Shown: positions 1 to 64,000 of the stretch, piece after piece
Layout of the letters: each line of letters begins with the position of its first letter
Numbering within the stretch: the stretch's first letter is position 1
NCBI RefSeq assembly: GCF_026210795.1
Contig: NC_089430.1
Coordinates: forward strand, 744,001 to 808,000
DNA length: 64,000 nucleotides
Reading direction: 5' to 3'
Source of the DNA: Rhizophagus irregularis
Lineage: Eukaryota
Made by a program: the position numbers and the translations under genes
Notes under the pieces: model-generated
Seen by the model: only the letters and a program-made list of their open reading frames with translations
What the model was told of the DNA's origin: nothing
The model's database searches: none

Positions 1-2292
1 TGAATATTTTGATAATATAACAAGTATGAAATATTCAGGTATTTATAAAAAATCTTACCTTATTACTCATTCAATCTACTTATATAAACTAATATTTAAT
101 AAATATTTTTATGTAATGACAGAATGTTTGGATTGTGAAGTTAAAGATTGAAATAGAAATGTGTCATTTTATGTTCTTGGATTTTTGATGTGGTAGTCAC
201 TTAGCACAATTATATAGTTTCTGTTTAACACGCACTGATTATGTGAACTTCTTTTTTTCATAAATAAAATCAATTTGTGATATGTTTATTAAAAATTATC
301 ACCGATGAATTTTTAGTCAGTATAAACGTAGTAAATTCTAATTTTAAATGTGGAAATACTATTCGTAAAAAATCCAGATACCATGAAGAATAAAAGTATG
401 AAGCATAAAGCATATAAAGTATATAAAATTACCATTAAGGACTAGGCCATGATTGGGCGAAATTCTTGGTTAATATGATTTTCTAGTTAAAATTGAAAAA
501 ATTGAACTATATACAAATAAGTCATTTTGGTATTCTGCAATGGTCGCCCATGATCAGTTACCAGTCAGTCATAACTGGTAGTTAAGAACCTTTAACCAAT
601 TACTGATCACTTTAGTTGACCATTTAACCGACCGTTTGACAACAAACTCTATAAATAATTTGAATTTGTGTAATATAGAAACGCGTGATATGTCCGTGCC
701 TGATCTATTCCATAATTATTATAATTATTATGGCCTGTCTGGTCATGTATACATTCTGATCCAGTTCCGGTTAATGAAATTTTGATTGGATATTATTTAT
801 AATACTAACAATAATTTATTTATTTCTTTTTTTTTTTGATCAGCATGTTTTTTTTTTTAAACCGAATTCCTTTTTTTTTGTATTATTAATATTTTTTATT
901 TTTTATTTTTTTTTTCAAACCCGACTTATTTTATTTATTTTTTTTTTCTTCAGTTTTTTTTTTATTTTTGGTTTTTTTCAATGCCAATAATAATTTTTTT
1001 CGATCAGGTTTTTGTTTTTTCAGTCACCGAATATAAATTTTTTAAAATTATTTTCTATTTATTTTCAATACTGGAAAATAATTTTTTTAATTTTTTATTT
1101 CAGTCTTTTTCAAATACCGAAAATAATTTTTTTTTAATTGGTTTTTTTTTATTTTTTTGATTTAAGCTGAAAAATTTAATTTTTTTTAATTTTAACTGAT
1201 CTTTTTCTTTTAATTATCGCAATATCAAATATATAATATTTAGTACAGTGGCTATCAAAAAATTAAGTTTGAATTGTGTAATGTGTAGTATGCTGCGTCA
1301 AATCTACTAATAGATCGGTAGAGAATGCCAATAATTTCTTCTATATCAACATGAGATCTTTTCTGGTGTTTTTAAGTTTCTTTATTGGGTTCTAGAAGTA
1401 CTATGTGGGTTAGACTTTCAATAGTATTAAAGAAATGTAGTAACATTCTTTTTTTTTTGTTTTTAGACTACTCATCACTGGAACATTCTATAGACTTGAA
1501 CGAACCTGCACTTAGGTACTGTATATAGAGGGATGTTGGGTATAGCAATAATATACTGCCATATTTAAATTTTTTTATGTAAATTTCATATGATGTATAC
1601 TGACATTTTTACTAAAATTAAACAATTTTGGAGCAATAGAAGCAACGGATGGCTGCCAGTAATTAACTAAAGTTAATTATTTTTTATTTTGTTTGATATT
1701 TTGGGATTGTCTCAGTTTATAATAGGTATTTGGCGTTTATTTTTTAAAAAACAATCAAAATAAATTAATTAAAATTTCTTTTTTTATTCTCGGGCTTTAA
1801 ACAAATGAAATCAGTTTATCTTTGAACTTAAATGACTAAGCATCAATTGTAATTTTGCTTAATATAACGATTTTATTACGAGCAAATTTTTAATAAATAA
1901 AAACTCGCTCTTGATTACTTACTTCTCTTTATTCTTTAGCAGTAGCAATGCAATAGCATCATCTTTATCATCTTTTAAATTAAATTATTTTGACGCGCTT
2001 TTTTGATTTTGTCTAGAGTGTTTTATATATTTTAATAACTAATCCATCTTTAAATTCGTTATATTTGTTATATTTGTAGTATTTTATATGTTTCTTTGAT
2101 AGTTTTTAATTTTTATCTATCTGGAGTATTTAATGAACTCGTTTTTTATTAATTAATTTTGCGTAATACTTGAAGAAAAAAATGAAGGTAAAAAGTTTTG
2201 AACTAAAAAATGGAACAAAAAGTAAGAAAAAATTGCGAGTAAAAATAATATGCTGGAAATTAGATAACTACAATTTATTTCGAGAGAAGAAA

Positions 2293-2557
2293 CCCTGTAA
2301 AAAAAAAATGTCCGGAAATTGTAGCTAAAAACATCCGGAAAATGTCCGTGTGTCCGGAAAACGTCCAGAAAATTGCAATATTCCGGACACTTTCTGGACG
2401 CTGGGTCTGAACCCTCCTAGACATTTTCTGGACATTTTCCGGAAAATGGAAATTTTCCAACGTCCGGAATATTGCAATATTCCGGACATATTCCAGACAA
2501 ATAAACATTTTCCGGACGTTTTCAGCTACAATTTCCGGACATTCTTTTTTTATAGGG
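2293..2557. mobile_element. Palindromic MITE with CCCTGTAAAAAA...TTTTTTATAGGG termini (CMC/EnSpm-like, tentative)
   Basis: Long TIRs (CCCTGTAAAAAAAAAATGTCCGGAAATTGTAGCT... / ...AGCTACAATTTCCGGACATTCTTTTTTTATAGGG), internal TCCGGA repeats and AAA on both flanks (possible 2-3 bp TSD). This explains the mirror-image ORFs on both strands. Confidence 0.85.
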
Positions 2558-2599
2558 AAATTTTATTGGAAACTTAATTCAGAATATAATAATAATAAT

Positions 2600-3675
2600 A
2601 AGATGAATGAAAATTATAGAACAAATCCTAATAATAGATTTGTACAAACAAGACATGATCTAATTGTAATAAATATACTGTAGCAAAAGAGTGTTGGCAC
2701 AACAATAATAGGCTTCAAAGAGGTGCAAACACAAGTAAATTAATTTGCTGTACGTGCGAAAATTCTCTGGAAGTATCACAGTTAAATGTTCAAGAAGCAC
2801 GAATAGCTGATCACACATGGCGCAACGGCTCTTATGTTCTTGTGTACACCCTCCAAACGCGTATAATAAGCAGTGGTTAATTGCATCCGTATGTGATACT
2901 GTGCCATCTTCATTTACAATAAGCTCATTTTCGAAACCTCATTTTAGATGATGGCGTAATTTTTCAAGTTCATTTACTAGTGAATTCTTGAGTTTTTGAG
3001 ATTTTTATTTTTTTTAAAAAAAATAAAAATTAGAAAATAATATTTATTTCCAATTTTTTATAAATAATAAATTCAAACAAAATTTTGTTACATAATATTC
3101 TCATTGTATACCTGTGATTCCTTTTCTACATGTAATCGTACCAAACTAATTAACGTATTAAACACTCCATAATAATATTCACCGCAAATATTACATGGCC
3201 CACCCAAATCTTTTCGATACACATATTGACCACTTGCCAAATGTACCATAAAAGAGGTCCTCATTATTCCATCAGGATATCCTCAAATTTTTGCCATAGA
3301 GTTTCTTTATCTTTTAGATGTAGTAACAGTAGGTTAGTTTCAGATCAACATGATAAGAGCTCATCGTGACATTTTTTTGTCAGAGAAATCAATTCTCTAT
3401 CTTTTATTTCGGAGATAAAATTTAAAACTGATTTGCACTAATTAAATCGTTTGAAGTCAAAAAAGAAATTGTAGTAAGTTTATTTCATTTATGAAATAAC
3501 AAACGACATCATATTCAAACTTACTTGCAATTTTTATTGTATTTCTCTAAATCCAAACTTTTGTGTTATAATAGAAAGAATTCGTTGCTTTCCATCTAAT
3601 CTGCATTTATTAACTTTGATCGCTTCTTTGATTGTTTTCTTTTATAAATTCGACTTCATTATTATAAACACCATT
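2600..3675 (-). pseudogene. Degenerate Cys/His-rich hypothetical gene, probably transposon-associated
   Basis: Minus-strand peptide fragments DGKQRILSII, LKDKETLWQKFE/YPDGIMRTSFMVHLASGQYVYRKDLGGPCNICG and GFENELIVNEDGTVSHTDAINHCLLYAFGGCTQEH, interrupted by stops and frameshifts. Confidence 0.5.
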
Positions 3676-3954
3676 TAGCAAATTCTTACTAAATAAGTAT
3701 GGAAGTGTGGTACTGTCACTACTGGAATTCACCGCGCACGTCCAAAATTCAGGCTATATAAAAGTAAATTTTTTTTTTTTAGTAAAAATCTGATTCAATT
3801 TTTAACTACGTGATTATATCAGATCGAATTTTATGAAATTTTAGTATAAATGGCTAATTACAAAAAAACTTACCTTCGATTTTTGCTTTTTATAAGGCGT
3901 TAAATTCGTACAACCCACGCTTTTCATCATCTTCCTCCAAGCACGTAACTCCCA

Positions 3955-5280
3955 GTTCTGACCTACACTGACTATGAACAAAAAAAGTAAAAAATAAACT
4001 CAACCAAACGCGGCCCATTTCGAGCTCTCACGTAATGGTTGTGATTCTTAGATAGTTCATAATAAAGTAAAAAAACCATTAACAATAAACATACCAAAAG
4101 TGAATACAAATTTCTTAATCAGCACGGCAGATCACTGACTCTGACCTACACTGACTATGAACAAAAAAAGTAAAAAATAAACTCAACCAAACGCGGCCCA
4201 TTTTGAGCTCTCACGTAATGGTTGTGATTCTTTAGATAGTTCATAATAAAATAAAAAACCATTGACACTAAACATACCAGATCACCAGTTCTGACCTATA
4301 CCGACTTTGAACGAAAAAAAGCAAAAATAAACTCAACCAAACGCGGCCCATTTCGAGCTCTCACGTTATGGTTGTGATTCTTTAGATAGTTCATAACAAA
4401 GTAAAAACCCATTAACAATAAACATACCAAAAGTGAATACAAATTTCTTAATCAGCACGGCAGATCACCGGTTCTGACCTACACCTACTATGAACAAAAA
4501 AAAGTAAAAAATAAACTCAACCAAACGCGGCCCATTTTGAGCTCTCACGTAATGGTTGTGATAATTCATAACAAAGTAAAAACAATTAACACTAAACATA
4601 CCAGATCACCGGTTCTGACCTACACCGATTATGAACGAAAAAAAGTAAAAATAAACTCAACCAAACGCGGCCCATTTTGAGCTCTCACGTTATGGTTGTG
4701 ATTCTTTAGATAGTTCATAATAAAGTAAAAAACCATTAACACTAAACATACCAAAGTGAATACAAATTTCTTAATCAGCACAGCAGATCACCGGTTCTTG
4801 ACCTACACCGACTATGAACAAAAAAAAGTAAAGAACAAACTCAACCAAACGCGGCCCATTTCGAGCTCTCACGTAATGGTTGTGATTCTTAGATAGTTCA
4901 TAATAAAGTAAAAAAACCATTAACAATAAACATACCAAAAGTGAATACAAATTTCTTAATCAGCACGGCAGATCACTGACTCTGACCTACACTGACTATG
5001 AATAAAAAAAGTAAAAAACTCAACCAAACGCGGCCCATTTCGAGCTCTCACGTAATGGTTGTGGTTCTTTAGATAGTTCATAACAAAGCAAAAAACCATT
5101 AACACTAAACATACCAGATCACCGGTTCTGACCTACACTATGAACAAAAAAAGTAAAAAATAAACTCAACCAAACGCGGCCCATTTCGAGCTCTCACGTT
5201 ATGGTTGTGATTCTTTAGGTGATTCATAATAAAGTAAAAATCATTAACACTAAACATATCAAAAGTGAATACAAATCTCC
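3955..5280. repeat. Tandem array of 8 units of ~141-184 bp
   Basis: Unit core CTGACCTACAC...AAACTCAACCAAACGCGGCCCATTTCGAGCTCTCACGTAATGGTTGTGATTC recurs at ~3957, 4140, 4290, 4473, 4614, 4797, 4981 and 5127. Long and short units differ by an optional AAAGTGAATACAAATTTCTTAATCAGCACGGC module. Confidence 0.95.
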
Positions 5281-5414
5281 ACTTTTAAAGATTAACCTTG
5301 GGGTGGGTTCCCGTATGATGGGACCTGGTCATCTATTTGCAACCCTTTAAAGCCGTCTGGCCAACACGGTGTGCAGTCAAAGATTATGGCCAGTGGGTCG
5401 GAGGCAATGTTATT

Positions 5415-5690
5415 ATCCGTAAAAGCCTTTTGTTGTTCGTATGGACCATCCCGTCAACTTTTTTTTTGTTAGAGAGTTTAGTTTTATCCATAAAAGACTT
5501 TAATTGTTCGTATGGACTGTCCCGACACCTTTTTTGTTATTAGAGTTTAGTTTTATCCATAAAAGACTTTTATTGTTCGTATGGACTGGCCCCGTCATCC
5601 TTTTTTTTGTTGGAGAGTTTAGTTTTATTCATAAAAGCTTTTTTGTTGTTCGTATGAACAGTCCCATCATCTTTTTTTGTTAGAAGAGCG
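5415..5690. repeat. ~70-bp tandem repeat, about 4 copies
   Basis: Repeated CATAAAAG(A/C)CTTTT..GTTCGTATGGAC...CCCGTCA.CTTTTTTTGTTAGAGAGTTTAGTTTTAT. Confidence 0.85.
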
Positions 5691-6505
5691 GAACAGAGTT
5701 TTTTTATTAGGTAGTAGCTTTTTTGTTAGGAAGATGTCCCCTTTTTATATTATTTTCTTATCCCGTGATATAAGTCTATCAACCATGACGTCATCTTTAC
5801 TATAATTTTAAATGGCCGAGCTATCATATGACTAAAAAGGTATTGAAATCATTGCGTCACGACTCACGAGTTTTTTTTTCTTTCAAAAAAAAAAAAAATT
5901 GATAAATTTGTAACCCCAACTTTTGTATAACTTATTCTTAATGAACAGCAAATTTCCATATCGGTTAGACTATTTGCCTTAAAATACAGCGGAGAGTCAA
6001 ACCTAGAAATACAAATATGCATGATCGCATGATCAATTTAATCAATATTAGCAAAATTTTAATGTAAGAAAGTTTATCATCTGAAAATAGATGATAATTA
6101 CACAGCCTCAAAAAAAAAATAAAATAAAATAAAATTCCGACCAAAAAAATCTTTTCATCTAATCAAATTATTCTAACCATGATAAATATGGAATAGATCA
6201 GGCGTAAAGGTATCACGTGTTTCCTTAAGGCTATTTATAATTTTATACAGAGCAAGCGATGACATTACATGCAAATATTATATTAATAATATGTAACTTA
6301 CCTACAATAATTTTATAAATTAATAATTTTGTTAGTTTAAATTAGCAGTCACCCGTTACTTCGCACTGACATCAATGGTTTTAAACCATTTAATAAAGTA
6401 TGCACAAATAAATTACATTCATGATAAGAAAAATCATAATATCTATGAAGAATTTAAAATATATAAATATAAATTGAATTTCTTAACCATTTAATAATTG
6501 TAATA

Positions 6506-7670
6506 ATTGTTGACAATAAACTTTTACCAAAATTATCACAAAATTTGCTTGAAATCTTTAAATGATGAAGATATTATGATATTACAATTGAAGTTGACAA
6601 TGTCCCTGACGTAAAATATTTCGTGCTCATATGATTATTTTAAATTATCGTTCCCCTTATTTACGAAGAAGTTTTATCAACAAATAAAAAGAGGAATGAT
6701 GAAACTTTGGCGCACCAAATATTTCACCTGAAATTTTTAATGTGGTTAATGTGGTTTTAAGGTAAAAAAAATATATATATATAAAATAAATATTTATAAT
6801 TATTATACTTTATTATTCAAAAGTGTTTATTTTAGATATATTTATGGAGGGAAATTATCTTTGGGAGAATATGAGGTTTAGGATATCATCGAAATCTTGG
6901 TCACTGCTAATGAACTTGGCCTTCAAGAATTATTTCCTTATTTAAAAACCTTTTTAATTAAAAGAAAATTTGATCGAATGGAACAAAACTTTGATTTGAT
7001 ATATCGAACGAGTTTTGAAAATAATTCTTTTACATCTTCAAAATACTGTACTAATTTAATCACTAATCAATTGAATGAATTACAAGTCTGGGAACATGTG
7101 ATTATATGGGGACTTGCTCAAAATCGGGGACTTCCATCTGACATTGAAAACTATTCAAAAGATGATTTCAATGAAATATCAGAACCTGGGATAGGATCAT
7201 CAATAAGACCAAAAAATATTGATTCTACAATCATTATATTTCAACATGTTGAATTAATCTCAAAATGGATTGATAGATTAGAGAACACGGACAAGATATG
7301 AATTTAAATTAATTTCTCGTGGATTTCGTGACGGATGTACGGTTAAAAAATTCCATGAAATTTGTGATAACAAAGCCCGCACTGTTACATTTATTAAAGT
7401 TAAAGACGGTGATAAAATTTTGGGAGGATATAATCCGATTGAATGGAAATCTAATAATCTTTATGGTATTACTAAAGATGGTTTTATATTTCTTTTAGAA
7501 ATAATGATTATATTTTAAGTCGCATAATAAATGAAAGGAGCGCTACACGTAACTGTTGGAATTACGGTCCATCATTTGGAAATGGTGATTTGTGATTATA
7601 TGGGTTAAATATTAGTTGCACAAAATAGAAGTTTTATTATAGAAGTTGAGTTTCAAATTGTATAGAATTA
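6506..7670 (+). pseudogene. BTB/POZ-(BACK)-TLDc domain protein pseudogene
   Basis: Fragments VDNKLLPKLSQNLLEIL, YYDITIEV, FRAHMIILNYRSPYLRR, YIYGGKLSL, ANELGLQEL, VWEHVIIWGLAQN and the TLDc motif RDGCTVKKFHEICDNKARTVTFIKVKDGDKILGGYNPIEW. Multiple frameshifts and stops. Confidence 0.85.
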
Positions 7671-7769
7671 ACGAAAAATTCATAATATTTAATTTTATAG
7701 TTTCTTTTTTCATATTAGATTGAAATATTTTATTTTTTGTAATTTCAAAGGATAAATTTTATTGATTAA

Positions 7770-9095
7770 AATACTTGCTATAATCTTTTATATAGTATCG
7801 TTTAGCCATTCCATTATTATGGGAAGACACATTTTCAATTAAAAAACTTAAAAATTATCATTTCATTGAAATTTATTTACAATATTTAGAAGAAAAGGTA
7901 AAGAAAAATTACAAGATTATGGTATTAATAAAAATTTATTTCCTTTAAATACATTATTCAATTATCTTAGTTTCATTAAACATTTAAATACACAGAATGT
8001 TATTACAATTATTAAACTGTGAGTTAGAAATTCATCAATTAGAGAAATTGGAAAGCAATCAAATCAAACTTACATTACAGAATATAATCTTTTAAATTTA
8101 TATATGAATCATTATTTAAGATATTTATTGAAAGAGAAACAAATTTGAATATTTTTGACATTTTTATCTTATCAAATGATGATTGTGATTATTTTAATAT
8201 TGTTTTTAAATTAATTTTACAAAATCAAAGTTTCATTTATAATATCAAAAATTTAAATTTCAACATTTATCCAACACGCATAAATATAACAACAATTATC
8301 CTTTATTTAAAATCAATTAATATAATGTCGTTATGATCAATATTTTAATATAATTCATTTACCACATGTATCTAATTCCAGAAACTTAAATTATTTATTT
8401 ACTTCATTCAAAAATTCTAATATTTTGAATACTTTAAAAATAATTACTTTTCGTAATATTAGTTTTAATGACATTTTTGCTTTTAATAAAATATTTGAAC
8501 AATTAAATTTTAGAATCTACTCATATTATTGATTGTGACTCTTTAAATTCTTTTATTCAACGAATTCTTAATATTACCAAACCTTTTAAATTAAAAACTT
8601 TATTTATGAATAATGAGTTACTGAATATTGATTTATTACAAAAATCTGGTAAGTATTTAGAAAATGTTAGTTTTGGGAAATATTGGTCAAATCTTAATCA
8701 TCTTGCAATTCATTAAATTCATCAGATAAGTGATATATTGAAATTAGCTTAATTGTATTACAAAATTTAGGACAAATCCTACCTTAAATTAGAATATTTA
8801 GATTTAAATCTTATAATTGAAAATGCAAGTGATTTTGAAATATTTTTAAAAATTCTCTCAAAATACTTTTATTAATAGATTATGTATTAGAATTATTATT
8901 ATTCGTGAAGGCGGGAATGATATTTTACATTATATAAAGGTTAAGTTAAATATTTGGGTTTTAAGGTGAATAATAATGATTTATTCGTCTTAAAAGATAT
9001 ATAAAGTAAAAGAATTTAAATTATATAATATTAAGGTTCAAATTTATTCTTCTTTAAGTACTGAATTTGTTTATACTTTTAAAAAAATGTATTAG
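7770..9095 (+). pseudogene. Degenerate F-box/LRR-like gene of a Glomeromycota-type family
   Basis: Fragments RLAIPLLWEDTFS and NTLFNYLSFIKHLNT followed by Leu-rich segments; many frameshifts. Confidence 0.6.
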
Positions 9096-11259
9096 TAACT
9101 AATGTATTCATTATAAAAATCATATATATTTTCTTTCTACAGATTATAATAAAATGCCCATTGACGTGACGTCGTGCCATCGCCAAATTGGCAATTAAAA
9201 GAAAAAAAAGCTTGACAGAACAATATCTTCCACTGAATTCCTAATATTGATTAATCGAAAATTGGTTCGTTTAATAATGCGTGCGAAGTTATAAAATGTA
9301 CATAATTTTATTCCAAAAAAAAACTTACTAATTGACGAGAAAATTATTGCTGTTTCCATAAAATTATTAACTTGTTCAATAATAATTCTAGTAAATAATT
9401 TCTGTATACAGTATTTATTATCCATAAGACTATAACAACTGACATTGGTTAATGATTCCGTTATACTATTTCTGAACTCGTTTTCACATTGCAACTTTTT
9501 AATTTTTCCATGTCCTTTTATGTCATATTTTATGCTTTTAATGTTTCTTGACTTGGAATTTTGATTGAAAAATATATAAATTTTAACGTTTTTTATATTT
9601 TTTAAAATAAATATTTACGTATTTAAATTTTTGAACACCATAAAAAATAATTCATATATAAAGAATTTTATTTGACAATTTTATAACGAAAATATTATTC
9701 TAAACATAAAAAAATAACTGAGTAGGATAGTAGAATATTTAAGTTTATATAATTATCATCAAATTTAATAATAATAATAAAAATACTAACTATAATATCA
9801 GTACAATGATTTTTGTTCACCTAAAATTTCATTTATACAAATTTTTTACCCAATTTTATTGAAGCAAAATACTAATAAGATTACTTCTTACAATCTAATT
9901 TTGATTACATTGACATTATTGTAGAAAATTGACTATTTTGTCTATTAACAAGAGGTCATGTTCACGGGAAGTCTATAGAAGATTTTAATTAAAAGTTATT
10001 GTAAAAAATGACTTATTATTGCGTAACTAAAAAATTTATTTGACGTTTAGAATACCTCCATATAGATAATTTGTATAGCAGAAAAATTTATAATTTAGTT
10101 GCCATGTAAACATTCCGATGGCCAATTCATGTGGCTAATCCGATTCCAGTTAATAAAATTTTGATATTTTTATAGGTAATAAGTAAAATAGTGCTATACG
10201 TTGATATGAGCTCAGTACGAACGCCTTTATATTTTGATAGTACATACGTTTACATAAATTATACTAGTACTGTACTAAAAATACTTTTGTACAACTTTGG
10301 CAGTTCATCTTGGAATTTTTTTACGAAACTTTTCTCTCATCCTATTTCTTCCTAATAATTTTTTTTTCATAATTATTCTTCCAACGAACAGTTTTTACCA
10401 CTATGATAAAATTTTTTAATATATACAGTCAGGGATCATGTTACAACTAAATTTTTGTATCCGGATCAGTTTCTACTAACTGTGTTTTGAACCAAATACT
10501 ATAGTTATTTCTTTGAAAATTTGGAAAAAGATCCTTTTAATTTCACGAAAAAATCACAGTTTAATGTTTTGGAAAGAGTTTCTTGTTCCCTTAAGAAAAT
10601 ATTGATTAAAACGAAAATTGAGATAACTTCCCTAATTTTACATATCTAAATAATTTATTTTCGTTGCTTATTTCATTTTTTTAAAAAAAAACACTTTCAA
10701 GAATTTATTATTTCTCTTAAATAAATAATACTGATAACTATTAGATGCTAATATTTGACGGAAGTCACAGAACCTATATAAACATTATGCATAATAAATT
10801 TGAAAATTTGATTAGGTCCAAAGCTTTAAACTATTTAAAAAATTTTTATATAAAATAGTACTTTTTATTTTTTTTATAGAGAATAGATGTTTTTTTTACA
10901 GTGAAGATTTTCAATTTTTATTATTTTTTCGTTTATATTTACAGTTTCAGTTTTATTTTATTGTATAGTCTTTTTTTGTAATATTTTTTTAGAATTTTAT
11001 TTGCATATATAAAAATTTAAGTCAACACATTTACGATTTTAAAGAAAAAAATCACTGTATTTATTTTTAATGAAGTAATACAAATAAAAAAAAACAATAA
11101 CAATGAATAAAAAAGATAAGTAAATTACAATGATCAAGGAGAAAGATGCTAATAAAAATGAAGCAACAATGGAGTAATGGAAAATAATAGAAGATGAAAG
11201 GGAGTAAAAAATAGTAATGAGAAGTGATAAGAAGCAAAAAGGAGAAATAGGGCATGATG

Positions 11260-11720
11260 AGAGATGAAAAGTAGTGATGGGAGAAGAGGAGTGATGGGAG
11301 GTAAAAAGGAGTGATGGGAGACGAAGAGGAGTGATGGGAGACGAAAAGGAGTGATGGGAGACGAAAAGGAGTGATGGGAGACGAAAAGGAGTGATGAGAG
11401 ACGAAAAGGAGTGATGAGAGACGAAAACAAGTGATGGGAGATGATGAGGAGTGATGGGAATGATGGGAGACGAAAAGAAGTGATGGGAGATGAAAAGAAG
11501 TGATGGGAGACGAAAAGAAGTGATGGAAGATGAAGAGGAGCGATGGGTGAAGAAGTGATGGGAGATGAGGAGTGATGGGAGAGGAAAAGGAGTGATGAGA
11601 AACGAAAAGAAGTGATGGGAGACGAAAAGGAGCGATGGGAGACGAAAGAAGTGATGAGAAGATGAAGAGGAGTGATGGGAGACGAAAAGGAGTGATGAGA
11701 GACAAAAAGAAATGATGGGA
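11260..11720. repeat. Purine-rich ~20-bp minisatellite (GAGTGATGGGAGACGAAAAG)n
   Basis: About 20 or more degenerate tandem copies with almost no C on the plus strand. Confidence 0.95.
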
Positions 11721-14700
11721 AATAAACAGGAGAGAAAAAGAGATAGTGGAAAATGAAAAGTAGTAATACAAAAAATAAAAAAATGATCATGATAGGAGGT
11801 TTGGTAATGATAGGAAACCAAGTAAAAAATAAAACCATAAATTAAAAAAAAATAAAGTTAGTAAGAAATAAAATATAAGATAGAAACGAAATAAAAAAAA
11901 ATAAATAAAAAGTAAAAAAACATACTTTATTAATTGTGGAACTGAAAGAACTAAATAGTATGACTGGAAATATTCAGATGTGATAGAAAATATAGTTTAT
12001 ACTTTAATTGATTAGATATTAGAAACTGTTTAACCAATAAAAAAAAATCAGAAAATGTACAAATATAACCGAAGTTTTTTGGATGTTGATCACACCTCTT
12101 TTCATTTTGTAGCCAATCGTTAAATTTCAAACAAGTTGATAGTCAATCATGTGATATTAGTTTATTAAATGAGACAATATCTTAGAAAAATAAAGAAACT
12201 ATTAAAATAATCTAAATTGATCATACGCAAAGTTTATTATTACGATAATTGTAGACTAACATTATTTTCATATTTTCAATTTTAAATAATACATTAAAGA
12301 TGATATTTGTACAAAAAGAATACAAAGATTCGTAAGTAGTATTCTAATAATTTATTGATTTTTTTAAACTTCATTTGAAAGTTTCCCCAATAACTTTTTT
12401 AAATAATGATATGAATGTTTTGAGAAATAAGTGTTTAGAATCGTAGCTAATTTTGTGAAGGCTAATATAGTAAAAATTCCCATCTATTATATTGTAAGTA
12501 ATGTGGCGTCGCTGCTCTAAAATTTCTAATTATAATTTACAAAGAGATAAAATGAATTAAGTTGGTAATAATAACTTTTTGTAAGTTCACTTTTTTTTTA
12601 AAAAAAAAAACATAGCCAGTTTATGTGAACAAATTGTCCGACTAATTTGGAATTTGTGTAAAAATTGACTGTTAATCATCACGTGGGTTATGATATTGCT
12701 AAATATATCGCTTACAACGCTTTTAATAAAACATAATATGATAGAATTAATTCATGACAAGCTGGACAAGCTGACTAGTCTGACTTTTAACAGATTATTT
12801 AAAAACGCGTGATATTTCAATAACGGATAACTACGATAACTATAGCTTTTGATGATGATAATTGATTAATTGATTAATTTAATTAATTGACGCGTTTGGT
12901 AAATAATTATATAATTATAATGTCTACGCCAACTTTCATAAGCTAAACCAATCAGAATTTGAAGACAATACGCTATTTATTTGTACAAAAATTAAAAATC
13001 TCAAGTCTATTTTATTTATTTGCTGTCAATATAAAAAAATGGCTTGTCTTCATATTTTTCAGGTCTATTACAACTCGAGCCTTTCACCATGCAGCAGGTC
13101 TGTATAGTTTCTTACTGGGTTTCTTTTCGGTTCTTTGCTTAAACGTTTTTAACGAGGCCATCACTTACTTTTTTATGATTTCTTTAATTTTCTTTTTAAT
13201 CTTTTTCATTTAATTATAGATTTTCATAAATCAGAAACTGGACAACTATTAGTTATTTGTATTAAGAAATTATACAATAGCAATTCAGACTTCTGCTCTA
13301 TAAGGAATTTGAAAAAAAAATAGGAAGAGGTGAACATGTTACCTCCTCTTTTCATCTGGATTTTTCAAAAATATCCTGAGTCAGCTGCACATTTTTTCAG
13401 AAGGTTTATCCAATTACACTTAATATGATGTATGGTAAAATATTGGAATAACTTTTAGATTGTGTATGTACTAATTTTAATATTTATTTTTAAAATTAAC
13501 TAATCAGCTGATTTCTCACTTCCTAACTGGATATTTCCCAAAGGCTGGATGAGGGTATGGCTAAAAAAGCACTGATTTATGTATATACTGAATTTATTAT
13601 TCCTCACATTTTTTCATTTAAATTACCAAATATTTTTTTAGAAAGTATGGGTTAAACTCCTGAGAACATGGTTTAAATGTATCTTTTTATTTAATAGAGC
13701 AGAATTGTACAGTTTTTATGAACTTTTTTATTTTATTTATTTTTTTGTTTTATTCTCCTTATTCTTCGTTTGATGACTGGCTTATAATTGTGGCAGCATC
13801 CAGAAAATATTTAACTATATAATGTTAAGGAATGTATTATTTATTATTGTATTTTGAAGTATTAGGGGTTGGACACTTCAAATTTGATTTTTGAAAGTGA
13901 AAGAGTATGGCGAGAGTAGGGGTCATATTCAATAATTTAGTTTTGAAATGAAAAATTTTAATTAATAAATATGGGTAATTTTGCAGTGTATGAATTAACA
14001 ATTTTTTCAGTATATGATATGTATTGCGATATTATTTGTATAAACAGTGTTTTCATCTCATTATAATTTATAGTTTTGCAAAAGATCCTGAATTAGAATA
14101 TTATACATTAGTTATGAAATACGAGATATCATGCTTACCATATTATACTTTCCACTTTTATTGTCGAAATTTTGTAAAAATTTTACAATTAGTTAAAATT
14201 AGTTACAGTTAACTAGGAGATGGAAGTTATCAAGAGCAAAAAAATATTTCCATAAATCTCGTGAAACAAGATGGTTAATTTTAATCTTTAGAAATTGCGT
14301 GAAAATTAGTTTTTCCCATGAAATAGATGTTTAAAAATTGTTCTTATCATTAAAGTATTGTGAACTTATATAGTGTCGCAGCCGTCGTCCACAAAAATGG
14401 TATCCGGATTTATATTCTGAATCTTTGGGATTAGGTTAATGGTATTAGGGTTGTAATTTTGTTGCATAGTGTCTCATCCTAACCAGCTACCATTTTTTAC
14501 GACATCTCACATGATAAATTGTCTTCCTAAAGCATAATCCTACGTTTCACTCAATAAAATATTGATAAAAATGATATATTTAAATAATTTAAATATATAG
14601 TAAGTTAACTACAAAATCGCCAGAAAACAGCCCAAATAAATAATAATAAAATATAGATAATATACATATATATTTTAAGATTTTTACGAAACAAAAAAAA

Positions 14701-14795
14701 ATCTAATACTACTTATTTAATGCATGAAGTCACAGTATCAAACAAAAAAGTTGACTAGTAAATTGTATATCAACCGTTTTATATAGGGTTTTTTC

Positions 14796-17267
14796 TTATT
14801 GTTCCTATCAGAATAAATATAATTAATCAATAAATAGTTCATATTAAAATTTAAATAAACAAAATAAAAAAAATAAATACTAACCAATTCTTTTTTAATA
14901 TTGCTAATATATTCTGATACTTTATGTATTCCATCATTTTCTTGATATAATTTATACCATTTTAAAGCCTTTCCTTTATTTACTGGTACTTGATTATCTA
15001 AAGTATCTATTCCATATTCATAACATATAGCTAAAGAATATTGAGAGGGTATAAATCCATTTTTAGCAGAATTTTTATATAATTCATATGCTTTAAAATT
15101 ATTTTTTTGTATACCATAACCATATTCATAAAAATTTGCAAGATAATATAAGGCTATATTACATCCATTGTTAGCAGCAATTTGATAAAATTTAAATGCT
15201 TTTTTGAGATCTTTTTTAATACCATATCCATAATGATAACACCTTCCAACATGATAATAACCATTTATAACATTATGCTGACTTGCATGTGTATACCACT
15301 TAAAAGCCATATCCAAATCTTTATCGACTCCAAACCCTTTATAATGAAAAAATCCAATAATCACTTTATAATGTTGTGTAGCTTGATTATTAGCAAAATA
15401 ATTCAAAATTTCGCGTGATTTTGCCTTATGATTTTCCAAAAATTTATAAAAATCGAAACTCTTTGTAAATCCATTATTGTGATATTTTAAATATGCTTGA
15501 AAAATTTCCTCTAAAAGAGTATTTGATTTTTTTTCGTTCTCATTATTTTTAGATGAAATGGGTGATGATGGTGGAGGTGTATCTAATAATACACACTAAT
15601 ATTATTAATAAATCATAAGCAAATCATAAATATACACGTACTTACTGGTTTGATTTTCAGTTTGATTAACGCTTTTATCCTCATTAATGTTAGACGAAAC
15701 GGGTGATGATGGCGGAGGTGTATCTAATAATACAACATTAATATTATTAATAAATCTTAAGCAAATCATTAATAAATAAATATGTACTTACTAGTTTGAT
15801 TTTCAGTTTGATTAACGCTTTTATCCTCATTAATGTTAGACGAAACGGATGATGATGGCGGAGGTTTATCTAATAACACAATATTAATGTTTTTAAATAA
15901 AATTTTAAACAAACCAACAATAAATAAATGTGCACTTACCAGTTTGATTTTCAGTTTGACTAACATCAGATGAGATGGATGATTTTCTTTCGTTATCAAT
16001 ATAAAATGAAACAGATGATAATGGTGTACCTAATAACGTATTGTCATTAGTATATGTAAACAAACATAATAACAAATAATATATTGTACTTACTGATTTG
16101 AAAATCACTTGATTTTGATGATTGAGATTCTGTTTCATTATTATTATTATTCTCAGTAATCTCCGAATAGCCTTCATTATCGGTGTTAAATTCTAAAGAA
16201 ATTTTATTTAATTTATCAAAAACATCATCAATAGTTGGTCTTAAATCTGGATTATCATCCCAACATTTCTGATAAAGATCCACATAAGATGAAGGTGTGT
16301 CAATTATTGGCTGTTCTCTATAACCCATTGCGATTTTATAACCTAAAATTTGAATTGGAATGGTTGAAAAAGGCGGATATCCACTTGAAATTTCCCATAA
16401 AAGAACACCTAAACTGTAAACATCAGACTTTTTATTTCTAACATAGTTGTCAGTTTTATAACATTGTGGTTCGACATATGCTGGCATTCCATAAATTTTT
16501 GAAATTGACGTAACATCGACAGTCGTTTGTTTGGATAATCCAAGGTCCGCAATCATCAATGTATTATCATTAACTAATATATTTTTTGCATGCTATAAAT
16601 AAAATAAAATGAAATAAAATTTTAGAATTTATATATTTATATTATAAAAAATAAATTTTATATTACCAAATCTCTATGAATTATTTCTCTAGAATGCAAA
16701 CACTTCAATCCCAATGTAATATCCAAAGCCATTTGAATTTTGTCTTTCCATTGAAGTGAAGCAAAGTTATTTTCTAAATATTCTCTTAAATTTCCCTGAT
16801 TGGCGTAGTGTAATACCATAATATAATTGTTTGATGACGGCTCTAAACCAATAATTAGTTAAAATAATTTTTTTATTTAAAAAAAAAGTATAAAATATTA
16901 TATCTTTACCTTTGGTAATTCCAAAACACCGGTTTATATTTGGATGAAAATTGACCTTTCTTAAATTCTTTAACTATTTAAAATACAATAATAATAAAAT
17001 TTAGGCTTAGTACTAACTACAGTATCATATTCAAAATTAATTACGTACCTCTTTAAGAAACTTGTTCATATTATCTTCATTGATTGAAGAATTGCTTGCA
17101 AGAATTTTTAATGCTACTTTACTTCTACAACTTTTCCAATCAGCTCTATTTACTATTCCGAAGGCTCCATTACCAATATTTTTCATATTGCTAAATTCAT
17201 TATACTCGAAATAATTGATATCATCATCTTTTATTTTTTTGTCAATCCAATCATTTGGTGATGTCAT
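14796..17267 (-). CDS. TKL-family protein kinase with C-terminal Sel1-like repeats (9 exons)
   Basis: GT-AG exons 17267-17049, 16973-16910, 16842-16667, 16592-16094, 16029-15940, 15869-15792, 15723-15646, 15582-14885, 14804-14796. Motifs GNGAFG, VALK, HRDL|HAKN, DLG, YVEPQ, SDVYSLG; Sel1 repeats such as GYGIKKDLKKAFKFYQIAANNG. Confidence 0.9.
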
Positions 17268-19818
17268 ATTTAAGAATAATGTGCAAAAGATTTAAACTTA
17301 GCCTAAATCGTTTTTTGTAAAAAAAAAAAAATTAAGCGTCTTAGGAATTTTGACTTTTTATGCTGATCAATAGCCGCAATGCTATTTTCGTTAATGAATG
17401 AAGCATGTAAGGACTGATTTTCATACGATTGTGATTTTGTTCGTAATACAAAGAGGACACGCACATGAAAGACAATCCACGTGATTTTTTCACCACCGGT
17501 GTCACACTACTATATCAAACGCACGCCATACTTAAAGCTATTTCATGACATTTTTTCGTGGTTACTTATTAAAAACTTTACGCAATTCTTAAACAAAGTA
17601 CAATACAGAGGTAAAACGAGAATTTTTTGAAATAATGATGAAAACTTATAAAAGTTTGAGGCCATTATATTTATATGGACCTTACCGATTAATATTCTTG
17701 ATAGGCTCTTGGTAGGTAGCTTGTTATAACGAAATGCAGAAATAACATAAATACATAATTGGTAAAAAGATTATGCAAAAAAAAAAAATTTTGGCGTTGA
17801 ATTTATTCTCCGATTCCCATGTATTTATTGAAAAAGGTGAATTAATGTTATCGCGTATTTAACAAATGTGGCTTTTTGTATGATCAATCTACTTGAAACA
17901 CATCACATAGATTTAAAAAATTAAGTACAGTAACTCTGTGTGATGTAAGATTTTCATGTTCCACCAAAACCATTTTACTATTTTTCCCAAGTCTAAACAT
18001 ATAAGCTTGTTTAAAGTAAACGATAAATCACTGTTTACAAAGTCCAAATGGGCATTTCACAATCAAGGTATGAATAAATATGCATTTGATAACATCTTTT
18101 CATACAGATTTCCAAAAACATTATTAGCATCACAGAAAAAAATATTTTTTTTCGTGTGGGTAGATGTGTATTAAAAAATGCTTTTCTTGGCAAAATTTCG
18201 CTGTCCATTTGTCAGAATGTCACATTATTTTGAATGCTTATATACAGTGCATAAAAAGAATTTTTGCTTGAAAATAGAATCCATAATTAACTTAGGAAAG
18301 AAATGCTAGAATTATGGTCAAGCAGTTTTTTTTAAAAAAAAATTGACTCGCATAAAATCTGTACTGAATGACAATTAATCAATAAAATTAATCACATGGC
18401 ACCGAATTTATCGATATTTTAATACAAATAATTTACCTATAACATTATAGTTTACCTATAACATATAAAGCAAAATAAACATTTATAAATTTAATATAAG
18501 GATTATTTATTATTTCTTTAGATACATTATCTTGTCTAATACTGTATATACAGTAGAAAATATATGAAAAAAATTAATTACCAAAAAGCATGATTGTATT
18601 CTTAAAGTAGTATAAAACCGTTTAATGACTTGAGAGTAACGCGCAAAACATAATAACAATATTTGATTCAATTAGGCAATGACGTGACAGTCGTGACATG
18701 ACAAAGTTTGATACAATCTTTAATGAGGGCTTGAGAAATTTTCTCCGTTAGATAGTTAATATGTAGAATATCAATAAATCAGTAACCGATTTGGCAAAGA
18801 AGTATATTGTTATAAATATAAATAAAATATTGTCTTTTCTTCATGAATCTTTAATATCAATCTTATAATTTTACATCGCTTATAGCGTCATATTAAGTTA
18901 GTACCCGCGTCATAAATCTAAGTGTAAAAGTTTTAAAATTCCTAAAATTAGTATATCTAATTTTTGCTATATATTACCAAAGTACTACAGATTTCTTGAT
19001 ATAATTATATAATCAGTGTTATTAGCAACGCTACAATTCATCAAGGAGTAGCTTCTGTATAATAATAACGATATGTTTATAATAAATTAAAATATTTTAA
19101 CTTGGCAAGAACACAGCACGATGATCAAATAAGTTTATTATCTATACGGGAACGTACTTTTATATTAAATCAAAATATGTAATTTTATAAATTGGTGGTT
19201 AATCGATTCCATAAATCAGGTAAATATAAAAAAATCAATCCAACATAAATAATTTTCTTTTTGATTATTAATAAACTTGATTATTAATAACATACTTCTT
19301 AAATATTTTATCAAACTTATGAAAATACCTTTAGTAAGTTGTTTATTTTTGAGTATTCTTAAAAAATACTTTTTTTCCTTAATATTTTAACGGAATAATT
19401 TATAATATATTTAGTTGAAATTATCCATTCAGAAGAAAGTTCATGATTAATAGGACTAGATATTCAAAGTGTAATTATATTGTAGAGGACGAGACAATTG
19501 CAAAAATCCACTTTATGTGTTAAACAAATTGGTATATTCAAAGTTACTGGAAAAATTCCATCAAGCCGTACTTCTTATAAAGAAAATGCATGGTTATAAC
19601 TTTTGGTAAATATAATATTAATACTATATTTTTTAATTTCCGATAATAGAAATACTCATTTATAAGTACATATTAAAAGGTGAAAGTTATAATCAAGATG
19701 ATTTGAGTAATAATAACGAATATGTTTTGACATCATCTTTTGACCTCTATATTTTCGCAGTTCGGTGATATTTCAACCTCCCTACCCAATAATTATTTAT
19801 ATAATATATTTATCATTT

Positions 19819-19950
19819 GGGTCTGGTACAAATCCCGAATGTCAAAATCCCGAAAATCCCGAACCGGGCAGCATTATGCTTAATGTTGGCCAATATTTCG
19901 GGATTTCGTACCATTCGGGATTTTGACATTCGGGATTTTGTACGGATCCC
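19819..19950. mobile_element. Short palindromic MITE-like element
   Basis: TIR GGGTCTGGTACAAATCCCGAATGTCAAAATCCCGAA / TTCGGGATTTTGACATTCGGGATTTTGTACGGATCCC. No clear TSD. Confidence 0.75.
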
Positions 19951-20319
19951 ATCAACGTCAATCAATGACAACCTAATACATAATTAAATACACATTCAGA
20001 TGTTACAACTGGTATAATTATTGGATCTTTAGTTAATGACATTTTTATTAATAAATAGTTGGAACTTTTTTATTTATACAAATGGTATAAAAGCAAAAAA
20101 GAACGAAATAACCTAATAATCTAATTCATAATCAAGGATAAGAAATATCTTGATTTCTGAAAATTCATAAAATCATGTACGAGGAATAATCCCTATGACA
20201 AATAGAAATGTATAGTGAAGTATATGATTTGTAAAGATACAAGGAGTAACTTTACGATTGAACAGCAAATTTTCGAAAAAGTAATATTATTTTTATATTA
20301 AATATTATATCTTGCTATA

Positions 20320-20611
20320 CATTACGGCGGATTTATGAAATTTTGCAAAAACTCCTGCTGCGTCCTCGGGAATTAAAATTGACTTACGCTTTTTCCCTAA
20401 AAAATATCAAATAATGACAACCTTTAACACTAGAAAAATTGGTTAGATAGTTGGAAAATTGGTTAGACGCAAGATTTGGATACAAAAAAATTTTTTGGGG
20501 CACATTTTTGACTGTTCACTAATAAATTTGGGACTTAAATAACTAAAATACTGACGAATATTTATTTGCACGATGGACAAATTTTGGGTATTTCATAAAT
20601 CCGCCATGATG
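20320..20611. mobile_element. MITE with ~22-bp TIRs (CACTA-like terminus, tentative)
   Basis: CATTACGGCGGATTTATGAAAT ... ATTTCATAAATCCGCCATGATG. Confidence 0.7.
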
Positions 20612-21350
20612 AAATTATAATTTATATTTAATAAATTTCCAATTTTTATTATTGACATTAAGGTCCTATAATTATCCAGACAGCATCAAATAGTAACCTT
20701 AAAGGTGAAAGAAAGAAAAAAAATGAGAGAAAATATTGGCAAAAAAAATAATTATGTAACACCGCAGTGTCAAGATCTTATATTACTTTTTTTTTTATTA
20801 TTGTTATAATATTTATGTGACTTGAATCTAAGATTATGAAGGAAAAAAAATTTAAACACAATTCGGTTTAAAAAAACCAAATCGAAAAGAAATTTAAAAT
20901 ATTTTTAAAAAAACTTTGGTTATAGAAAAAAAAAACAAACAAAAAAAGGAAAAAAATCGTATAAAAAAAAACTGGAAAAAAAACTGGAAAAAAAAATTTG
21001 AAAAAAAAGGTTTGGTTGGAAAAAAATAAAAAAAATGTAATTATATATATCTTTATACGATATACTATACATAAATGCGTGTTACTAAACTTTTTTTATC
21101 AGGATTGTAAGGAATAAAACTAATCAAAATTTCATTAACTATATACATAAATATATATATTTGTGTATATATATATCTGGAACTGGATTAGCCACACAAA
21201 TTTTACCGATTAGTCATTGGGACTTACACATGACTCTAATAGTATCACATGTTTTCCTTATACAATTCAAATTATTTCTATGGAGGTATTCTAAACGTCA
21301 GAAGAATAATTTTTAATTGTATAGGTATGCACATCTTGATCTCATTTAGA

Positions 21351-24300
21351 TTAGATTGCGTAATCTAAACCTTGAGAATTATCATCATATTCTGGAAGGT
21401 CATCTGTAAAAGGATTAAGTAATCGAGATGTGTAAATAGCTTGTGGATGGGTAACTACTTGGTAATTTTTAATGGATGAAAGATTTGCTTTTCTATATTC
21501 TTCTGCTTTCTTAAATTGCATTCCAATTTCTTCATTTTCTGTGGAAAAATCCACCATATATGACTTATGTAATGACTCAATTAATTTATTTATACCAAAA
21601 ATATCTGGTCTATTATTCGGGTTTAAATCCCAACACTTTTTCATTAAATCAATATACCATTTTGGTGCTTCTGGTTCATTTATTTCAGGTCTAACTCCTT
21701 TACAAATATCTAATGCAAGAAGATGATCATGTGCACGATTGTAAAAAGGTTGTTTTCCAGTTGCTACAAAATACATTATCATACCAAAACTATAGATATC
21801 TGATTCCTGGGTATAAGGCCTCCTTCTCAATACTTCAGGAGCCACATAAGGCATAACTCCATAGATTTTAGTTTCATCTATATCTATATCACCAACTTTT
21901 CCACATAATCCCATATCTGAAATTAATATCCAATCCTCAAAATTATGCATTTTACTTAAAAATAATATACTTTTTTGATGAATTTCTTTAAGGCCATTAA
22001 TAATATTGAGCAGTGCAAGTAGTTTATCTTTCCAATTAAAATACTCGTAGTTTTCATTTATCCAATGATTGAAATTGCCTTCTGCTGCATATTGGAGAAC
22101 CATAACATATTCTTTCGTATCTGGATGTTGAGATATTCCATATATATTAAGAATATTACTTTCTATATTTATTGAGTATTTTTTAACCTATTAAATATTT
22201 AAGTAACAAAAAATAGTTAAATTTATAAAGAATTTTTCTATTAAAATGATTTTTAAAAAATTTCATACCTCATTTAAAAATTTATTACTAATATTTTGTG
22301 ACTTATGTAAGCATTTTAAGGCAACTATTTTATTTGGTTTCCTTTTATATATATTTTTATCTGTACCATATTTTAATGGACCATTTTTCCAATTTGCAGA
22401 ATATACTGTAGCAAAGCCACCTTCACCTACTTTCTTAAAATTATTGAACTGATTATATGGTATCCATTCAACTACTATATCATCACATTTATTAACTTTT
22501 AATTGCATTTCTTGAATGAAATCATCAATTTTTTTATTTCCACTCGTCCACATAAGAACTAAAATATAATCACCTGTATATGAATTTTGAGAAATTCCAT
22601 ACAATACTTGAAAAGCTTTATGCTTTGTTGGATAAATTTTAGCCTAAACATAAATAAAGAGATTGTAAACATATTAATTACTAAAAAAAGTATTAAATAC
22701 TTAAAAAAATTTCATACCTCATTTATTAAAGAATCAATAGATTCTTGTGAATTATGTAAATATTTTAAAGCAACTTTTTTATTTGAATCTCTTGTATAAT
22801 ATTTATCATCCTGATGCTTTTTGTGTAATGGACCATCCTTCCATATTGCTAAATATGATGTTATAAGGTCATTTTTGCCTGTTTCTTCAATTTCATTAAA
22901 CTGATTGTATGGTATCCATTCAAGTATTATATCATCATAATCATTAATTTTAAGTTGCCTTTCTTGAATGAAATTATCAATTCTTTCATTTCCACTAATC
23001 CAATTTATCAAGTTTATAGTATAACTTTGAACAAAAACATAATCACCTGTATCTGAATTTTGAGATATTCCATACAATAATTGAAATGCTTCATGTTTTG
23101 TTGAATATTTTTTAGCCTAATAAAAGAGATTGTAAATAAATATATTAATTAAAAAGTATTTAAATATTTAAAGAAATTACATACCTCATTTATTAAAGAA
23201 TCAATGGATTCTTGTGAATTATGTAAACATTTTAGAGCAACTTTTTTATATGAATCCCTTGTAAACTCTCTATACTGATAATGTAATGGACCATCCTTCC
23301 ATATTGCAGAATATATTGTTATAAGACCATTTTTGCCTGTTTCTTTAATTTCATTAAACTGATTGTATGGTATCCATTCAAATACTATATCACTATGATA
23401 GTTATAAATTTGTAATTGCATTTCTTGGATGAAATTATCAATTTTTTCGTTTCCACTAATCCAATTTACCATGTTTATAGTATAACTTTGAACCAAAATA
23501 TAATCTCCTGTATCATTATTTTGAGATATTCCATATAATGCTTGAATTGCATCATATACTGTTGAATATTTTTTAGCCTAAATATAAATAAAAAAGGTTG
23601 TAAATATATTTAACTAAAAAAATATTAAATATTTGTAGAAATTTCATACCTCATTTATTAAAGAATCAATTGATTGTGAATTATTTAAATATTTTAAAGC
23701 AACTTTTTTATTTGAATCTCTTGTGTACTCACTATACTCACTATCATATTTAAGTAATGGACCATCCTTCCATATTGCAGAATATATTGTTATAAGGCCA
23801 TTTTTGCCTGTCTCTTTAATTTCATTGAACTGATTGTATGGTATCCATTCAAGCACTATATCACTATGATAGTTATAAATTTGTAATTGCATTTCTTGGA
23901 TGAATTCATCAATTTTTTCATTTCCACTTGTCCACATAAGAACTAAAATATAATCTTCTGTATCTGGATTTTGAGATATTCCATACAATTCTTGAAATAC
24001 ATTATGTTTTATTGGATATTTTTCAGCCTAAGTATAAATAAAGAGATTGTAAATATATTAATTAAAAAGTATTTAAATATTTGAAGAAATTTCATACCTC
24101 ATTTATTAAAGAATTAATGGATTCTAAACATTTAAAAGCAACTTCTTCATTTGAATATCTTTCATACTGATCATATAATGGACCATCCTTCCATATTGCA
24201 GAATATACACCATTTTTGCCTGTTTTCTTAATTTTATAAAACTGATTGTATGGTATCCATTCAAGTACTATTTTATAATGGGCATTAATTTTTTGAATGA

Positions 24301-27300
24301 AATCATCAATTTTTTTACTTCCACTAATCCAATTTGTCAAGTTTTTAGTATGACTTTGAACCAAAATATAATCTCCTGTACTTTGATTTAGAGATATTCC
24401 ATACAATACTTGAAATGCATCATATTTTGTTGAATATTTTTTAGCCTAAATATAAATAAAAAAATTATAAATATATTAATTAGAAAAATATTTAAATATT
24501 TGAAGAAATTTCGTACCTCATTTATTAAAGAATCAATTGATTGTAAATTATGTAAATATTTTAAAGCAACTTTTTTATTTGAATCTCTTGTGTATTCACT
24601 ATTCTGATAATTAAATGGACCATCCTTCCATATTGCAGAATATATTGTTACAAGACCATTTTTGCTTGAATCTTTAATTTCATTAAACTGATTGTATGGT
24701 ATCCATTCAAATACTATATCATTATATTTATTAATTTTTAATTGCATTTCTTGGATGAAATCATCAATTATTTCATTTCCACTAATCCAATTTGTCAAGT
24801 TTATAGTATAACTTTGAACCAAAATATAATCTCCTGTATTTTGATTTTGAGATATTCCATACAATACTTGAAATAATCCATTGTCTGTTAAATATTTTCT
24901 AGCCTAAATATAAATAAAGAGATTGTAAACATATTAGGTACAAAAAAAGTATTAAATACTTAAAGAAATTTCATACCTCATTTATTAAAGAATCAATAGA
25001 TTCTTGTGAATTATGTAAATATTTTAAAGCAACTTTTTTATTTGAATCCCTCGTATAATTTTTATCATCCTTATGCTTTTTGTGTAATGGACCATCCTTC
25101 CATATTGCAGAATATAAAGTTATAAGGCCATTTTTGCCTGTTTCTTTAATTTCATTAAACTGATTGTATGGTATCCATTCAAGTACTATACCATTATATT
25201 TATTAATTTTTAATTGCATTTCTTGGATGAAATCATCAATTTTTTTTATTTCCACTTGTCAATATATAATTATTTTGAACAAAAATATAATCTTGTGTAT
25301 CAGGATTTTGAGATATTCCATATAATATTTGAAATTTACCATCTTTTATTAGATATTTTTTAGCCTAATAAAAAAAGATTGTAAATATATTAATTAAAAA
25401 AGTATTTAAATATTTGAAGTTACTTCATACCTCATTTATCAAAGAATCAATTGATTGTGAATTATGTAAATATTTTAAAGCAACTTCTTTATATGAATCT
25501 CTTGTACAATCACTCCATTTATTTTTCTTATATAATGGACCATCCTTCCATATTGCAGAATATACTGTTATAAGGCCATTTTTGCCTGTCTCTTTAATTT
25601 CATTAAACTGATTGTATGGTATCCATTCAAGCACTATATCATCATATTCATTAATTTTAAGTTTCCTTTTTTGAATGAAATTATCAATTTTTTCGTTTCC
25701 ACTAATCCAATTTGTCAAGTTTATAGTATAACTTTGACCCAAAATATAATCTCCTGTATCTTGATTTTGAGATATTCCATACAATACTTGAAATGCTTTA
25801 TGTCTTGTTAGATATTTTTTAGCCTAAATGTAAATAAAAAAGATTGTAAATATATTAATAATTAAAAAAGTATTTAAATATTTGAAGAAATTTAATACCT
25901 CAGTTATTAAAGAATCAATGGATTCTTGTAAATTATGTAAACATTTTAAAGCAACTTTTTTATTTGAATTTCTTGTATACTCATTATACTGATAATGTAA
26001 TGGACCATCCTTCCATATTGCAGAATATATTGTTATAAGGCCATTTTTGCCTGTTTCTTTAATTTCATTAAACTGATTGTATGGTATCCATTCAATCACT
26101 ATATCATCACAATCATTAATTTTTAATTGCATTTCTTGGATGAAATTATCAATTTTTTCGTTTCCACTAATCCAATTTGCCATGTTTATAGTATAACTTT
26201 GAACTAAAATATAATCTCCTGTATCTTGTTTTTGAGATATTCCATACAATACTTGAAATAATCCATTGTCTGTTAAATATCTTTTAGCCTAAATATAAAT
26301 AAAAGTGATTGTAAATATATTAATTAAAAAAGTATTCAGATAGTTGAAGAAATCTCATACCTCATTTATTAAAGAATCAATTGATTGTGAATTATGTAAA
26401 TATTTTAAAGCAACTTTTTTATTTGAATCTCTTGTGTATTCACTATTCTGATAATGTAATGGACCATCCTTCCATATTGCAAAATAAATTGTTATAAGGT
26501 TATTTTTGCCTGTCTCTTTAATTTCATTAAACTGATTGTATGGTATCCATTCAAATACTATATCATCACAATCATTAATTTTTAATTGCATTTCTTGGAT
26601 GAAATTATCAACTTTTTCAATTCCACTTATCCATATATAATTATTTTGAACCAAAATATAATCTCCTGTATCTTGACTTTGAGATATTCCATATAATATT
26701 TGAAAATTTTCATCTTTTGTTAGATATTTTTTAGCCTAACAAAAAGAGATTGTAAATATATTAATTAAAAAAGTATTTACATATTTAAAGTTACTTCATA
26801 CCTCATTTATCAAAGAATCAATTGATTGTGAATTATGTAAATATTTTAAAGCAACTTTTTTATTTGAATCTCTTGTATAATTTTTATCATCCTTATGCTT
26901 TTTGTGTAATGGACCATCCTTCCATATTGCAGAATATATTGTTATAAGGCCATTTTTGCCTGTTTCTTTAATTACATTAAACTGATCGTATGGTATCCAT
27001 TCAAATACTATATTATCATATTTATTAATATTTAATTTTTTTAATTGCATTTCTTTAATGAAATTATCAACTTTTTTAATTCCACTTATCCATATATAAT
27101 TATTTTGAACAAGAATATAATCTCCTGTATCTGGGTTTTGAGATATTCCAAATAATATTTGAAAATTTTCATCTTTTATTAGATATTTTTTAGCCTAATA
27201 AAAGAAATTGTAAATATATTAATTAAAAAAGTATTTAACTGAAATATTTGAAGAAATTTCATACCTTATTTATTAAAGAATCTATGGATTGAAAATTATG

Positions 27301-30300
27301 TAAACATCTTAAAATGACTTTTTCATTTAAATCTCTTGTATAATTTTTATCATCCTGATGCTTTTTGTGTAATGGACCATCCTTCCATATTGCAGAATAT
27401 ATTGTTATCTGGCCATTTTTACCTGTCTCTTTAATTTCATTAAACTGATTGTATGGTATCCACTCAAATACTATATTATTATATTCATTAATTTTTAATT
27501 GCATTTCTTGGATGAAATTATCAACTTTATCATTTCCACTTGTCAATATATAATTATTTTGGACAAGAATATAATCTCCTGTATCTGGGTTTTGAGATAT
27601 TCCATATAATATTTGAAATTTTTCATCTTTTCTTAAATATTTTTTAGCCTAATAAAAGAGATTGTAAATATATTAATTAAAAAAGTATTTAAATATTTGA
27701 AGATATTTCATACCTCATTTATTAAAGAATTAATTGATTGTGAATTATATAAATATTTTAAAGCAACTTTTTTATTTGAATCTCTTGTGTACTCACTATA
27801 CATACTATCTTCTGTGTACTCATTACTACACTCACTATACTGCTGTAGTAATGGGCCATCCTTCCATATTGCAGAATATATTGTCATAAGTCCATTTTTG
27901 CCTGTCTCTTTAATTTCATTAAACTGATTGTATAGTATCCACTCAAATACTATATTATTTAGTTGCATTTCTTTAATGAAATTATCAACATTTTCATTTT
28001 CACTTGTCCATGTATAATTATTTTGAATAAAAATATAATCTCCTGTATCTGGGTTTTGAGACATTCCATATAATATTCGAAATTTTTCATCTTTTGTTAG
28101 ATATTTTTTAGCCTAATAAAAAGAAATTGTAAATATATTAATTAAAAAAGTATTTACCTGAAATATTTGAAGATATTTCATACCTCATTTATTAAAGAAT
28201 CTATGGATTGTAAATTATGTAAACATTTTAAAGCAACTTTTTTATTTGAATCTCTTGTATAATTAGTTTCCCCCAAACTACTCTGCCTGTGTAATAATGG
28301 ACCATCCTTCCATATTGCAGAATATATTGTTATCTGGCTATTTTTACCTGTCTCTTTAATTTCATCAAACCGATTGTATGGTACCCATTCAAATACTATA
28401 TCATTATATTTAATAATTTTTAATTGCATTTCTTGGATGAAATTATCAATTTTTTCGTTCCCACAAATCAAATTTTCCATGTTTATAGTATAATTTTGAA
28501 CAAAAACATAATCTCCTGTATCTGAATTTTGAGATATTCCATACAATACTTGAAATGCATCATATTCTGTTGAATATTTTTTAACCTAATAAATGAAATT
28601 GTAAATAAATATATTAATTAAAAAGTATTTAAATGTTTAAAGAAATTACATACCTCATTTATTAAAGAGTCAATGGATTGTGAATTATGTAAACATTTTA
28701 AAGCAACTTTTTTATTTGAATCTCTTATGTACTCACTATACTGATAATGTAATGGACCATCCTCCCATATTGCAGAATATATTGTTATAATGCCATTTTT
28801 GCTTGTCTCTTTAATTTCATTAAACTGATTGTATGGTATCCATTCAAATACTATATCATTACATTTATTAATTTTTAATTGCATTTCTTGGATGAAATCA
28901 TCAATTTTTTCGTTTCCACTAATCCTATTTGTCATGTTTATAGTATAACTTTGAACTAAAATATAATCTCCTGTACTTTGATTTTGAGATATTCCATACA
29001 ATACTTGAAACGCACCATATTTTGTTGAATATTTTTTAGCCTATTATAAATAAAAAGGTTTGTAAATATATTAACTAAAAAAAATATTTAGATATTTGAA
29101 GAAATTTCATACCTCATTTTTTAAAGAATCAATTGCTTGTGAATTATGTAAATATTTTAAAGCAACTTTTTCATTTGAATCTCTAGCATATTTGCATTCC
29201 TGATGCTTTTTGTGTAATGGACCATCCTTCCATATTGCAGAATATATTGTTATAAGGTCATTTTTGCCTATCTCTTTAATTTCATTAAACTGATAGTATT
29301 GTATCCATTCAAATACTATATCATCATAATCATTAATTTTTAATTGCATTTCTTGGATGAATTCATCAATTTTTTCATTTCCACTAATCCAATTTGCCAT
29401 GTTTATAGTATAACTTTGAACAAAAACATAATCACCTGTATCTGAATTTTGAGATATTCCATACAATAATTGAAATACTTCATGTTTTGTTGAATATTTT
29501 TTAGCCTAATAAAAGAAATTGTAAATAAATATATTAATTAAGAAGTATTTAAATATTTAAAGAAATTACATACCTCATTTATTAAAGAATCAATGGATTC
29601 TTGTAAATTATGTAAACATTTTAAAGCAACTTTTTTATTTGAATCTCTTGTGTACTCACTATATATACTATCTACTGTATACTCATCACTATACTCACTA
29701 TATATATATACTATCTCCTGTGTACTTATTACTATACTTACTATACTGTAATGGACCAACCTTCCATATTGCAGAATACATTGTTATAAGGCCATTTTTG
29801 CCTGTCTTTTTAATTTCATTAAACTGATTGTATGGTATCCATTCAAATACTATATCATCACAATCATTAATTTTTAATTGCATTTCTTGGATGAAATCAT
29901 CAATTTTTTCGTTTCCACTAATCCAATTTGCCATGTTTATAGTATAATTTTGAACAAAAACATAATCTCCTGTATCTGAATTTTGGGATATTCCATATAA
30001 TAATTGAAATACTTTATTTTTTGTTGAATATTTTTTAGCCTAATAAAAGAATTGTAAATAAATATATTAATTAAAAAGTATTTAAATATTTAAAGAAATT
30101 AAATACCTTATTTATTAAAGAGTCAATGGATTCTTGTGAATTATGTAAACATTTTAAAGCAACTTTTTTATTTGAATCTCTTATATAACTACTATGACAA
30201 TACTTCTTGTATAGTGGACCATCCTTCCATATTGCAGAATATACTGTTATCTGGCCATTTTTGCCTGTTTCTTTAATTTCATTAAACTGATTGTATGGTA

Positions 30301-33300
30301 TCCATTCAAGCACTATATCATCACAATCATTAATTTTTAATTGCATTTCTTGGATGAAATCATCAATTTTTTCGTTTCCACTAATCCAATTTGCCATGTT
30401 TATAGTATAATTTTGAACCAAAATATAATCTCCTGTATCTTGATTTTGAGATATTCCATACAATACTTGAAATAATCCATTGTCTGTTAAATATTTTTTG
30501 ACCTAAATATAAATAAAAGTGATTGTAAATATATTAATTAAAAAAGTATTCAAATAGTTGAAAAAATCTCATACCTCATTTATTAAAGAATCAATGGATT
30601 TTTGTGAATTATGTAAACATTTTAAAGCAACTTTTTTATTAGAATCTCTTGTATAATTTTTATCATCCTGATGCTTTTTGTGTAATGGACCATCCTTCCA
30701 TATTGCAGAATATAAAGTTATAAGGCCATTTTTGCCTGTTTCTATAATTTCATTAAACTGATTGTATGGTATCCATTCAAGCACTATATCATTATATTTA
30801 TTAATTTTTAATTGCATTTCTTGGATGAAATCATCAATTTTTTTTATTTCCACTTGTCAATATATAATTATTTTGAACAAAAATATAATCTTGTGTATCA
30901 GGATTTTGAGATATTCCATATAATATTTGAAATTTTTCATCTTTTGTTAGATATTTTTTAACCTAATAAAAGAGATTGTAAATATATTATTAAAAAAGTA
31001 TTTAAATATTTGAAGTTATTTTATACCTCATTTATCAAAGAATCTATGGATTGTAAATTATGTAAACATTTCAAAGCAACTTTTTTATTTGAATCTCTTG
31101 TATAATTTGTTTCCTTATAATTCGCCACTAATGGACCATCCTTCCATATTGCAGAATATACTGTTATAAGGCCATTTTTGCCTGTCTCTTTAATTTCATT
31201 AAACTGATTGTATGGTATCCATTCAAATACTATATTATTATATTTATTAATTTTTAATTGCATTTCTTGGATGAAATTATCAACCTTTTCATTTTCACTT
31301 GTCCATATATAATTATTTTGAGCAAGAATATAATCTCTTGTATCTGGGTTTTGAGATATTCCATATAATATTTGAAATTTTAGATATTTTTTAGCCTAAT
31401 AAAAAGAGATTGTAAATATATTATTAAAAAAGTATTTAAATATTTGAAGTTATTTCATACCTCATTTTTCAAAGAATCTATGGATTGTAAATTATGTAAA
31501 CATTTTAAAGCAACTTTTTTATTTGAATCTCTTATGTATTCACTATACTGATAATGTAATGGACCATCCTTCCATATTGCAGAATATATTGTTATCTGGC
31601 CATTTTTGCCTGTCTCTTTAATTTCATTAAACTGATTGTATGGTATCCATTCAAATACTATATCATTATATTTATTAATTTTTAATTGCATTTCTTTAAT
31701 AAAATTATCAATCTTTTCATTTTTACTTGTCCATATATAATTATTTTGAACAAGAATATAATCTCCTGTATCTTGATTTTGAGATATTCCATATAATGTT
31801 TGAAAATTTTCATCTTTTGTTAGATATTTTTTAGCCTAATGAAAAGAGATTGTAAATATATTAATTAAAAAAGTATTTAAATATTTGAAGTTTTTTCATA
31901 CCTCATTTATTAAGGAATCTATGGATTGTAAATTATGTAAACATTTTAAAGCAACTTCTTTATATGAATCTCTTGTATAAATTCCATCCCAACTCCTTGA
32001 GTTTGATAATGGACCATCCTTCCATATTGCAGAATATACTGTTATCTGGCCATTTTTGCCTGTCTCTTTAATTTCATTAAACTGATTGTATGGTATCCAT
32101 TCAAATACTATATCATTATATTTATTAATTTTTAATTGCATTTCTTGGATGAAATTATCAACCTTTTCATTTTCACTTATCCATATACAATTATTTTGAA
32201 CAAGAATATAATCTCCTGTAATTGGGTTTTGAGATATTCCATATAATATTTGAAAATTTTCATCTTTTGTTAGATATTTTTTAGCCTAATAAAAAGAGAT
32301 TGTAAATATATTAATTAAAAAAGTATTTAAATATTTGAAGTTTTTTCATACCTCATTTATTAAGGAATCTATGGATTGTAAATTATGTAAACATTTTAAA
32401 GCAACTTCTTTATATGAATCTCTTGTATAAATTCCCTCCCAACTCCTTGAGTTTGATAATGGACCATCCTTCCATATTGCAGAATATACTGTTATCTGGC
32501 CATTTTTGCCTATTTCTTTAATTTCATTAAACTGATTGTATGGTATCCATTCAAATACTATATTATCACAATTATTAATTTTTAGTTGCATTTCTTGGAT
32601 GAAATCATCAATGTTTTTGTTTCCACTAATCCAATTTGTCATGTTTATAGTATAACTTTGAACTAAAATATAATCTCCTGTACTTTGATTTTGAGATATT
32701 CCATACAATACTTGAAACACACCATATTTTGTTGAATATTTTTTAGCCTATTATAAATAAAAAAGTTTTAAATATATTAACTAAAAAAAATATTTAAATA
32801 TTTGAAGAAATTCATACCTCATTTATTAAAGAATCAATTGATTGTGAATTATGTAAACATTTTAAAGCAACTTTTTTATTTGAATCTCTTGTGTACTCAT
32901 TATACTCACTATCACTTTTGTAATCATACAGATACTCTTTGTGTAATGGACCATCCTCCCATATTGCAGAATATATTGTTATAAGGTCATTTTTGCTTGT
33001 CTCTTTAATTTCATTAAACTGATTGTATGGTATCCATTCAAATACTATATCATTATATTTATTAATTTTAATTGCCTCTCTTGAATGAAATTATCAATTT
33101 TTTCATTTCCACTTGTCCACATATAATTGTTTTGAACCAAAATATAATTTCCTGTATCTGAATTTTTAGATATTCCATACAATACTTGAAATGCATTATA
33201 TTTTGTTGAATATCTTTTAGCCTAAATAATAAAAAAGGTTGTAAATATATTAACTAAAAAAAATATTTAAATATTTGAAGAAATTTCATACCTCATTTAT

Positions 33301-33645
33301 TAAAGAATCAATTGATTGTGAATTATGTAAACATTTTAAAGCAACTTTTTTATTTGAACCTCTTGTCTAATTTTTATCATATTGATGCTTTTTGTGTAAT
33401 GGACCATCCTCCCATATTGCAGAATATATTGTTATAAGGCCATTTTTGCCTGTCTCTTTAATTTCATTAAACTGATTGTATGGTATCCATTCAAATACTA
33501 TCATATTATCAGAATCATTAATTTTAAGTTGCCTTTCTTGTATGAAATCATCAATTTTTTTATTTTCACTGGCCCGATTGATTTCTAAATATTCCTGAAT
33601 ATTATTTTCTGTCAAGAGTATTTTTTGAGAAAACATTGTTTTCAA
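21351..33645 (-). CDS. Giant tandem kinase-N-lobe repeat (pseudo)kinase locus: 24 degenerate N-lobe exons, 1 canonical N-lobe exon and 1 C-lobe exon; partly disrupted
   Basis: 25 recurring donors after ..INE|GT (~22268, 22717, 23184 ... 32817, 33291) and acceptors AG|GCTAAAAAATAT, with ~420-530 bp periodicity. Module: YGISQxxxTGDYILV..WISGNEKIDDFIQEMQLKIN..EWIPYNQFNEIKETGKNGLITIYSAIWKDGPL-[variable]-YTRDSNKKVALKxLHNSQSIDSLINE. The last N-lobe exon (22643-22269) has GEGGFATVY; the terminal exon (22187-21351) has DMG, APE and SDIYSFG. True start codon uncertain. Confidence 0.9.
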
Positions 33646-35287
33646 AAGTTCAAAATTTTTTCCAAATAAAAATCTTATTTATAATAAACTTTGTAATGTA
33701 CAAGTAACAGGTAACACAAAAATCTGCATAAATTACTTATATAAGCATTATGTAATAAGGCTTGTTAGTAAAATTTCAATGTCGATCATATCAAAATTTA
33801 CTTGAAAAAATTTTTATCTTTATACAAATTCTTTTTAAATATTTAGGTAATAAATACACAATTTGCATTGAGGACACTCAAAAAATATTAAAATAGGTAA
33901 GGTCTAGCCAAAAAAAAATTACAGTATTAGTGTCAGGCAGCTACTAGAACAGGAAATAAAACTCTGGCCAGCATTATCGAAAATTGTCCAAAAAAGAAAG
34001 ATATACATGATTATTTGGCCTATTTAAATTCAAAATTCAATTATTTTGTTGTCAAAGTGGCTAAAATTGTTAAAAAAAAAAAAAATTTTTTGTTAAGTTC
34101 TTATCAATACGATTATTAGTTTAGAATTCAAAGACTTCATGTACCTCCCAGCCGTTCTCCTTTTTTAATAATAGAAAATGGGTCTCGTATAATCTGATTA
34201 CATTATAATGAAAGTATTACCAATAATGTTTATTATTTTTAATACTATATTATAAATTTGTACATCAATGATTAGAATATTTTGAATATTTTGAATTTTA
34301 TAATTTTATGGTATCAATTCTCGCATGAGAGTATTGGTAACAAGCAGGAGAAAAGATTTGAAATGTAATATTAAAGATGCATAATTCTTTACATCATACT
34401 TGATACTTCTCCAAATCTCCAATAAATGGTTTATTACGATAAGAATAACAATTTTGATTAGGCATTTATTTATGAAATTGTACTTTACGATTTGTTACTC
34501 TTTTAACCCCTTTTATTCATTTTTATGAGAGTTTTTATTGAGATTTTATTTCAAATAGATAATCGTAAATGACTTTTTCATCCTTGTAAACAAACTATCA
34601 TCGAATATGATCCAATGATCATCCGTAAATCATTTAGACATTTACGTTATTCAAGTTGGTACCTCTTTTAATTTAAAATCAAATGTTGAACATGTAAAAA
34701 TGCGAATTATATGTCATTGTATTTTTTTGTAGCCATATGGCGACCTACCGAAAAGAGTTTTATTTAAATGTCAACTTGAAATATAAAGAATGTGATGTTA
34801 ATCTGAGTGGTGTAAATTATATAAGATACACTGTTTCAAAAGAAATTATACAAACTGGTGTAGAAATTAAAAAGTTTCATAATTTGATAAAACTCATCAT
34901 TTATTTTTTCAATTTTATCCATTCAAATACATTATTACTTAATATATATCAAGTATATGAAAGGATGGTTCATTATACTAGTTTATTGGTGAATCCGTGA
35001 ATGTACTGATAAGGTATGAAATTCCTTTTCGATTTATAATGTGATATGTGCGGCTGAAAAAATATGTTGTACAGACTATTCCAATTTTGAATTAGTGATC
35101 TGCTGGATCTACAAATTATATTTTTCATATGCACGAATAGTTACACTTTATTAATTTGTATTCAAGAAAAATAAATTTTAAACTTCCGGTTTACTCTTTC
35201 TTTTTTTTGTCCAAACTTTCATTTCATTTTATATATCAAATATTATTTAAATAACTATTATATAATTTTATATAATATTTATATAAT

Positions 35288-36929
35288 ATGAATTATACTA
35301 AACTTAATACAAAATATAAATTTAAAGCTCTTGTTTCAAAAGATTTAAGAGATGAAATTGAAGAAAAGGGAGTATGTTCTAATTGTAAGAGTCCAAATAC
35401 TGGAGAAGACTGGTGTAATAAATGTGATCCAGGACGTTTTTTAAGAGAAGGAAAATCAAGTGGAGATCCTGAATTAGATAAATTAATTTATGAATCACAA
35501 CTTCAAACAAATAATTATTATCATAATTTAGAATGGATACCTTATGATAGGTTTCAAGATATTAAACCTATTGGTAAAGGAGGCTATGCTATTGTTTATT
35601 CAGCTACTTGGTTGGATGGAGAACCTAATGAACTCCATAGAGAACGTACTGGTCCTATTACAGTTGCACTTAAAAAATTTAAGAGCTCATTAAATATCAT
35701 GGAAGCTCTTACTAATGAGGTGAATAAAATTTTTTTTTGGTTAATTATTATTTGAAGTTATTACTAATAAATATTTTTTACTTAGGTTAAAATACATAAT
35801 GAATGTAATACTGGTAGCACTAGATTATACGGTATAACAAGAGGTCCACGATCAAAAGAACCTATAATGGTTTTAGCATATGCTAAACATGGAAATTTAA
35901 GAAATTATTTAAAAGAAAAATTTTCTACTTTAAAATGGGAACACAAATTAAATATATTATCTTTTGTTACATTAAATCTTCAAGTTATTCATGGATCAGG
36001 ATGTATTCATAAAGATTTACATAGTGGAAACATACTCATTGGTTTTAATGATCCAACGTTTAATTTTGGCGAATCTTTAAACTCTAAATTGAGTAGTCTT
36101 GGTTTAAACCTTAATGATGATGAATTTCCTGACACAAAAATTACTGATTTTGGGCTTTCACAATTCATAAATAATTCTAAAACTTCAGATTCTACAAATG
36201 TATGTGGAATACTTCCTTATGTAGCACCTGAGATCTTGGAAGGAGAACCTTATACAGAAGCAAGTGATATTTATAGCTTAGGGATTATTATGACAGAATT
36301 AACTACAGGAAAACCGCCTTATGGAACTGTACCTCATAATGATGATCTTACACTTGCAATTTGCAGTGGTTTAAGACCAAGAGTTGCTAAAGGAACACCT
36401 AAACGTTATATTGATTTAGTAAACCAGTGTCTTGATGCAGAACCACAAGAAAGACCTTCTAGTATTGAATTATATAGAATATTTGAAAATTGGAAATTAA
36501 AATTAGAAGATAAAAAACCATCAAAAATCTTTGACGAATTTTCTGAGGCAGATAAAATTATCTTAGAATCACCTGCTGAAATAACATTACATGATGGAGC
36601 AATTTATATTAGTCGTAATATGAGATTTCCTAATAATCTCCCTAAATCAGTAAATTCCCAAAGAGTTCAATTTGAAGATAATAATGGTGAATATTATCTT
36701 ATTTAATATATATATAATATATAATTACTGTGTAGTTACATAATTTTCATTTTATAGTTTCGGATTCTGATTTAATTAACCGCATGCTTGTTATTGCTAT
36801 TCAAGAACAGAGTCAAGGTATTTTTTTATTTGAATGTTATTATGTTTAATAAAATATAATTAAATTAACTAAAGCTTTTTTTTTATTGTGTAAGATGACG
36901 ATATGAAAATTGAAGTACTGAAAGATTAA
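35288..36929 (+). CDS. TKL-family Ser/Thr protein kinase with N-terminal CxxC..WCxxC motif (4 exons)
   Basis: Exons 35288-35719, 35786-36686, 36758-36817, 36895-36929. Motifs GKGGYA, VALKK, HKDLHSGN, DFG, APE, SDIYSLG. Confidence 0.92.
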
Positions 36930-39267
36930 TAATAACTAAACATTGTGAAATTAATGTTATTCTAACTTTTTTATTTTAATATAAATAAAAATTGACACAT
37001 TTAGACAACATATTTTGATACATTATTAATTTACTATTGTATCACCTTTTATCAAGTATTACGAAGTTTTGTATATTTGTTATTTAGTGATTCAATAGAA
37101 CGATTTATCATTTCTCATTTTTCAATAATTATTATATCTTAATAATTATGATAAAATTTAAGAACTTAGGGAAATCGTTAACGTCAATCCTTATAATTGA
37201 TGATGAGTTTAAATTTATTATTAGCAGTGTTAAGAGTTAGCTGTATTATTTCTAAAATTTAGGTTCTATGATTTTTGATTTTGTAATTAATTATATAGTA
37301 CAAAAGCCAGATAAATATAAATTAAGTACAATAGTGACCTTTTCAATTATGTTAAATAGTAATAAAATTTTGGTAAATGGAATTTAATATTTCAAAATTT
37401 ATAAAAAAATTCCAATTTACCCGCTCTCATCTTAGTATATATTAGTTATTGGGTAGGCATACACAATAATAACTGTGTTATTATGTAGACGTCCAGGATC
37501 ATGTTTAGTCTATATAAAAAGTATAATAAACAATAGGTATTTTACCTATAAAAATTAATGTGTAGTATTTAATCTAAATGACGTAATGCGTCAAAAATAT
37601 CAAAGATATTACGCAGTAATAATTTATCTAAAAAAATATCAAGTATGTTATGAAAGGACAATTTCAAAGATAATTTTCAAAGAAAACGTGAGAAGACCAT
37701 TGAATATTTTGCTTATAAAAAAAAGAATGCGATTCAAGAAAGTTTAAAAAATGAAAGAGAAATTATTAATAAATCAATTATCTCAAACGGATAATTATTA
37801 TATTAACATTCCTCCTTTTTATTCCGCGGTCCATGAAATACCTGGTCCTATATTCGGTGGAAACATTTGCTTGTCCAAAATTAATTGATGGAGTGAGTTA
37901 TCCACTCCAAATTCACTCAAAAACGTTTAACTCTTTTAATACAATAAATAGTCTCCTTTTCGTCTAAAGTTTTTTGGCAATAAATAAGTTAATACACTTT
38001 TCATAACACACGCTAAAACAGGTTTCGAGCATGATTTACTTGATCAAAATAATATTAAGACTATCAAATCTAACCGCTGTATGAATAATGGGCGAAATTT
38101 TGTCAAAAATACGATATTAAATAATCGTTAAAATCGTGAATGTATATGTGGAAAAATCTTAATATTAATATAATTCTTTGAATCTTTTAATAATTTACCG
38201 TATATTCAACTTACATTATACCAAGAATTTTTTGTAAGAAAAATCTTAATTTAAATTCCAAACAATTTCTCGTTACTTACAGAAAGTAAAGTTTAACATT
38301 TTTCTATTTAATAACTTAGCTTGTTCCCATGATTGCCAAACTATAAATGGTTTTTAATACTTTATTAATTTAAGCGTTCTTTATTTTTAATTTAAAATTT
38401 TAATTTTTATACCCATGTGTGTGCGTAGCATAGCTCAAATTTTTTTTTTCTTTTTTTTGTCCTTTTCCCGTTAAAGTTGCGTAAAACTGTGACATAACAA
38501 AACATACTTCAGAAAATTTTTTATACGATTTATTATTAAAAAATAAGGGTAGTGTAATTTATTAATTATTTACATATAATACGTGCAAAAAAAAAAATTA
38601 CATAATAAAATAAATAAAATAAAATAAAATAAAATAGAATAAAATAAATAAAATAGAATAAACAAAATTTAAAAAATAGAATAAAATAAATAAAATAAAA
38701 TAAACAAATTTTAATAATTACGAAGTCATAAGTTATATAAAAAAAAATGCTGTATTTTACTTCGAAAAATTAAATATGTATTTAATCGAGTATATCGACG
38801 ATAAATTAATGAATGTAAGGTGGTGTAAGAATATGATATTGTCTATTAATATAATTCTAAGTTAAATCGTTTGCGGTATAACGACTTTATCGCTACGCCG
38901 TAAATTTTGATTTAATCGTTCAAACTTATTGTATAATCATTTGCTTTATTTGGAATTTGATGCGTCACCCTTTTGTCAAGCACAGCTCGCCATATCAAAC
39001 TGCTACTATTATTTGCTTTATTTGAAATTTGATCGTTCAAACTGCTACGAATATTTGCTATATCTGGAATTTTCCCTGAGGTATAAGGTGGCAACAGGTC
39101 AAGGAGGACGAAAATTAAATATAATACTTGTATTATTTGCGAGATCATATTTTAAGAAGAAATTACAAAAGGTTTGTGTTTTAAGAACAATAAAATTGAC
39201 AAGAGATGCTTTTTTGAAAAAGAAATTACAAAAAGTTTTGTAATTAAGTAGTTTTTTCTTTTAATTA

Positions 39268-39543
39268 GGCTGTTCCAATTTAATTGTTTGTTTAACGTTC
39301 AGGCCTTTTGAAAAAATTAAGGGGGAGGGGGTTTTAAGTTAAACAAACTAAATAAAAAAACATAAGAAATTTTGAAAATTTCAGGCAAAATTTAAAGGGA
39401 ATATTTATCACTATATGTTTATTAGCCTAAAAATTTTTTCAAAAATAGAGAGGGTATTTATTAATGTGTTTATTAGATCTCAAATTTTTTAAAAAATAGA
39501 GGAGGATGAGGGACATTAAACAAATAATCAAGTTGGAACAGCC
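39268..39543. mobile_element. PIF/Harbinger (Tourist-like) MITE
   Basis: TIR GGCTGTTCCAA...TTGGAACAGCC, extending imperfectly to ~30 bp, flanked by a 3-bp TTA duplication (39265-39267 and 39544-39546). Confidence 0.85.
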
Positions 39544-39980
39544 TTATTTATATTTTATTCATTTCATGCCAAGAATTTCTGGGTTGAATACTAGATAGAA
39601 TAATAATATTGCATAAAGTCAATAGTATAACAGTAAATAAACCGAATTTTCAGACCTTGTTAGTAAAAGACAAAAAAAAAAAGATAATAATAATAAAATT
39701 TTTTCTTTCATAGAAATCTATTGAATGTGCGTTAAAATTTTGTTTATTACCTGTTGATAAGCATCACTTCCTTTTTGAATGATTCCCGGAATTACGTGCC
39801 ACTTTTTCTTTGTTAATTTTCCATTAGTCACATTTATCCTTTGTGTTCTTAGTATGTAACACGAATCTATAATTTGTATTGTGTTCCTAGTACAGTATGT
39901 AACACAATGTAGTGATCAAAGTTTCTAATATAATTAATTGTTTTTTCCTTCTATAACTGAAACGAATCGTCTTTATAAAA

Positions 39981-40598
39981 CCTTTTAGGGAAGAATCGGA
40001 TATGGGAACTTCTGAGAGGGGTGTTTAACGATAATTTCAACAAAATAACCAATAAAAAAGAAGAAAGAATTATAATTAAAGAATTATGGAACTTTACTTA
40101 TGAAGAACTTAGATCAAGAATTTGGATACCACGTTGCGAGGAAATATCACGTTTAGAGAAAATTGAAGGTATACAAAAGCAGGATCTAAAGAAAAAAAGG
40201 AAAATGATAAAGATAACGGGAATAAAAAAGGAAAAATTAGAAAAACAAATGAAAAAGATAAAAGAATTAAAAAAAATAATAATAAAAATATTAACATAGT
40301 AACGAGAGATAGAATGATTAGAGCTTTAACAGAAGGAGCAAGCAAAGGTTTGGCCTGGGATCTAACACTGAAAACTTTTGATTTTAAAATATAATATAAT
40401 TTTTTTTAGTTTAAGTTTAAACTATCTATTCTAAACTATATCTATCTAAGTGCTATGTTTAATATCGTTAAACTAAAAATGTAAATTCTAGTTATAGGGT
40501 TTAGTATTTCGATACTAGGCTCTAAGTATTTTAAATTAATTATGTAAATTTTAATATTTAAAATAATTAATAAAATGCGTTACTATTAAAAAAAAAAA
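39981..40598 (+). mobile_element. 5'-truncated non-LTR retrotransposon (LINE) 3' end
   Basis: 16-bp TSD AATCGTCTTTATAAAA at 39965-39980 and 40599-40614, AATAAA at ~40569 and a poly(A) tail. Residual ORF end (..KELWNFTYEELRSRIWIPRCEEISRLEK..). Confidence 0.88.
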
Positions 40599-43525
40599 AA
40601 TCGTCTTTATAAAATTTTAAAATTAAATTATTGACTAAAAAATGATTTAATTCTAATAAAGTTCAACCATTATATTAAAATGTAATATTAGAAATATGCT
40701 AAAAACAATTGTTAACAAAAATCATTGACTTCGAATGAACGTTGCAATGGTTGCATGGTCCTCAGCTATTTGTGCTAGTGTAAAGGTTGCACCTAGAGTA
40801 GTCGTCCCCTGCTTGCATACTAAATATAATATCGGATGCTTTATAGGGATTAGGGATGGTTAAAAATGTGAACATTTAAACATACAGTATTATCAGTGTA
40901 TAGTTTTAAGCGTGAACTCAAAATAATTGTTTAAAACGAACAATGAATGGATTTCCTATTCTCAAATTGAAAATTTAAGAAAAATAATCAGTATTATTCG
41001 TCTAGTGATGTAAGTCCATGTACAATATGTTATCTTAAGCAATAGCGCCAATTCTTCTTCAAAAAAAAAAAATAACCTCTTGAAAAAAATCATAAACCAG
41101 GATCGTTTTTAATTTAGCTGAAAAATATTTGGCAAAAAAATACGACGTACTTACAAATTTGAAAGTCATGTTTAATAGTTAAAAATGTTATAAGTAACCA
41201 TATGAAATTAATTATGTCCCATTTTTTATAATTACAAGTAAATGTCAAAAAATACTAATTTGTTGCATGTTAACGAGGCGTTAATTTGATTATGACTATA
41301 ATAATTTTCTTTGAACATTATTTCTTGCAATTATAAGATTTTTTTAGAACATCATTTTTTTTATATACTAGTATACTAAATAAAATGCAGAACATCCGTA
41401 CATTATCAAATGAAATTTATCCCAAGGTAAAGTAATATGCTTTATAAATTTCATACAGTATGAATATTGGAAGTGGATATTGTATATTATTTTGTCCCAT
41501 TTAATGTTAATAAAATTTATAAAATATTTAAATAGCCGGATTATCCGGTTAAAATTCGGAACTGGTGTTACCGAATAATGACGTTCAGAAAATACATGAT
41601 TCGTTCTATTAAAATCATATCAAAAAACTTTCTTACTATTAAATTTAAGATTACAATTAGTATAATAATTTTTTATGATCATGATACAATAAATTCGATT
41701 CATCTTTTTATTTAATGAAAATTGTAGTCACACGCTATGCTATTTCCTTACAATTTCACTTTAAATAATACTATATTAAATATCCAAAAGAAAAAGTCTA
41801 AGATTTTGCTAACTTGCCCTCCAGATCGGCTCATATAATACAGTAAATAATAATTTTAGTCGGCTAAAAAATTTTTTTTTTTTTTATCAAAATATCCGAA
41901 AAAAAAATTACTTTCCGCAAATAATTAGTGATATTTCGGGTCAAACTCTTCTATTCATAATCCGATCCGCTTTTCAAATGAACTTTCTCATAAACCAAAT
42001 TAGGTAAAACTCGTCTCAGCCGAAATTTTACTTATATGTTATAATTCTAAAGAAATAGTCTCAAGGCTTGTAGTTGATCATGTTGTAATTTATTACTAGT
42101 AGTATATAATCGATAAAATAAAAATAAAATAAAATAAATGAATGAATGAAATTTATTTTTAATACTATTAATCCTCTGTCGCACAAAGTGTCACTCATGA
42201 TCACCTTCATACTAATTTTTAAAAATTGCGAGTGATTAGCTTAGTGTTTTTTACTTTCGGGAAAAAAACCCAACTCCCCATGAAATAGTAAATAATACTA
42301 ATATTTAAGTTATATGGTTTATAAAAAGACGAAAGGTAAAAAGTCACGAATTGTAAAAAAAAAAGTCACAAATTGTTTTATGAATTTGCCCACTAAAAAA
42401 ATTCTAGAAAAATATTAAATCGTTTACAGTACAACGACTTTATCACTACACTACAAAATTATAAATTTTTAGCCATCATATGGGCGGATTTGATTCACGA
42501 GATAAAATTACTTTATTGCATTGGTCCTTTTGCGTAATACTAAAACTGATCTGCAAACACGAGATTTCACATCAAGTGAGTTGTTGATCAATTAAAAAAA
42601 ATTTTTTTTCAACGTTAAAAAAAAAAAATATTTTAAAAAAAAACCGTGTTTTAACTATCCGACATAGTATGTTATTTTGTGAGTTGTATGAATATTTGGT
42701 GGCGATTTTTTTTTATTTCTTTTGGCTATTTTTCTATTTCTATTTTTTTTCTTTTTTACCTTTTAGATCTAAAAATTTTTTTAAATAATATTGTTCTAAA
42801 TTCTCTTTTTTTTTGCTTATATAGGTTCATTTGAAAAGACTTATTGTAAAGATATTTTGAAAATGAATTTTTGAAAGAGTTTGGGTGGTTATCTTAAATT
42901 TAAGTATAATAAGAAAAATAAAACATTTTGAACGCTCAACATTTATGACAAAAAATAGTGAAATATAAAGTATTATAAATATTGTAATAGATTAATAGAT
43001 TAAATTTATAATTTAAAAATCAATTTTTAAGTTTTAGCTTGTAGACTCATATACTACTTGTGTACTTTTTAAAATTAAAAATTAAATTAAAAAGAAGCGA
43101 AAGTAAAAAAAAATTTTTTTAGAGTGGCTTATCGTTATCATATGATGTAACACTAATCTACATATCATAAGTCTGGCCAAAATTATGTTAATTCCGGTCA
43201 AAAATTTTTTTTTTAATCACACCTTTATGGATATCGTGCAACGCATCCTTAACTTTGCTATGCCCACATAATGCAAAATTCAGCATATTTGGGTGATGAA
43301 ACAAATCCGACGATATGTACAGTATATCAAATAAAAATAATTAATTTTTCATGTGCCTGTGAACGTAATCAATTTTTTATTTCAAGATAAATTTAGTCAG
43401 ATCACTATTGGTAAGTTTTATTAAATAATACTTCAAATGAGTGGCTTTAAAAATTTTTATCTTATTAATAGTTTAATACTAAAAAATACATAATTATATT
43501 ACAACATATAGAGTAGAAATGATTC

Positions 43526-45081
43526 TTATTCATCGTCTTCTGTATAATATTTAATAAGATCGATTTTATCAACATTTTCATTCATTTCTATATAATCTAT
43601 ATGCAATAACAATAAGTTAAATAACAAAATAGAAATGACAGAAAAATAATTAATATATAGATACCTTGATCAAATGAACTTTGAAAATCATCAGAAATAT
43701 GCTGGTCAATTAATTGTGAATCTGAAACTGAAATAAAAGACATTTGAATTTTCTAAATTCTGAATTTAAAACTATTAAGTTAATTTTAAAATTTTCACCT
43801 TTTGAATCTTCAATTTGAACTTTTGTAGAATTTCTTGGAATGGTAAGATTAGTAAAACTCATATAACGACTAATGTATATTGCTTCAGAATGAAATTTGT
43901 TTTCTGAAGTGGAATCCTGTGAATTAATATCAATAAAATTCTTATAACTTTTTAAATAATGTAAATAGTAAGATAAATTTTTGGGTCTTTTTTCGGGATT
44001 TGCATCAAGGCATTGATTTACTAAATTAATATAAACTTTTGGTGTTCCTTTGGCTACTCTTGGTCTTAAACCATTGCAAATTGCTAATGCAAGTTTCTCA
44101 TCATGTGGTACATTTGAATAAGGTGACCTTCTAGTTGTCATTTCTATCATAATAATTCCAAAACTATAAATATCACTAGCAAATGTGTATGGTTCTCCAT
44201 ATAAAACTTCTGGGGCTATATAAGGAAGTACTCCACAAACATTTGAAGAATCAGAGGATCTTGAATTTTGTATTAATTTTGCAATTCCTAAATCTGCAAT
44301 TTTTGTAACTTTAACATCCATATAAAATTGAAGTATATTTCCACTATGTAAATCCTTATGAATATAATTATTCTTATGAATAATATCAAGAGAGTCTGCA
44401 ATATTACATAAAATATTTAATTTTTCTTTCCAATTTAAATTATGAAAATTTTTTTTAAGGTACTCTCTTAAACTTTCATCTGCAAATTTTAATACCATCA
44501 TAAATTCTTCTGTTTGTGGATCTTTTGTTATACCATAAAATTGTACGATATATAAACGAAGAGAATTATCAAATTCATTATACATTTTAATCTAAATAAA
44601 TATAAAAATAATTAATATAATTTTAAATAAAAAAAAATTTAATAATTAAAAATTTAATAATTTTATAATTTTTGTAAAAAAAAATTTTTACCTCGTTAAT
44701 AAAAGTTTCTGTCATTTTTATTGAGTTTTTAAATTTTTTAAGTGCAACTATAATAGACCCGTTCGGATTTCTCCTTTTATTATTCCAAGAAGCTGAAAAA
44801 ATATTAGAAAAACCACCTTCACTTATTGATTTAATATCAAGAAATTTATCATATGGTATCCATTCTAAATTATAACGATCATCAGTATTAAGTTGTGATT
44901 CATGAATTAATTTGTCTATTTCAGGATTTCCACTCGTTTTTCCTTCTCTTAAAAACCGTCCTGGGTCACATTTATTACACCATTCTATTCCGGTATTAGG
45001 CTTTTTACAATCATGACACACACCAAAGTATTCAATGACATTTTTAGTTTTCTTTGAAAAGATAGTTTTGAATTTATGCAT
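43526..45081 (-). CDS. TKL-family Ser/Thr protein kinase, paralog of 35288-36929 (4 exons)
   Basis: Exons 45081-44692, 44591-43799, ~43727-43664, ~43596-43526. Motifs WCNKCDPGRFLREGK, EGGFS, VALKK, HKDLHSGN, DLG, APE. Same intron positions as the paralog. Confidence 0.92.
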
Positions 45082-46255
45082 ATAGAATATTTGATATATA
45101 ATAATTATAAAATATGTACTATTATTTATTTTGAAAGAAAAAAAATTAAAGTGAAAAAAAATAAATTTCGGCGATCGGAATAAATTTTATACCGCAGATC
45201 ACGTGTCAAATTATTGTGACGTCTTGAACGTCTGATTATCAATCATCGAAAATTTTTTTTAATCGTGTTGTTAATGGTAATAAATATAATTTACATTTAT
45301 TATATTCCTAATTTACGTTGAAACAGTAACTACATTTTACATTTTTCCTGTTGTTGACATTTGTATTATCCTTTATTAAATAATTAACTTTAGTAATTTA
45401 AATTGATTAATAGAAAAAGAGAAGCGAAAGGAAATTCAAAGAATAATACTTTATTAGCAGATGCACATCGTCTAGAACATGATGCGCAGTTTCTGCGATC
45501 ATCATGTTATTAATAAAGTTTTTTTTTTAAAAAAAAAAAAATTCAAAGAATATTATGGTTTTACCATCATGTGCTTTAAAAGTTTTGATCTAGCGACAAC
45601 TATAATTAAAATTTTGATTAATATTTTCAATTTACTTATTTATTTATTAATTTATCGAATGTTATCGAGAAAGTAACAAGATATTCAATAATGTATTTTC
45701 AATTTTATTTGTTTTATAACTTTATTATTCAATAATATTATTCACATGTATTTTTAATCGTAACCGAATATTACATTAATAAAAAAAAGTTTCTTGAATT
45801 AAGGTAAGCCTTTAAATTAACTATAACATACGCATCACATAATTAATTTACTTCCTTGAAAATCACTATTATTATTTTTTTATTAATTTTTTATTTTTAT
45901 CATAAAGCTTTTTATTGGTTAATTTCATATTTTATTTATTTGTAAATATAATTTTCTTTCAATAAATAAATAAATAAAGTCTAGTTATTTCAATTATGTT
46001 TTATTTACTTCTTATTTCTTCAATTTAAAATTTAATTTGGTTGGCATTAAGTTTGACCGAAATATATGAAATCCTAATTACTGTATCAGAAAAATTAGAA
46101 TTAATAAATTTTAAAAGTGTAATAATGTCTTATTAACACAATTAATAGATATTTCACTGATATCTTATTATCTTAAGCATCTTAACCATTTATGTTACAA
46201 TTTTAAAAAGTCACAAAGATGATAAACGATAAATATCATCATCAAAATTTTTTTG

Positions 46256-46382
46256 CCCTGTAAAAAATCTGATCCGTGTTTTATCTTTCCATGTTTTTTC
46301 CGTGAATGTATCATTTTCACGGAATTTTTACGGAAAACACGGAGAAATAATGGAAATATTCGGATAAAAATTTTTTATAGGG
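46256..46382. mobile_element. Short MITE with the same CCCTGTAAAAAA...TTTTTTATAGGG termini as 2293-2557
   Basis: Identical terminal motifs and an internally palindromic CCGTG/CACGG-rich sequence. Confidence 0.7.
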
Positions 46383-47496
46383 TAAAATCGCTATAATTTA
46401 CAAAAGAGTTCAATATACCAACACCGAAAATAATTTATTACTGAAATTCGGGCGAAAATTTTCCAGTTTATTAAAGTAGCATGGTATGATATAACAAAAA
46501 AGTATAACCATTTATTGAAGTTGAGAAACACCTTCTTTCTGTATATTAATTTTATGGATTAATAGTTTTCTTATGCAAATTCAATCTTAATATATAAAAT
46601 AGAAGTTGCGATTTGTGGGGGATTTCGCCCCCTAAGTGATTTTTTGTATGACTAAAATGATTTCTCTTTAATAAATGTAAATATTTTTTTGGATGTAATA
46701 CTGTTTAAAGGTATGTAACTTGGTTTGTAAAAAAAATTATCTTTTCAGTTTTATTAATAAAAAAATAAGAAAACAAAAAATAAGCATATATAAACATGAA
46801 TTTTAAATATAAAATTGCATTTTTTATATTATATTTTATTAATATAATTATAGCTTACAAATAATATTATCTTTTTTGGTTGGCTGTATTTTACTGAACT
46901 ATTTTTTTTTCAAATTTTTCTTTTTTTTTGATTGGTTGTAAATTTTACCAAACCAATTTTTTTTTAATTAATTAAATAAACAATAAAATTTTGTACCAAG
47001 AAATTTCTCAGATTTCTTTTTTTTATTTAAAAGTGAAAGAAAGGCCATCCCAAAAGAAAAGCCATCCTTTAAAAAATAAATCTTGTAGATATATCATACA
47101 TCATTAAATATATTAAAAGTTCTTTTTAATAAATAAATAATAAATGTTAATAATATATTTATTTTTTTGAATAAATAAATAATGTGTAATGTAATAAATA
47201 AAATGAAATATTTTTTTAATAATAATTATTATTGAGATTTTTTTTTTAATAAAATTTTTAATATCATAAACTGGTATGTAAGAAAAATTCACATGAATTT
47301 TTCCTTTTATAAATATAAACTGATATGTAATCATCTTTATTGAAAAATGGTCTTCTCATTGATCAATGAAATTTTTTATTGATCAACGGAAATTAAATTT
47401 TTTTACAAAAACCTTTTTTTTGATGGTACAATTAAAAATGCATTAAAAGTGGCACAAAAGTGAATAATTTGTGATTTTATTCTAATGATGTCAAAA

Positions 47497-48635
47497 GAAG
47501 CAATTTTGCTATATTGCTATAGCTATAATAGCTATAGCAATAGCAATTTTTTTTTTTTTTTTTTTTACTGGTTAACAATAAAAACTTATTAAGAAAAATT
47601 TATGGAAATTACAATCATGCCTTTAGTTTGATTCTAAGTTACAGTTAAAAAAAACTAAACACTAATACTAAACTAAATACCTAAAATAAATCAATAAATT
47701 GAATTATTCCCAATAAACCAGATCAAACGGAAATAATGAAAAATAAAATTAAGGAAACTCACCCTAAAGGGCGAAAAGAAATTAAATTAATTGCCGATCC
47801 ACGAATGAATCGGACCTAGTGATCGGCAAAATCAAATCTCCACTTCCAAAAAAAGTAAAGTCGGTCAATTTTTAGCCAAACCAATTAAATTTTTTTTTAA
47901 AAAAAACTTAGAGATTAAATCTATTTTGTAAAAATATAAATTTAAGTATTTCAAAACTCAAAATTTTGCGAATTGCTTTTAAATATCATCAATTAGCGAA
48001 ATTTTAGTAAAAATTATTTATCATTTTTTTTTCTAATAAAAGTACTAGCAAGAAGTCTCAAAATTCACACATATATACTTTGGACATATATTAATAGAAT
48101 ATTAAAAAAAAAATGATATAATAAATGTAAAAATATTTCCTACTTTAAGGTTAACTAACAATAATCCATTTTCCCATTTTTAATGCTTATATGAAACTTT
48201 TATAAATCAATCTTTAGGAATTTAAAAATGGTAATTTTATCTTAAAATATAAGTTCTGAACATATTTAAAGCATTTATTTTCAAATTATTAAGTGAAAAA
48301 ATTTTTCGGTTTTGTGTCGATGGTTACACAAATTACGAATTGAAGAAATTTAAAGTTTATTGGTGAAAGTTTGACTTTTTTAAGAGCTATTTTTGATACT
48401 TTAATAAAATAAAGCAAATGTCAAAGTTTTTTCATTAAAAATTTCAATCTATTCGATTAAAAATTGTTGGATATTCCTATATTGGAAATGCAGATTTAAG
48501 GGGTGGTCCGATTGGTACATGGATTACTAATTAAACATCTTTATTAATAATAAAAACTGTATTTTTCTTTCGCTATAGCTTTTTTTTTTTCTTTCGCTAT
48601 AGCAATAGCAATGAATTAGCATAGCTATAAACTTC
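47497..48635. repeat. Possible degenerate TIR element bounded by GCTATAGC-rich blocks
   Basis: TTGCTATAGCTATAATAGCTATAGCAATAGC at ~47515 and GCTATAGCAATAGCA..TAGCATAGCTATAAACTTC at ~48595. TIR match is imperfect and no TSD was found. Confidence 0.35.
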
Positions 48636-48739
48636 AACTACGAAATTCTATGGAAAGCCATCCTTGACAAAAGGTTGATATCCAAACATCATAAAATATA
48701 ATGTTTAGACATCATGATGGTATGTCTAGACATCATATT

Positions 48740-49124
48740 TATGGAAAGCCGTCCTTGACAAAAGGTTGATATCCAGACATCATGTTGGATAATGTCTAGA
48801 CATCATGTTTGATATATGTAGAATAATGTTTGTACATCATTCAACATGATGCTCAAGCATCAACCGACATGATGTCTTAGACATCATGTTACCAAATATA
48901 GTAAATTTTATTTTGTGTAACTCATAAATATACTATATTTGGTAATTTGATCAGCATGATGTCTAGACATCATGTCGGTTGATGTCTTTCACATCATGTT
49001 AAATAATGTACAAACATCATCCTACATATATGAAACATGATGTCTAGACATACCATCATGATGTCTAAATATTATATTTCATGATGTTTGGACATCAACT
49101 TTTTGTCAAGGACGGCTTTCCATA
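48740..49124. mobile_element. IS3EU-like MITE inserted into a copy of its own family
   Basis: TIR TATGGAAAGCCGTCCTTGACAAAA / TTTTGTCAAGGACGGCTTTCCATA with 6-bp TSD CATATT (48734-48739 and 49125-49130). Confidence 0.85.
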
Positions 49125-49201
49125 CATATTTGATATATGTAGGATGATGTTTGCACATTATTTAACATGATGTGAAAGACATCAACCGACATGATGTCTA
49201 G

Positions 49202-49650
49202 TATGGCACGCCAGGCTGGACAGATGTTTAACGTAAAAGCTAAATCATTTGACGTTAACACCATATCATTTGACTTTGGAGTACAAAGCATTTGGCGTTA
49301 AATATAAACCATTTGTCATTAATTCCAAAGCATTTGTCATTAATTCCCAAAGCATTTGCCATTAATTCCAAAGTATTTGCAAATCTATAAACAAATTTCC
49401 TATAAAGGAAATAGGATTTCACGAGACTTTTAAAAAGAAAATTATTACTTAAATTGCACCATTTAAATTTCAACCAAATATGGAAAATTATTTTCATATC
49501 GCCAAACTGTTTGACAGTATTGGCAAAGAATTTAACAATAAAGTCAAACAGTTTGTTGGTACAGCAAATCATTTGAATTTCGCAGTTAACCTTAAACGTC
49601 AAATGATTTAGCTTTTACGTTTAAACATCTGTCCAGTCCGGCGTGCCATA
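49202..49650. mobile_element. Second IS3EU-like MITE family
   Basis: ~55-bp TIR TATGGCACGCC..CTGGACAGATGTTTAACGTAAAAGCTAAATCATTTGACG / ...GGCGTGCCATA with 6-bp TSD GTCTAG (49196-49201 and 49651-49656). Confidence 0.85.
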
Positions 49651-49734
49651 GTCTAGACATCATGCTAATCAAATTACCAAATATAGTATATTTTATAAGT
49701 TACACAAAATAAAATTTACTATATTTGGTAACAT

Positions 49735-50311
49735 TAGAGGTGCGCTCCGGATGAATCTGGTCAATCCGTCATCCGGATGATCACGTGACGGATCAATCCG
49801 GATTAAAAAAATCGGATCATCGGATTATCCGCGGATTGACCGGATTGATTATAATTCCGGCCGGAATTAAGTAATCGGCATAGAATTATCCTTTTTAGGG
49901 CACGAGTAACGTTACACAAATCCAAAAAAGGCAATTTTGTTTCCCAGCAAAAATGAAATTTTGGGTTTCACAAGAATCCTAAAAAGGAAATTTTTCGCCG
50001 ATCATTTAATTTCAGCCGGAATTTATGATTAGGTATTTAATTGTTGTCACGTGACGCACGGGCATGTCGATCGTTTCCATTTTTGGCGATACCCGTTCCA
50101 CAAAAAACCAGTTTTTCTAAATTTAGTTTCCGGTCGTGTAACATAAAATTTCCTAAAAAGGAAATTTTTTTGTCGATCCCGTATAGGATAGATCGGATAT
50201 CCGGTCATCCATCCGGTCTATTTGACGGATTCATCTGATCAATCCGAATCCGCCTATTAGACGGATTGATCCTAGGATGACCGGATTGACCAGATTCGGA
50301 GCCTACCTCTA
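49735..50311. mobile_element. hAT-like MITE (TAGAGG...CCTCTA termini) lacking a TSD
   Basis: TIR TAGAGGT..GCTCCG..AATCTGGTCAATCCG / CGGATTGACCAGATTCGGAGCCTACCTCTA with many CCGGAT subterminal repeats. The 8-bp flanks GGTAACAT and TATGGATG do not match. Confidence 0.75.
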
Positions 50312-52774
50312 TATGGATGGCTTGAGATCAGAAAAATTGGGAATGGATTTGTCCACTTTCAAGCCCAATTATATGAAGCATGTCCTATTTGTGAAATCAA
50401 GCACGAAAAGGATCAGTTATATGGCTTTCTTCGAAGTAATGGCTGTTTTGTACTCAAATGCTATTGGCAGAAAAATTATAAACCAGATCATAAAGGATTA
50501 GCATTTGGAAAAGTGATCGAAATTTCTGCAAAACCTAAGCGAGGAATAGTCGAAAGAATAGGTGATGCTATATCAAATCCACGCCCCCTTGTAGAATTAT
50601 CAGAGACAATGATTAATGTAGAAAAATTAAAGGATGCTCCAGAAGTATATCCCGATTTCTTGGGTATTAAGAAAATGACAACACTTATTCGTTCTCCTCC
50701 GGGAACATGGAAAACCACTACATTAAGAGAGATTATTATGGCATTGAAAAATAATGTACATGATCTCTCTTCTTTGCCATGTTATATCTGGGTTTCTTAC
50801 CGAAAGTCTCTTAGTAATGAATCAAAAACGAAACTTGATGAGCTAAAAGCATCTGGTTTTCGAATTTGCAATTATCAAAATATACAAGGAGACTTATCTA
50901 TAAATGAGTGGGATATTATCATAGTACAGGTTGAGAGTCTTTTCCGTATCGAGTTTACAGCCCGTCCATTTGTAGCTATTCTTGATGAAGCTAATGCCAT
51001 TATGCGTCAAATGTCTAGTGGTACAAATGCACGAGAATCTGAGAATGCAATACGTGATGTACTAAGATCTGTGAGACATGTTTTGGCCGTGGATGCTTTT
51101 GCAAATAAATCAACACTAACCTTTCTCCAGACTTATCGTGGTGAAAATATTTGCATAGTTGATAATAAGTATCAGCCTCGTATAGGCGAGACAGTTGAAT
51201 TTATTTATGATCTGAATAGCGGAGCTGAAGCCATGCGAATAGGATATGATCTTTTGAGGCAGGGCAAACGTGTAGCATTCGTATCTACTGGAGCAGTGAT
51301 GGCTAGAGCGCTAGTAGAAAAAGCATCTAAGTTGTTTAAACCTGACAATTCTCCTGTTAAAGCCCGTGCATATTATGGGAATATGGATGGGAAGCAGAGA
51401 CAAAAAGACTTCTCTAATATTGATGTTGCTTGGGGTGAGCTTGACTGTGTAGCTTACACAAATACAGTGGAGGCGGGAATATCATTTGAGGTTACGGGCC
51501 ATTTTGATATAGTTATAGCTATTACAAACATCACCACTCCAGTTCATGTTGAGGCTCTTGCGCAAATGCTTTATCGAATTCGTGACTGTCCTCGTCGTAT
51601 TGTTTCTGTGTTTTATCAAAAAAATTCTAATGAACTTTTTCGTCCACCAGGTCGTGAAAATATCCGAGCAGAACTTGAAAGTGCTCGACCTAATAATTTG
51701 CCTACATCAATAAAGGGTCACCGTGAATGGGATAGCAACGCCATTTCTTATAAAATCGATGAATCTCCTGCTGTAATAACATTTGTCGAAGTTGAGCATC
51801 AGAAACGGCTTTCTGCGAGATATTTTATTGAGAAGCTTTGTAGTCTTATAGCCAGTACTGGTGCTTCTCTCCAACTAATAAAAATGGATGAGAGCCGAGG
51901 AGTTATAGGGAATCGTAAAAAAGTCCGCAATGAGGTTAGGGTTGAAGCACTAGTTATCAAGGAAACAGATTTTGATGCAGTTGCTACTTCCCGGAATCTC
52001 GATCCTGAAGAAGCTGAAAATCTTAAGTTTGACCAAGAACGCTCTATCCCAGATACTATGGCACTTAAACGTTTCTATATGCGAAATATTTATGGTAAAG
52101 ATATAGACAATGAGATTTGGGATAATCTTTGCAATAAAAAGTTTGTAAAACATTTCAGTCCGCCCGAACCTCAGAAACATTTCTTGCAGTTATCTCACTT
52201 TAGAAAGCAAGGCTATGATGAGGAAAGTGCAATGAAAGGGTTAGAGGTCAAAGATATTGCGCAATGGGAAGATAGCCATTATAAAGCTGGTTATAATTCT
52301 GAGAAATCAGTAGCAGAGGACTTGCACAAATCATATTCAGCTAATCATTGGAAAGTTATAAGGGAACTCTTTCAAATACTAGGCTTTACCGGCATAGATG
52401 ATAAGCGTATTTTTTCCAGTAATATAATATCAGAAACATTCACACAATCCTGCGAGAGGTTTATAAAAGTCCTGGATCAATCCCTATTACTCTTCGGATT
52501 TAAGTCTTGTGCTAAGGTAACATCGGATCTTAATTCAGCTATAAGGGCAATTAATGCAATTGCTGGAAATTGGTGTGGCTATACTGTAAAGATAAATAGG
52601 AAAAAAATAGGGCCTAAAGAAAAACAGGTTTGGGAACGTTCATATCAAATTAATCGGCAACCATATGATGGTCTTGGTTTTGGAGATAAAGGTACGCCAG
52701 AGCTTCCACCATATAGGCCGAAAACAGATAATGATATTCAGGAACTCTTTGATTCTATAGGGCAAGACAAATAA
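50312..52774 (+). CDS. 5'-truncated UL9-like (origin-binding protein type) SF2 helicase with an upstream Zn-ribbon
   Basis: The frame is open from 50312 (YGWLEIRKIG..ACPICEIKHEKDQLYG..FVLKCY) into the 753-aa ORF. Divergent Walker A RSPPGTWKT, SYRKSL, QVESL, Walker B ILDE, YTNTVEAGISF and motif VI-like QMLYRIR. No introns. Confidence 0.75.
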   Translation, partial: YGWLEIRKIGNGFVHFQAQLYEACPICEIKHEKDQLYGFLRSNGCFVLKCYWQKNYKPDHKGLAFGKVIEISAKPKRGIVERIGDAISNPRPLVELSETMINVEKLKDAPEVYPDFLGIKKMTTLIRSPPGTWKTTTLREIIMALKNNVHDLSSLPCYIWVSYRKSLSNESKTKLDELKASGFRICNYQNIQGDLSINEWDIIIVQVESLFRIEFTARPFVAILDEANAIMRQMSSGTNARESENAIRDVLRSVRHVLAVDAFANKSTLTFLQTYRGENICIVDNKYQPRIGETVEFIYDLNSGAEAMRIGYDLLRQGKRVAFVSTGAVMARALVEKASKLFKPDNSPVKARAYYGNMDGKQRQKDFSNIDVAWGELDCVAYTNTVEAGISFEVTGHFDIVIAITNITTPVHVEALAQMLYRIRDCPRRIVSVFYQKNSNELFRPPGRENIRAELESARPNNLPTSIKGHREWDSNAISYKIDESPAVITFVEVEHQKRLSARYFIEKLCSLIASTGASLQLIKMDESRGVIGNRKKVRNEVRVEALVIKETDFDAVATSRNLDPEEAENLKFDQERSIPDTMALKRFYMRNIYGKDIDNEIWDNLCNKKFVKHFSPPEPQKHFLQLSHFRKQGYDEESAMKGLEVKDIAQWEDSHYKAGYNSEKSVAEDLHKSYSANHWKVIRELFQILGFTGIDDKRIFSSNIISETFTQSCERFIKVLDQSLLLFGFKSCAKVTSDLNSAIRAINAIAGNWCGYTVKINRKKIGPKEKQVWERSYQINRQPYDGLGFGDKGTPELPPYRPKTDNDIQELFDSIGQDK

Positions 52775-52799
52775 TACTTCAGCTCAGATCGTTATTCAA

Positions 52800-53036
52800 C
52801 TAAGTCTTAACCATATCTGATTCTGTTTTAGTTTTTTTACTTTTGCGCCAGGCATGGTCATAAATTCCACCATGTGTGCTACAGATTCCAGTATCGGAAT
52901 AGGTTCCCATCTTACAGACAGGGCATATTGTTCTAGGATGGGCATTAAAATGTCTGGAACATCCTAATTCGCTCATACACCCTTTCCCACAAATCGAACC
53001 ATCTCTCTTGATATATTGGCAGATAAAACGACCCAT
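52800..53036 (-). CDS. Small Cys/His-rich zinc-finger-like protein (78 aa)
   Basis: MGRFICQYIKRDGSICGKGCMSELGCSRH..ICPVC..TGICSTH, with C-x9-C-x3-C-x5-C-x2-H and C-x2-C-x10-C-x2-H patterns. Confidence 0.6.
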   Translation of the reverse strand: MGRFICQYIKRDGSICGKGCMSELGCSRHFNAHPRTICPVCKMGTYSDTGICSTHGGIYDHAWRKSKKTKTESDMVKT

Positions 53037-53175
53037 ACGAGGTAATTTTGATACTAATAATCTCAAAACTTCATCTTCACTTTTATTATAGATATTTAAA
53101 ATTCCTTTGCTTTAGCGGGTCAGCTTAGTAACCGCGTCTTCGGCCAAAGTTACAAACCCTACTCACTCTTTTTGC

Positions 53176-53627
53176 GACGCTATTAAGGCTGGGAAGTTGC
53201 GTGATCCAGTTTATACTGAAACTGGAAAGCGTAATAATGTGCCATTTGCCAAATTCATAAAGAGTTTAAAAACTAATCAGGACGAAGATGAGATTACCCC
53301 CGAGCTTCTAAGAAAAATAGGAGCTAAACACGCCTCGATGGTTCATACCGGTCCAAATCCAACCCTCAACATCTCGACAATCTTTCAGAAATCGCATTAA
53401 GACATAAAATTAACCGTCTTGATGCAGGAAAAAATTACGCTTTGGGTGATCCAAAATCGAAGAAGGAGCCCAAATCTGAACCAGAGACAGGTGATGGTCC
53501 AAACCCCCAAACACAGGCTTCTTCACCTGCATCTCAGTCTAGAAATAACGATCCAAAAAAGTCTCAGACTATGGATATGGATTCAATGTTAGCAGAAATC
53601 GCAATGTTAGCTGAAATTCGGAAATAG
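53176..53627 (+). pseudogene. C-terminal remnant of a putative tyrosine recombinase / telomere-resolvase-like protein
   Basis: Joining two ORFs across a 1-nt frameshift near 53363 gives ..TPELLRKIGAKHASMVHTGPNPT/QHLDNLSEIALRHKINRLDAGKNYALGD.. The R...LRH-x10-Y spacing resembles the tyrosine-recombinase HxxR / LGH / catalytic Tyr arrangement. N-terminal part absent. Confidence 0.45.
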
Positions 53628-53811
53628 ACGAGCCATACACAGCGCCTTCGGCCAGATTGTGCGATAAATATTCAGTTTATTTTTTTCAGATATATAAAAA
53701 TGTTAAGAAGTGATATAGATGAAATGCCAGGTTGATTAATCAGCCCTCCCTTATTTCTCATATTTGTTCAGAAAAAGAATAGATTAATTGAATCGGACAA
53801 ACTATCTGGTA

Positions 53812-54027
53812 ATGGCTAAAAAATCAAGAAATAACAGGCGCAAGACAATGGGTAAGTTTACTACTAATCCCACACAATATTTGCCCCTATGCAATCCAGC
53901 CAAATATGAGCACACATATGATAGGGCAACCGGCTTTATCACTGTCAAGAATAAAAGACAGGATAGGATTGTAGGCGTGTTCGATTATCCCGAGCTGAGT
54001 GAATATCTGGGAGTTCGATCCAACTAG
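53812..54027 (+). CDS. Small basic hypothetical protein (71 aa)
   Basis: ATG-initiated intronless ORF MAKKSRNNRRKTMGKF.. within the gene-dense island. Confidence 0.45.
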   Translation: MAKKSRNNRRKTMGKFTTNPTQYLPLCNPAKYEHTYDRATGFITVKNKRQDRIVGVFDYPELSEYLGVRSN

Positions 54028-54180
54028 TCCGGAGCAGTGATCACTTCGCTCGAAAGAAGAATTTGCTGGGCCACTCCTGTGCGACAGAAAAATAAGTGGA
54101 TCATCAGTCAGGTCATGTGCAACATAATTTTCGCATATACTGAAAAGAAGCTATGCACGCTAACAGTACTTTATTTTTTA
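54026..54180 (+). repeat. Conserved ~150-bp upstream cassette, copy 1
   Basis: AGTCCGGAGCAGTGATCA..TTTGCTG.GCCAC...TGTGCGACA..AAATAAGTGGATCATCAGTCAGGTC.TGTGC.ACATA..CTAAC.AGTAC; matches 55099-55250. Confidence 0.85.
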
Positions 54181-54211
54181 TTAAGTATAATTGATCTACA
54201 ATATTAGCAAA

Positions 54212-54979
54212 ATGTTTGATGACGCGGATGAGGCCTATAATGAATTTATCAAAGAATATGGGGAAAGGTATGAATGGGGCAATGAAGGAATTCCTAAATT
54301 TACACCAGAGTGGGAAGACTGGGAAGATCTTTTTTGCGAAATCAAAATCTATTGGAAGACAAAGGCAATTAGGCATTGGAGAGAAAAAATACTTAAGAAA
54401 TTTGTATATAGTCTGCCCGGCATAAGAAATCCAGCATCATTATTCCATGTATTCATACAATCCAATGCTTTTTACCTCCCACAAATTTTAAGCCTAATAG
54501 AATTACCGTATAGTGCCGAGGAACTTCGATGGGAAATATGGCCGGATGGTAAAGATACAGATGAGATCAAGGTAGAAAATAATGCAGATGAGGTTGATAA
54601 GTTCCGGTGTGGATCATTGCTTCAAGATGAAGACTCAATAGTGGATTATTACTCGAAGATAAAGAGATGTAACGATGTTATCAAACTCTGTAAAAATCAT
54701 CTTAAAGAAGTATTCATTAAAGGGTTAACGCCAAAAAATAAGCATTTCGCTTTAATGGATTTTGAATATATTTTTCCACCAGATTTACCTCTTGATGTAT
54801 TGGTAATAATGCTTATTCAAGTAGAAAAAGGTACAACGTCTAAACTACTCTTGCAAGCATGCTTAGACTTTATATCACAACAGCAAAGATTTGCTATTTA
54901 TAAGTCCCCAATCGGTACATACAAGATTCTCGACCGGAGGAGGAAAATGGATGATAACCGTAAACCGTCTTACATTTAG
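54212..54979 (+). CDS. Hypothetical protein (~255 aa)
   Basis: Long intronless ORF starting MFDDADEAYNEF.. directly after cassette copy 1; no motif recognised. Confidence 0.65.
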   Translation: MFDDADEAYNEFIKEYGERYEWGNEGIPKFTPEWEDWEDLFCEIKIYWKTKAIRHWREKILKKFVYSLPGIRNPASLFHVFIQSNAFYLPQILSLIELPYSAEELRWEIWPDGKDTDEIKVENNADEVDKFRCGSLLQDEDSIVDYYSKIKRCNDVIKLCKNHLKEVFIKGLTPKNKHFALMDFEYIFPPDLPLDVLVIMLIQVEKGTTSKLLLQACLDFISQQQRFAIYKSPIGTYKILDRRRKMDDNRKPSYI

Positions 54980-55098
54980 GTAAATTTAGGTAATATCAGT
55001 CCTAGTATTGTTAATCGGCTTGGATTTTTTTTCGAGTTTCATCATTTTTCGAAGCATTTTGCGATAATAGTTTTCGTGCCGGATTAACAACACTAATC

Positions 55099-55250
55099 AG
55101 TCCGGAGCAGTGATCATCAGCTCGGAAGATTTTGCTGAGCCACAAATTGTGCGACAAAATAAGTGGATCATCAGTCAGGTCTTGTGCGACATATTAATTT
55201 TTGCATATATATTCGAAAAAGAAAACATACTAACCAGTACCTATATTTTT
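55099..55250 (+). repeat. Conserved ~150-bp upstream cassette, copy 2
   Basis: Diverged direct repeat of 54026-54180. Confidence 0.85.
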
Positions 55251-55708
55251 TTCCCGAACAAATGTGAGAAAATGGCCTGCTTCACAGGCGCTTCGCTTGA
55301 AAGGAGGTCTAGTTGCAACACAGGACCAACTCCAAAAGTAAATACTGACGGCAAAAGCATATGTTATGAAAGGCTGAGGGATACGCAATTTCGAGATCGC
55401 CAGGCGTAAAACCAACTATGTCTTTCCGGTAGATCTACATGTGAAAAGGTATGAGAATTCTATTTGCATGTGCCTTCATAGAACTCTTGGCATCATACGA
55501 CAATGCTAATCACTATTCTTATCTCCTTAACTTCGGCTTGGCGCTCTTTTTCCAGCAAGATATAAAGCATGTAGGAGTATGTGGAAGTTCAGCCAACTTT
55601 CCGCAAAAAAATTTAAGGTGCGTATGTGATAGAAGTTATGTATGGGAGCGAAGTGCGACATAAAAAATACTCACTATAGGCTCTTAAATTTAGGAAATTC
55701 GCTACACA

Positions 55709-56050
55709 ATGACCGATAACAATGATAGGGATGGTATTGATATCACTCTCAATTGTCTTATCGTTCCCATAGGGAACCTCTTCGATCTTCCAAGCAACCA
55801 AGTAGATCAAGCAATTACAATCAACACAGGTCGAACGGTTGGCGGACTTGAAATTGCAATTCGTAACCGGTTAAACCAGTTAGGCCTGTTGGGGGTACAA
55901 TTTTCTAATCTTTCTCTAAGTATTCGTCAGATCCATCCCGGAACAGTTAGCGAAAGACCAATGAACTCTCAAGCCTATATTTCTGTTTTTTTTAATGATC
56001 AATTTCAACCTCGAGCGGGTCACTTCCATGTCACCGTATATTCTCCATAA
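55709..56050 (+). CDS. Stand-alone Crinkler N-terminal (ubiquitin-like) domain-like protein
   Basis: ITLNCLIVP..AITINTGRTVGGLEIAIRNRL..FHVTVYSP parallels ITLFCLV..AFSVKIN..ISELKDAIK..IHVIV of the adjacent CRN. Confidence 0.6.
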   Translation: MTDNNDRDGIDITLNCLIVPIGNLFDLPSNQVDQAITINTGRTVGGLEIAIRNRLNQLGLLGVQFSNLSLSIRQIHPGTVSERPMNSQAYISVFFNDQFQPRAGHFHVTVYSP

Positions 56051-56495
56051 TTTTAGTGTTATGTAGCGCTATAGTCGCAATTTTTATGTATTGTAAGCCG
56101 GCTTCCGGCAACGTTTTTATTTCATAAATAAAGTATTTTTATCGAACGTTATGAGAAACGGGTCACGTCTAATGAAATGGGGTGCGAACCCGATCACTAT
56201 GTAATATCGGACTATAAATCTAACCAATCTAGCCTATATAAAAAAGCGTAGCACTATATCAGGTGATAACTGATAAGTGAGAAGAGTCTTCACAGTTAGG
56301 GAGGCGCAGTGATTAGGCGTTCGTTGCACCATGCAATTGCTGATCATACGGCAGGCTTGTGAAACAGAATAATTTCTCACATATAGTGCTCACTCAGTAT
56401 TTTTTTTCACAAATAAAATTCTTTTTACTCTTGTCCTCATATACCGCACTTTGAGCCAATAACATTTCACAAAAAATACTATATAAGTCGGAAAT

Positions 56496-58210
56496 ATGTC
56501 TATCACTTTATTCTGTCTCGTTAAAGGAAATACAACCGCGAACGCTTTCTCTGTTAAAATAAACAGGGACGAGCCTATTAGTGAACTCAAGGACGCTATT
56601 AAGGCAAAAAAGTCACCAGAGTTCGACAATTTTCCTGCAGACAGGCTCAGGCTATGGAAAAAGGAAATTCCTGACGATCAGGACGATCTCTTAAGCAATC
56701 TCATTCTCAATGACGAACCCGAGCTCCTTGCAACAAGAGAAATTGGAGACTACTGGACTGAGAAACCGCCTAAGAGGCATATCCATGTTATTGTAAAATT
56801 GCCCCGTAAGTGTCTGGAGTGTCTGGTATAGTCTAATTTTTCGTCATTTGCCCTTGTAATATTAACACGCATTCGTTTCCAGTTCTCAGCTTGGAAGAGG
56901 CGTTGTCGTGTATTCCACCACCCATAACATATTCTCCGGACTGCGTTACCTCGAAGACCACTACTAAGGCTGTAGGTGACCCGCCGGCAAGTGTGCAACT
57001 TTGGGGAGACTTTTTCGAGCAAGTGAACAGCTTTCATTTCGACCAACAGCCGATATTCGAGAGGCCGAGATTTAATGATAGATTTGCTGTGGTCGATGAA
57101 GAGGATGTTCGTAATGCCATAAATGTTAATATTTGTATGATATTGAATGATCTTACAGGACCAGACTACGTATATTCAAGGAAATCTACTGACACTCCCG
57201 GCATACCAGATTTCAACTGTCATCTCGTGGGTTCATTGATCTTGGTGATGGAAGCTAAAAGAAAACATGTTTTAGAAGATATGGGGGAACAAACATTTCC
57301 CGAATTTTATCAGACGAGTAAAGGCAAGGATGTAGTTCAACAAATCTATAATTATATGGGAGGAAACGAACTTAGATATGGTATTCTCTCCACCTATGAT
57401 AATCACTGGTTTCTACTCCGAGAGCATACAGAGCTCCGGATCTCAAAAACCCTCCCACTTCAATCTGAAACTCCACCTGTACTCAAGGCATATGCTTATC
57501 TAACTCGACGGGCGAAAGAGAATCCCAAGTCTCCTAAACCTCAAGTACTAGTGCCGGCTCATGGAGACAATAATTCACGTAATCTTCGGTCACATTCGAA
57601 ATCGACTTCCAGCTCCTCAATAGATCAACAATCAACTTCCGGCACTTTTGCAAATCAACAATCGTCTTCTAACATCCCAGTAAACCAGCAAAAGTTTAGC
57701 TTCGCGGACTTCAAGTTTAAGGGCATACTAGGTGAAGGACGAAGTGGTAAAACACTCCTTTGCGAGTTTCGTGGCGATACGATTGCTTTGAAGAGCGTAG
57801 ACTTGTCGAAGGCTCCATCGTATGTTCTGAAAGAAATGCAGAAGGAAGTAGAGATTTACAAGGAACTCGCTGATATCCAAGGCAAGTATATCCCGAAGTT
57901 GGTCTGTTATGGATATTATGGAGGAGGTATGAGCTTCGTTATCGGCATGACTATTGTCGGCACTTCGTTGAGCGACCAAAAAATAAAGAAACAGCAAAAG
58001 ACAAGGGCTATTAAGGGATTAGAAGCGATCCACAAGCATGGCATCCTCCACAATGACATTCGGGAGGAAAACATCTTAATTAACGATGACGGTGGCGTCT
58101 ATCTGATTGACTTCGGTATGGCAAGTCGGGAGGACACAAAAAAGAAGAGAAAGCTTTTCGAGGAGGAACAGCTCAAATACTCTAACTTGCTAGATAGATA
58201 TAATACGTAA
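56496..58210 (+). CDS. Crinkler (CRN) effector-like protein: CRN N-terminal domain, PD-(D/E)xK nuclease-like domain and kinase domain
   Basis: Exon 1 56496-56805 (MSITLFCLVKG..LRLWK..HIHVIV), GT-AG intron 56806-56882, exon 2 in frame. IPDF..LVMEAKR..QQIYNYM..YGILSTY nuclease pattern; kinase motifs GEGRSG, IALK, HNDIREEN, IDFG. Confidence 0.88.
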
Positions 58211-58593
58211 GATTTATTATTTCGCAAATTCCTATTTCTTGCAATCTTGCGAAGCGCCTGCGAAGCGCCTTAATGGCTAACGGCTAATTTCTTATAATTA
58301 ATAATCATGTATTTTACAGACATTTCGTAAAGAAGGAGGGGCGAATTTCCAAGTCACGTAAATGTCAGGTGGTTAGTTAGACTGTAGGGATATACATTAG
58401 ACATTTAGTATAGAAGCGTCATGTATCAGTTGTATCACGGGCTAAGTCCCGATCTTGTATTTATTTTTGCATGTATGTATATTAATAAAAATTTTTCTTG
58501 GCAAATTTCGCTGACCTCGGGTCAGGAAAATCACATGATATTTTTTATTTTGAATGCTTATATACAGTCTATTAGTTTTATATATTATAGATC

Positions 58594-60252
58594 ATGTCAT
58601 CCGAGCTTGAAGTATTGAAACAGCGTATCATAGAACTTGAGGCTGAGAATGCCGAAATACCTGATCTTAGAAGAAAGATCTCAGAGTTCGATGCTGAGAG
58701 AGTTGATCTTAGAAGAAAGCTCTCAGTGTCTGATGCTGAAATAGCTGAACTTAAGCGCAGTAATAACGAGTTTCTAAGAGCGAATAAGGAATATAACGAG
58801 AGGCGTGATGCTGAAAATGCCAAACTCAGGGCCACAATCGAGGAGTTGAAATCTGAGAATATTGAAGTTAGAGATAGACTCACGAAAGTGGAACAGAGGC
58901 AGGTGCTAAATGATAATTCTTCTAATGATAATACCCCTAACATTAACTCATCTAACTTCAATTCGGGTGCGGTCCATCATGAAAAACCGTTAGAGGAGAA
59001 AGAGATGGATAGTTTCTTGCTTGAGGCTCATAAGAAAATCGTTAGTAGTGAAATAAAGCAACGCAATAAGGAAAAGAAACTTAGCAAAGCAGAGCAAGCA
59101 TCTCTTAACCAAGATCAAGAATCTGACACCGGGTGCTCCACTTCTGAAAAGATACTGGAGGTATTCAATCCCGTGACTAAAATTTCAGCCGGGGCCCCCG
59201 GCCAAAATAGCCATAGGAAGAAAGGTGCAGAAAATATCGTACAATTGATAGCTGATGGTATTAAGGATGATGCCCAATCGAGTGATAAAGCCATTCCTTG
59301 CGATGTGATTTCAATTGAGAGTCTCAACCAAAATTCATCTACAGATTCATTGCTTTCTCTAGCACAATTATTCGATAAAGCGGATGATGCTGAATATGGC
59401 GCAATTCGTGCTAATCAGGAAGAGATTTTGCGCTGGTATTATTATGGAAAGGAATTTTTAACTCAGGTTAGTGTGATTGTACAAGATGGAAAAGGCAAAA
59501 TAGGTGAAAAAAAGGCAAAGGGAATAATCTATGATAAAATGTTGGAACACCTATCCATGTTGCGAAAGCAACGATCTGAAGAGACAGGATTGCGCCTCCC
59601 AGAAATCTCCCGTAAAAACTTACAAAGGAAAACTCAGAAAGCTGTAAAGATATATATAATATTTGAAAAGGTAGGCGTAGAGAATATTAAGTATATTACG
59701 ACATATAGTGCGAACTCTATTTCTGAGTTGACTAATGATAAAGTTCAAGATATCATAGATAATTTCTCCGAGCATAATGATAACGATAACGATAACACCG
59801 ATGTGGAAGAAGTACCCATGGGGATTTCAGCCGGGGGCCCCGGCCAAAATTCAGCTGAGGTAAGTGAATTAATCGCACCTATTCCTGTTACACATGGCTC
59901 TAATTCTTTAGGTAATTCATCATTCACGCCACAAATTGCTCCAGCCGAGGCAGAGAATCTTGTCGACTATGATGAGGTATATTATGATGATGATACGTAT
60001 TTTGATGATCCCATGCCTTCGTCAATGGAGAAAGGAATTAATGAAGTTCAGACAGACGATGATAGTAATTGTAGCCACGACAATGATTCCGAAGAAGAGG
60101 TGCCAGATGAATCGGATGATGACGGATATAATAGATATGATGGATACGATGAATGGGGTAATTGTGACAGAGGCTATTATTATCGTGACAGAAGACGTGA
60201 AAGGAAAACCTCTCCAATGATGAGTCCTATTATTTCACCGGTAACTGCCTAG
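58594..60252 (+). CDS. Coiled-coil hypothetical protein with acidic tail (552 aa)
   Basis: Intronless ORF with N-terminal heptad repeats, a central helical block (ANQEEILRWYYYGKEF..LQRKTQKAVKIY..TYSANSISELT) and an Asp-rich C-terminus. Confidence 0.8.
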   Translation: MSSELEVLKQRIIELEAENAEIPDLRRKISEFDAERVDLRRKLSVSDAEIAELKRSNNEFLRANKEYNERRDAENAKLRATIEELKSENIEVRDRLTKVEQRQVLNDNSSNDNTPNINSSNFNSGAVHHEKPLEEKEMDSFLLEAHKKIVSSEIKQRNKEKKLSKAEQASLNQDQESDTGCSTSEKILEVFNPVTKISAGAPGQNSHRKKGAENIVQLIADGIKDDAQSSDKAIPCDVISIESLNQNSSTDSLLSLAQLFDKADDAEYGAIRANQEEILRWYYYGKEFLTQVSVIVQDGKGKIGEKKAKGIIYDKMLEHLSMLRKQRSEETGLRLPEISRKNLQRKTQKAVKIYIIFEKVGVENIKYITTYSANSISELTNDKVQDIIDNFSEHNDNDNDNTDVEEVPMGISAGGPGQNSAEVSELIAPIPVTHGSNSLGNSSFTPQIAPAEAENLVDYDEVYYDDDTYFDDPMPSSMEKGINEVQTDDDSNCSHDNDSEEEVPDESDDDGYNRYDGYDEWGNCDRGYYYRDRRRERKTSPMMSPIISPVTA

Positions 60253-61346
60253 GAGAATTATTGGGCGAATTAATTACTCGCATTGACTGAATTATCGTAT
60301 ATTTCTTTTTTTCCGAATCACGTGGGTGGCTTAGATATCATGTAAACGTCATCCCTATATTCCTCCGCAGTAAGACGTCACCGGCATCCGCAGTCGTAAA
60401 GGCGCTAAGACAGAGGATCTATTAATAACCCCGGCTATAAGAGCAATATTTTTGCGTTACTATACTTATGAACTTTCCCCAATGTTCTGGTATGTTCTAT
60501 CTCACTCATTACGCAGTTCTGAATTACTAATAAAAAAACACATCCCTGATTTACATTTTGCGGATCGTAAGACAGGGCGTCGTTAAAAAGAAATTCAAAA
60601 TGGAAATAGAGTCGATTAGAATCTATGATTTACAGATCCTCGGATAAACGGTAAATTTTTATTATCCTACTGACGTTAGTGCATTCAAATTACGTGTATA
60701 TGCTAATCACATATTAATCCGTTTTTGAATAGGAATTAGTGGTAACATGTGCGGTTCGTCATCTACAGATCTCGAACAAATATTCCGATTTTTTTTGATT
60801 ACAATTGAAATAGGGATAGGTTAATAATACATAACGAACTTCCTATTTGGGAGGGGCTGTGAACTCAAACAAAAATACACCACATGCGATCTTCTGTTTT
60901 GCAAGAGATCTTAGAAGTAAACGGAAAATTTTGAGACACGGTATTGCTCCATTAGTGTTACATTAAGTTGACATAGAACCGTAATTCGTCGGATTTACTT
61001 TTAAGCCGTATTGTTAAATGCGCCTCAAATTCAGGGAGGAACATTTGTTATTATTAGACAGGATCCAGGCCGTTATAATTGCTTTAGCTGAAAAAATATA
61101 ATTATGAAAAATATAGTTATGACAAATACACGTAATTTTTATTAAATCGGGTTAAATTCTCTTTTCACGCGTAGTAAGCATACAGTATAAAATAAACCTT
61201 TCTCCCAGCGCATTTACGCAAGATAACTATTGCTATTAAAAAAATCAAGCGATATTATCTAAAAAACTTGATCCACCAATAAAATCTCAATAAAATTACT
61301 ACGCCTAATCATGTAAAGTTTGTCATTGCTCAACTCTTCGGAAGCC

Positions 61347-62219
61347 ATGTCATTTTTGGCCTTAACCGTCATTTTTTTGTTCATTAGTCCAGCGATATTC
61401 GTAGGAATCGTCACCATGTATGGAAATCTAAAACAAAAGATCTCTAATGAACTTTCCGCACATGTCATCAAAATTCTCATCGATCTTGGTATACTAAATA
61501 ATATACCGGGAAAGAGGTCACTTCATGACCAGATCTCTACTGAACTTAATGATAAATTTGACACATGTATTTCCGATATTAATTCTATTTTCACTGAGAA
61601 GCTCGACAGAATCAATAATGATCTTAATAATAAACTTACCGCGGAAAACAAGGCACGTGATGATGACTTCACTAAGGAGACACAGAAAATCTTTTCAATG
61701 ATCAGTACTGTTACTGAAAGGCTTGATAGGATCGAAGAAGCCTGTCATAATGATTTTGGAAACATTTCGTCCGAATTTACATCAATCAAAGCTTCTATTG
61801 AAATTCTTCAAAATGATTTGGCCCAACGTTATGCGGTTGTCCAAAGAGCCAATTTCGATCAACAAAGCGTGTTCAATGAATCTGAAACTAATGAATCTGA
61901 ATTGGGAAGTTCGCTAAACTCTGCCTCAGCTTCAACTAGTTCAAGCTCTTCATCTGAAGGTTCCAATTTATCTGGAATTTTTGATATTACTGGAGATATT
62001 AGAATCCGCTTTAAACAACACTTTGATCGACTTATGAAGGCGAGGAATTATACTTCTGATGAGATGTTTATCTCGGTAGCGGTAGATATTCGTGGTCTTG
62101 GAGGGAATATTAAAATCTCAACAGTGAAAAATTTTTATAGTGGTGTTGGTCGTAGTACAGTTAGTACTGTTAATCAGATAAACGCATGGGTAGCTAGTTT
62201 TAATAATAATGCGGAGTAG
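61347..62219 (+). CDS. Hypothetical protein: N-terminal hydrophobic helix, coiled coil, Ser-rich linker and possible C-terminal HTH
   Basis: MSFLALTVIFLFISPAIFVGIVTMY hydrophobic stretch; the C-terminus ..KISTVKNFYSGVGRSTVSTVNQINAWV resembles an Xre/Cro-type HTH ending. Confidence 0.7.
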   Translation: MSFLALTVIFLFISPAIFVGIVTMYGNLKQKISNELSAHVIKILIDLGILNNIPGKRSLHDQISTELNDKFDTCISDINSIFTEKLDRINNDLNNKLTAENKARDDDFTKETQKIFSMISTVTERLDRIEEACHNDFGNISSEFTSIKASIEILQNDLAQRYAVVQRANFDQQSVFNESETNESELGSSLNSASASTSSSSSSEGSNLSGIFDITGDIRIRFKQHFDRLMKARNYTSDEMFISVAVDIRGLGGNIKISTVKNFYSGVGRSTVSTVNQINAWVASFNNNAE

Positions 62220-63118
62220 CGGGGAAGGAACTGCCAATATATGGGTTAGGGCCTGGCAGGCATTTATGCTTTATTTCTCCCTTGAAACAACCTGCTACTC
62301 TATTGTTTTTTTATTTTCATTTTTTACTTAGCCGGCCGGCCCTTTCTCATGTATTACTTTGCAATAAAGAATGTTTTGAATGATTTTTAAAATCTTGCAG
62401 TTAGTTATATTGGTAGAAACAAATTAGTTATAGATACTTTTCGTAAATGTAAGAGAGCAAAGAAATAACTTGATGCTGGGACTCGCACTAAATGGCCTAT
62501 GATCCGCGTACTCCCTCCCTCTTTGATAGCATCATACATTTCGCTTACTACCTCCACTTTTTTATAAAGGAATCGAAAAATAAATCATTGTTTATGTAGT
62601 TCTTTCATATGTAAATATGTATATCTTTGAACTCCGAAATATAACATCAGTAAAATCAAATGATGCATAAAAAAAGTATACAAAATCAATTAATCAAATG
62701 ATGTCATCCTCATAAGATATATAATAATTAGTATTCAAAAAAAATGTTTCTTAAACTTCTTTCTTAAAATTTTAATCAATGTCTTCTTCTTTCATTGATA
62801 AAGAAAGTTTTACCGATATCATATCTATCCTTCTCGTGATTTTTATCGCGTTCGTGGTCTGTGTGATTATTAAGATATCTGAATTTACTATTTGGATTAT
62901 TACTTATCTAAGGCTTTCTTTTTGTCGCTTTTAGTTCTTTCCTATTACTTTCGTTCTTCTTTTGATCGCTATTACGTCATACATTGGATATAATATTAGT
63001 AAGGGGATTACTTATATCTTCAACAGAAGTAAGTCATTGGCTTGTTCACTTGTGTAACGTAAAGTCGTTAAAAACGGATTTCTCGTATTAAAAAATTTCA
63101 TACTCTATTCCAATAACC

Positions 63119-64000
63119 ATGGCGAACATGTCTAAAGTTTACTGCGAGAAAATAGATCTCAAAAATCTAGACCTTAAGAAGGTTTATACCTTCGAAGAGT
63201 TCGAGTACATAAACGACCAACTTAAGACTCGCACTATACAACTTAACGGAAAACCAGTTAACCTCTTCGAATACAAAAACGGAAAGTTAATCCCAATGCC
63301 TCAGACTCCATACGCAAGAGAAAAGGTTGTTGCCGAGATTGTAGGACAGTTGCGCAACTGGAACATCGAAACCCATCAAAATGGAGGCGTTACCTCTTCG
63401 CAAGGTGGCTTTGATTTTAATGTCGGGGGACAGAGAACAATTCGAGCACCCGACGTTTCTTTCACTCCAAAACAAACAGACCGCGGTTTGAACGCACTAC
63501 AAAATTGGACCTTCCAAGGTCAACCCTTCACCCCAATATTTGTTGTTGAGGTTGATTTTATTGAAAGTGAAGCACAATTCCAAGTATTTGACGATAGATT
63601 CAGAAATGAAATTTTTGCACAGGGAACATCTGTGGAGTTAGGATTTCTAGTTGACATCGGCCAAGATAATAACGGCCAACTGGTGGGAACTATCCATTCG
63701 TGGAAATGGTACGAAAATAGTAATGCTGTACGTCATTATGAACATGGATGGCGAAATATGGATACCAGGGTTAGCGGTCAGCAGATTCTTCCAGGATTCA
63801 TCTTGGATGTTGAGATGATTGAAGAGGCTATCTCACAAGTATGTTGTGACGATTTATCATTGATGATTTTATTTTAGATCTTATCATTTATTTATTTCAT
63901 CAAATGATTACAGCAAGATTCAGGTTCATATGATGATGTTACTAATATTCCTTGTAACGGACCTGGATGTACAGCAACTTTTACTAGTCACCACGCTTTC
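63119..64000 (+). CDS. Uma2 (DUF820) family restriction-endonuclease-like protein, 3'-incomplete
   Basis: FEYKNGKLIPMP..VAEIVGQLRNWN..GGVTSSQGGFDF..IRAPDVSF..PIFVVEV..LPGFILDV. Probable intron from ~63839 (CAA|GTATGT) to ~63913, with the next exon running off the window. Confidence 0.8.

Follow-up and report, generated by a model that had tools for sequence, protein, structure and literature searches.

The 64,000-nucleotide stretch of Rhizophagus irregularis DNA analysed here (the window) contains, on the minus strand, a gene in which 24 degenerate kinase N-lobes stand in tandem ahead of one canonical N-lobe and its C-lobe. Our preferred reading, put forward tentatively, is that this is a disabled, transcribed member of a tyrosine-kinase-like family of the Glomeromycota, whose string of N-lobes would serve as a variable binding array regulating the terminal kinase.

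The gene is made up of 26 exons and 25 phase-0 introns, with its ATG at 33636. The 25 repeat exons (33636-22269) are each followed by a GT-AG intron placed directly after the alphaC codon, and the introns measure 64-75 nt, except for the last (81 nt). The initial annotation had reported an array of 25 phase-0 exons at 22269..33645; this layout is borne out, but the 26th exon (22187-21351) lies outside that range and had been missed. It had also equated the intron site with that of intron 1 in ordinary kinases, and two such kinases of the window agree (TNE followed by GT at 35720, and INE followed by GT near 44690). The 26 exons are kinase-derived throughout and include a single C-lobe; the spliced length, lesions disregarded, is ~3,512 aa. 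Identity between units averages 87% (range 81-96%), far above chance. The features are as follows.

21351..33636, minus strand: whole gene, 24 degenerate N-lobes and a terminal kinase, probably a disabled allele (judged from splicing, motif counts and RNA-like runs)
33292..33636, minus strand: exon 1, with leader MFSQK (family leader MFSQN/MSSQN), helix, and beta1-alphaC of unit 1
33367..33369, minus strand: in-frame TAG at codon 90, where sister units encode Tyr
32818..33221, minus strand: exon 2, out of frame, with a base missing from an A-run at ~33066-33069
32748..32817, minus strand: intron 2, 70 nt, GT-AG; a joint in run X18 lies at 32746-32817 (CT..AC)
31027..32747, minus strand: exons 3-6, intact (32747-32352, 32285-31902, 31835-31461 and 31395-31027)
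30575..30962, minus strand: exon 7, frameshifted by +1 in an A8 run (30838-30845), an allele common to exon 19
30107..30502, minus strand: exon 8, intact, with the alphaC Glu changed to Lys
29574..30039, minus strand: exon 9, put out of frame in the beta2-beta3 loop (29660-29745), where there is a 43-bp duplication with an AT run
25431..29505, minus strand: exons 10-18, intact, the longest open run
24977..25364, minus strand: exon 19, frameshifted by +1 in an A8 run (25240-25247)
22718..24903, minus strand: exons 20-24, intact degenerate units
22269..22643, minus strand: exon 25, beta4-beta5 of unit 24 and the canonical N-lobe (GEGGFATVY, VALK, alphaC Glu), with a weak PK_Tyr_Ser-Thr match (E 0.009)
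21351..22187, minus strand: exon 26, which supplies beta4-beta5 and a C-lobe (DMG and APE present) and has lost the catalytic loop through an in-frame 10-codon deletion between 21969 and 21968

Six lesions should be kept in mind when interpreting this copy: the TAG, the frameshifts in exons 2, 7, 9 and 19 (404, 388, 466 and 388 nt, respectively, none divisible by three), and the catalytic-loop deletion; 21 of the 26 exons are intact. In exon 26, IHQKS-ILF replaces the IHQKS-IVHRDFHTGN-ILF of the homolog P0008, so that 10 residues of the catalytic loop (HxDxxxxN) are gone, a deletion pattern absent from all homolog proteins compared. Because of the stop and the four frameshifts, no 3,500-aa product would be made from the gene's own start codon, and the open product of roughly 3,400-3,500 aa first estimated has to be given up. 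Two long open runs are left, one of 1,172 aa (exons 10-18) and one of 1,038 aa (exons 20-26). With its first stop at codon 90 and the catalytic loop deleted, this allele very probably yields no functional kinase, and the same lesions count against the locus itself being the working decoy/receptor system that had been proposed.

The TAG is present in contigs of the public runs X1, X6 and X19, though short contigs of this kind may originate from paralogs. Intron-only bins have a depth of zero in X18 and X19 and are covered in X1 and X6; X1, guessed to be RNA, behaves as DNA. An X18 joint skips intron 2 exactly, and X18 pieces end at the boundaries of intron 1 (33220 and 33291). Introns 1-2 are spliced in X18 and X19, runs that we call RNA-like from their lack of intron cover, no run being recorded as RNA. 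On that footing, the splice junctions in X18 and X19 also answer the concern, raised in the initial annotation, that the locus might be untranscribed. At the 5' end of exon 1 (33508-33636) both runs lack cover, which says nothing about silence. Given the lesions, the same TAG in public runs and the splicing of introns 1-2, the locus is probably a transcribed, dead allele; its disabling lesions, retained introns and transcription (as far as X18 and X19 are RNA) are those of an unprocessed pseudogene.

One might suspect that the array or its lesions were produced by mis-assembly or homopolymer errors, since the frameshifts of exons 2, 7 and 19 sit in A-runs that no listed contig bridges, and no contig spans the array. 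Among the lesions, the TAG and that of exon 9 are matched in read contigs, and those of exons 2, 7 and 19 and the catalytic-loop deletion are taken from the assembly. The X1 contigs nevertheless match the assembly letter for letter at many places. The TAG is among these, and so is the exon 9 lesion, where the contig at 29632-29834 is identical to the assembly (an X18 contig there has one gap). Units that are only 81-96% identical are not collapsed or inflated copies, on which ground assembly inflation of the array was rejected, and the annotations of several assemblies contain similar arrays. We consider an artefact most improbable.

It is also quite improbable that the gene is a Dscam-like generator of splice diversity, in which exon skipping gives in-frame isoforms and the locus functions by skipping its broken exons or by using a downstream start. 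All introns are in phase 0, the locus is spliced and both open runs remain, but the stop lies in the start-codon exon and the terminal kinase is without its catalytic loop. No skip junction was identified in the short contigs, in which exon ends identical over the 21 letters seen make such junctions unidentifiable. Phase 0, moreover, results whenever a segment with one intron in it is duplicated in tandem, and the intron site is ancestral; the exon symmetry, which had been noted as letting exons be skipped or recombined in frame, was therefore rejected as a mark of design.

Turning to the repeat unit, exact VALK and the terminal Glu are each found in 22 of the 24 degenerate units, so the statement that both are kept, single substitutions aside, holds. 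The Gly loop is altered in all 24, as first described, each having (G/S)KN; the exact ETGKNGLITIY, however, occurs in 5 of 24 only, and the change consists of point substitutions (GxGGF to GKNGL/Q) rather than replacement by an unrelated segment. The last N-lobe alone is canonical, as had been noted, with GEGGF in unit 25. The beta4-beta5 segment is constant (30 nt between anchors in 24/24 units), and the beta2-beta3 hairpin varies in frame from 48 to 96 nt. Pfam finds Pkinase and PK_Tyr_Ser-Thr in exon 26 (E 9e-24), which is 78.5% identical to the C-lobe of P0008, and nothing credible in the degenerate exons (none in exon 23; in exon 5, B_lectin at E 0.03, under the cut-off). The 1,645-aa P0008 likewise gives one kinase domain (PK_Tyr_Ser-Thr, E 3e-44) and nothing credible in its repeats. 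Membership among the TKL-type kinases is indicated by the profile match and by the closest listed relatives, all of them Glomeromycota kinases.

A sequence search of solved structures returned two chance matches at E ~1. In the predicted model of P0143, a three-unit homolog without a C-lobe (pLDDT 82, pTM 0.68), the five-stranded sheet and alphaC are arranged in kinase topology, and the best structural match is the RIPK2 N-lobe (residues 8-98; Z 10.4, rmsd 2.3 Å, 86 residues aligned). Each unit is predicted to fold as a helix, a five-stranded sheet and alphaC without a C-lobe, the question that structure prediction of 2-4 units had been suggested to address. The KIND domain, a kinase non-catalytic C-lobe domain occurring in one or two copies, is similarly half a kinase fold used as a non-catalytic module; it is derived from the C-lobe, whereas the array uses the N-lobe in a long tandem.

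At E<=1e-10, 773 of 870 candidates are homologs; the search took in proteins of 231-2,000 aa and could not have picked up arrays of this gene's length. The best 120 listed homologs, whose named sources are all Rhizophagus irregularis, R. clarus or Glomus cerebriforme, contain 1,001 lobes (4-15 per protein), and related arrays occur in Acaulospora as well. HxD(F/L/I)HxGN is kept in 55 of the 63 listed homologs that have an APE motif; intact multi-unit homologs, whose absence would have told against the initial proposal, do exist. The other 57 of these 120 have no APE motif, and many annotated members may therefore also be fragments or dead. A canonical Gly loop is found in 52/58 terminal lobes versus 28/844 other lobes. 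Across 739 non-canonical units, the beta3 Lys is present in 89%, the alphaC Glu in 90% and both Trp in 98%, and the altered Gly loop has Lys in 83% and Asn in 77%; the beta2-beta3 loop is hypervariable (entropy up to 3.8 bits) on a conserved framework. At the level of the family, then, the proposal that a lone kinase N-lobe has become a repeat module is borne out by the multi-unit homologs, predicted fold, conserved framework, hypervariable loop and apparent mosaicism of the units. That the array serves this family in variable binding or sensing we regard as a real possibility, falling somewhat short of an even chance.

The array could instead be a fixed regulatory or scaffold module, that is, a rod of N-lobes that binds a constant partner (other family kinases, a chaperone or a substrate) or serves to auto-inhibit the terminal kinase; the variation of the loops would then be incidental. 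Kinase N-lobes serve for docking, as in EGFR dimers and Cdc37-Hsp90 clients, the Lys-Glu pair is kept at ~90%, and the three-unit pTM of 0.68 may hint at defined packing. Against this, unit number ranges from 4 to 25, units differ within one protein, and the related arrays in Acaulospora have mostly lost the Lys; we judge the scaffold unlikely.

Selection has left a mixed record. One stop is observed in the units where 8.3-17.5 are expected, and exon length alleles are in-frame in 16 cases and frameshifting in 3 (3 versus 7 in introns); the reading frame was long protected in the past. Over the units, dN/dS is 0.49 (GY+F3X4) to 0.79 (MG F1x4), and counting gives pN/pS of 0.73-1.07, none significant. 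The initial annotation had asked whether the units evolve neutrally, and the answer is divided: dN/dS is 0.5-0.8 overall, yet the 0.79 fit does not depart clearly from 1 (p 0.06) and about half of the sites are near neutral. A site mixture on the alignable codons detected no significant class above 1 (2dlnL 1.3-3.6); the beta2-beta3 loop, being unalignable, was barely tested. One fit gave the alphaC-beta4 loop an omega of 2.85 (p 0.018), which is not robust across models, and per-segment fits, which were unstable with inconsistent p-values, should not be used singly. The units may be mosaics, the nearest neighbour differing between unit halves in 21/24 units; a PHI-like recombination test was not significant (p 0.50).

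These values leave room for a tolerated by-product: the first exon-intron block in a kinase gene would be prone to unequal crossing-over and the extra N-lobes harmless, with selection keeping just frame and fold for the sake of the terminal kinase and no binding role. The near-neutral sites and undetected positive selection suit this, as does the decay of the present copy, in which exon 7 is a near-duplicate of exon 19 and has the same frameshift, so that copying may have gone on after frame loss. So does a CpG observed/expected ratio of 0.12 in the array exons, R. irregularis kinase genes being described as high-copy and more methylated (PMC8647823). In the tree, however, degenerate units group together whether they come from R. 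irregularis, R. clarus or the window, in a single clade (SH 0.994) separate from the terminal lobes; the clade predates the split of the two species, and the units were not regenerated from their own gene's terminal lobe. The altered Gly loop and framework are kept over the 739 units while one loop varies, and proteins of 1,000-1,900 aa would be costly filler. On balance, we place the by-product on the unlikely side, though one should take it seriously.

Under the preferred reading of a variable binding array, unequal crossing-over and conversion within the ~460-bp exon-plus-intron period would add, drop and remix units. With no C-lobe and an altered Gly loop, these would be unable to bind ATP or transfer phosphate. 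Partners that target N-lobes would bind the variable loops and alter the output of the terminal kinase. Array copies would arise and die fast, the present one being dead as a protein and still transcribed.

There is a concrete precedent for the analogy to integrated-decoy tandem kinases that had been drawn at the outset. In the wheat tandem kinase RWT4/WTK3, an integrated partial duplication of the kinase (KDup) is needed for effector binding, via two polymorphic residues, and no other resistance TKP is reported there to have a KDup-like duplication (10.1101/2024.04.30.591956). Like the fungal array, KDup is an N-terminal kinase part (short helix and beta-sheet) ahead of the same protein's active kinase, as that work describes it; RWT4, however, has one KDup without the beta3 Lys, plus a full pseudokinase, whereas the N-lobes of the fungal family are complete, number 3-24 and mostly retain Lys and Glu, and the likeness drawn here is one of architecture. 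By this analogy, a bait or sensor role is plausible. Plant tandem kinases and kinase fusion receptors have two complete (pseudo)kinase domains or an extended beta4-beta5 finger, and the fungal gene has neither. The finger of the cereal kinase fusion proteins, described as Poaceae-specific, is, like the array unit, a sequence-variable beta-hairpin on a kinase N-lobe, and takes part in recognition; it extends beta4-beta5 at a conserved length, whereas in the array unit the hairpin joins beta2 to beta3 and is of variable length (10.1101/2025.07.14.664643). Fungal NLR repeats (HET-E/NWD WD40, ANK, TPR) share with the array high repeat identity, variable number, variation at few places and perhaps mosaic repeats (PMC4986451). 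Positive selection is defining for the NLRs, which also have a central NACHT or NB-ARC domain; the array is built from a kinase lobe of 130 aa, its alignable codons showed no significant positive selection, and Pfam scans of the array exons, P0008 and P0172 gave no NACHT/NB-ARC.

The terminal domain is one of the expanded kinases of R. irregularis (PF07714/PF00069), and the homologs are annotated as kinase-domain proteins of R. irregularis and R. clarus. The expansion of tyrosine-kinase-like, or Class C high-copy, kinases is treated in PMC4219462, PMC8647823 and PMC10234402, which, in the sections drawn on here, cover gene counts, methylation and location, an internal N-lobe array not being among these. 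We found no description of N-lobe arrays in these fungi in the literature searched, subscription papers and supplements lying outside its scope.

More speculatively, and with less confidence than we attach to a binding role as such, arbuscular mycorrhizal fungi might have built a new class of repeat protein out of the kinase N-lobe. Its lobes, free of a C-lobe and each with a hypervariable hairpin, would be stacked and, through recombination, remixed; they would form a bait repertoire for proteins from plants, endobacteria or parasites that target kinases, and would signal via the terminal kinase. This may have come about at least twice, in the Glomeraceae and in Acaulospora, and, if true, would be a fungal parallel to the cereal kinase-fusion immune receptors. 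For structural biology, a free-standing N-lobe as a tandem repeat is unusual in itself. The copy in the window is mainly a record of turnover, and we recommend the intact paralogs for study; the 130-aa unit, with its conserved framework and single hypervariable loop, and a terminal kinase that can be assayed offer a handle for testing. R. irregularis has some 2,500 kinase genes (2,533 in the count of PMC10234402), and part of this expansion carries an unannotated half-kinase array that is invisible to Pfam.

The array gene runs on the minus strand from an ATG at 33636 to a stop at 21351 and comprises 26 exons and 25 GT-AG introns of 64–75 nt, the last being 81 nt. Every intron lies in phase 0, immediately 3′ of the alphaC codon. 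As the initial annotation had observed, the window's two ordinary single-domain kinases have an intron in the same place, so this position is ancestral. These TKL kinases, at 35276-36706 (+) and 43710-45186 (-), also have a CxxC..WCxxC motif at the N terminus; the layout from which an array unit descends can be seen in them.

Each internal exon holds the end of one kinase N-lobe (beta4-beta5, YGISQ..YIL) followed by the start of the next, namely a WxSGNEKIDDFIQE helix, EWIPY, beta1-beta3, and alphaC. VALK and the alphaC Glu, first described as kept in the 24 degenerate units apart from single substitutions, are each present in 22 of them, with two exceptions apiece. The Gly loop reads (G/S)KN in all 24, but the exact string ETGKNGLITIY, originally given for the whole set, occurs in only five. 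The last N-lobe (unit 25) is canonical as described (GEGGF). The reported lack of a C-lobe holds for the degenerate units; exon 26, beyond the range first considered, carries the gene's sole C-lobe (Pfam E 9e-24).

The array is a real feature that was partly misread. The locus is transcribed, but this allele is probably dead. Codon 90, in exon 1, is an in-frame TAG; exons 2, 7, 9, and 19 shift the frame (7 and 19 being near-duplicates with a common frameshift); and exon 26 is missing the ten residues of the catalytic loop found in P0008, a 78.5%-identical homolog of 1,645 aa. An assembly error does not account for the TAG, because contigs of the public sequencing runs X1 (33329-33420) and X6 (33329-33424) bridge it without difference, and an X19 contig (33337-33420), one letter below the 31-letter bridging criterion, also matches. 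An X1 contig (29632-29834) matches the exon 9 lesion gap-free; X1 may be the source sample, and its match would then check the assembly rather than the independent spread of the lesion. The X18 contig over this frameshift (29629-29835) is one base shorter than the window and may come from a different isolate whose allele is in frame. The remaining four lesions had no bridging contig among those listed for the five of 24 listed runs compared. With these matches on one side and the unbridged lesions on the other, we regard an assembly artefact as exceedingly improbable.

The RNA status of X18 and X19 is deduced from intron cover, as the run records name none as RNA: intron-only bins have zero depth in these two runs and are covered in X1 and X6. 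An X18 joint excises intron 2 precisely (plus-strand CT..AC; 59 exon-3 letters match), other X18 pieces end at both intron 1 boundaries, and a loose end in X19 is consistent with a junction leading into AKRY, with which exon 2 (like exon 17) begins. The locus is transcribed and spliced, bearing in mind that paralogs can be the source of short contigs when a family has many copies. The exon ends show no difference across the 21 letters seen, and skipping therefore looks the same as consecutive splicing. A live locus diversified by splicing would draw on this splicing and would have to accommodate the lesions; we give it little credence.

Sequence comparison indicates that the array spent most of its history with a protected reading frame, because one stop occurs among 165 single-base variant alleles (8.3–17.5 expected under four mutation models) and exon length alleles are mostly in frame (16 vs 3 frameshifting; introns, 3 vs 7). 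Across 739 non-canonical units, the framework keeps the beta3 Lys in 89%, the alphaC Glu in 90%, and a Trp in 98%, and variation peaks in the beta2-beta3 hairpin, the alphaC-beta4 loop, and the linker. Amino-acid constraint within the window array is weak: omega over 19 intact units is 0.49 (GY+F3X4) or 0.79 (MG F1x4, p 0.06), and CpG, depleted to 0.12 of expectation, may bias such estimates. For the framework, whose neutral evolution was raised initially as a refutation, omega is 0.71 (p 0.02); counting over the units gives ratios of 0.73-1.07. A site mixture over alignable array codons gave no significant class with omega above 1. That the array is a tolerated by-product, which weak constraint would suit, seems to us unlikely but worth weighing.

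Unit halves have differing nearest neighbours in 21 of 24 units, which points to mosaic units; a PHI-like recombination test on the array units was not significant. Intron similarity follows the start of the exon downstream (Mantel r 0.20, p 0.03), with no such correlation for the end of the exon upstream (r -0.03).

The proposed search for similar arrays across Glomeromycota, run as sequence searches, recovered them in Rhizophagus, Glomus, and Acaulospora. A single-exon query against proteins of 231-2,000 aa found 773 at E<=1e-10 among 870 candidates. The best 120 of these are all named Rhizophagus irregularis, R. clarus, or Glomus cerebriforme and hold 1,001 lobes (4-15 per protein). The C-lobe APE motif is present in 63, of which 55 have the catalytic loop intact; the 57 proteins lacking APE may reflect gene truncation or incomplete gene models. 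In this set, a canonical Gly loop is found in 52/58 terminal lobes vs 28/844 others. The family looks mostly soluble, because a strongly hydrophobic 19-residue stretch occurs in only 4/120. Among the matches listed, the locus tags of many array proteins lie next to one another on a single R. irregularis contig of 4.9 Mb, which suggests a large gene cluster.

An exhaustive search returned 1,801 cluster representatives at E<=0.001; ten divergent ones looked up came from Acaulospora morrowiae (five), R. clarus (four), and R. irregularis (one). Many divergent members have a CxxC..WCxxC linker between lobes, likely a zinc finger, which the window's subfamily has lost. P0172, P0192, P0208, P0245, and P0262 are A. 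morrowiae arrays of cysteine-linker plus N-lobe units, and in these units the beta3 Lys is largely lost. A FastTree tree took its root from the two single-domain kinases of the window and covered 73 sequences in 126 columns, with no more than two degenerate units per protein from 27 proteins and without the exon 25 lobe of the window. In it, the units without a linker from R. irregularis, R. clarus, and the window make up a single clade (SH 0.994) with terminal lobes outside, and the Acaulospora units cluster with a terminal lobe from that genus (0.994). Separate origins of the Glomeraceae-type and Acaulospora arrays are a suggestion from this topology.

Structure prediction of a few units, also proposed initially, was done on homologs rather than the window copy, and C-lobe-free units are predicted to fold as N-lobes. 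The model of P0093 (four units plus kinase; pLDDT 78.6, pTM 0.57) renders each unit as helix, beta1-beta2, extra hairpin, beta3, alphaC, and beta4-beta5. For P0143 (three units without C-lobe; pLDDT 82.4, pTM 0.68), the listed Foldseek matches are all protein kinases, and an unbiased structure search placed the N-lobes of RIPK2 (rmsd 2.3 A, 86 residues) and MLKL (2.1 A, 84 residues) on top, both at Z 10.4, with matches mainly over residues 28-154. Its pTM is a hint that neighbouring units pack in a defined way. We judge improbable a fixed scaffold or auto-inhibitory role, which packing of this kind might serve and which the varying unit number fits less readily.

Beyond the observed architecture, spread, conservation pattern, lesions, and splicing, we tentatively favour a reading, at somewhat under even odds, in which unequal crossing-over would have built and remixed the array, the lobes would be unable to hold ATP productively, and their variable loops would bind partners, the terminal kinase reporting the binding.

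Other features in the window are as follows.
3952-5258: nested non-coding tandem repeats, periods ~146, 184, and 324 bp, 88-91% identical
11255-11720: 20-bp minisatellite, ~23 copies, several frames kept open
14738-16592, minus: kinase C-lobe fragment, then Sel1 repeats (profile search)
50276-52774, plus: ORF of 832 aa with a herpes-type origin-binding helicase domain (PF02399, E 2e-17)
56487-58210, plus: Crinkler N-terminal domain (PF20147, E 1e-27), then an ORF with a C-terminal kinase-like domain
63092-63877, plus: Uma2-type putative restriction endonuclease domain (PF05685, E 4e-11)

The feature at 14738-16592 is probably a TKL-Sel1 gene, with a 146-bp three-copy tandem repeat (15539-15964) between its two parts, and 56487-58210 looks like one intron-split Crinkler-kinase gene. 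The accessible text of PMC10234402 discusses R. irregularis genes with the origin-binding helicase domain as possibly viral in origin.

As far as the accessible text of each source goes, the nearest functional precedent is the wheat tandem kinase RWT4, whose N-terminal partial kinase duplication, single where the array has many units, is needed for effector binding (10.1101/2024.04.30.591956); by analogy, the array may work in the same way. In cereal kinase fusion proteins the loop used is a beta4-beta5 finger (10.1101/2025.07.14.664643), another loop than the array's variable one. Fungal NLR repeats, which show positive selection, may share concerted evolution with the array (PMC4986451). Kinase expansion and methylation in R. 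irregularis are described in PMC10234402, PMC8647823, and PMC4219462, whose accessible portions make no mention of internal N-lobe arrays, and a search of the openly accessible literature found no published description. Classification as a plant tandem kinase or NLR was rejected: the array gene belongs to the Glomeromycota TKL expansion, within which the family-level array architecture appears to be undescribed and is testable.

Follow-up and report, generated by a model that had tools for sequence, protein, structure and literature searches.

Organization of the locus

The window, a 64,000-nucleotide stretch of Rhizophagus irregularis DNA, changes composition towards its right-hand end, where mean GC content is 0.379 (positions 50,312-64,000) as against 0.251 at positions 1-49,000, and the best single change point for GC, a rise from 25% to 38%, falls at 49,736. 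The shift is no coding artefact, because the non-coding DNA of the element is raised as well as its coding DNA (0.350 and 0.393, respectively, with six host ORFs at 0.24-0.30). A sequence-only reading of this DNA had described a sharp GC rise from 50,312; the rise is present, and its start is the inverted-repeat unit at 49,735-50,311. From this unit to the end of the window, in a fungal chromosomal context, lie the following features:

49,735-50,311, no strand: 577-bp non-coding, MITE-like unit with imperfect terminal inverted repeats of ~40 bp
50,312-52,774, plus strand: 5'-truncated AEP primase-Zn ribbon-UL9-type SF2 helicase gene (PF02399, E 1.7e-17)
52,800-53,036, minus strand: small Cys/His-rich (Zn-finger-like) ORF of 78 aa, convergent with the helicase gene
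53,176-53,624, plus strand: remnant of a putative protelomerase-like gene, tyrosine-recombinase fold (54-59% identical to residues 291-437 of P0137)
54,026-54,139, plus strand: intergenic module of ~110 bp, with a second copy at 55,099-55,209
54,212-54,979, plus strand: 255-aa ORF that recurs near the primase-helicase
55,709-56,050, plus strand: 113-aa ORF, member of a 29-sequence cluster
56,496-58,210, plus strand: cargo gene with Crinkler (CRN) N-terminal domain (PF20147, E 9.3e-28), middle domain and protein kinase (PF00069, E 6.1e-16)
58,594-60,252, plus strand: coiled-coil, acidic ORF of 552 aa
61,347-62,219, plus strand: 290-aa ORF with hydrophobic N-terminus and coiled coil
63,119-64,000, plus strand: cargo gene for a Uma2-family nuclease (PF05685, E 3.1e-11), running past the window

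The ORFs had been read as dense and co-oriented; the Zn-finger-like ORF lies on the minus strand and the others on the plus strand. This small ORF, whose presence the same reading had correctly called, has no library matches and is equivalently placed in five related loci (L010, L012, L013, L015 and L016). Aligned over 118 columns, the two copies of the intergenic module share 82% identity. Summed depth in the bin that contains the second is 2,600-3,200 in four of four runs, and some intergenic modules reach depths far above those of genes. The 255-aa ORF has 63 homologs, every organism-named one from Glomeromycota; one terminates the fused gene model P0019, and helicase/255-aa-homolog pairs lie three tags apart on equally long contigs (OCT59_024943/024946 and OCT59_026232/026229). 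Library searches gave no match for the 113-aa ORF, no significant match for the 552-aa ORF and sub-threshold coiled-coil matches for the 290-aa ORF, and no support for the helix-turn-helix suggested in the coiled-coil ORFs. The C-terminal half of the 552-aa ORF is fused to helicase text in the R. clarus gene model P0083, and P0093 matches this ORF likewise (63% identity).

The proposed intron-bearing cargo is borne out by the Pfam matches and by predicted in-frame GT-AG introns, located from the nucleotide sequence at 56,806-56,882 in the CRN-kinase gene and at 63,839-63,913 in the Uma2 gene. The middle domain of the CRN-kinase carries a PD..ExK nuclease-like motif, and gene model P0078 of Glomus cerebriforme joins a homologous kinase to helicase and resolvase text. 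Capsid, packaging ATPase, PolB, HUH and DDE genes, which had been reported missing, were likewise not found in a Pfam scan of 13 frames.

The left edge is a rearrangement junction

The arms of the 577-bp unit (49,735-49,774 and 50,275-50,311) are 83% identical, and its GC content is 0.41. It begins with TAGAGG, which we take to be reminiscent of hAT ends. The 8 bp flanking it on the two sides are unlike each other, so the unit is without a target-site duplication. To its right it cuts the primase-helicase gene, and to its left a further inverted-repeat unit; with both neighbours truncated, we consider it a rearrangement junction, and the visible left edge is therefore not the element terminus. 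Of 17 related loci, five span position 50,311, and all five run on into primase sequence. A contig at 4.1x host depth extends 547 bases beyond the window end. No telRL-like palindrome scoring at least 11 occurs in 49,735-64,000, a span from which both element ends are excluded, and neither the window nor related contigs of 1.0-3.9 kb showed a terminus, an empty site or a free form.

A primase-helicase related to viral and plasmid replicases

The intronless frame at 50,312-52,774 had been interpreted as a Zn ribbon-SF2 helicase gene; the domains stand, and the frame proves to cover three quarters of a primase-helicase gene, at its 3' end, the primase domain being absent from this copy. It matches residues 284-1103 of full-length relatives (1,082-1,103 aa) and is 94.5-97.7% identical to four R. 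irregularis proteins of that length. The catalytic motifs of primase, Zn ribbon and helicase are conserved across the family. Against PDB sequences, the family profile finds UL9 (E 4e-14) and the poxvirus D5 primase domain (E 0.037), and the helicase covers positions 2-594 of the 595 in the CyRepA1 model (NF042913, E 9.6e-38), scoring 130 bits, below the curated cut-off of 200, with one plasmid match. Among 50,697 phage records, the sole primase-helicase matches are two records of VP882 RepA (E 8e-5), whose gene lies ~1 kb from the VP882 protelomerase gene. Profile-profile comparison supports this relationship (probability 95%, E 1.9e-8), although the match is unspecific: on their respective measures, both herpes UL9 and CyRepA1 give higher scores. 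By sequence comparison, the helicase is related to herpes UL9, to the plasmid initiator CyRepA1 and to the RepA protein of VP882, a hairpin-ended phage-plasmid. Cellular SF2 families were rejected because the helicase groups with these three, in agreement with the earlier assignment.

The neighboring enzyme has a predicted protelomerase fold

The remnant at 53,176-53,624 represents the C-terminal third of a gene whose intact family members encode ~400 aa. An R..H..Y remnant had been noted here; the tyrosine-recombinase-fold motifs (xLR, LRH and Tyr) are indeed retained, while the first catalytic Arg and the Lys are lost and the sequence is frameshifted, split over two frames. It is closest to the C-terminal part of gene model P0523, in which the Arg motif is kept. 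The family is one on which profile libraries put no name: none of its 77 members has a significant Pfam match, PF16684 included (as judged from 25 of the 36 weakly matching families), and we found neither a PDB sequence match nor a match to the VP882 protelomerase profile (probability 0.1%).

The predicted structure of the relative P0257 is confident (pLDDT 81.9). Compared with 48,161 chains, four reach a Z of at least 8, all of them telomere resolvases: two TelA chains (both Z 13.3; rmsd 7.6 and 260 aligned residues for the first), TelK (Z 12.1, rmsd 9.2, 245 aligned) and ResT (Z 8.9, rmsd 4.3, 142 aligned), where rmsd values are high and a Z under ~13 can reflect an arrangement common in helical proteins. 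The best integrase scores 7.4, variola topoisomerase 6.4 and Cre 5.9. In Foldseek, TelA takes ranks 1-6 (E 2.3e-3, TMq 0.35-0.39) and Cre falls lower (E 1.8e-2, TMq 0.29), with no match as good as E 1e-3. In the ESM Atlas, 19 of 30 matches are to PF16684 (score 0.95) and one of 30 is to phage integrase (0.93). The window's own subtype is poorly modeled (pLDDT 56.7); this model places Cre at Foldseek rank 1 (E 0.12) and gave no Z of 8 or more in the wide structure search. P0257 and P0137, the latter of the window remnant's subtype, are full-length homologs (31% identity, E 7e-46), and both subtypes sit after the same helicase and Zn-finger genes (loci L013 and L016).

The Arg-Lys-Arg-His-Tyr set is intact in the family and not in the window copy. 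Among rows of the 77-row alignment with a residue at the respective column, Arg is found in 66 of 71, Lys in 65 of 65, the second Arg in 55 of 64, His in 34 of 59 (with Gln in a further 22) and Tyr in 49 of 52. The HxxR position that holds His in tyrosine recombinases (PMC3558466) is instead Lys, Ser or Arg in 31, 12 and 10 of 64 rows, and TelK and the VP882 protelomerase also carry Lys there. Predicted structure and embeddings, the sole basis of the protelomerase link, suggest that this enzyme has the fold of a protelomerase (hairpin telomere resolvase); it is not a recombinase of Starship or Crypton type.

Copies, conservation and decay

Assembly depth relative to host flank, a rough measure and no copy number, is 3.0-7.3x in run X1 and 3.2-7.0x in run X2. 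Near-identical copies of the element occur on several Rhizophagus contigs, and one annotation alone holds three near-full-length copies on three contigs (94.5-96.8% identical). Gene order is conserved in other Glomeromycota species and in soil contigs (85-97% identical). Comparison with 17 related loci gave dN/dS values of 0.11-0.58 (median 0.18), and 14 of the 17 carry stops or frameshifts. Together, raised depth, near-identical copies, conserved order, and a dN/dS of ~0.18 alongside disabled copies indicate a mobile family; this region is a broken, decayed chromosomal copy of a multi-copy Glomeromycota element. The genes are thus neither single-copy and syntenic nor lacking co-occurring homologs at other loci, either of which would have spoken against mobility.

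The sequence-only reading is therefore upheld as regards a hitherto undescribed mobile element of AM fungi, multi-copy and equipped with a replicase of virus or plasmid type; we found no published description of the family in a literature consulted mostly outside subscription journals. Self-replication does not apply to this copy, because its primase is cut off and its resolvase deleted and frameshifted. The terms "giant" and "spreads effectors" go beyond the data, in which neither terminus nor empty site was seen, though depth is raised over the cargo genes too and these genes turn up again next to the helicase in further species. Integration by a recombinase becomes just one of two mechanisms, given the predicted protelomerase fold.

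A proposed hairpin-ended replicon and its alternatives

The order of the family is AEP primase-Zn-UL9-type helicase, then Zn-finger ORF, resolvase-like gene and variable cargo. As a DNA-copying enzyme adjoins a protelomerase-fold enzyme in the relatives, the family may well spread, or have spread, as a hairpin-ended plasmid, and our preferred reading, to which we give roughly even chances, is a capsidless, N15-like, hairpin-ended linear replicon that has integrated repeatedly. In such a replicon, the primase-helicase would bind and open the element origin and prime synthesis for the host polymerase; replication would yield head-to-head dimers, and the protelomerase-like enzyme would cut their palindromic junctions and reseal them as hairpin ends. 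Entry into chromosomes could follow from a side reaction of this enzyme (telomere fusion or Cre-like recombination) or from host repair, with decay thereafter, as in the window copy, where the inverted-repeat unit removed the primase. CRN-kinase, Uma2 and F-box/LRR genes may be captured host-type cargo amplified with the element.

The many dispersed chromosomal copies with host-type cargo suit an integrase at least equally well, and the main, if rather unlikely, alternative is that the protelomerase-fold enzyme has turned integrase or excisionase, making the family large transposons that are excised as circles, amplified by the primase-helicase and re-integrated, in the manner of Starships or Cryptons with an unrelated recombinase. 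ResT and TelA are capable of Cre-like recombination, and two substitutions switch TelA to a Cre-like recombinase (PMC13221069); the window has neither a telomere-type palindrome nor a second integrase, and the poorly modeled subtype of the window has Cre as its top-ranked match. However, the confident P0257 model is far closer to resolvases than to any integrase, the HxxR His is mostly replaced, and N15-like phage-plasmids pair their protelomerases with a replicase of the type linked to this enzyme, as described in PMC4889955.

Less probable still is a fragment of an endogenous nucleocytovirus or polinton-like virus, its structural genes beyond the window or lost and its fragments duplicated later. 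The nearest non-fungal Atlas neighbors of the replicase include Nucleocytoviricota and Preplasmiviricota clusters, the EhV86 telomere resolvase is the best viral fold match of P0257, and the integrated phaeovirus elements of Ectocarpus (EVEs) encode a telomere resolvase (PMC13236599). A Rhizophagus giant-virus region has a similar GC content of 36.6% (PMC10640383), and gene models P0521 and P0292 join members of the resolvase family to D5-like helicase text; R. irregularis D5 homologs have been proposed to mark polinton-like elements (PMC11296320). Yet the visible 13.7 kb shows no virion or ATPase gene and none of the nucleocytovirus hallmarks (PolB, MCP, A32, VLTF3, RNA polymerase), a major capsid gene is reported as undetected in five R. 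irregularis genomes (PMC10640383), pattern-based scans of IMG/VR, which can miss distant relatives, gave no relative, and the order is compact and conserved with intron-bearing, fungal-type cargo. We regard as very improbable an ancient domesticated viral gene, inherited vertically and lying among unrelated repeats in a block spread by segmental duplication. Origin-binding genes have been read as such an ancestral transfer (PMC10234402), the left edge is a MITE-type junction, and certain intergenic modules greatly exceed the genes in depth, but the raised GC extends uniformly into non-coding DNA, the order is identical in several species and soil contigs, and copies under purifying selection are disabled in 14 of 17 cases.

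Significance

In R. irregularis, roughly two in three transposable elements have no assigned class (PMC11075540), and where its expanded and orphan gene families came from is called unknown (bioRxiv 2021.03.30.436303). The origin-binding genes, noted once before and taken then for a gift from a virus in ancient times, passed on vertically (PMC10234402), are now tied to an unnamed resolvase-like family and recurring cargo, and thus mark a candidate for a new class of mobile DNA in eukaryotes. Such elements would offer a testable vehicle of effector-gene amplification and transfer in fungi long held clonal, and an autonomous replicon could seed a genetic tool for AM fungi. If the hairpin mechanism is true, a replication strategy of bacteria, phages and algal giant viruses runs capsid-free in fungi. 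More tentatively, and possible though doubtful, AM fungi may harbor linear plasmids that are hairpin-ended, capsidless and protelomerase-based, the first such in eukaryotes, with an exchangeable replicase (UL9- or D5-type) and a conserved resolvase. These would still persist in free form in some isolates, use their own resolvase to integrate, and carry Crinkler, kinase, Uma2 and F-box genes from one nucleus, strain or species to another.

Comparison with known systems

Like Starships (DUF3435) and Cryptons/Glomhoppers (DUF3504), the element is mobile DNA of fungi and encodes an enzyme of tyrosine-recombinase fold; like it, Starships carry cargo, and they are described as unreported in the AM-fungal lineage, while Glomhoppers come from the same phylum (PMC13465315). 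We rejected Starships, as DUF3435 significantly matches none of the 77 family members and the gene of recombinase fold comes after the replicase rather than first, and Cryptons/Glomhoppers, as DUF3504 also significantly matches none of the 77 and a replicase is linked; the main text of the Glomhopper paper mentions no primase, helicase or protelomerase (PMC13465315). Helitrons were rejected for want of a HUH Rep fused to a Pif1 SF1 helicase.

Polinton-like viruses share a replicase-recombinase end module (PMC11296320, PMC7805220), but the element has an SF2 UL9-type helicase and a resolvase-like rather than integrase-like predicted fold, and neither a major capsid protein nor a packaging ATPase was found among the frames scanned, the element extending past the window. 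Its helicase type, and a window free of PolB and RVE, likewise led us to reject a Polinton replication module (PolB with RVE, or an SF3 primase-helicase). Ectocarpus phaeovirus EVEs, which are integrated, and EhV86 are also eukaryotic DNA encoding a telomere resolvase (PMC13236599), but are viruses ~350-400 kb long that have a capsid, a PolB and a separate integrase, all unseen in the window. The helicase spans nearly the whole model of the cyanobacterial plasmid initiator CyRepA1; in the fungal protein, an AEP and a Zn ribbon come in addition at the N-terminus.

The resolvase-like enzyme is predicted to share with TelA, TelK and ResT (PF16684) a helical bundle, long linker helix and catalytic domain, and its family has their Arg-Lys-Arg-His-Tyr set, with 11-12 residues from His to Tyr in the family and 11 in TelA (PMC3558466). 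Unlike these three enzymes in having no Pfam match, it is 11-13% identical to them and was compared by predicted fold. N15-like phage proper, with its tailed-phage virion and lysis genes and bacterial host, was rejected, as the replicase alone gave a significant PHROG match among 10 proteins scanned and the context is fungal and chromosomal. In contrast to the N15-like linear phage-plasmids (N15, PY54, phiKO2, VP882), the element has a fungal host, many chromosomal copies, intron-bearing cargo, no virion genes seen and a resolvase without a sequence-level match to protelomerase, and its primase is AEP-type where those of N15 and PY54 are DnaG type (PMC4889955). What the family has in common with them is a fused primase-SF2 helicase, related to VP882 RepA, beside a gene of predicted protelomerase fold (P0257) with the full catalytic set. 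We therefore propose it, against a literature compared mostly outside subscription journals, as a candidate for an element outside all tested eukaryotic classes that would work like N15-type replicons.

Gene content and base composition

Over its first 48 kb, the window has a GC content of 25% and carries intron-rich kinase genes and repeats. The best-supported change point lies at 49,736, where GC rises from 0.251 to 0.379, and the sharp increase described in the sequence-only reading is confirmed in non-coding DNA as well, as the coding (0.393) and non-coding (0.350) fractions of the element both lie above six host ORFs (0.24-0.30). The genes which that reading had listed were likewise recovered with Pfam, namely a UL9-type helicase (PF02399, E 1.7e-17), a Crinkler N-terminus, a kinase and Uma2, and the Crinkler-kinase and Uma2 genes are each predicted from sequence to contain one in-phase GT-AG intron. 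Its description of the ORFs as co-oriented fails for the Zn-finger ORF, and the helix-turn-helix it placed in the coiled-coil ORFs found zero support in the domain libraries searched. No Rfam family was detected between 47,000 and 64,000. The core of the element comprises:

50,312-52,774, plus strand, primase-helicase
52,800-53,036, minus strand, Zn-finger ORF
53,176-53,624, plus strand, resolvase-like remnant

On the host side, a kinase domain (21,351-22,187) comes after ~25 tandem near-copies of a ~130-aa kinase-associated exon unit (22,263-33,678, minus strand), which form an unusually long array within one host gene or gene cluster. A purine-rich low-complexity repeat at 11,039-11,857 has a GC skew of 0.72 and leaves three minus-strand frames open.

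Boundaries of the element

At the left edge lies a 577-bp unit (49,735-50,311) whose ends are imperfect inverted repeats. We rejected this unit as the left terminus of the element, as it is not surrounded by a target-site duplication and the primase gene is cut mid-frame where relatives read through. Position 50,311 is spanned by five of 17 related soil-metagenome loci, and in all five the match to the window starts at precisely this point, with primase sequence running on upstream of it. Full-length primase-helicase relatives measure 1,082-1,103 aa, and matches to the window start at their residue 266-284 with 94.5-97.7% identity. Because both the spanning loci and the full-length relatives continue upstream of 50,311, the 577-bp unit has cut the primase-helicase gene, and the left edge is a scar with the true left end beyond view. 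The right end also lies outside the window, since a contig at 4.1x host depth extends 547 bases past position 64,000. The window copy is dead and truncated. Nested MITE-like inverted-repeat units, one inside another, occupy 48,649-49,734, the outer one ending abruptly at the 49,735 junction.

The primase-helicase

A homolog search limited to the 7,996 candidates with the most words in common, in which distant relatives cannot appear, returned 94 helicase homologs; all 85 that carry an organism name are from Glomeromycota, and the top matches are from R. irregularis at 90-98% identity. This identifies the host as an R. irregularis-like AM fungus. In a 28-row alignment, taking rows with a residue at the position, conservation covers the primase motifs (DxD, 14/18 and 17/18; SxH, 17/17 and 15/17; third Asp, 17/19), the Zn ligands and also helicase motifs I and II. 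Among PDB sequences, the profile of the family hits herpes UL9 at E 4e-14 and, only weakly, the D5 primase domain of poxviruses at E 0.037; none of its 6 PDB matches at E ≤1 is a cellular SF2 protein. The replicase spans nearly all of the plasmid initiator model CyRepA1, with an E of 9.6e-38 but below the cut-off, and matches PHROG 4913 (E 2.6e-21). Of 50,697 phage records it matches just two, both for VP882 RepA; the gene for this protein lies ~1 kb from a protelomerase gene, and profile comparison relates it to the replicase with a probability of 95%. Nearest in the ESM Atlas are Mucoromycota clusters, followed by Nucleocytoviricota, Preplasmiviricota and phage clusters. A pattern- or BLAST-based scan of IMG/VR, which misses distant relatives, found no helicase relatives. 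PMC4889955 describes the SF2 primase-helicases of N15 and PY54 as replicative helicases by experiment, with a DnaG-type primase.

The resolvase-like enzyme has a predicted protelomerase fold

The remnant at 53,176-53,624 corresponds to the C-terminal third of a ~380-440-aa family, for which one search gave 181 matches and another 385 representatives. Pfam, PHROGs, NCBIfam, PDB sequences and profile searches supplied no sequence-level name for this family. Pattern- or BLAST-based scans, which miss distant relatives, gave no IMG/VR match to three individual resolvase-like proteins, were empty in IMG/VR with two alignments and one DNA motif, and found no match in prokaryote genomes or, with the resolvase, in plasmids.

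A model of the window's own subtype reached a pLDDT of 56.7 and failed in the catalytic half, with Cre at a Foldseek E of 0.12 and no chain at Z of at least 8. The full-length relative P0257 is 31% identical (E 7e-46) to P0137, a full-length homolog of the window's subtype, and its model, built from a more diverse alignment, reached 81.9. With this model, Foldseek placed TelA at ranks 1-6 and Cre below, and the EhV86 telomere resolvase at the top of viral structures, with no hit in either search reaching E 1e-3. An independent fold search of 48,161 chains returned four at Z of at least 8, namely TelA (13.3, twice), TelK (12.1) and ResT (8.9), the best integrase scoring 7.4. Topoisomerase IB was rejected as an identity for the enzyme (Z at most 6.4 vs 13.3 for TelA). 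ESM Atlas hits for the family comprise PF16684 in 19 of 30 cases and phage integrase in one of 30.

The catalytic set, compared using TelA residues taken from PMC3558466, is kept across the family (Arg 66/71, Lys 65/65, Arg 55/64, His 34/59 with Gln in 22, Tyr 49/52). Where tyrosine recombinases have a His, members of this family mostly show Lys, Ser or Arg, and TelK and the VP882 protelomerase carry Lys there. We read the family as protelomerase-like in predicted fold, and this fold, predicted for the second enzyme of the element, is the key new point of the analysis.

A quick tree of 33 rows, used for that alone, gave two main subtypes. The ENA proteins P0333 and P0350 are divergent members with a different amino-acid make-up and a branch of their own, which hints at hosts outside Glomeromycota; a pattern- or BLAST-based search of IMG/VR found no viral contig carrying relatives of either. 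The replicase may be exchangeable beside the resolvase family, as suggested by two gene models (P0521 and P0292) in which the family is fused to text of a D5-like helicase. Databases wrongly label several members as 'highly derived d5-like helicase-primase'.

Copy number, gene order and selection

In the two runs normalised to the neighbouring host contig, contigs matching the window exactly or nearly so stand at 3.0-7.3x its depth in run X1 (6 pieces) and at 3.2-7.0x in run X2 (7 pieces), depth being a rough guide, and the raised depth is common to core and cargo. Three near-full-length helicases occur on three contigs within one annotation. The Zn-finger ORF comes next after the helicase in five loci, and in two soil-metagenome loci (L013 and L016) a resolvase-like gene follows it. 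Mis-joined gene models keep the gene order of the element in other species or loci:

P0019, R. diaphanus: helicase, resolvase, F-box/LRR and a homolog of the 255-aa ORF 54,212
P0523, R. irregularis: primase-helicase and a resolvase retaining the Arg motif
P0078, G. cerebriforme: helicase, resolvase start and kinase
P0083, R. clarus: helicase and the 552-aa coiled-coil ORF 58,594

Helicase and resolvase-like genes also have consecutive accessions, with adjacency deduced from the numbering, in R. clarus and in three records from R. irregularis, which may represent one locus seen in three assemblies. The element is one member of a multi-locus family. Compared with 17 other copies, the helicase has a dN/dS of 0.11-0.58 (median 0.18), and 14 of 17 copies contain stops or frameshifts, some of which may be assembly errors; low dN/dS together with disabled copies is the pattern expected from a selected replicating lineage whose inserted copies decay.

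Cargo varies at L013 (2659-3891), where the resolvase-like gene has on its 3' side, in place of the window's cargo, a coiled-coil ORF together with a gene of F-box/LRR type, and RING-domain fusions are present in other gene models. A ~110-bp intergenic module (54,026-54,139 and 55,099-55,209) has very high summed depth, and further copies of it are joined to other element positions in contigs; the module may serve as a promoter or in cassette exchange.

Proposed replication and alternative readings

We favour, at about even chances, a capsidless hairpin replicon, because N15-type replicons, which end in hairpins, replicate by means of a primase-SF2 helicase initiator and an adjacent protelomerase. 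The initiator would open and prime the origin, a host polymerase would copy the element DNA, and the resolvase, if it has the activity predicted from its fold, would turn replicated junctions into hairpins, while copies might enter chromosomes through side reactions of the enzyme or through repair. A palindrome scan of the visible element revealed no palindrome resembling telRL, the protelomerase target. Perfect 26-31-bp palindromes at 47,512-47,542 and 2,462-2,487 are in host DNA, outside the element.

The main rival, which we consider possible though distinctly less probable, is that the resolvase-like enzyme now works to integrate a circular intermediate, since, according to PMC13221069, ResT and TelA are capable of Cre-like recombination and two substitutions switch TelA entirely. 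That the element is a fragment of an endogenous virus seems unlikely: telomere resolvases are present in phaeovirus endogenous viral elements, as noted in PMC13236599, but no virion genes are seen in the visible part of the element, and PMC10640383 reports five R. irregularis genomes without a detected major capsid gene. A domesticated gene inside duplicated repeats fits worst and is very improbable.

Relation to known systems

The proposal that this is a virus- or plasmid-like mobile element, not yet described and carrying effector-type cargo, is borne out. Among the titles and passages checked, with most subscription journals outside coverage, we found no published description of this element and none that brings together Glomeromycota and protelomerases, or mycorrhiza and telomere resolvases. 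PMC10234402 assigns the R. irregularis origin-binding genes a potential viral origin and vertical inheritance, and D5 primase-helicase homologs have been proposed as marks of polinton-like elements (PMC11296320). Glomhoppers, as characterized in PMC13465315, are separate from the present element and belong to the DUF3504 family.
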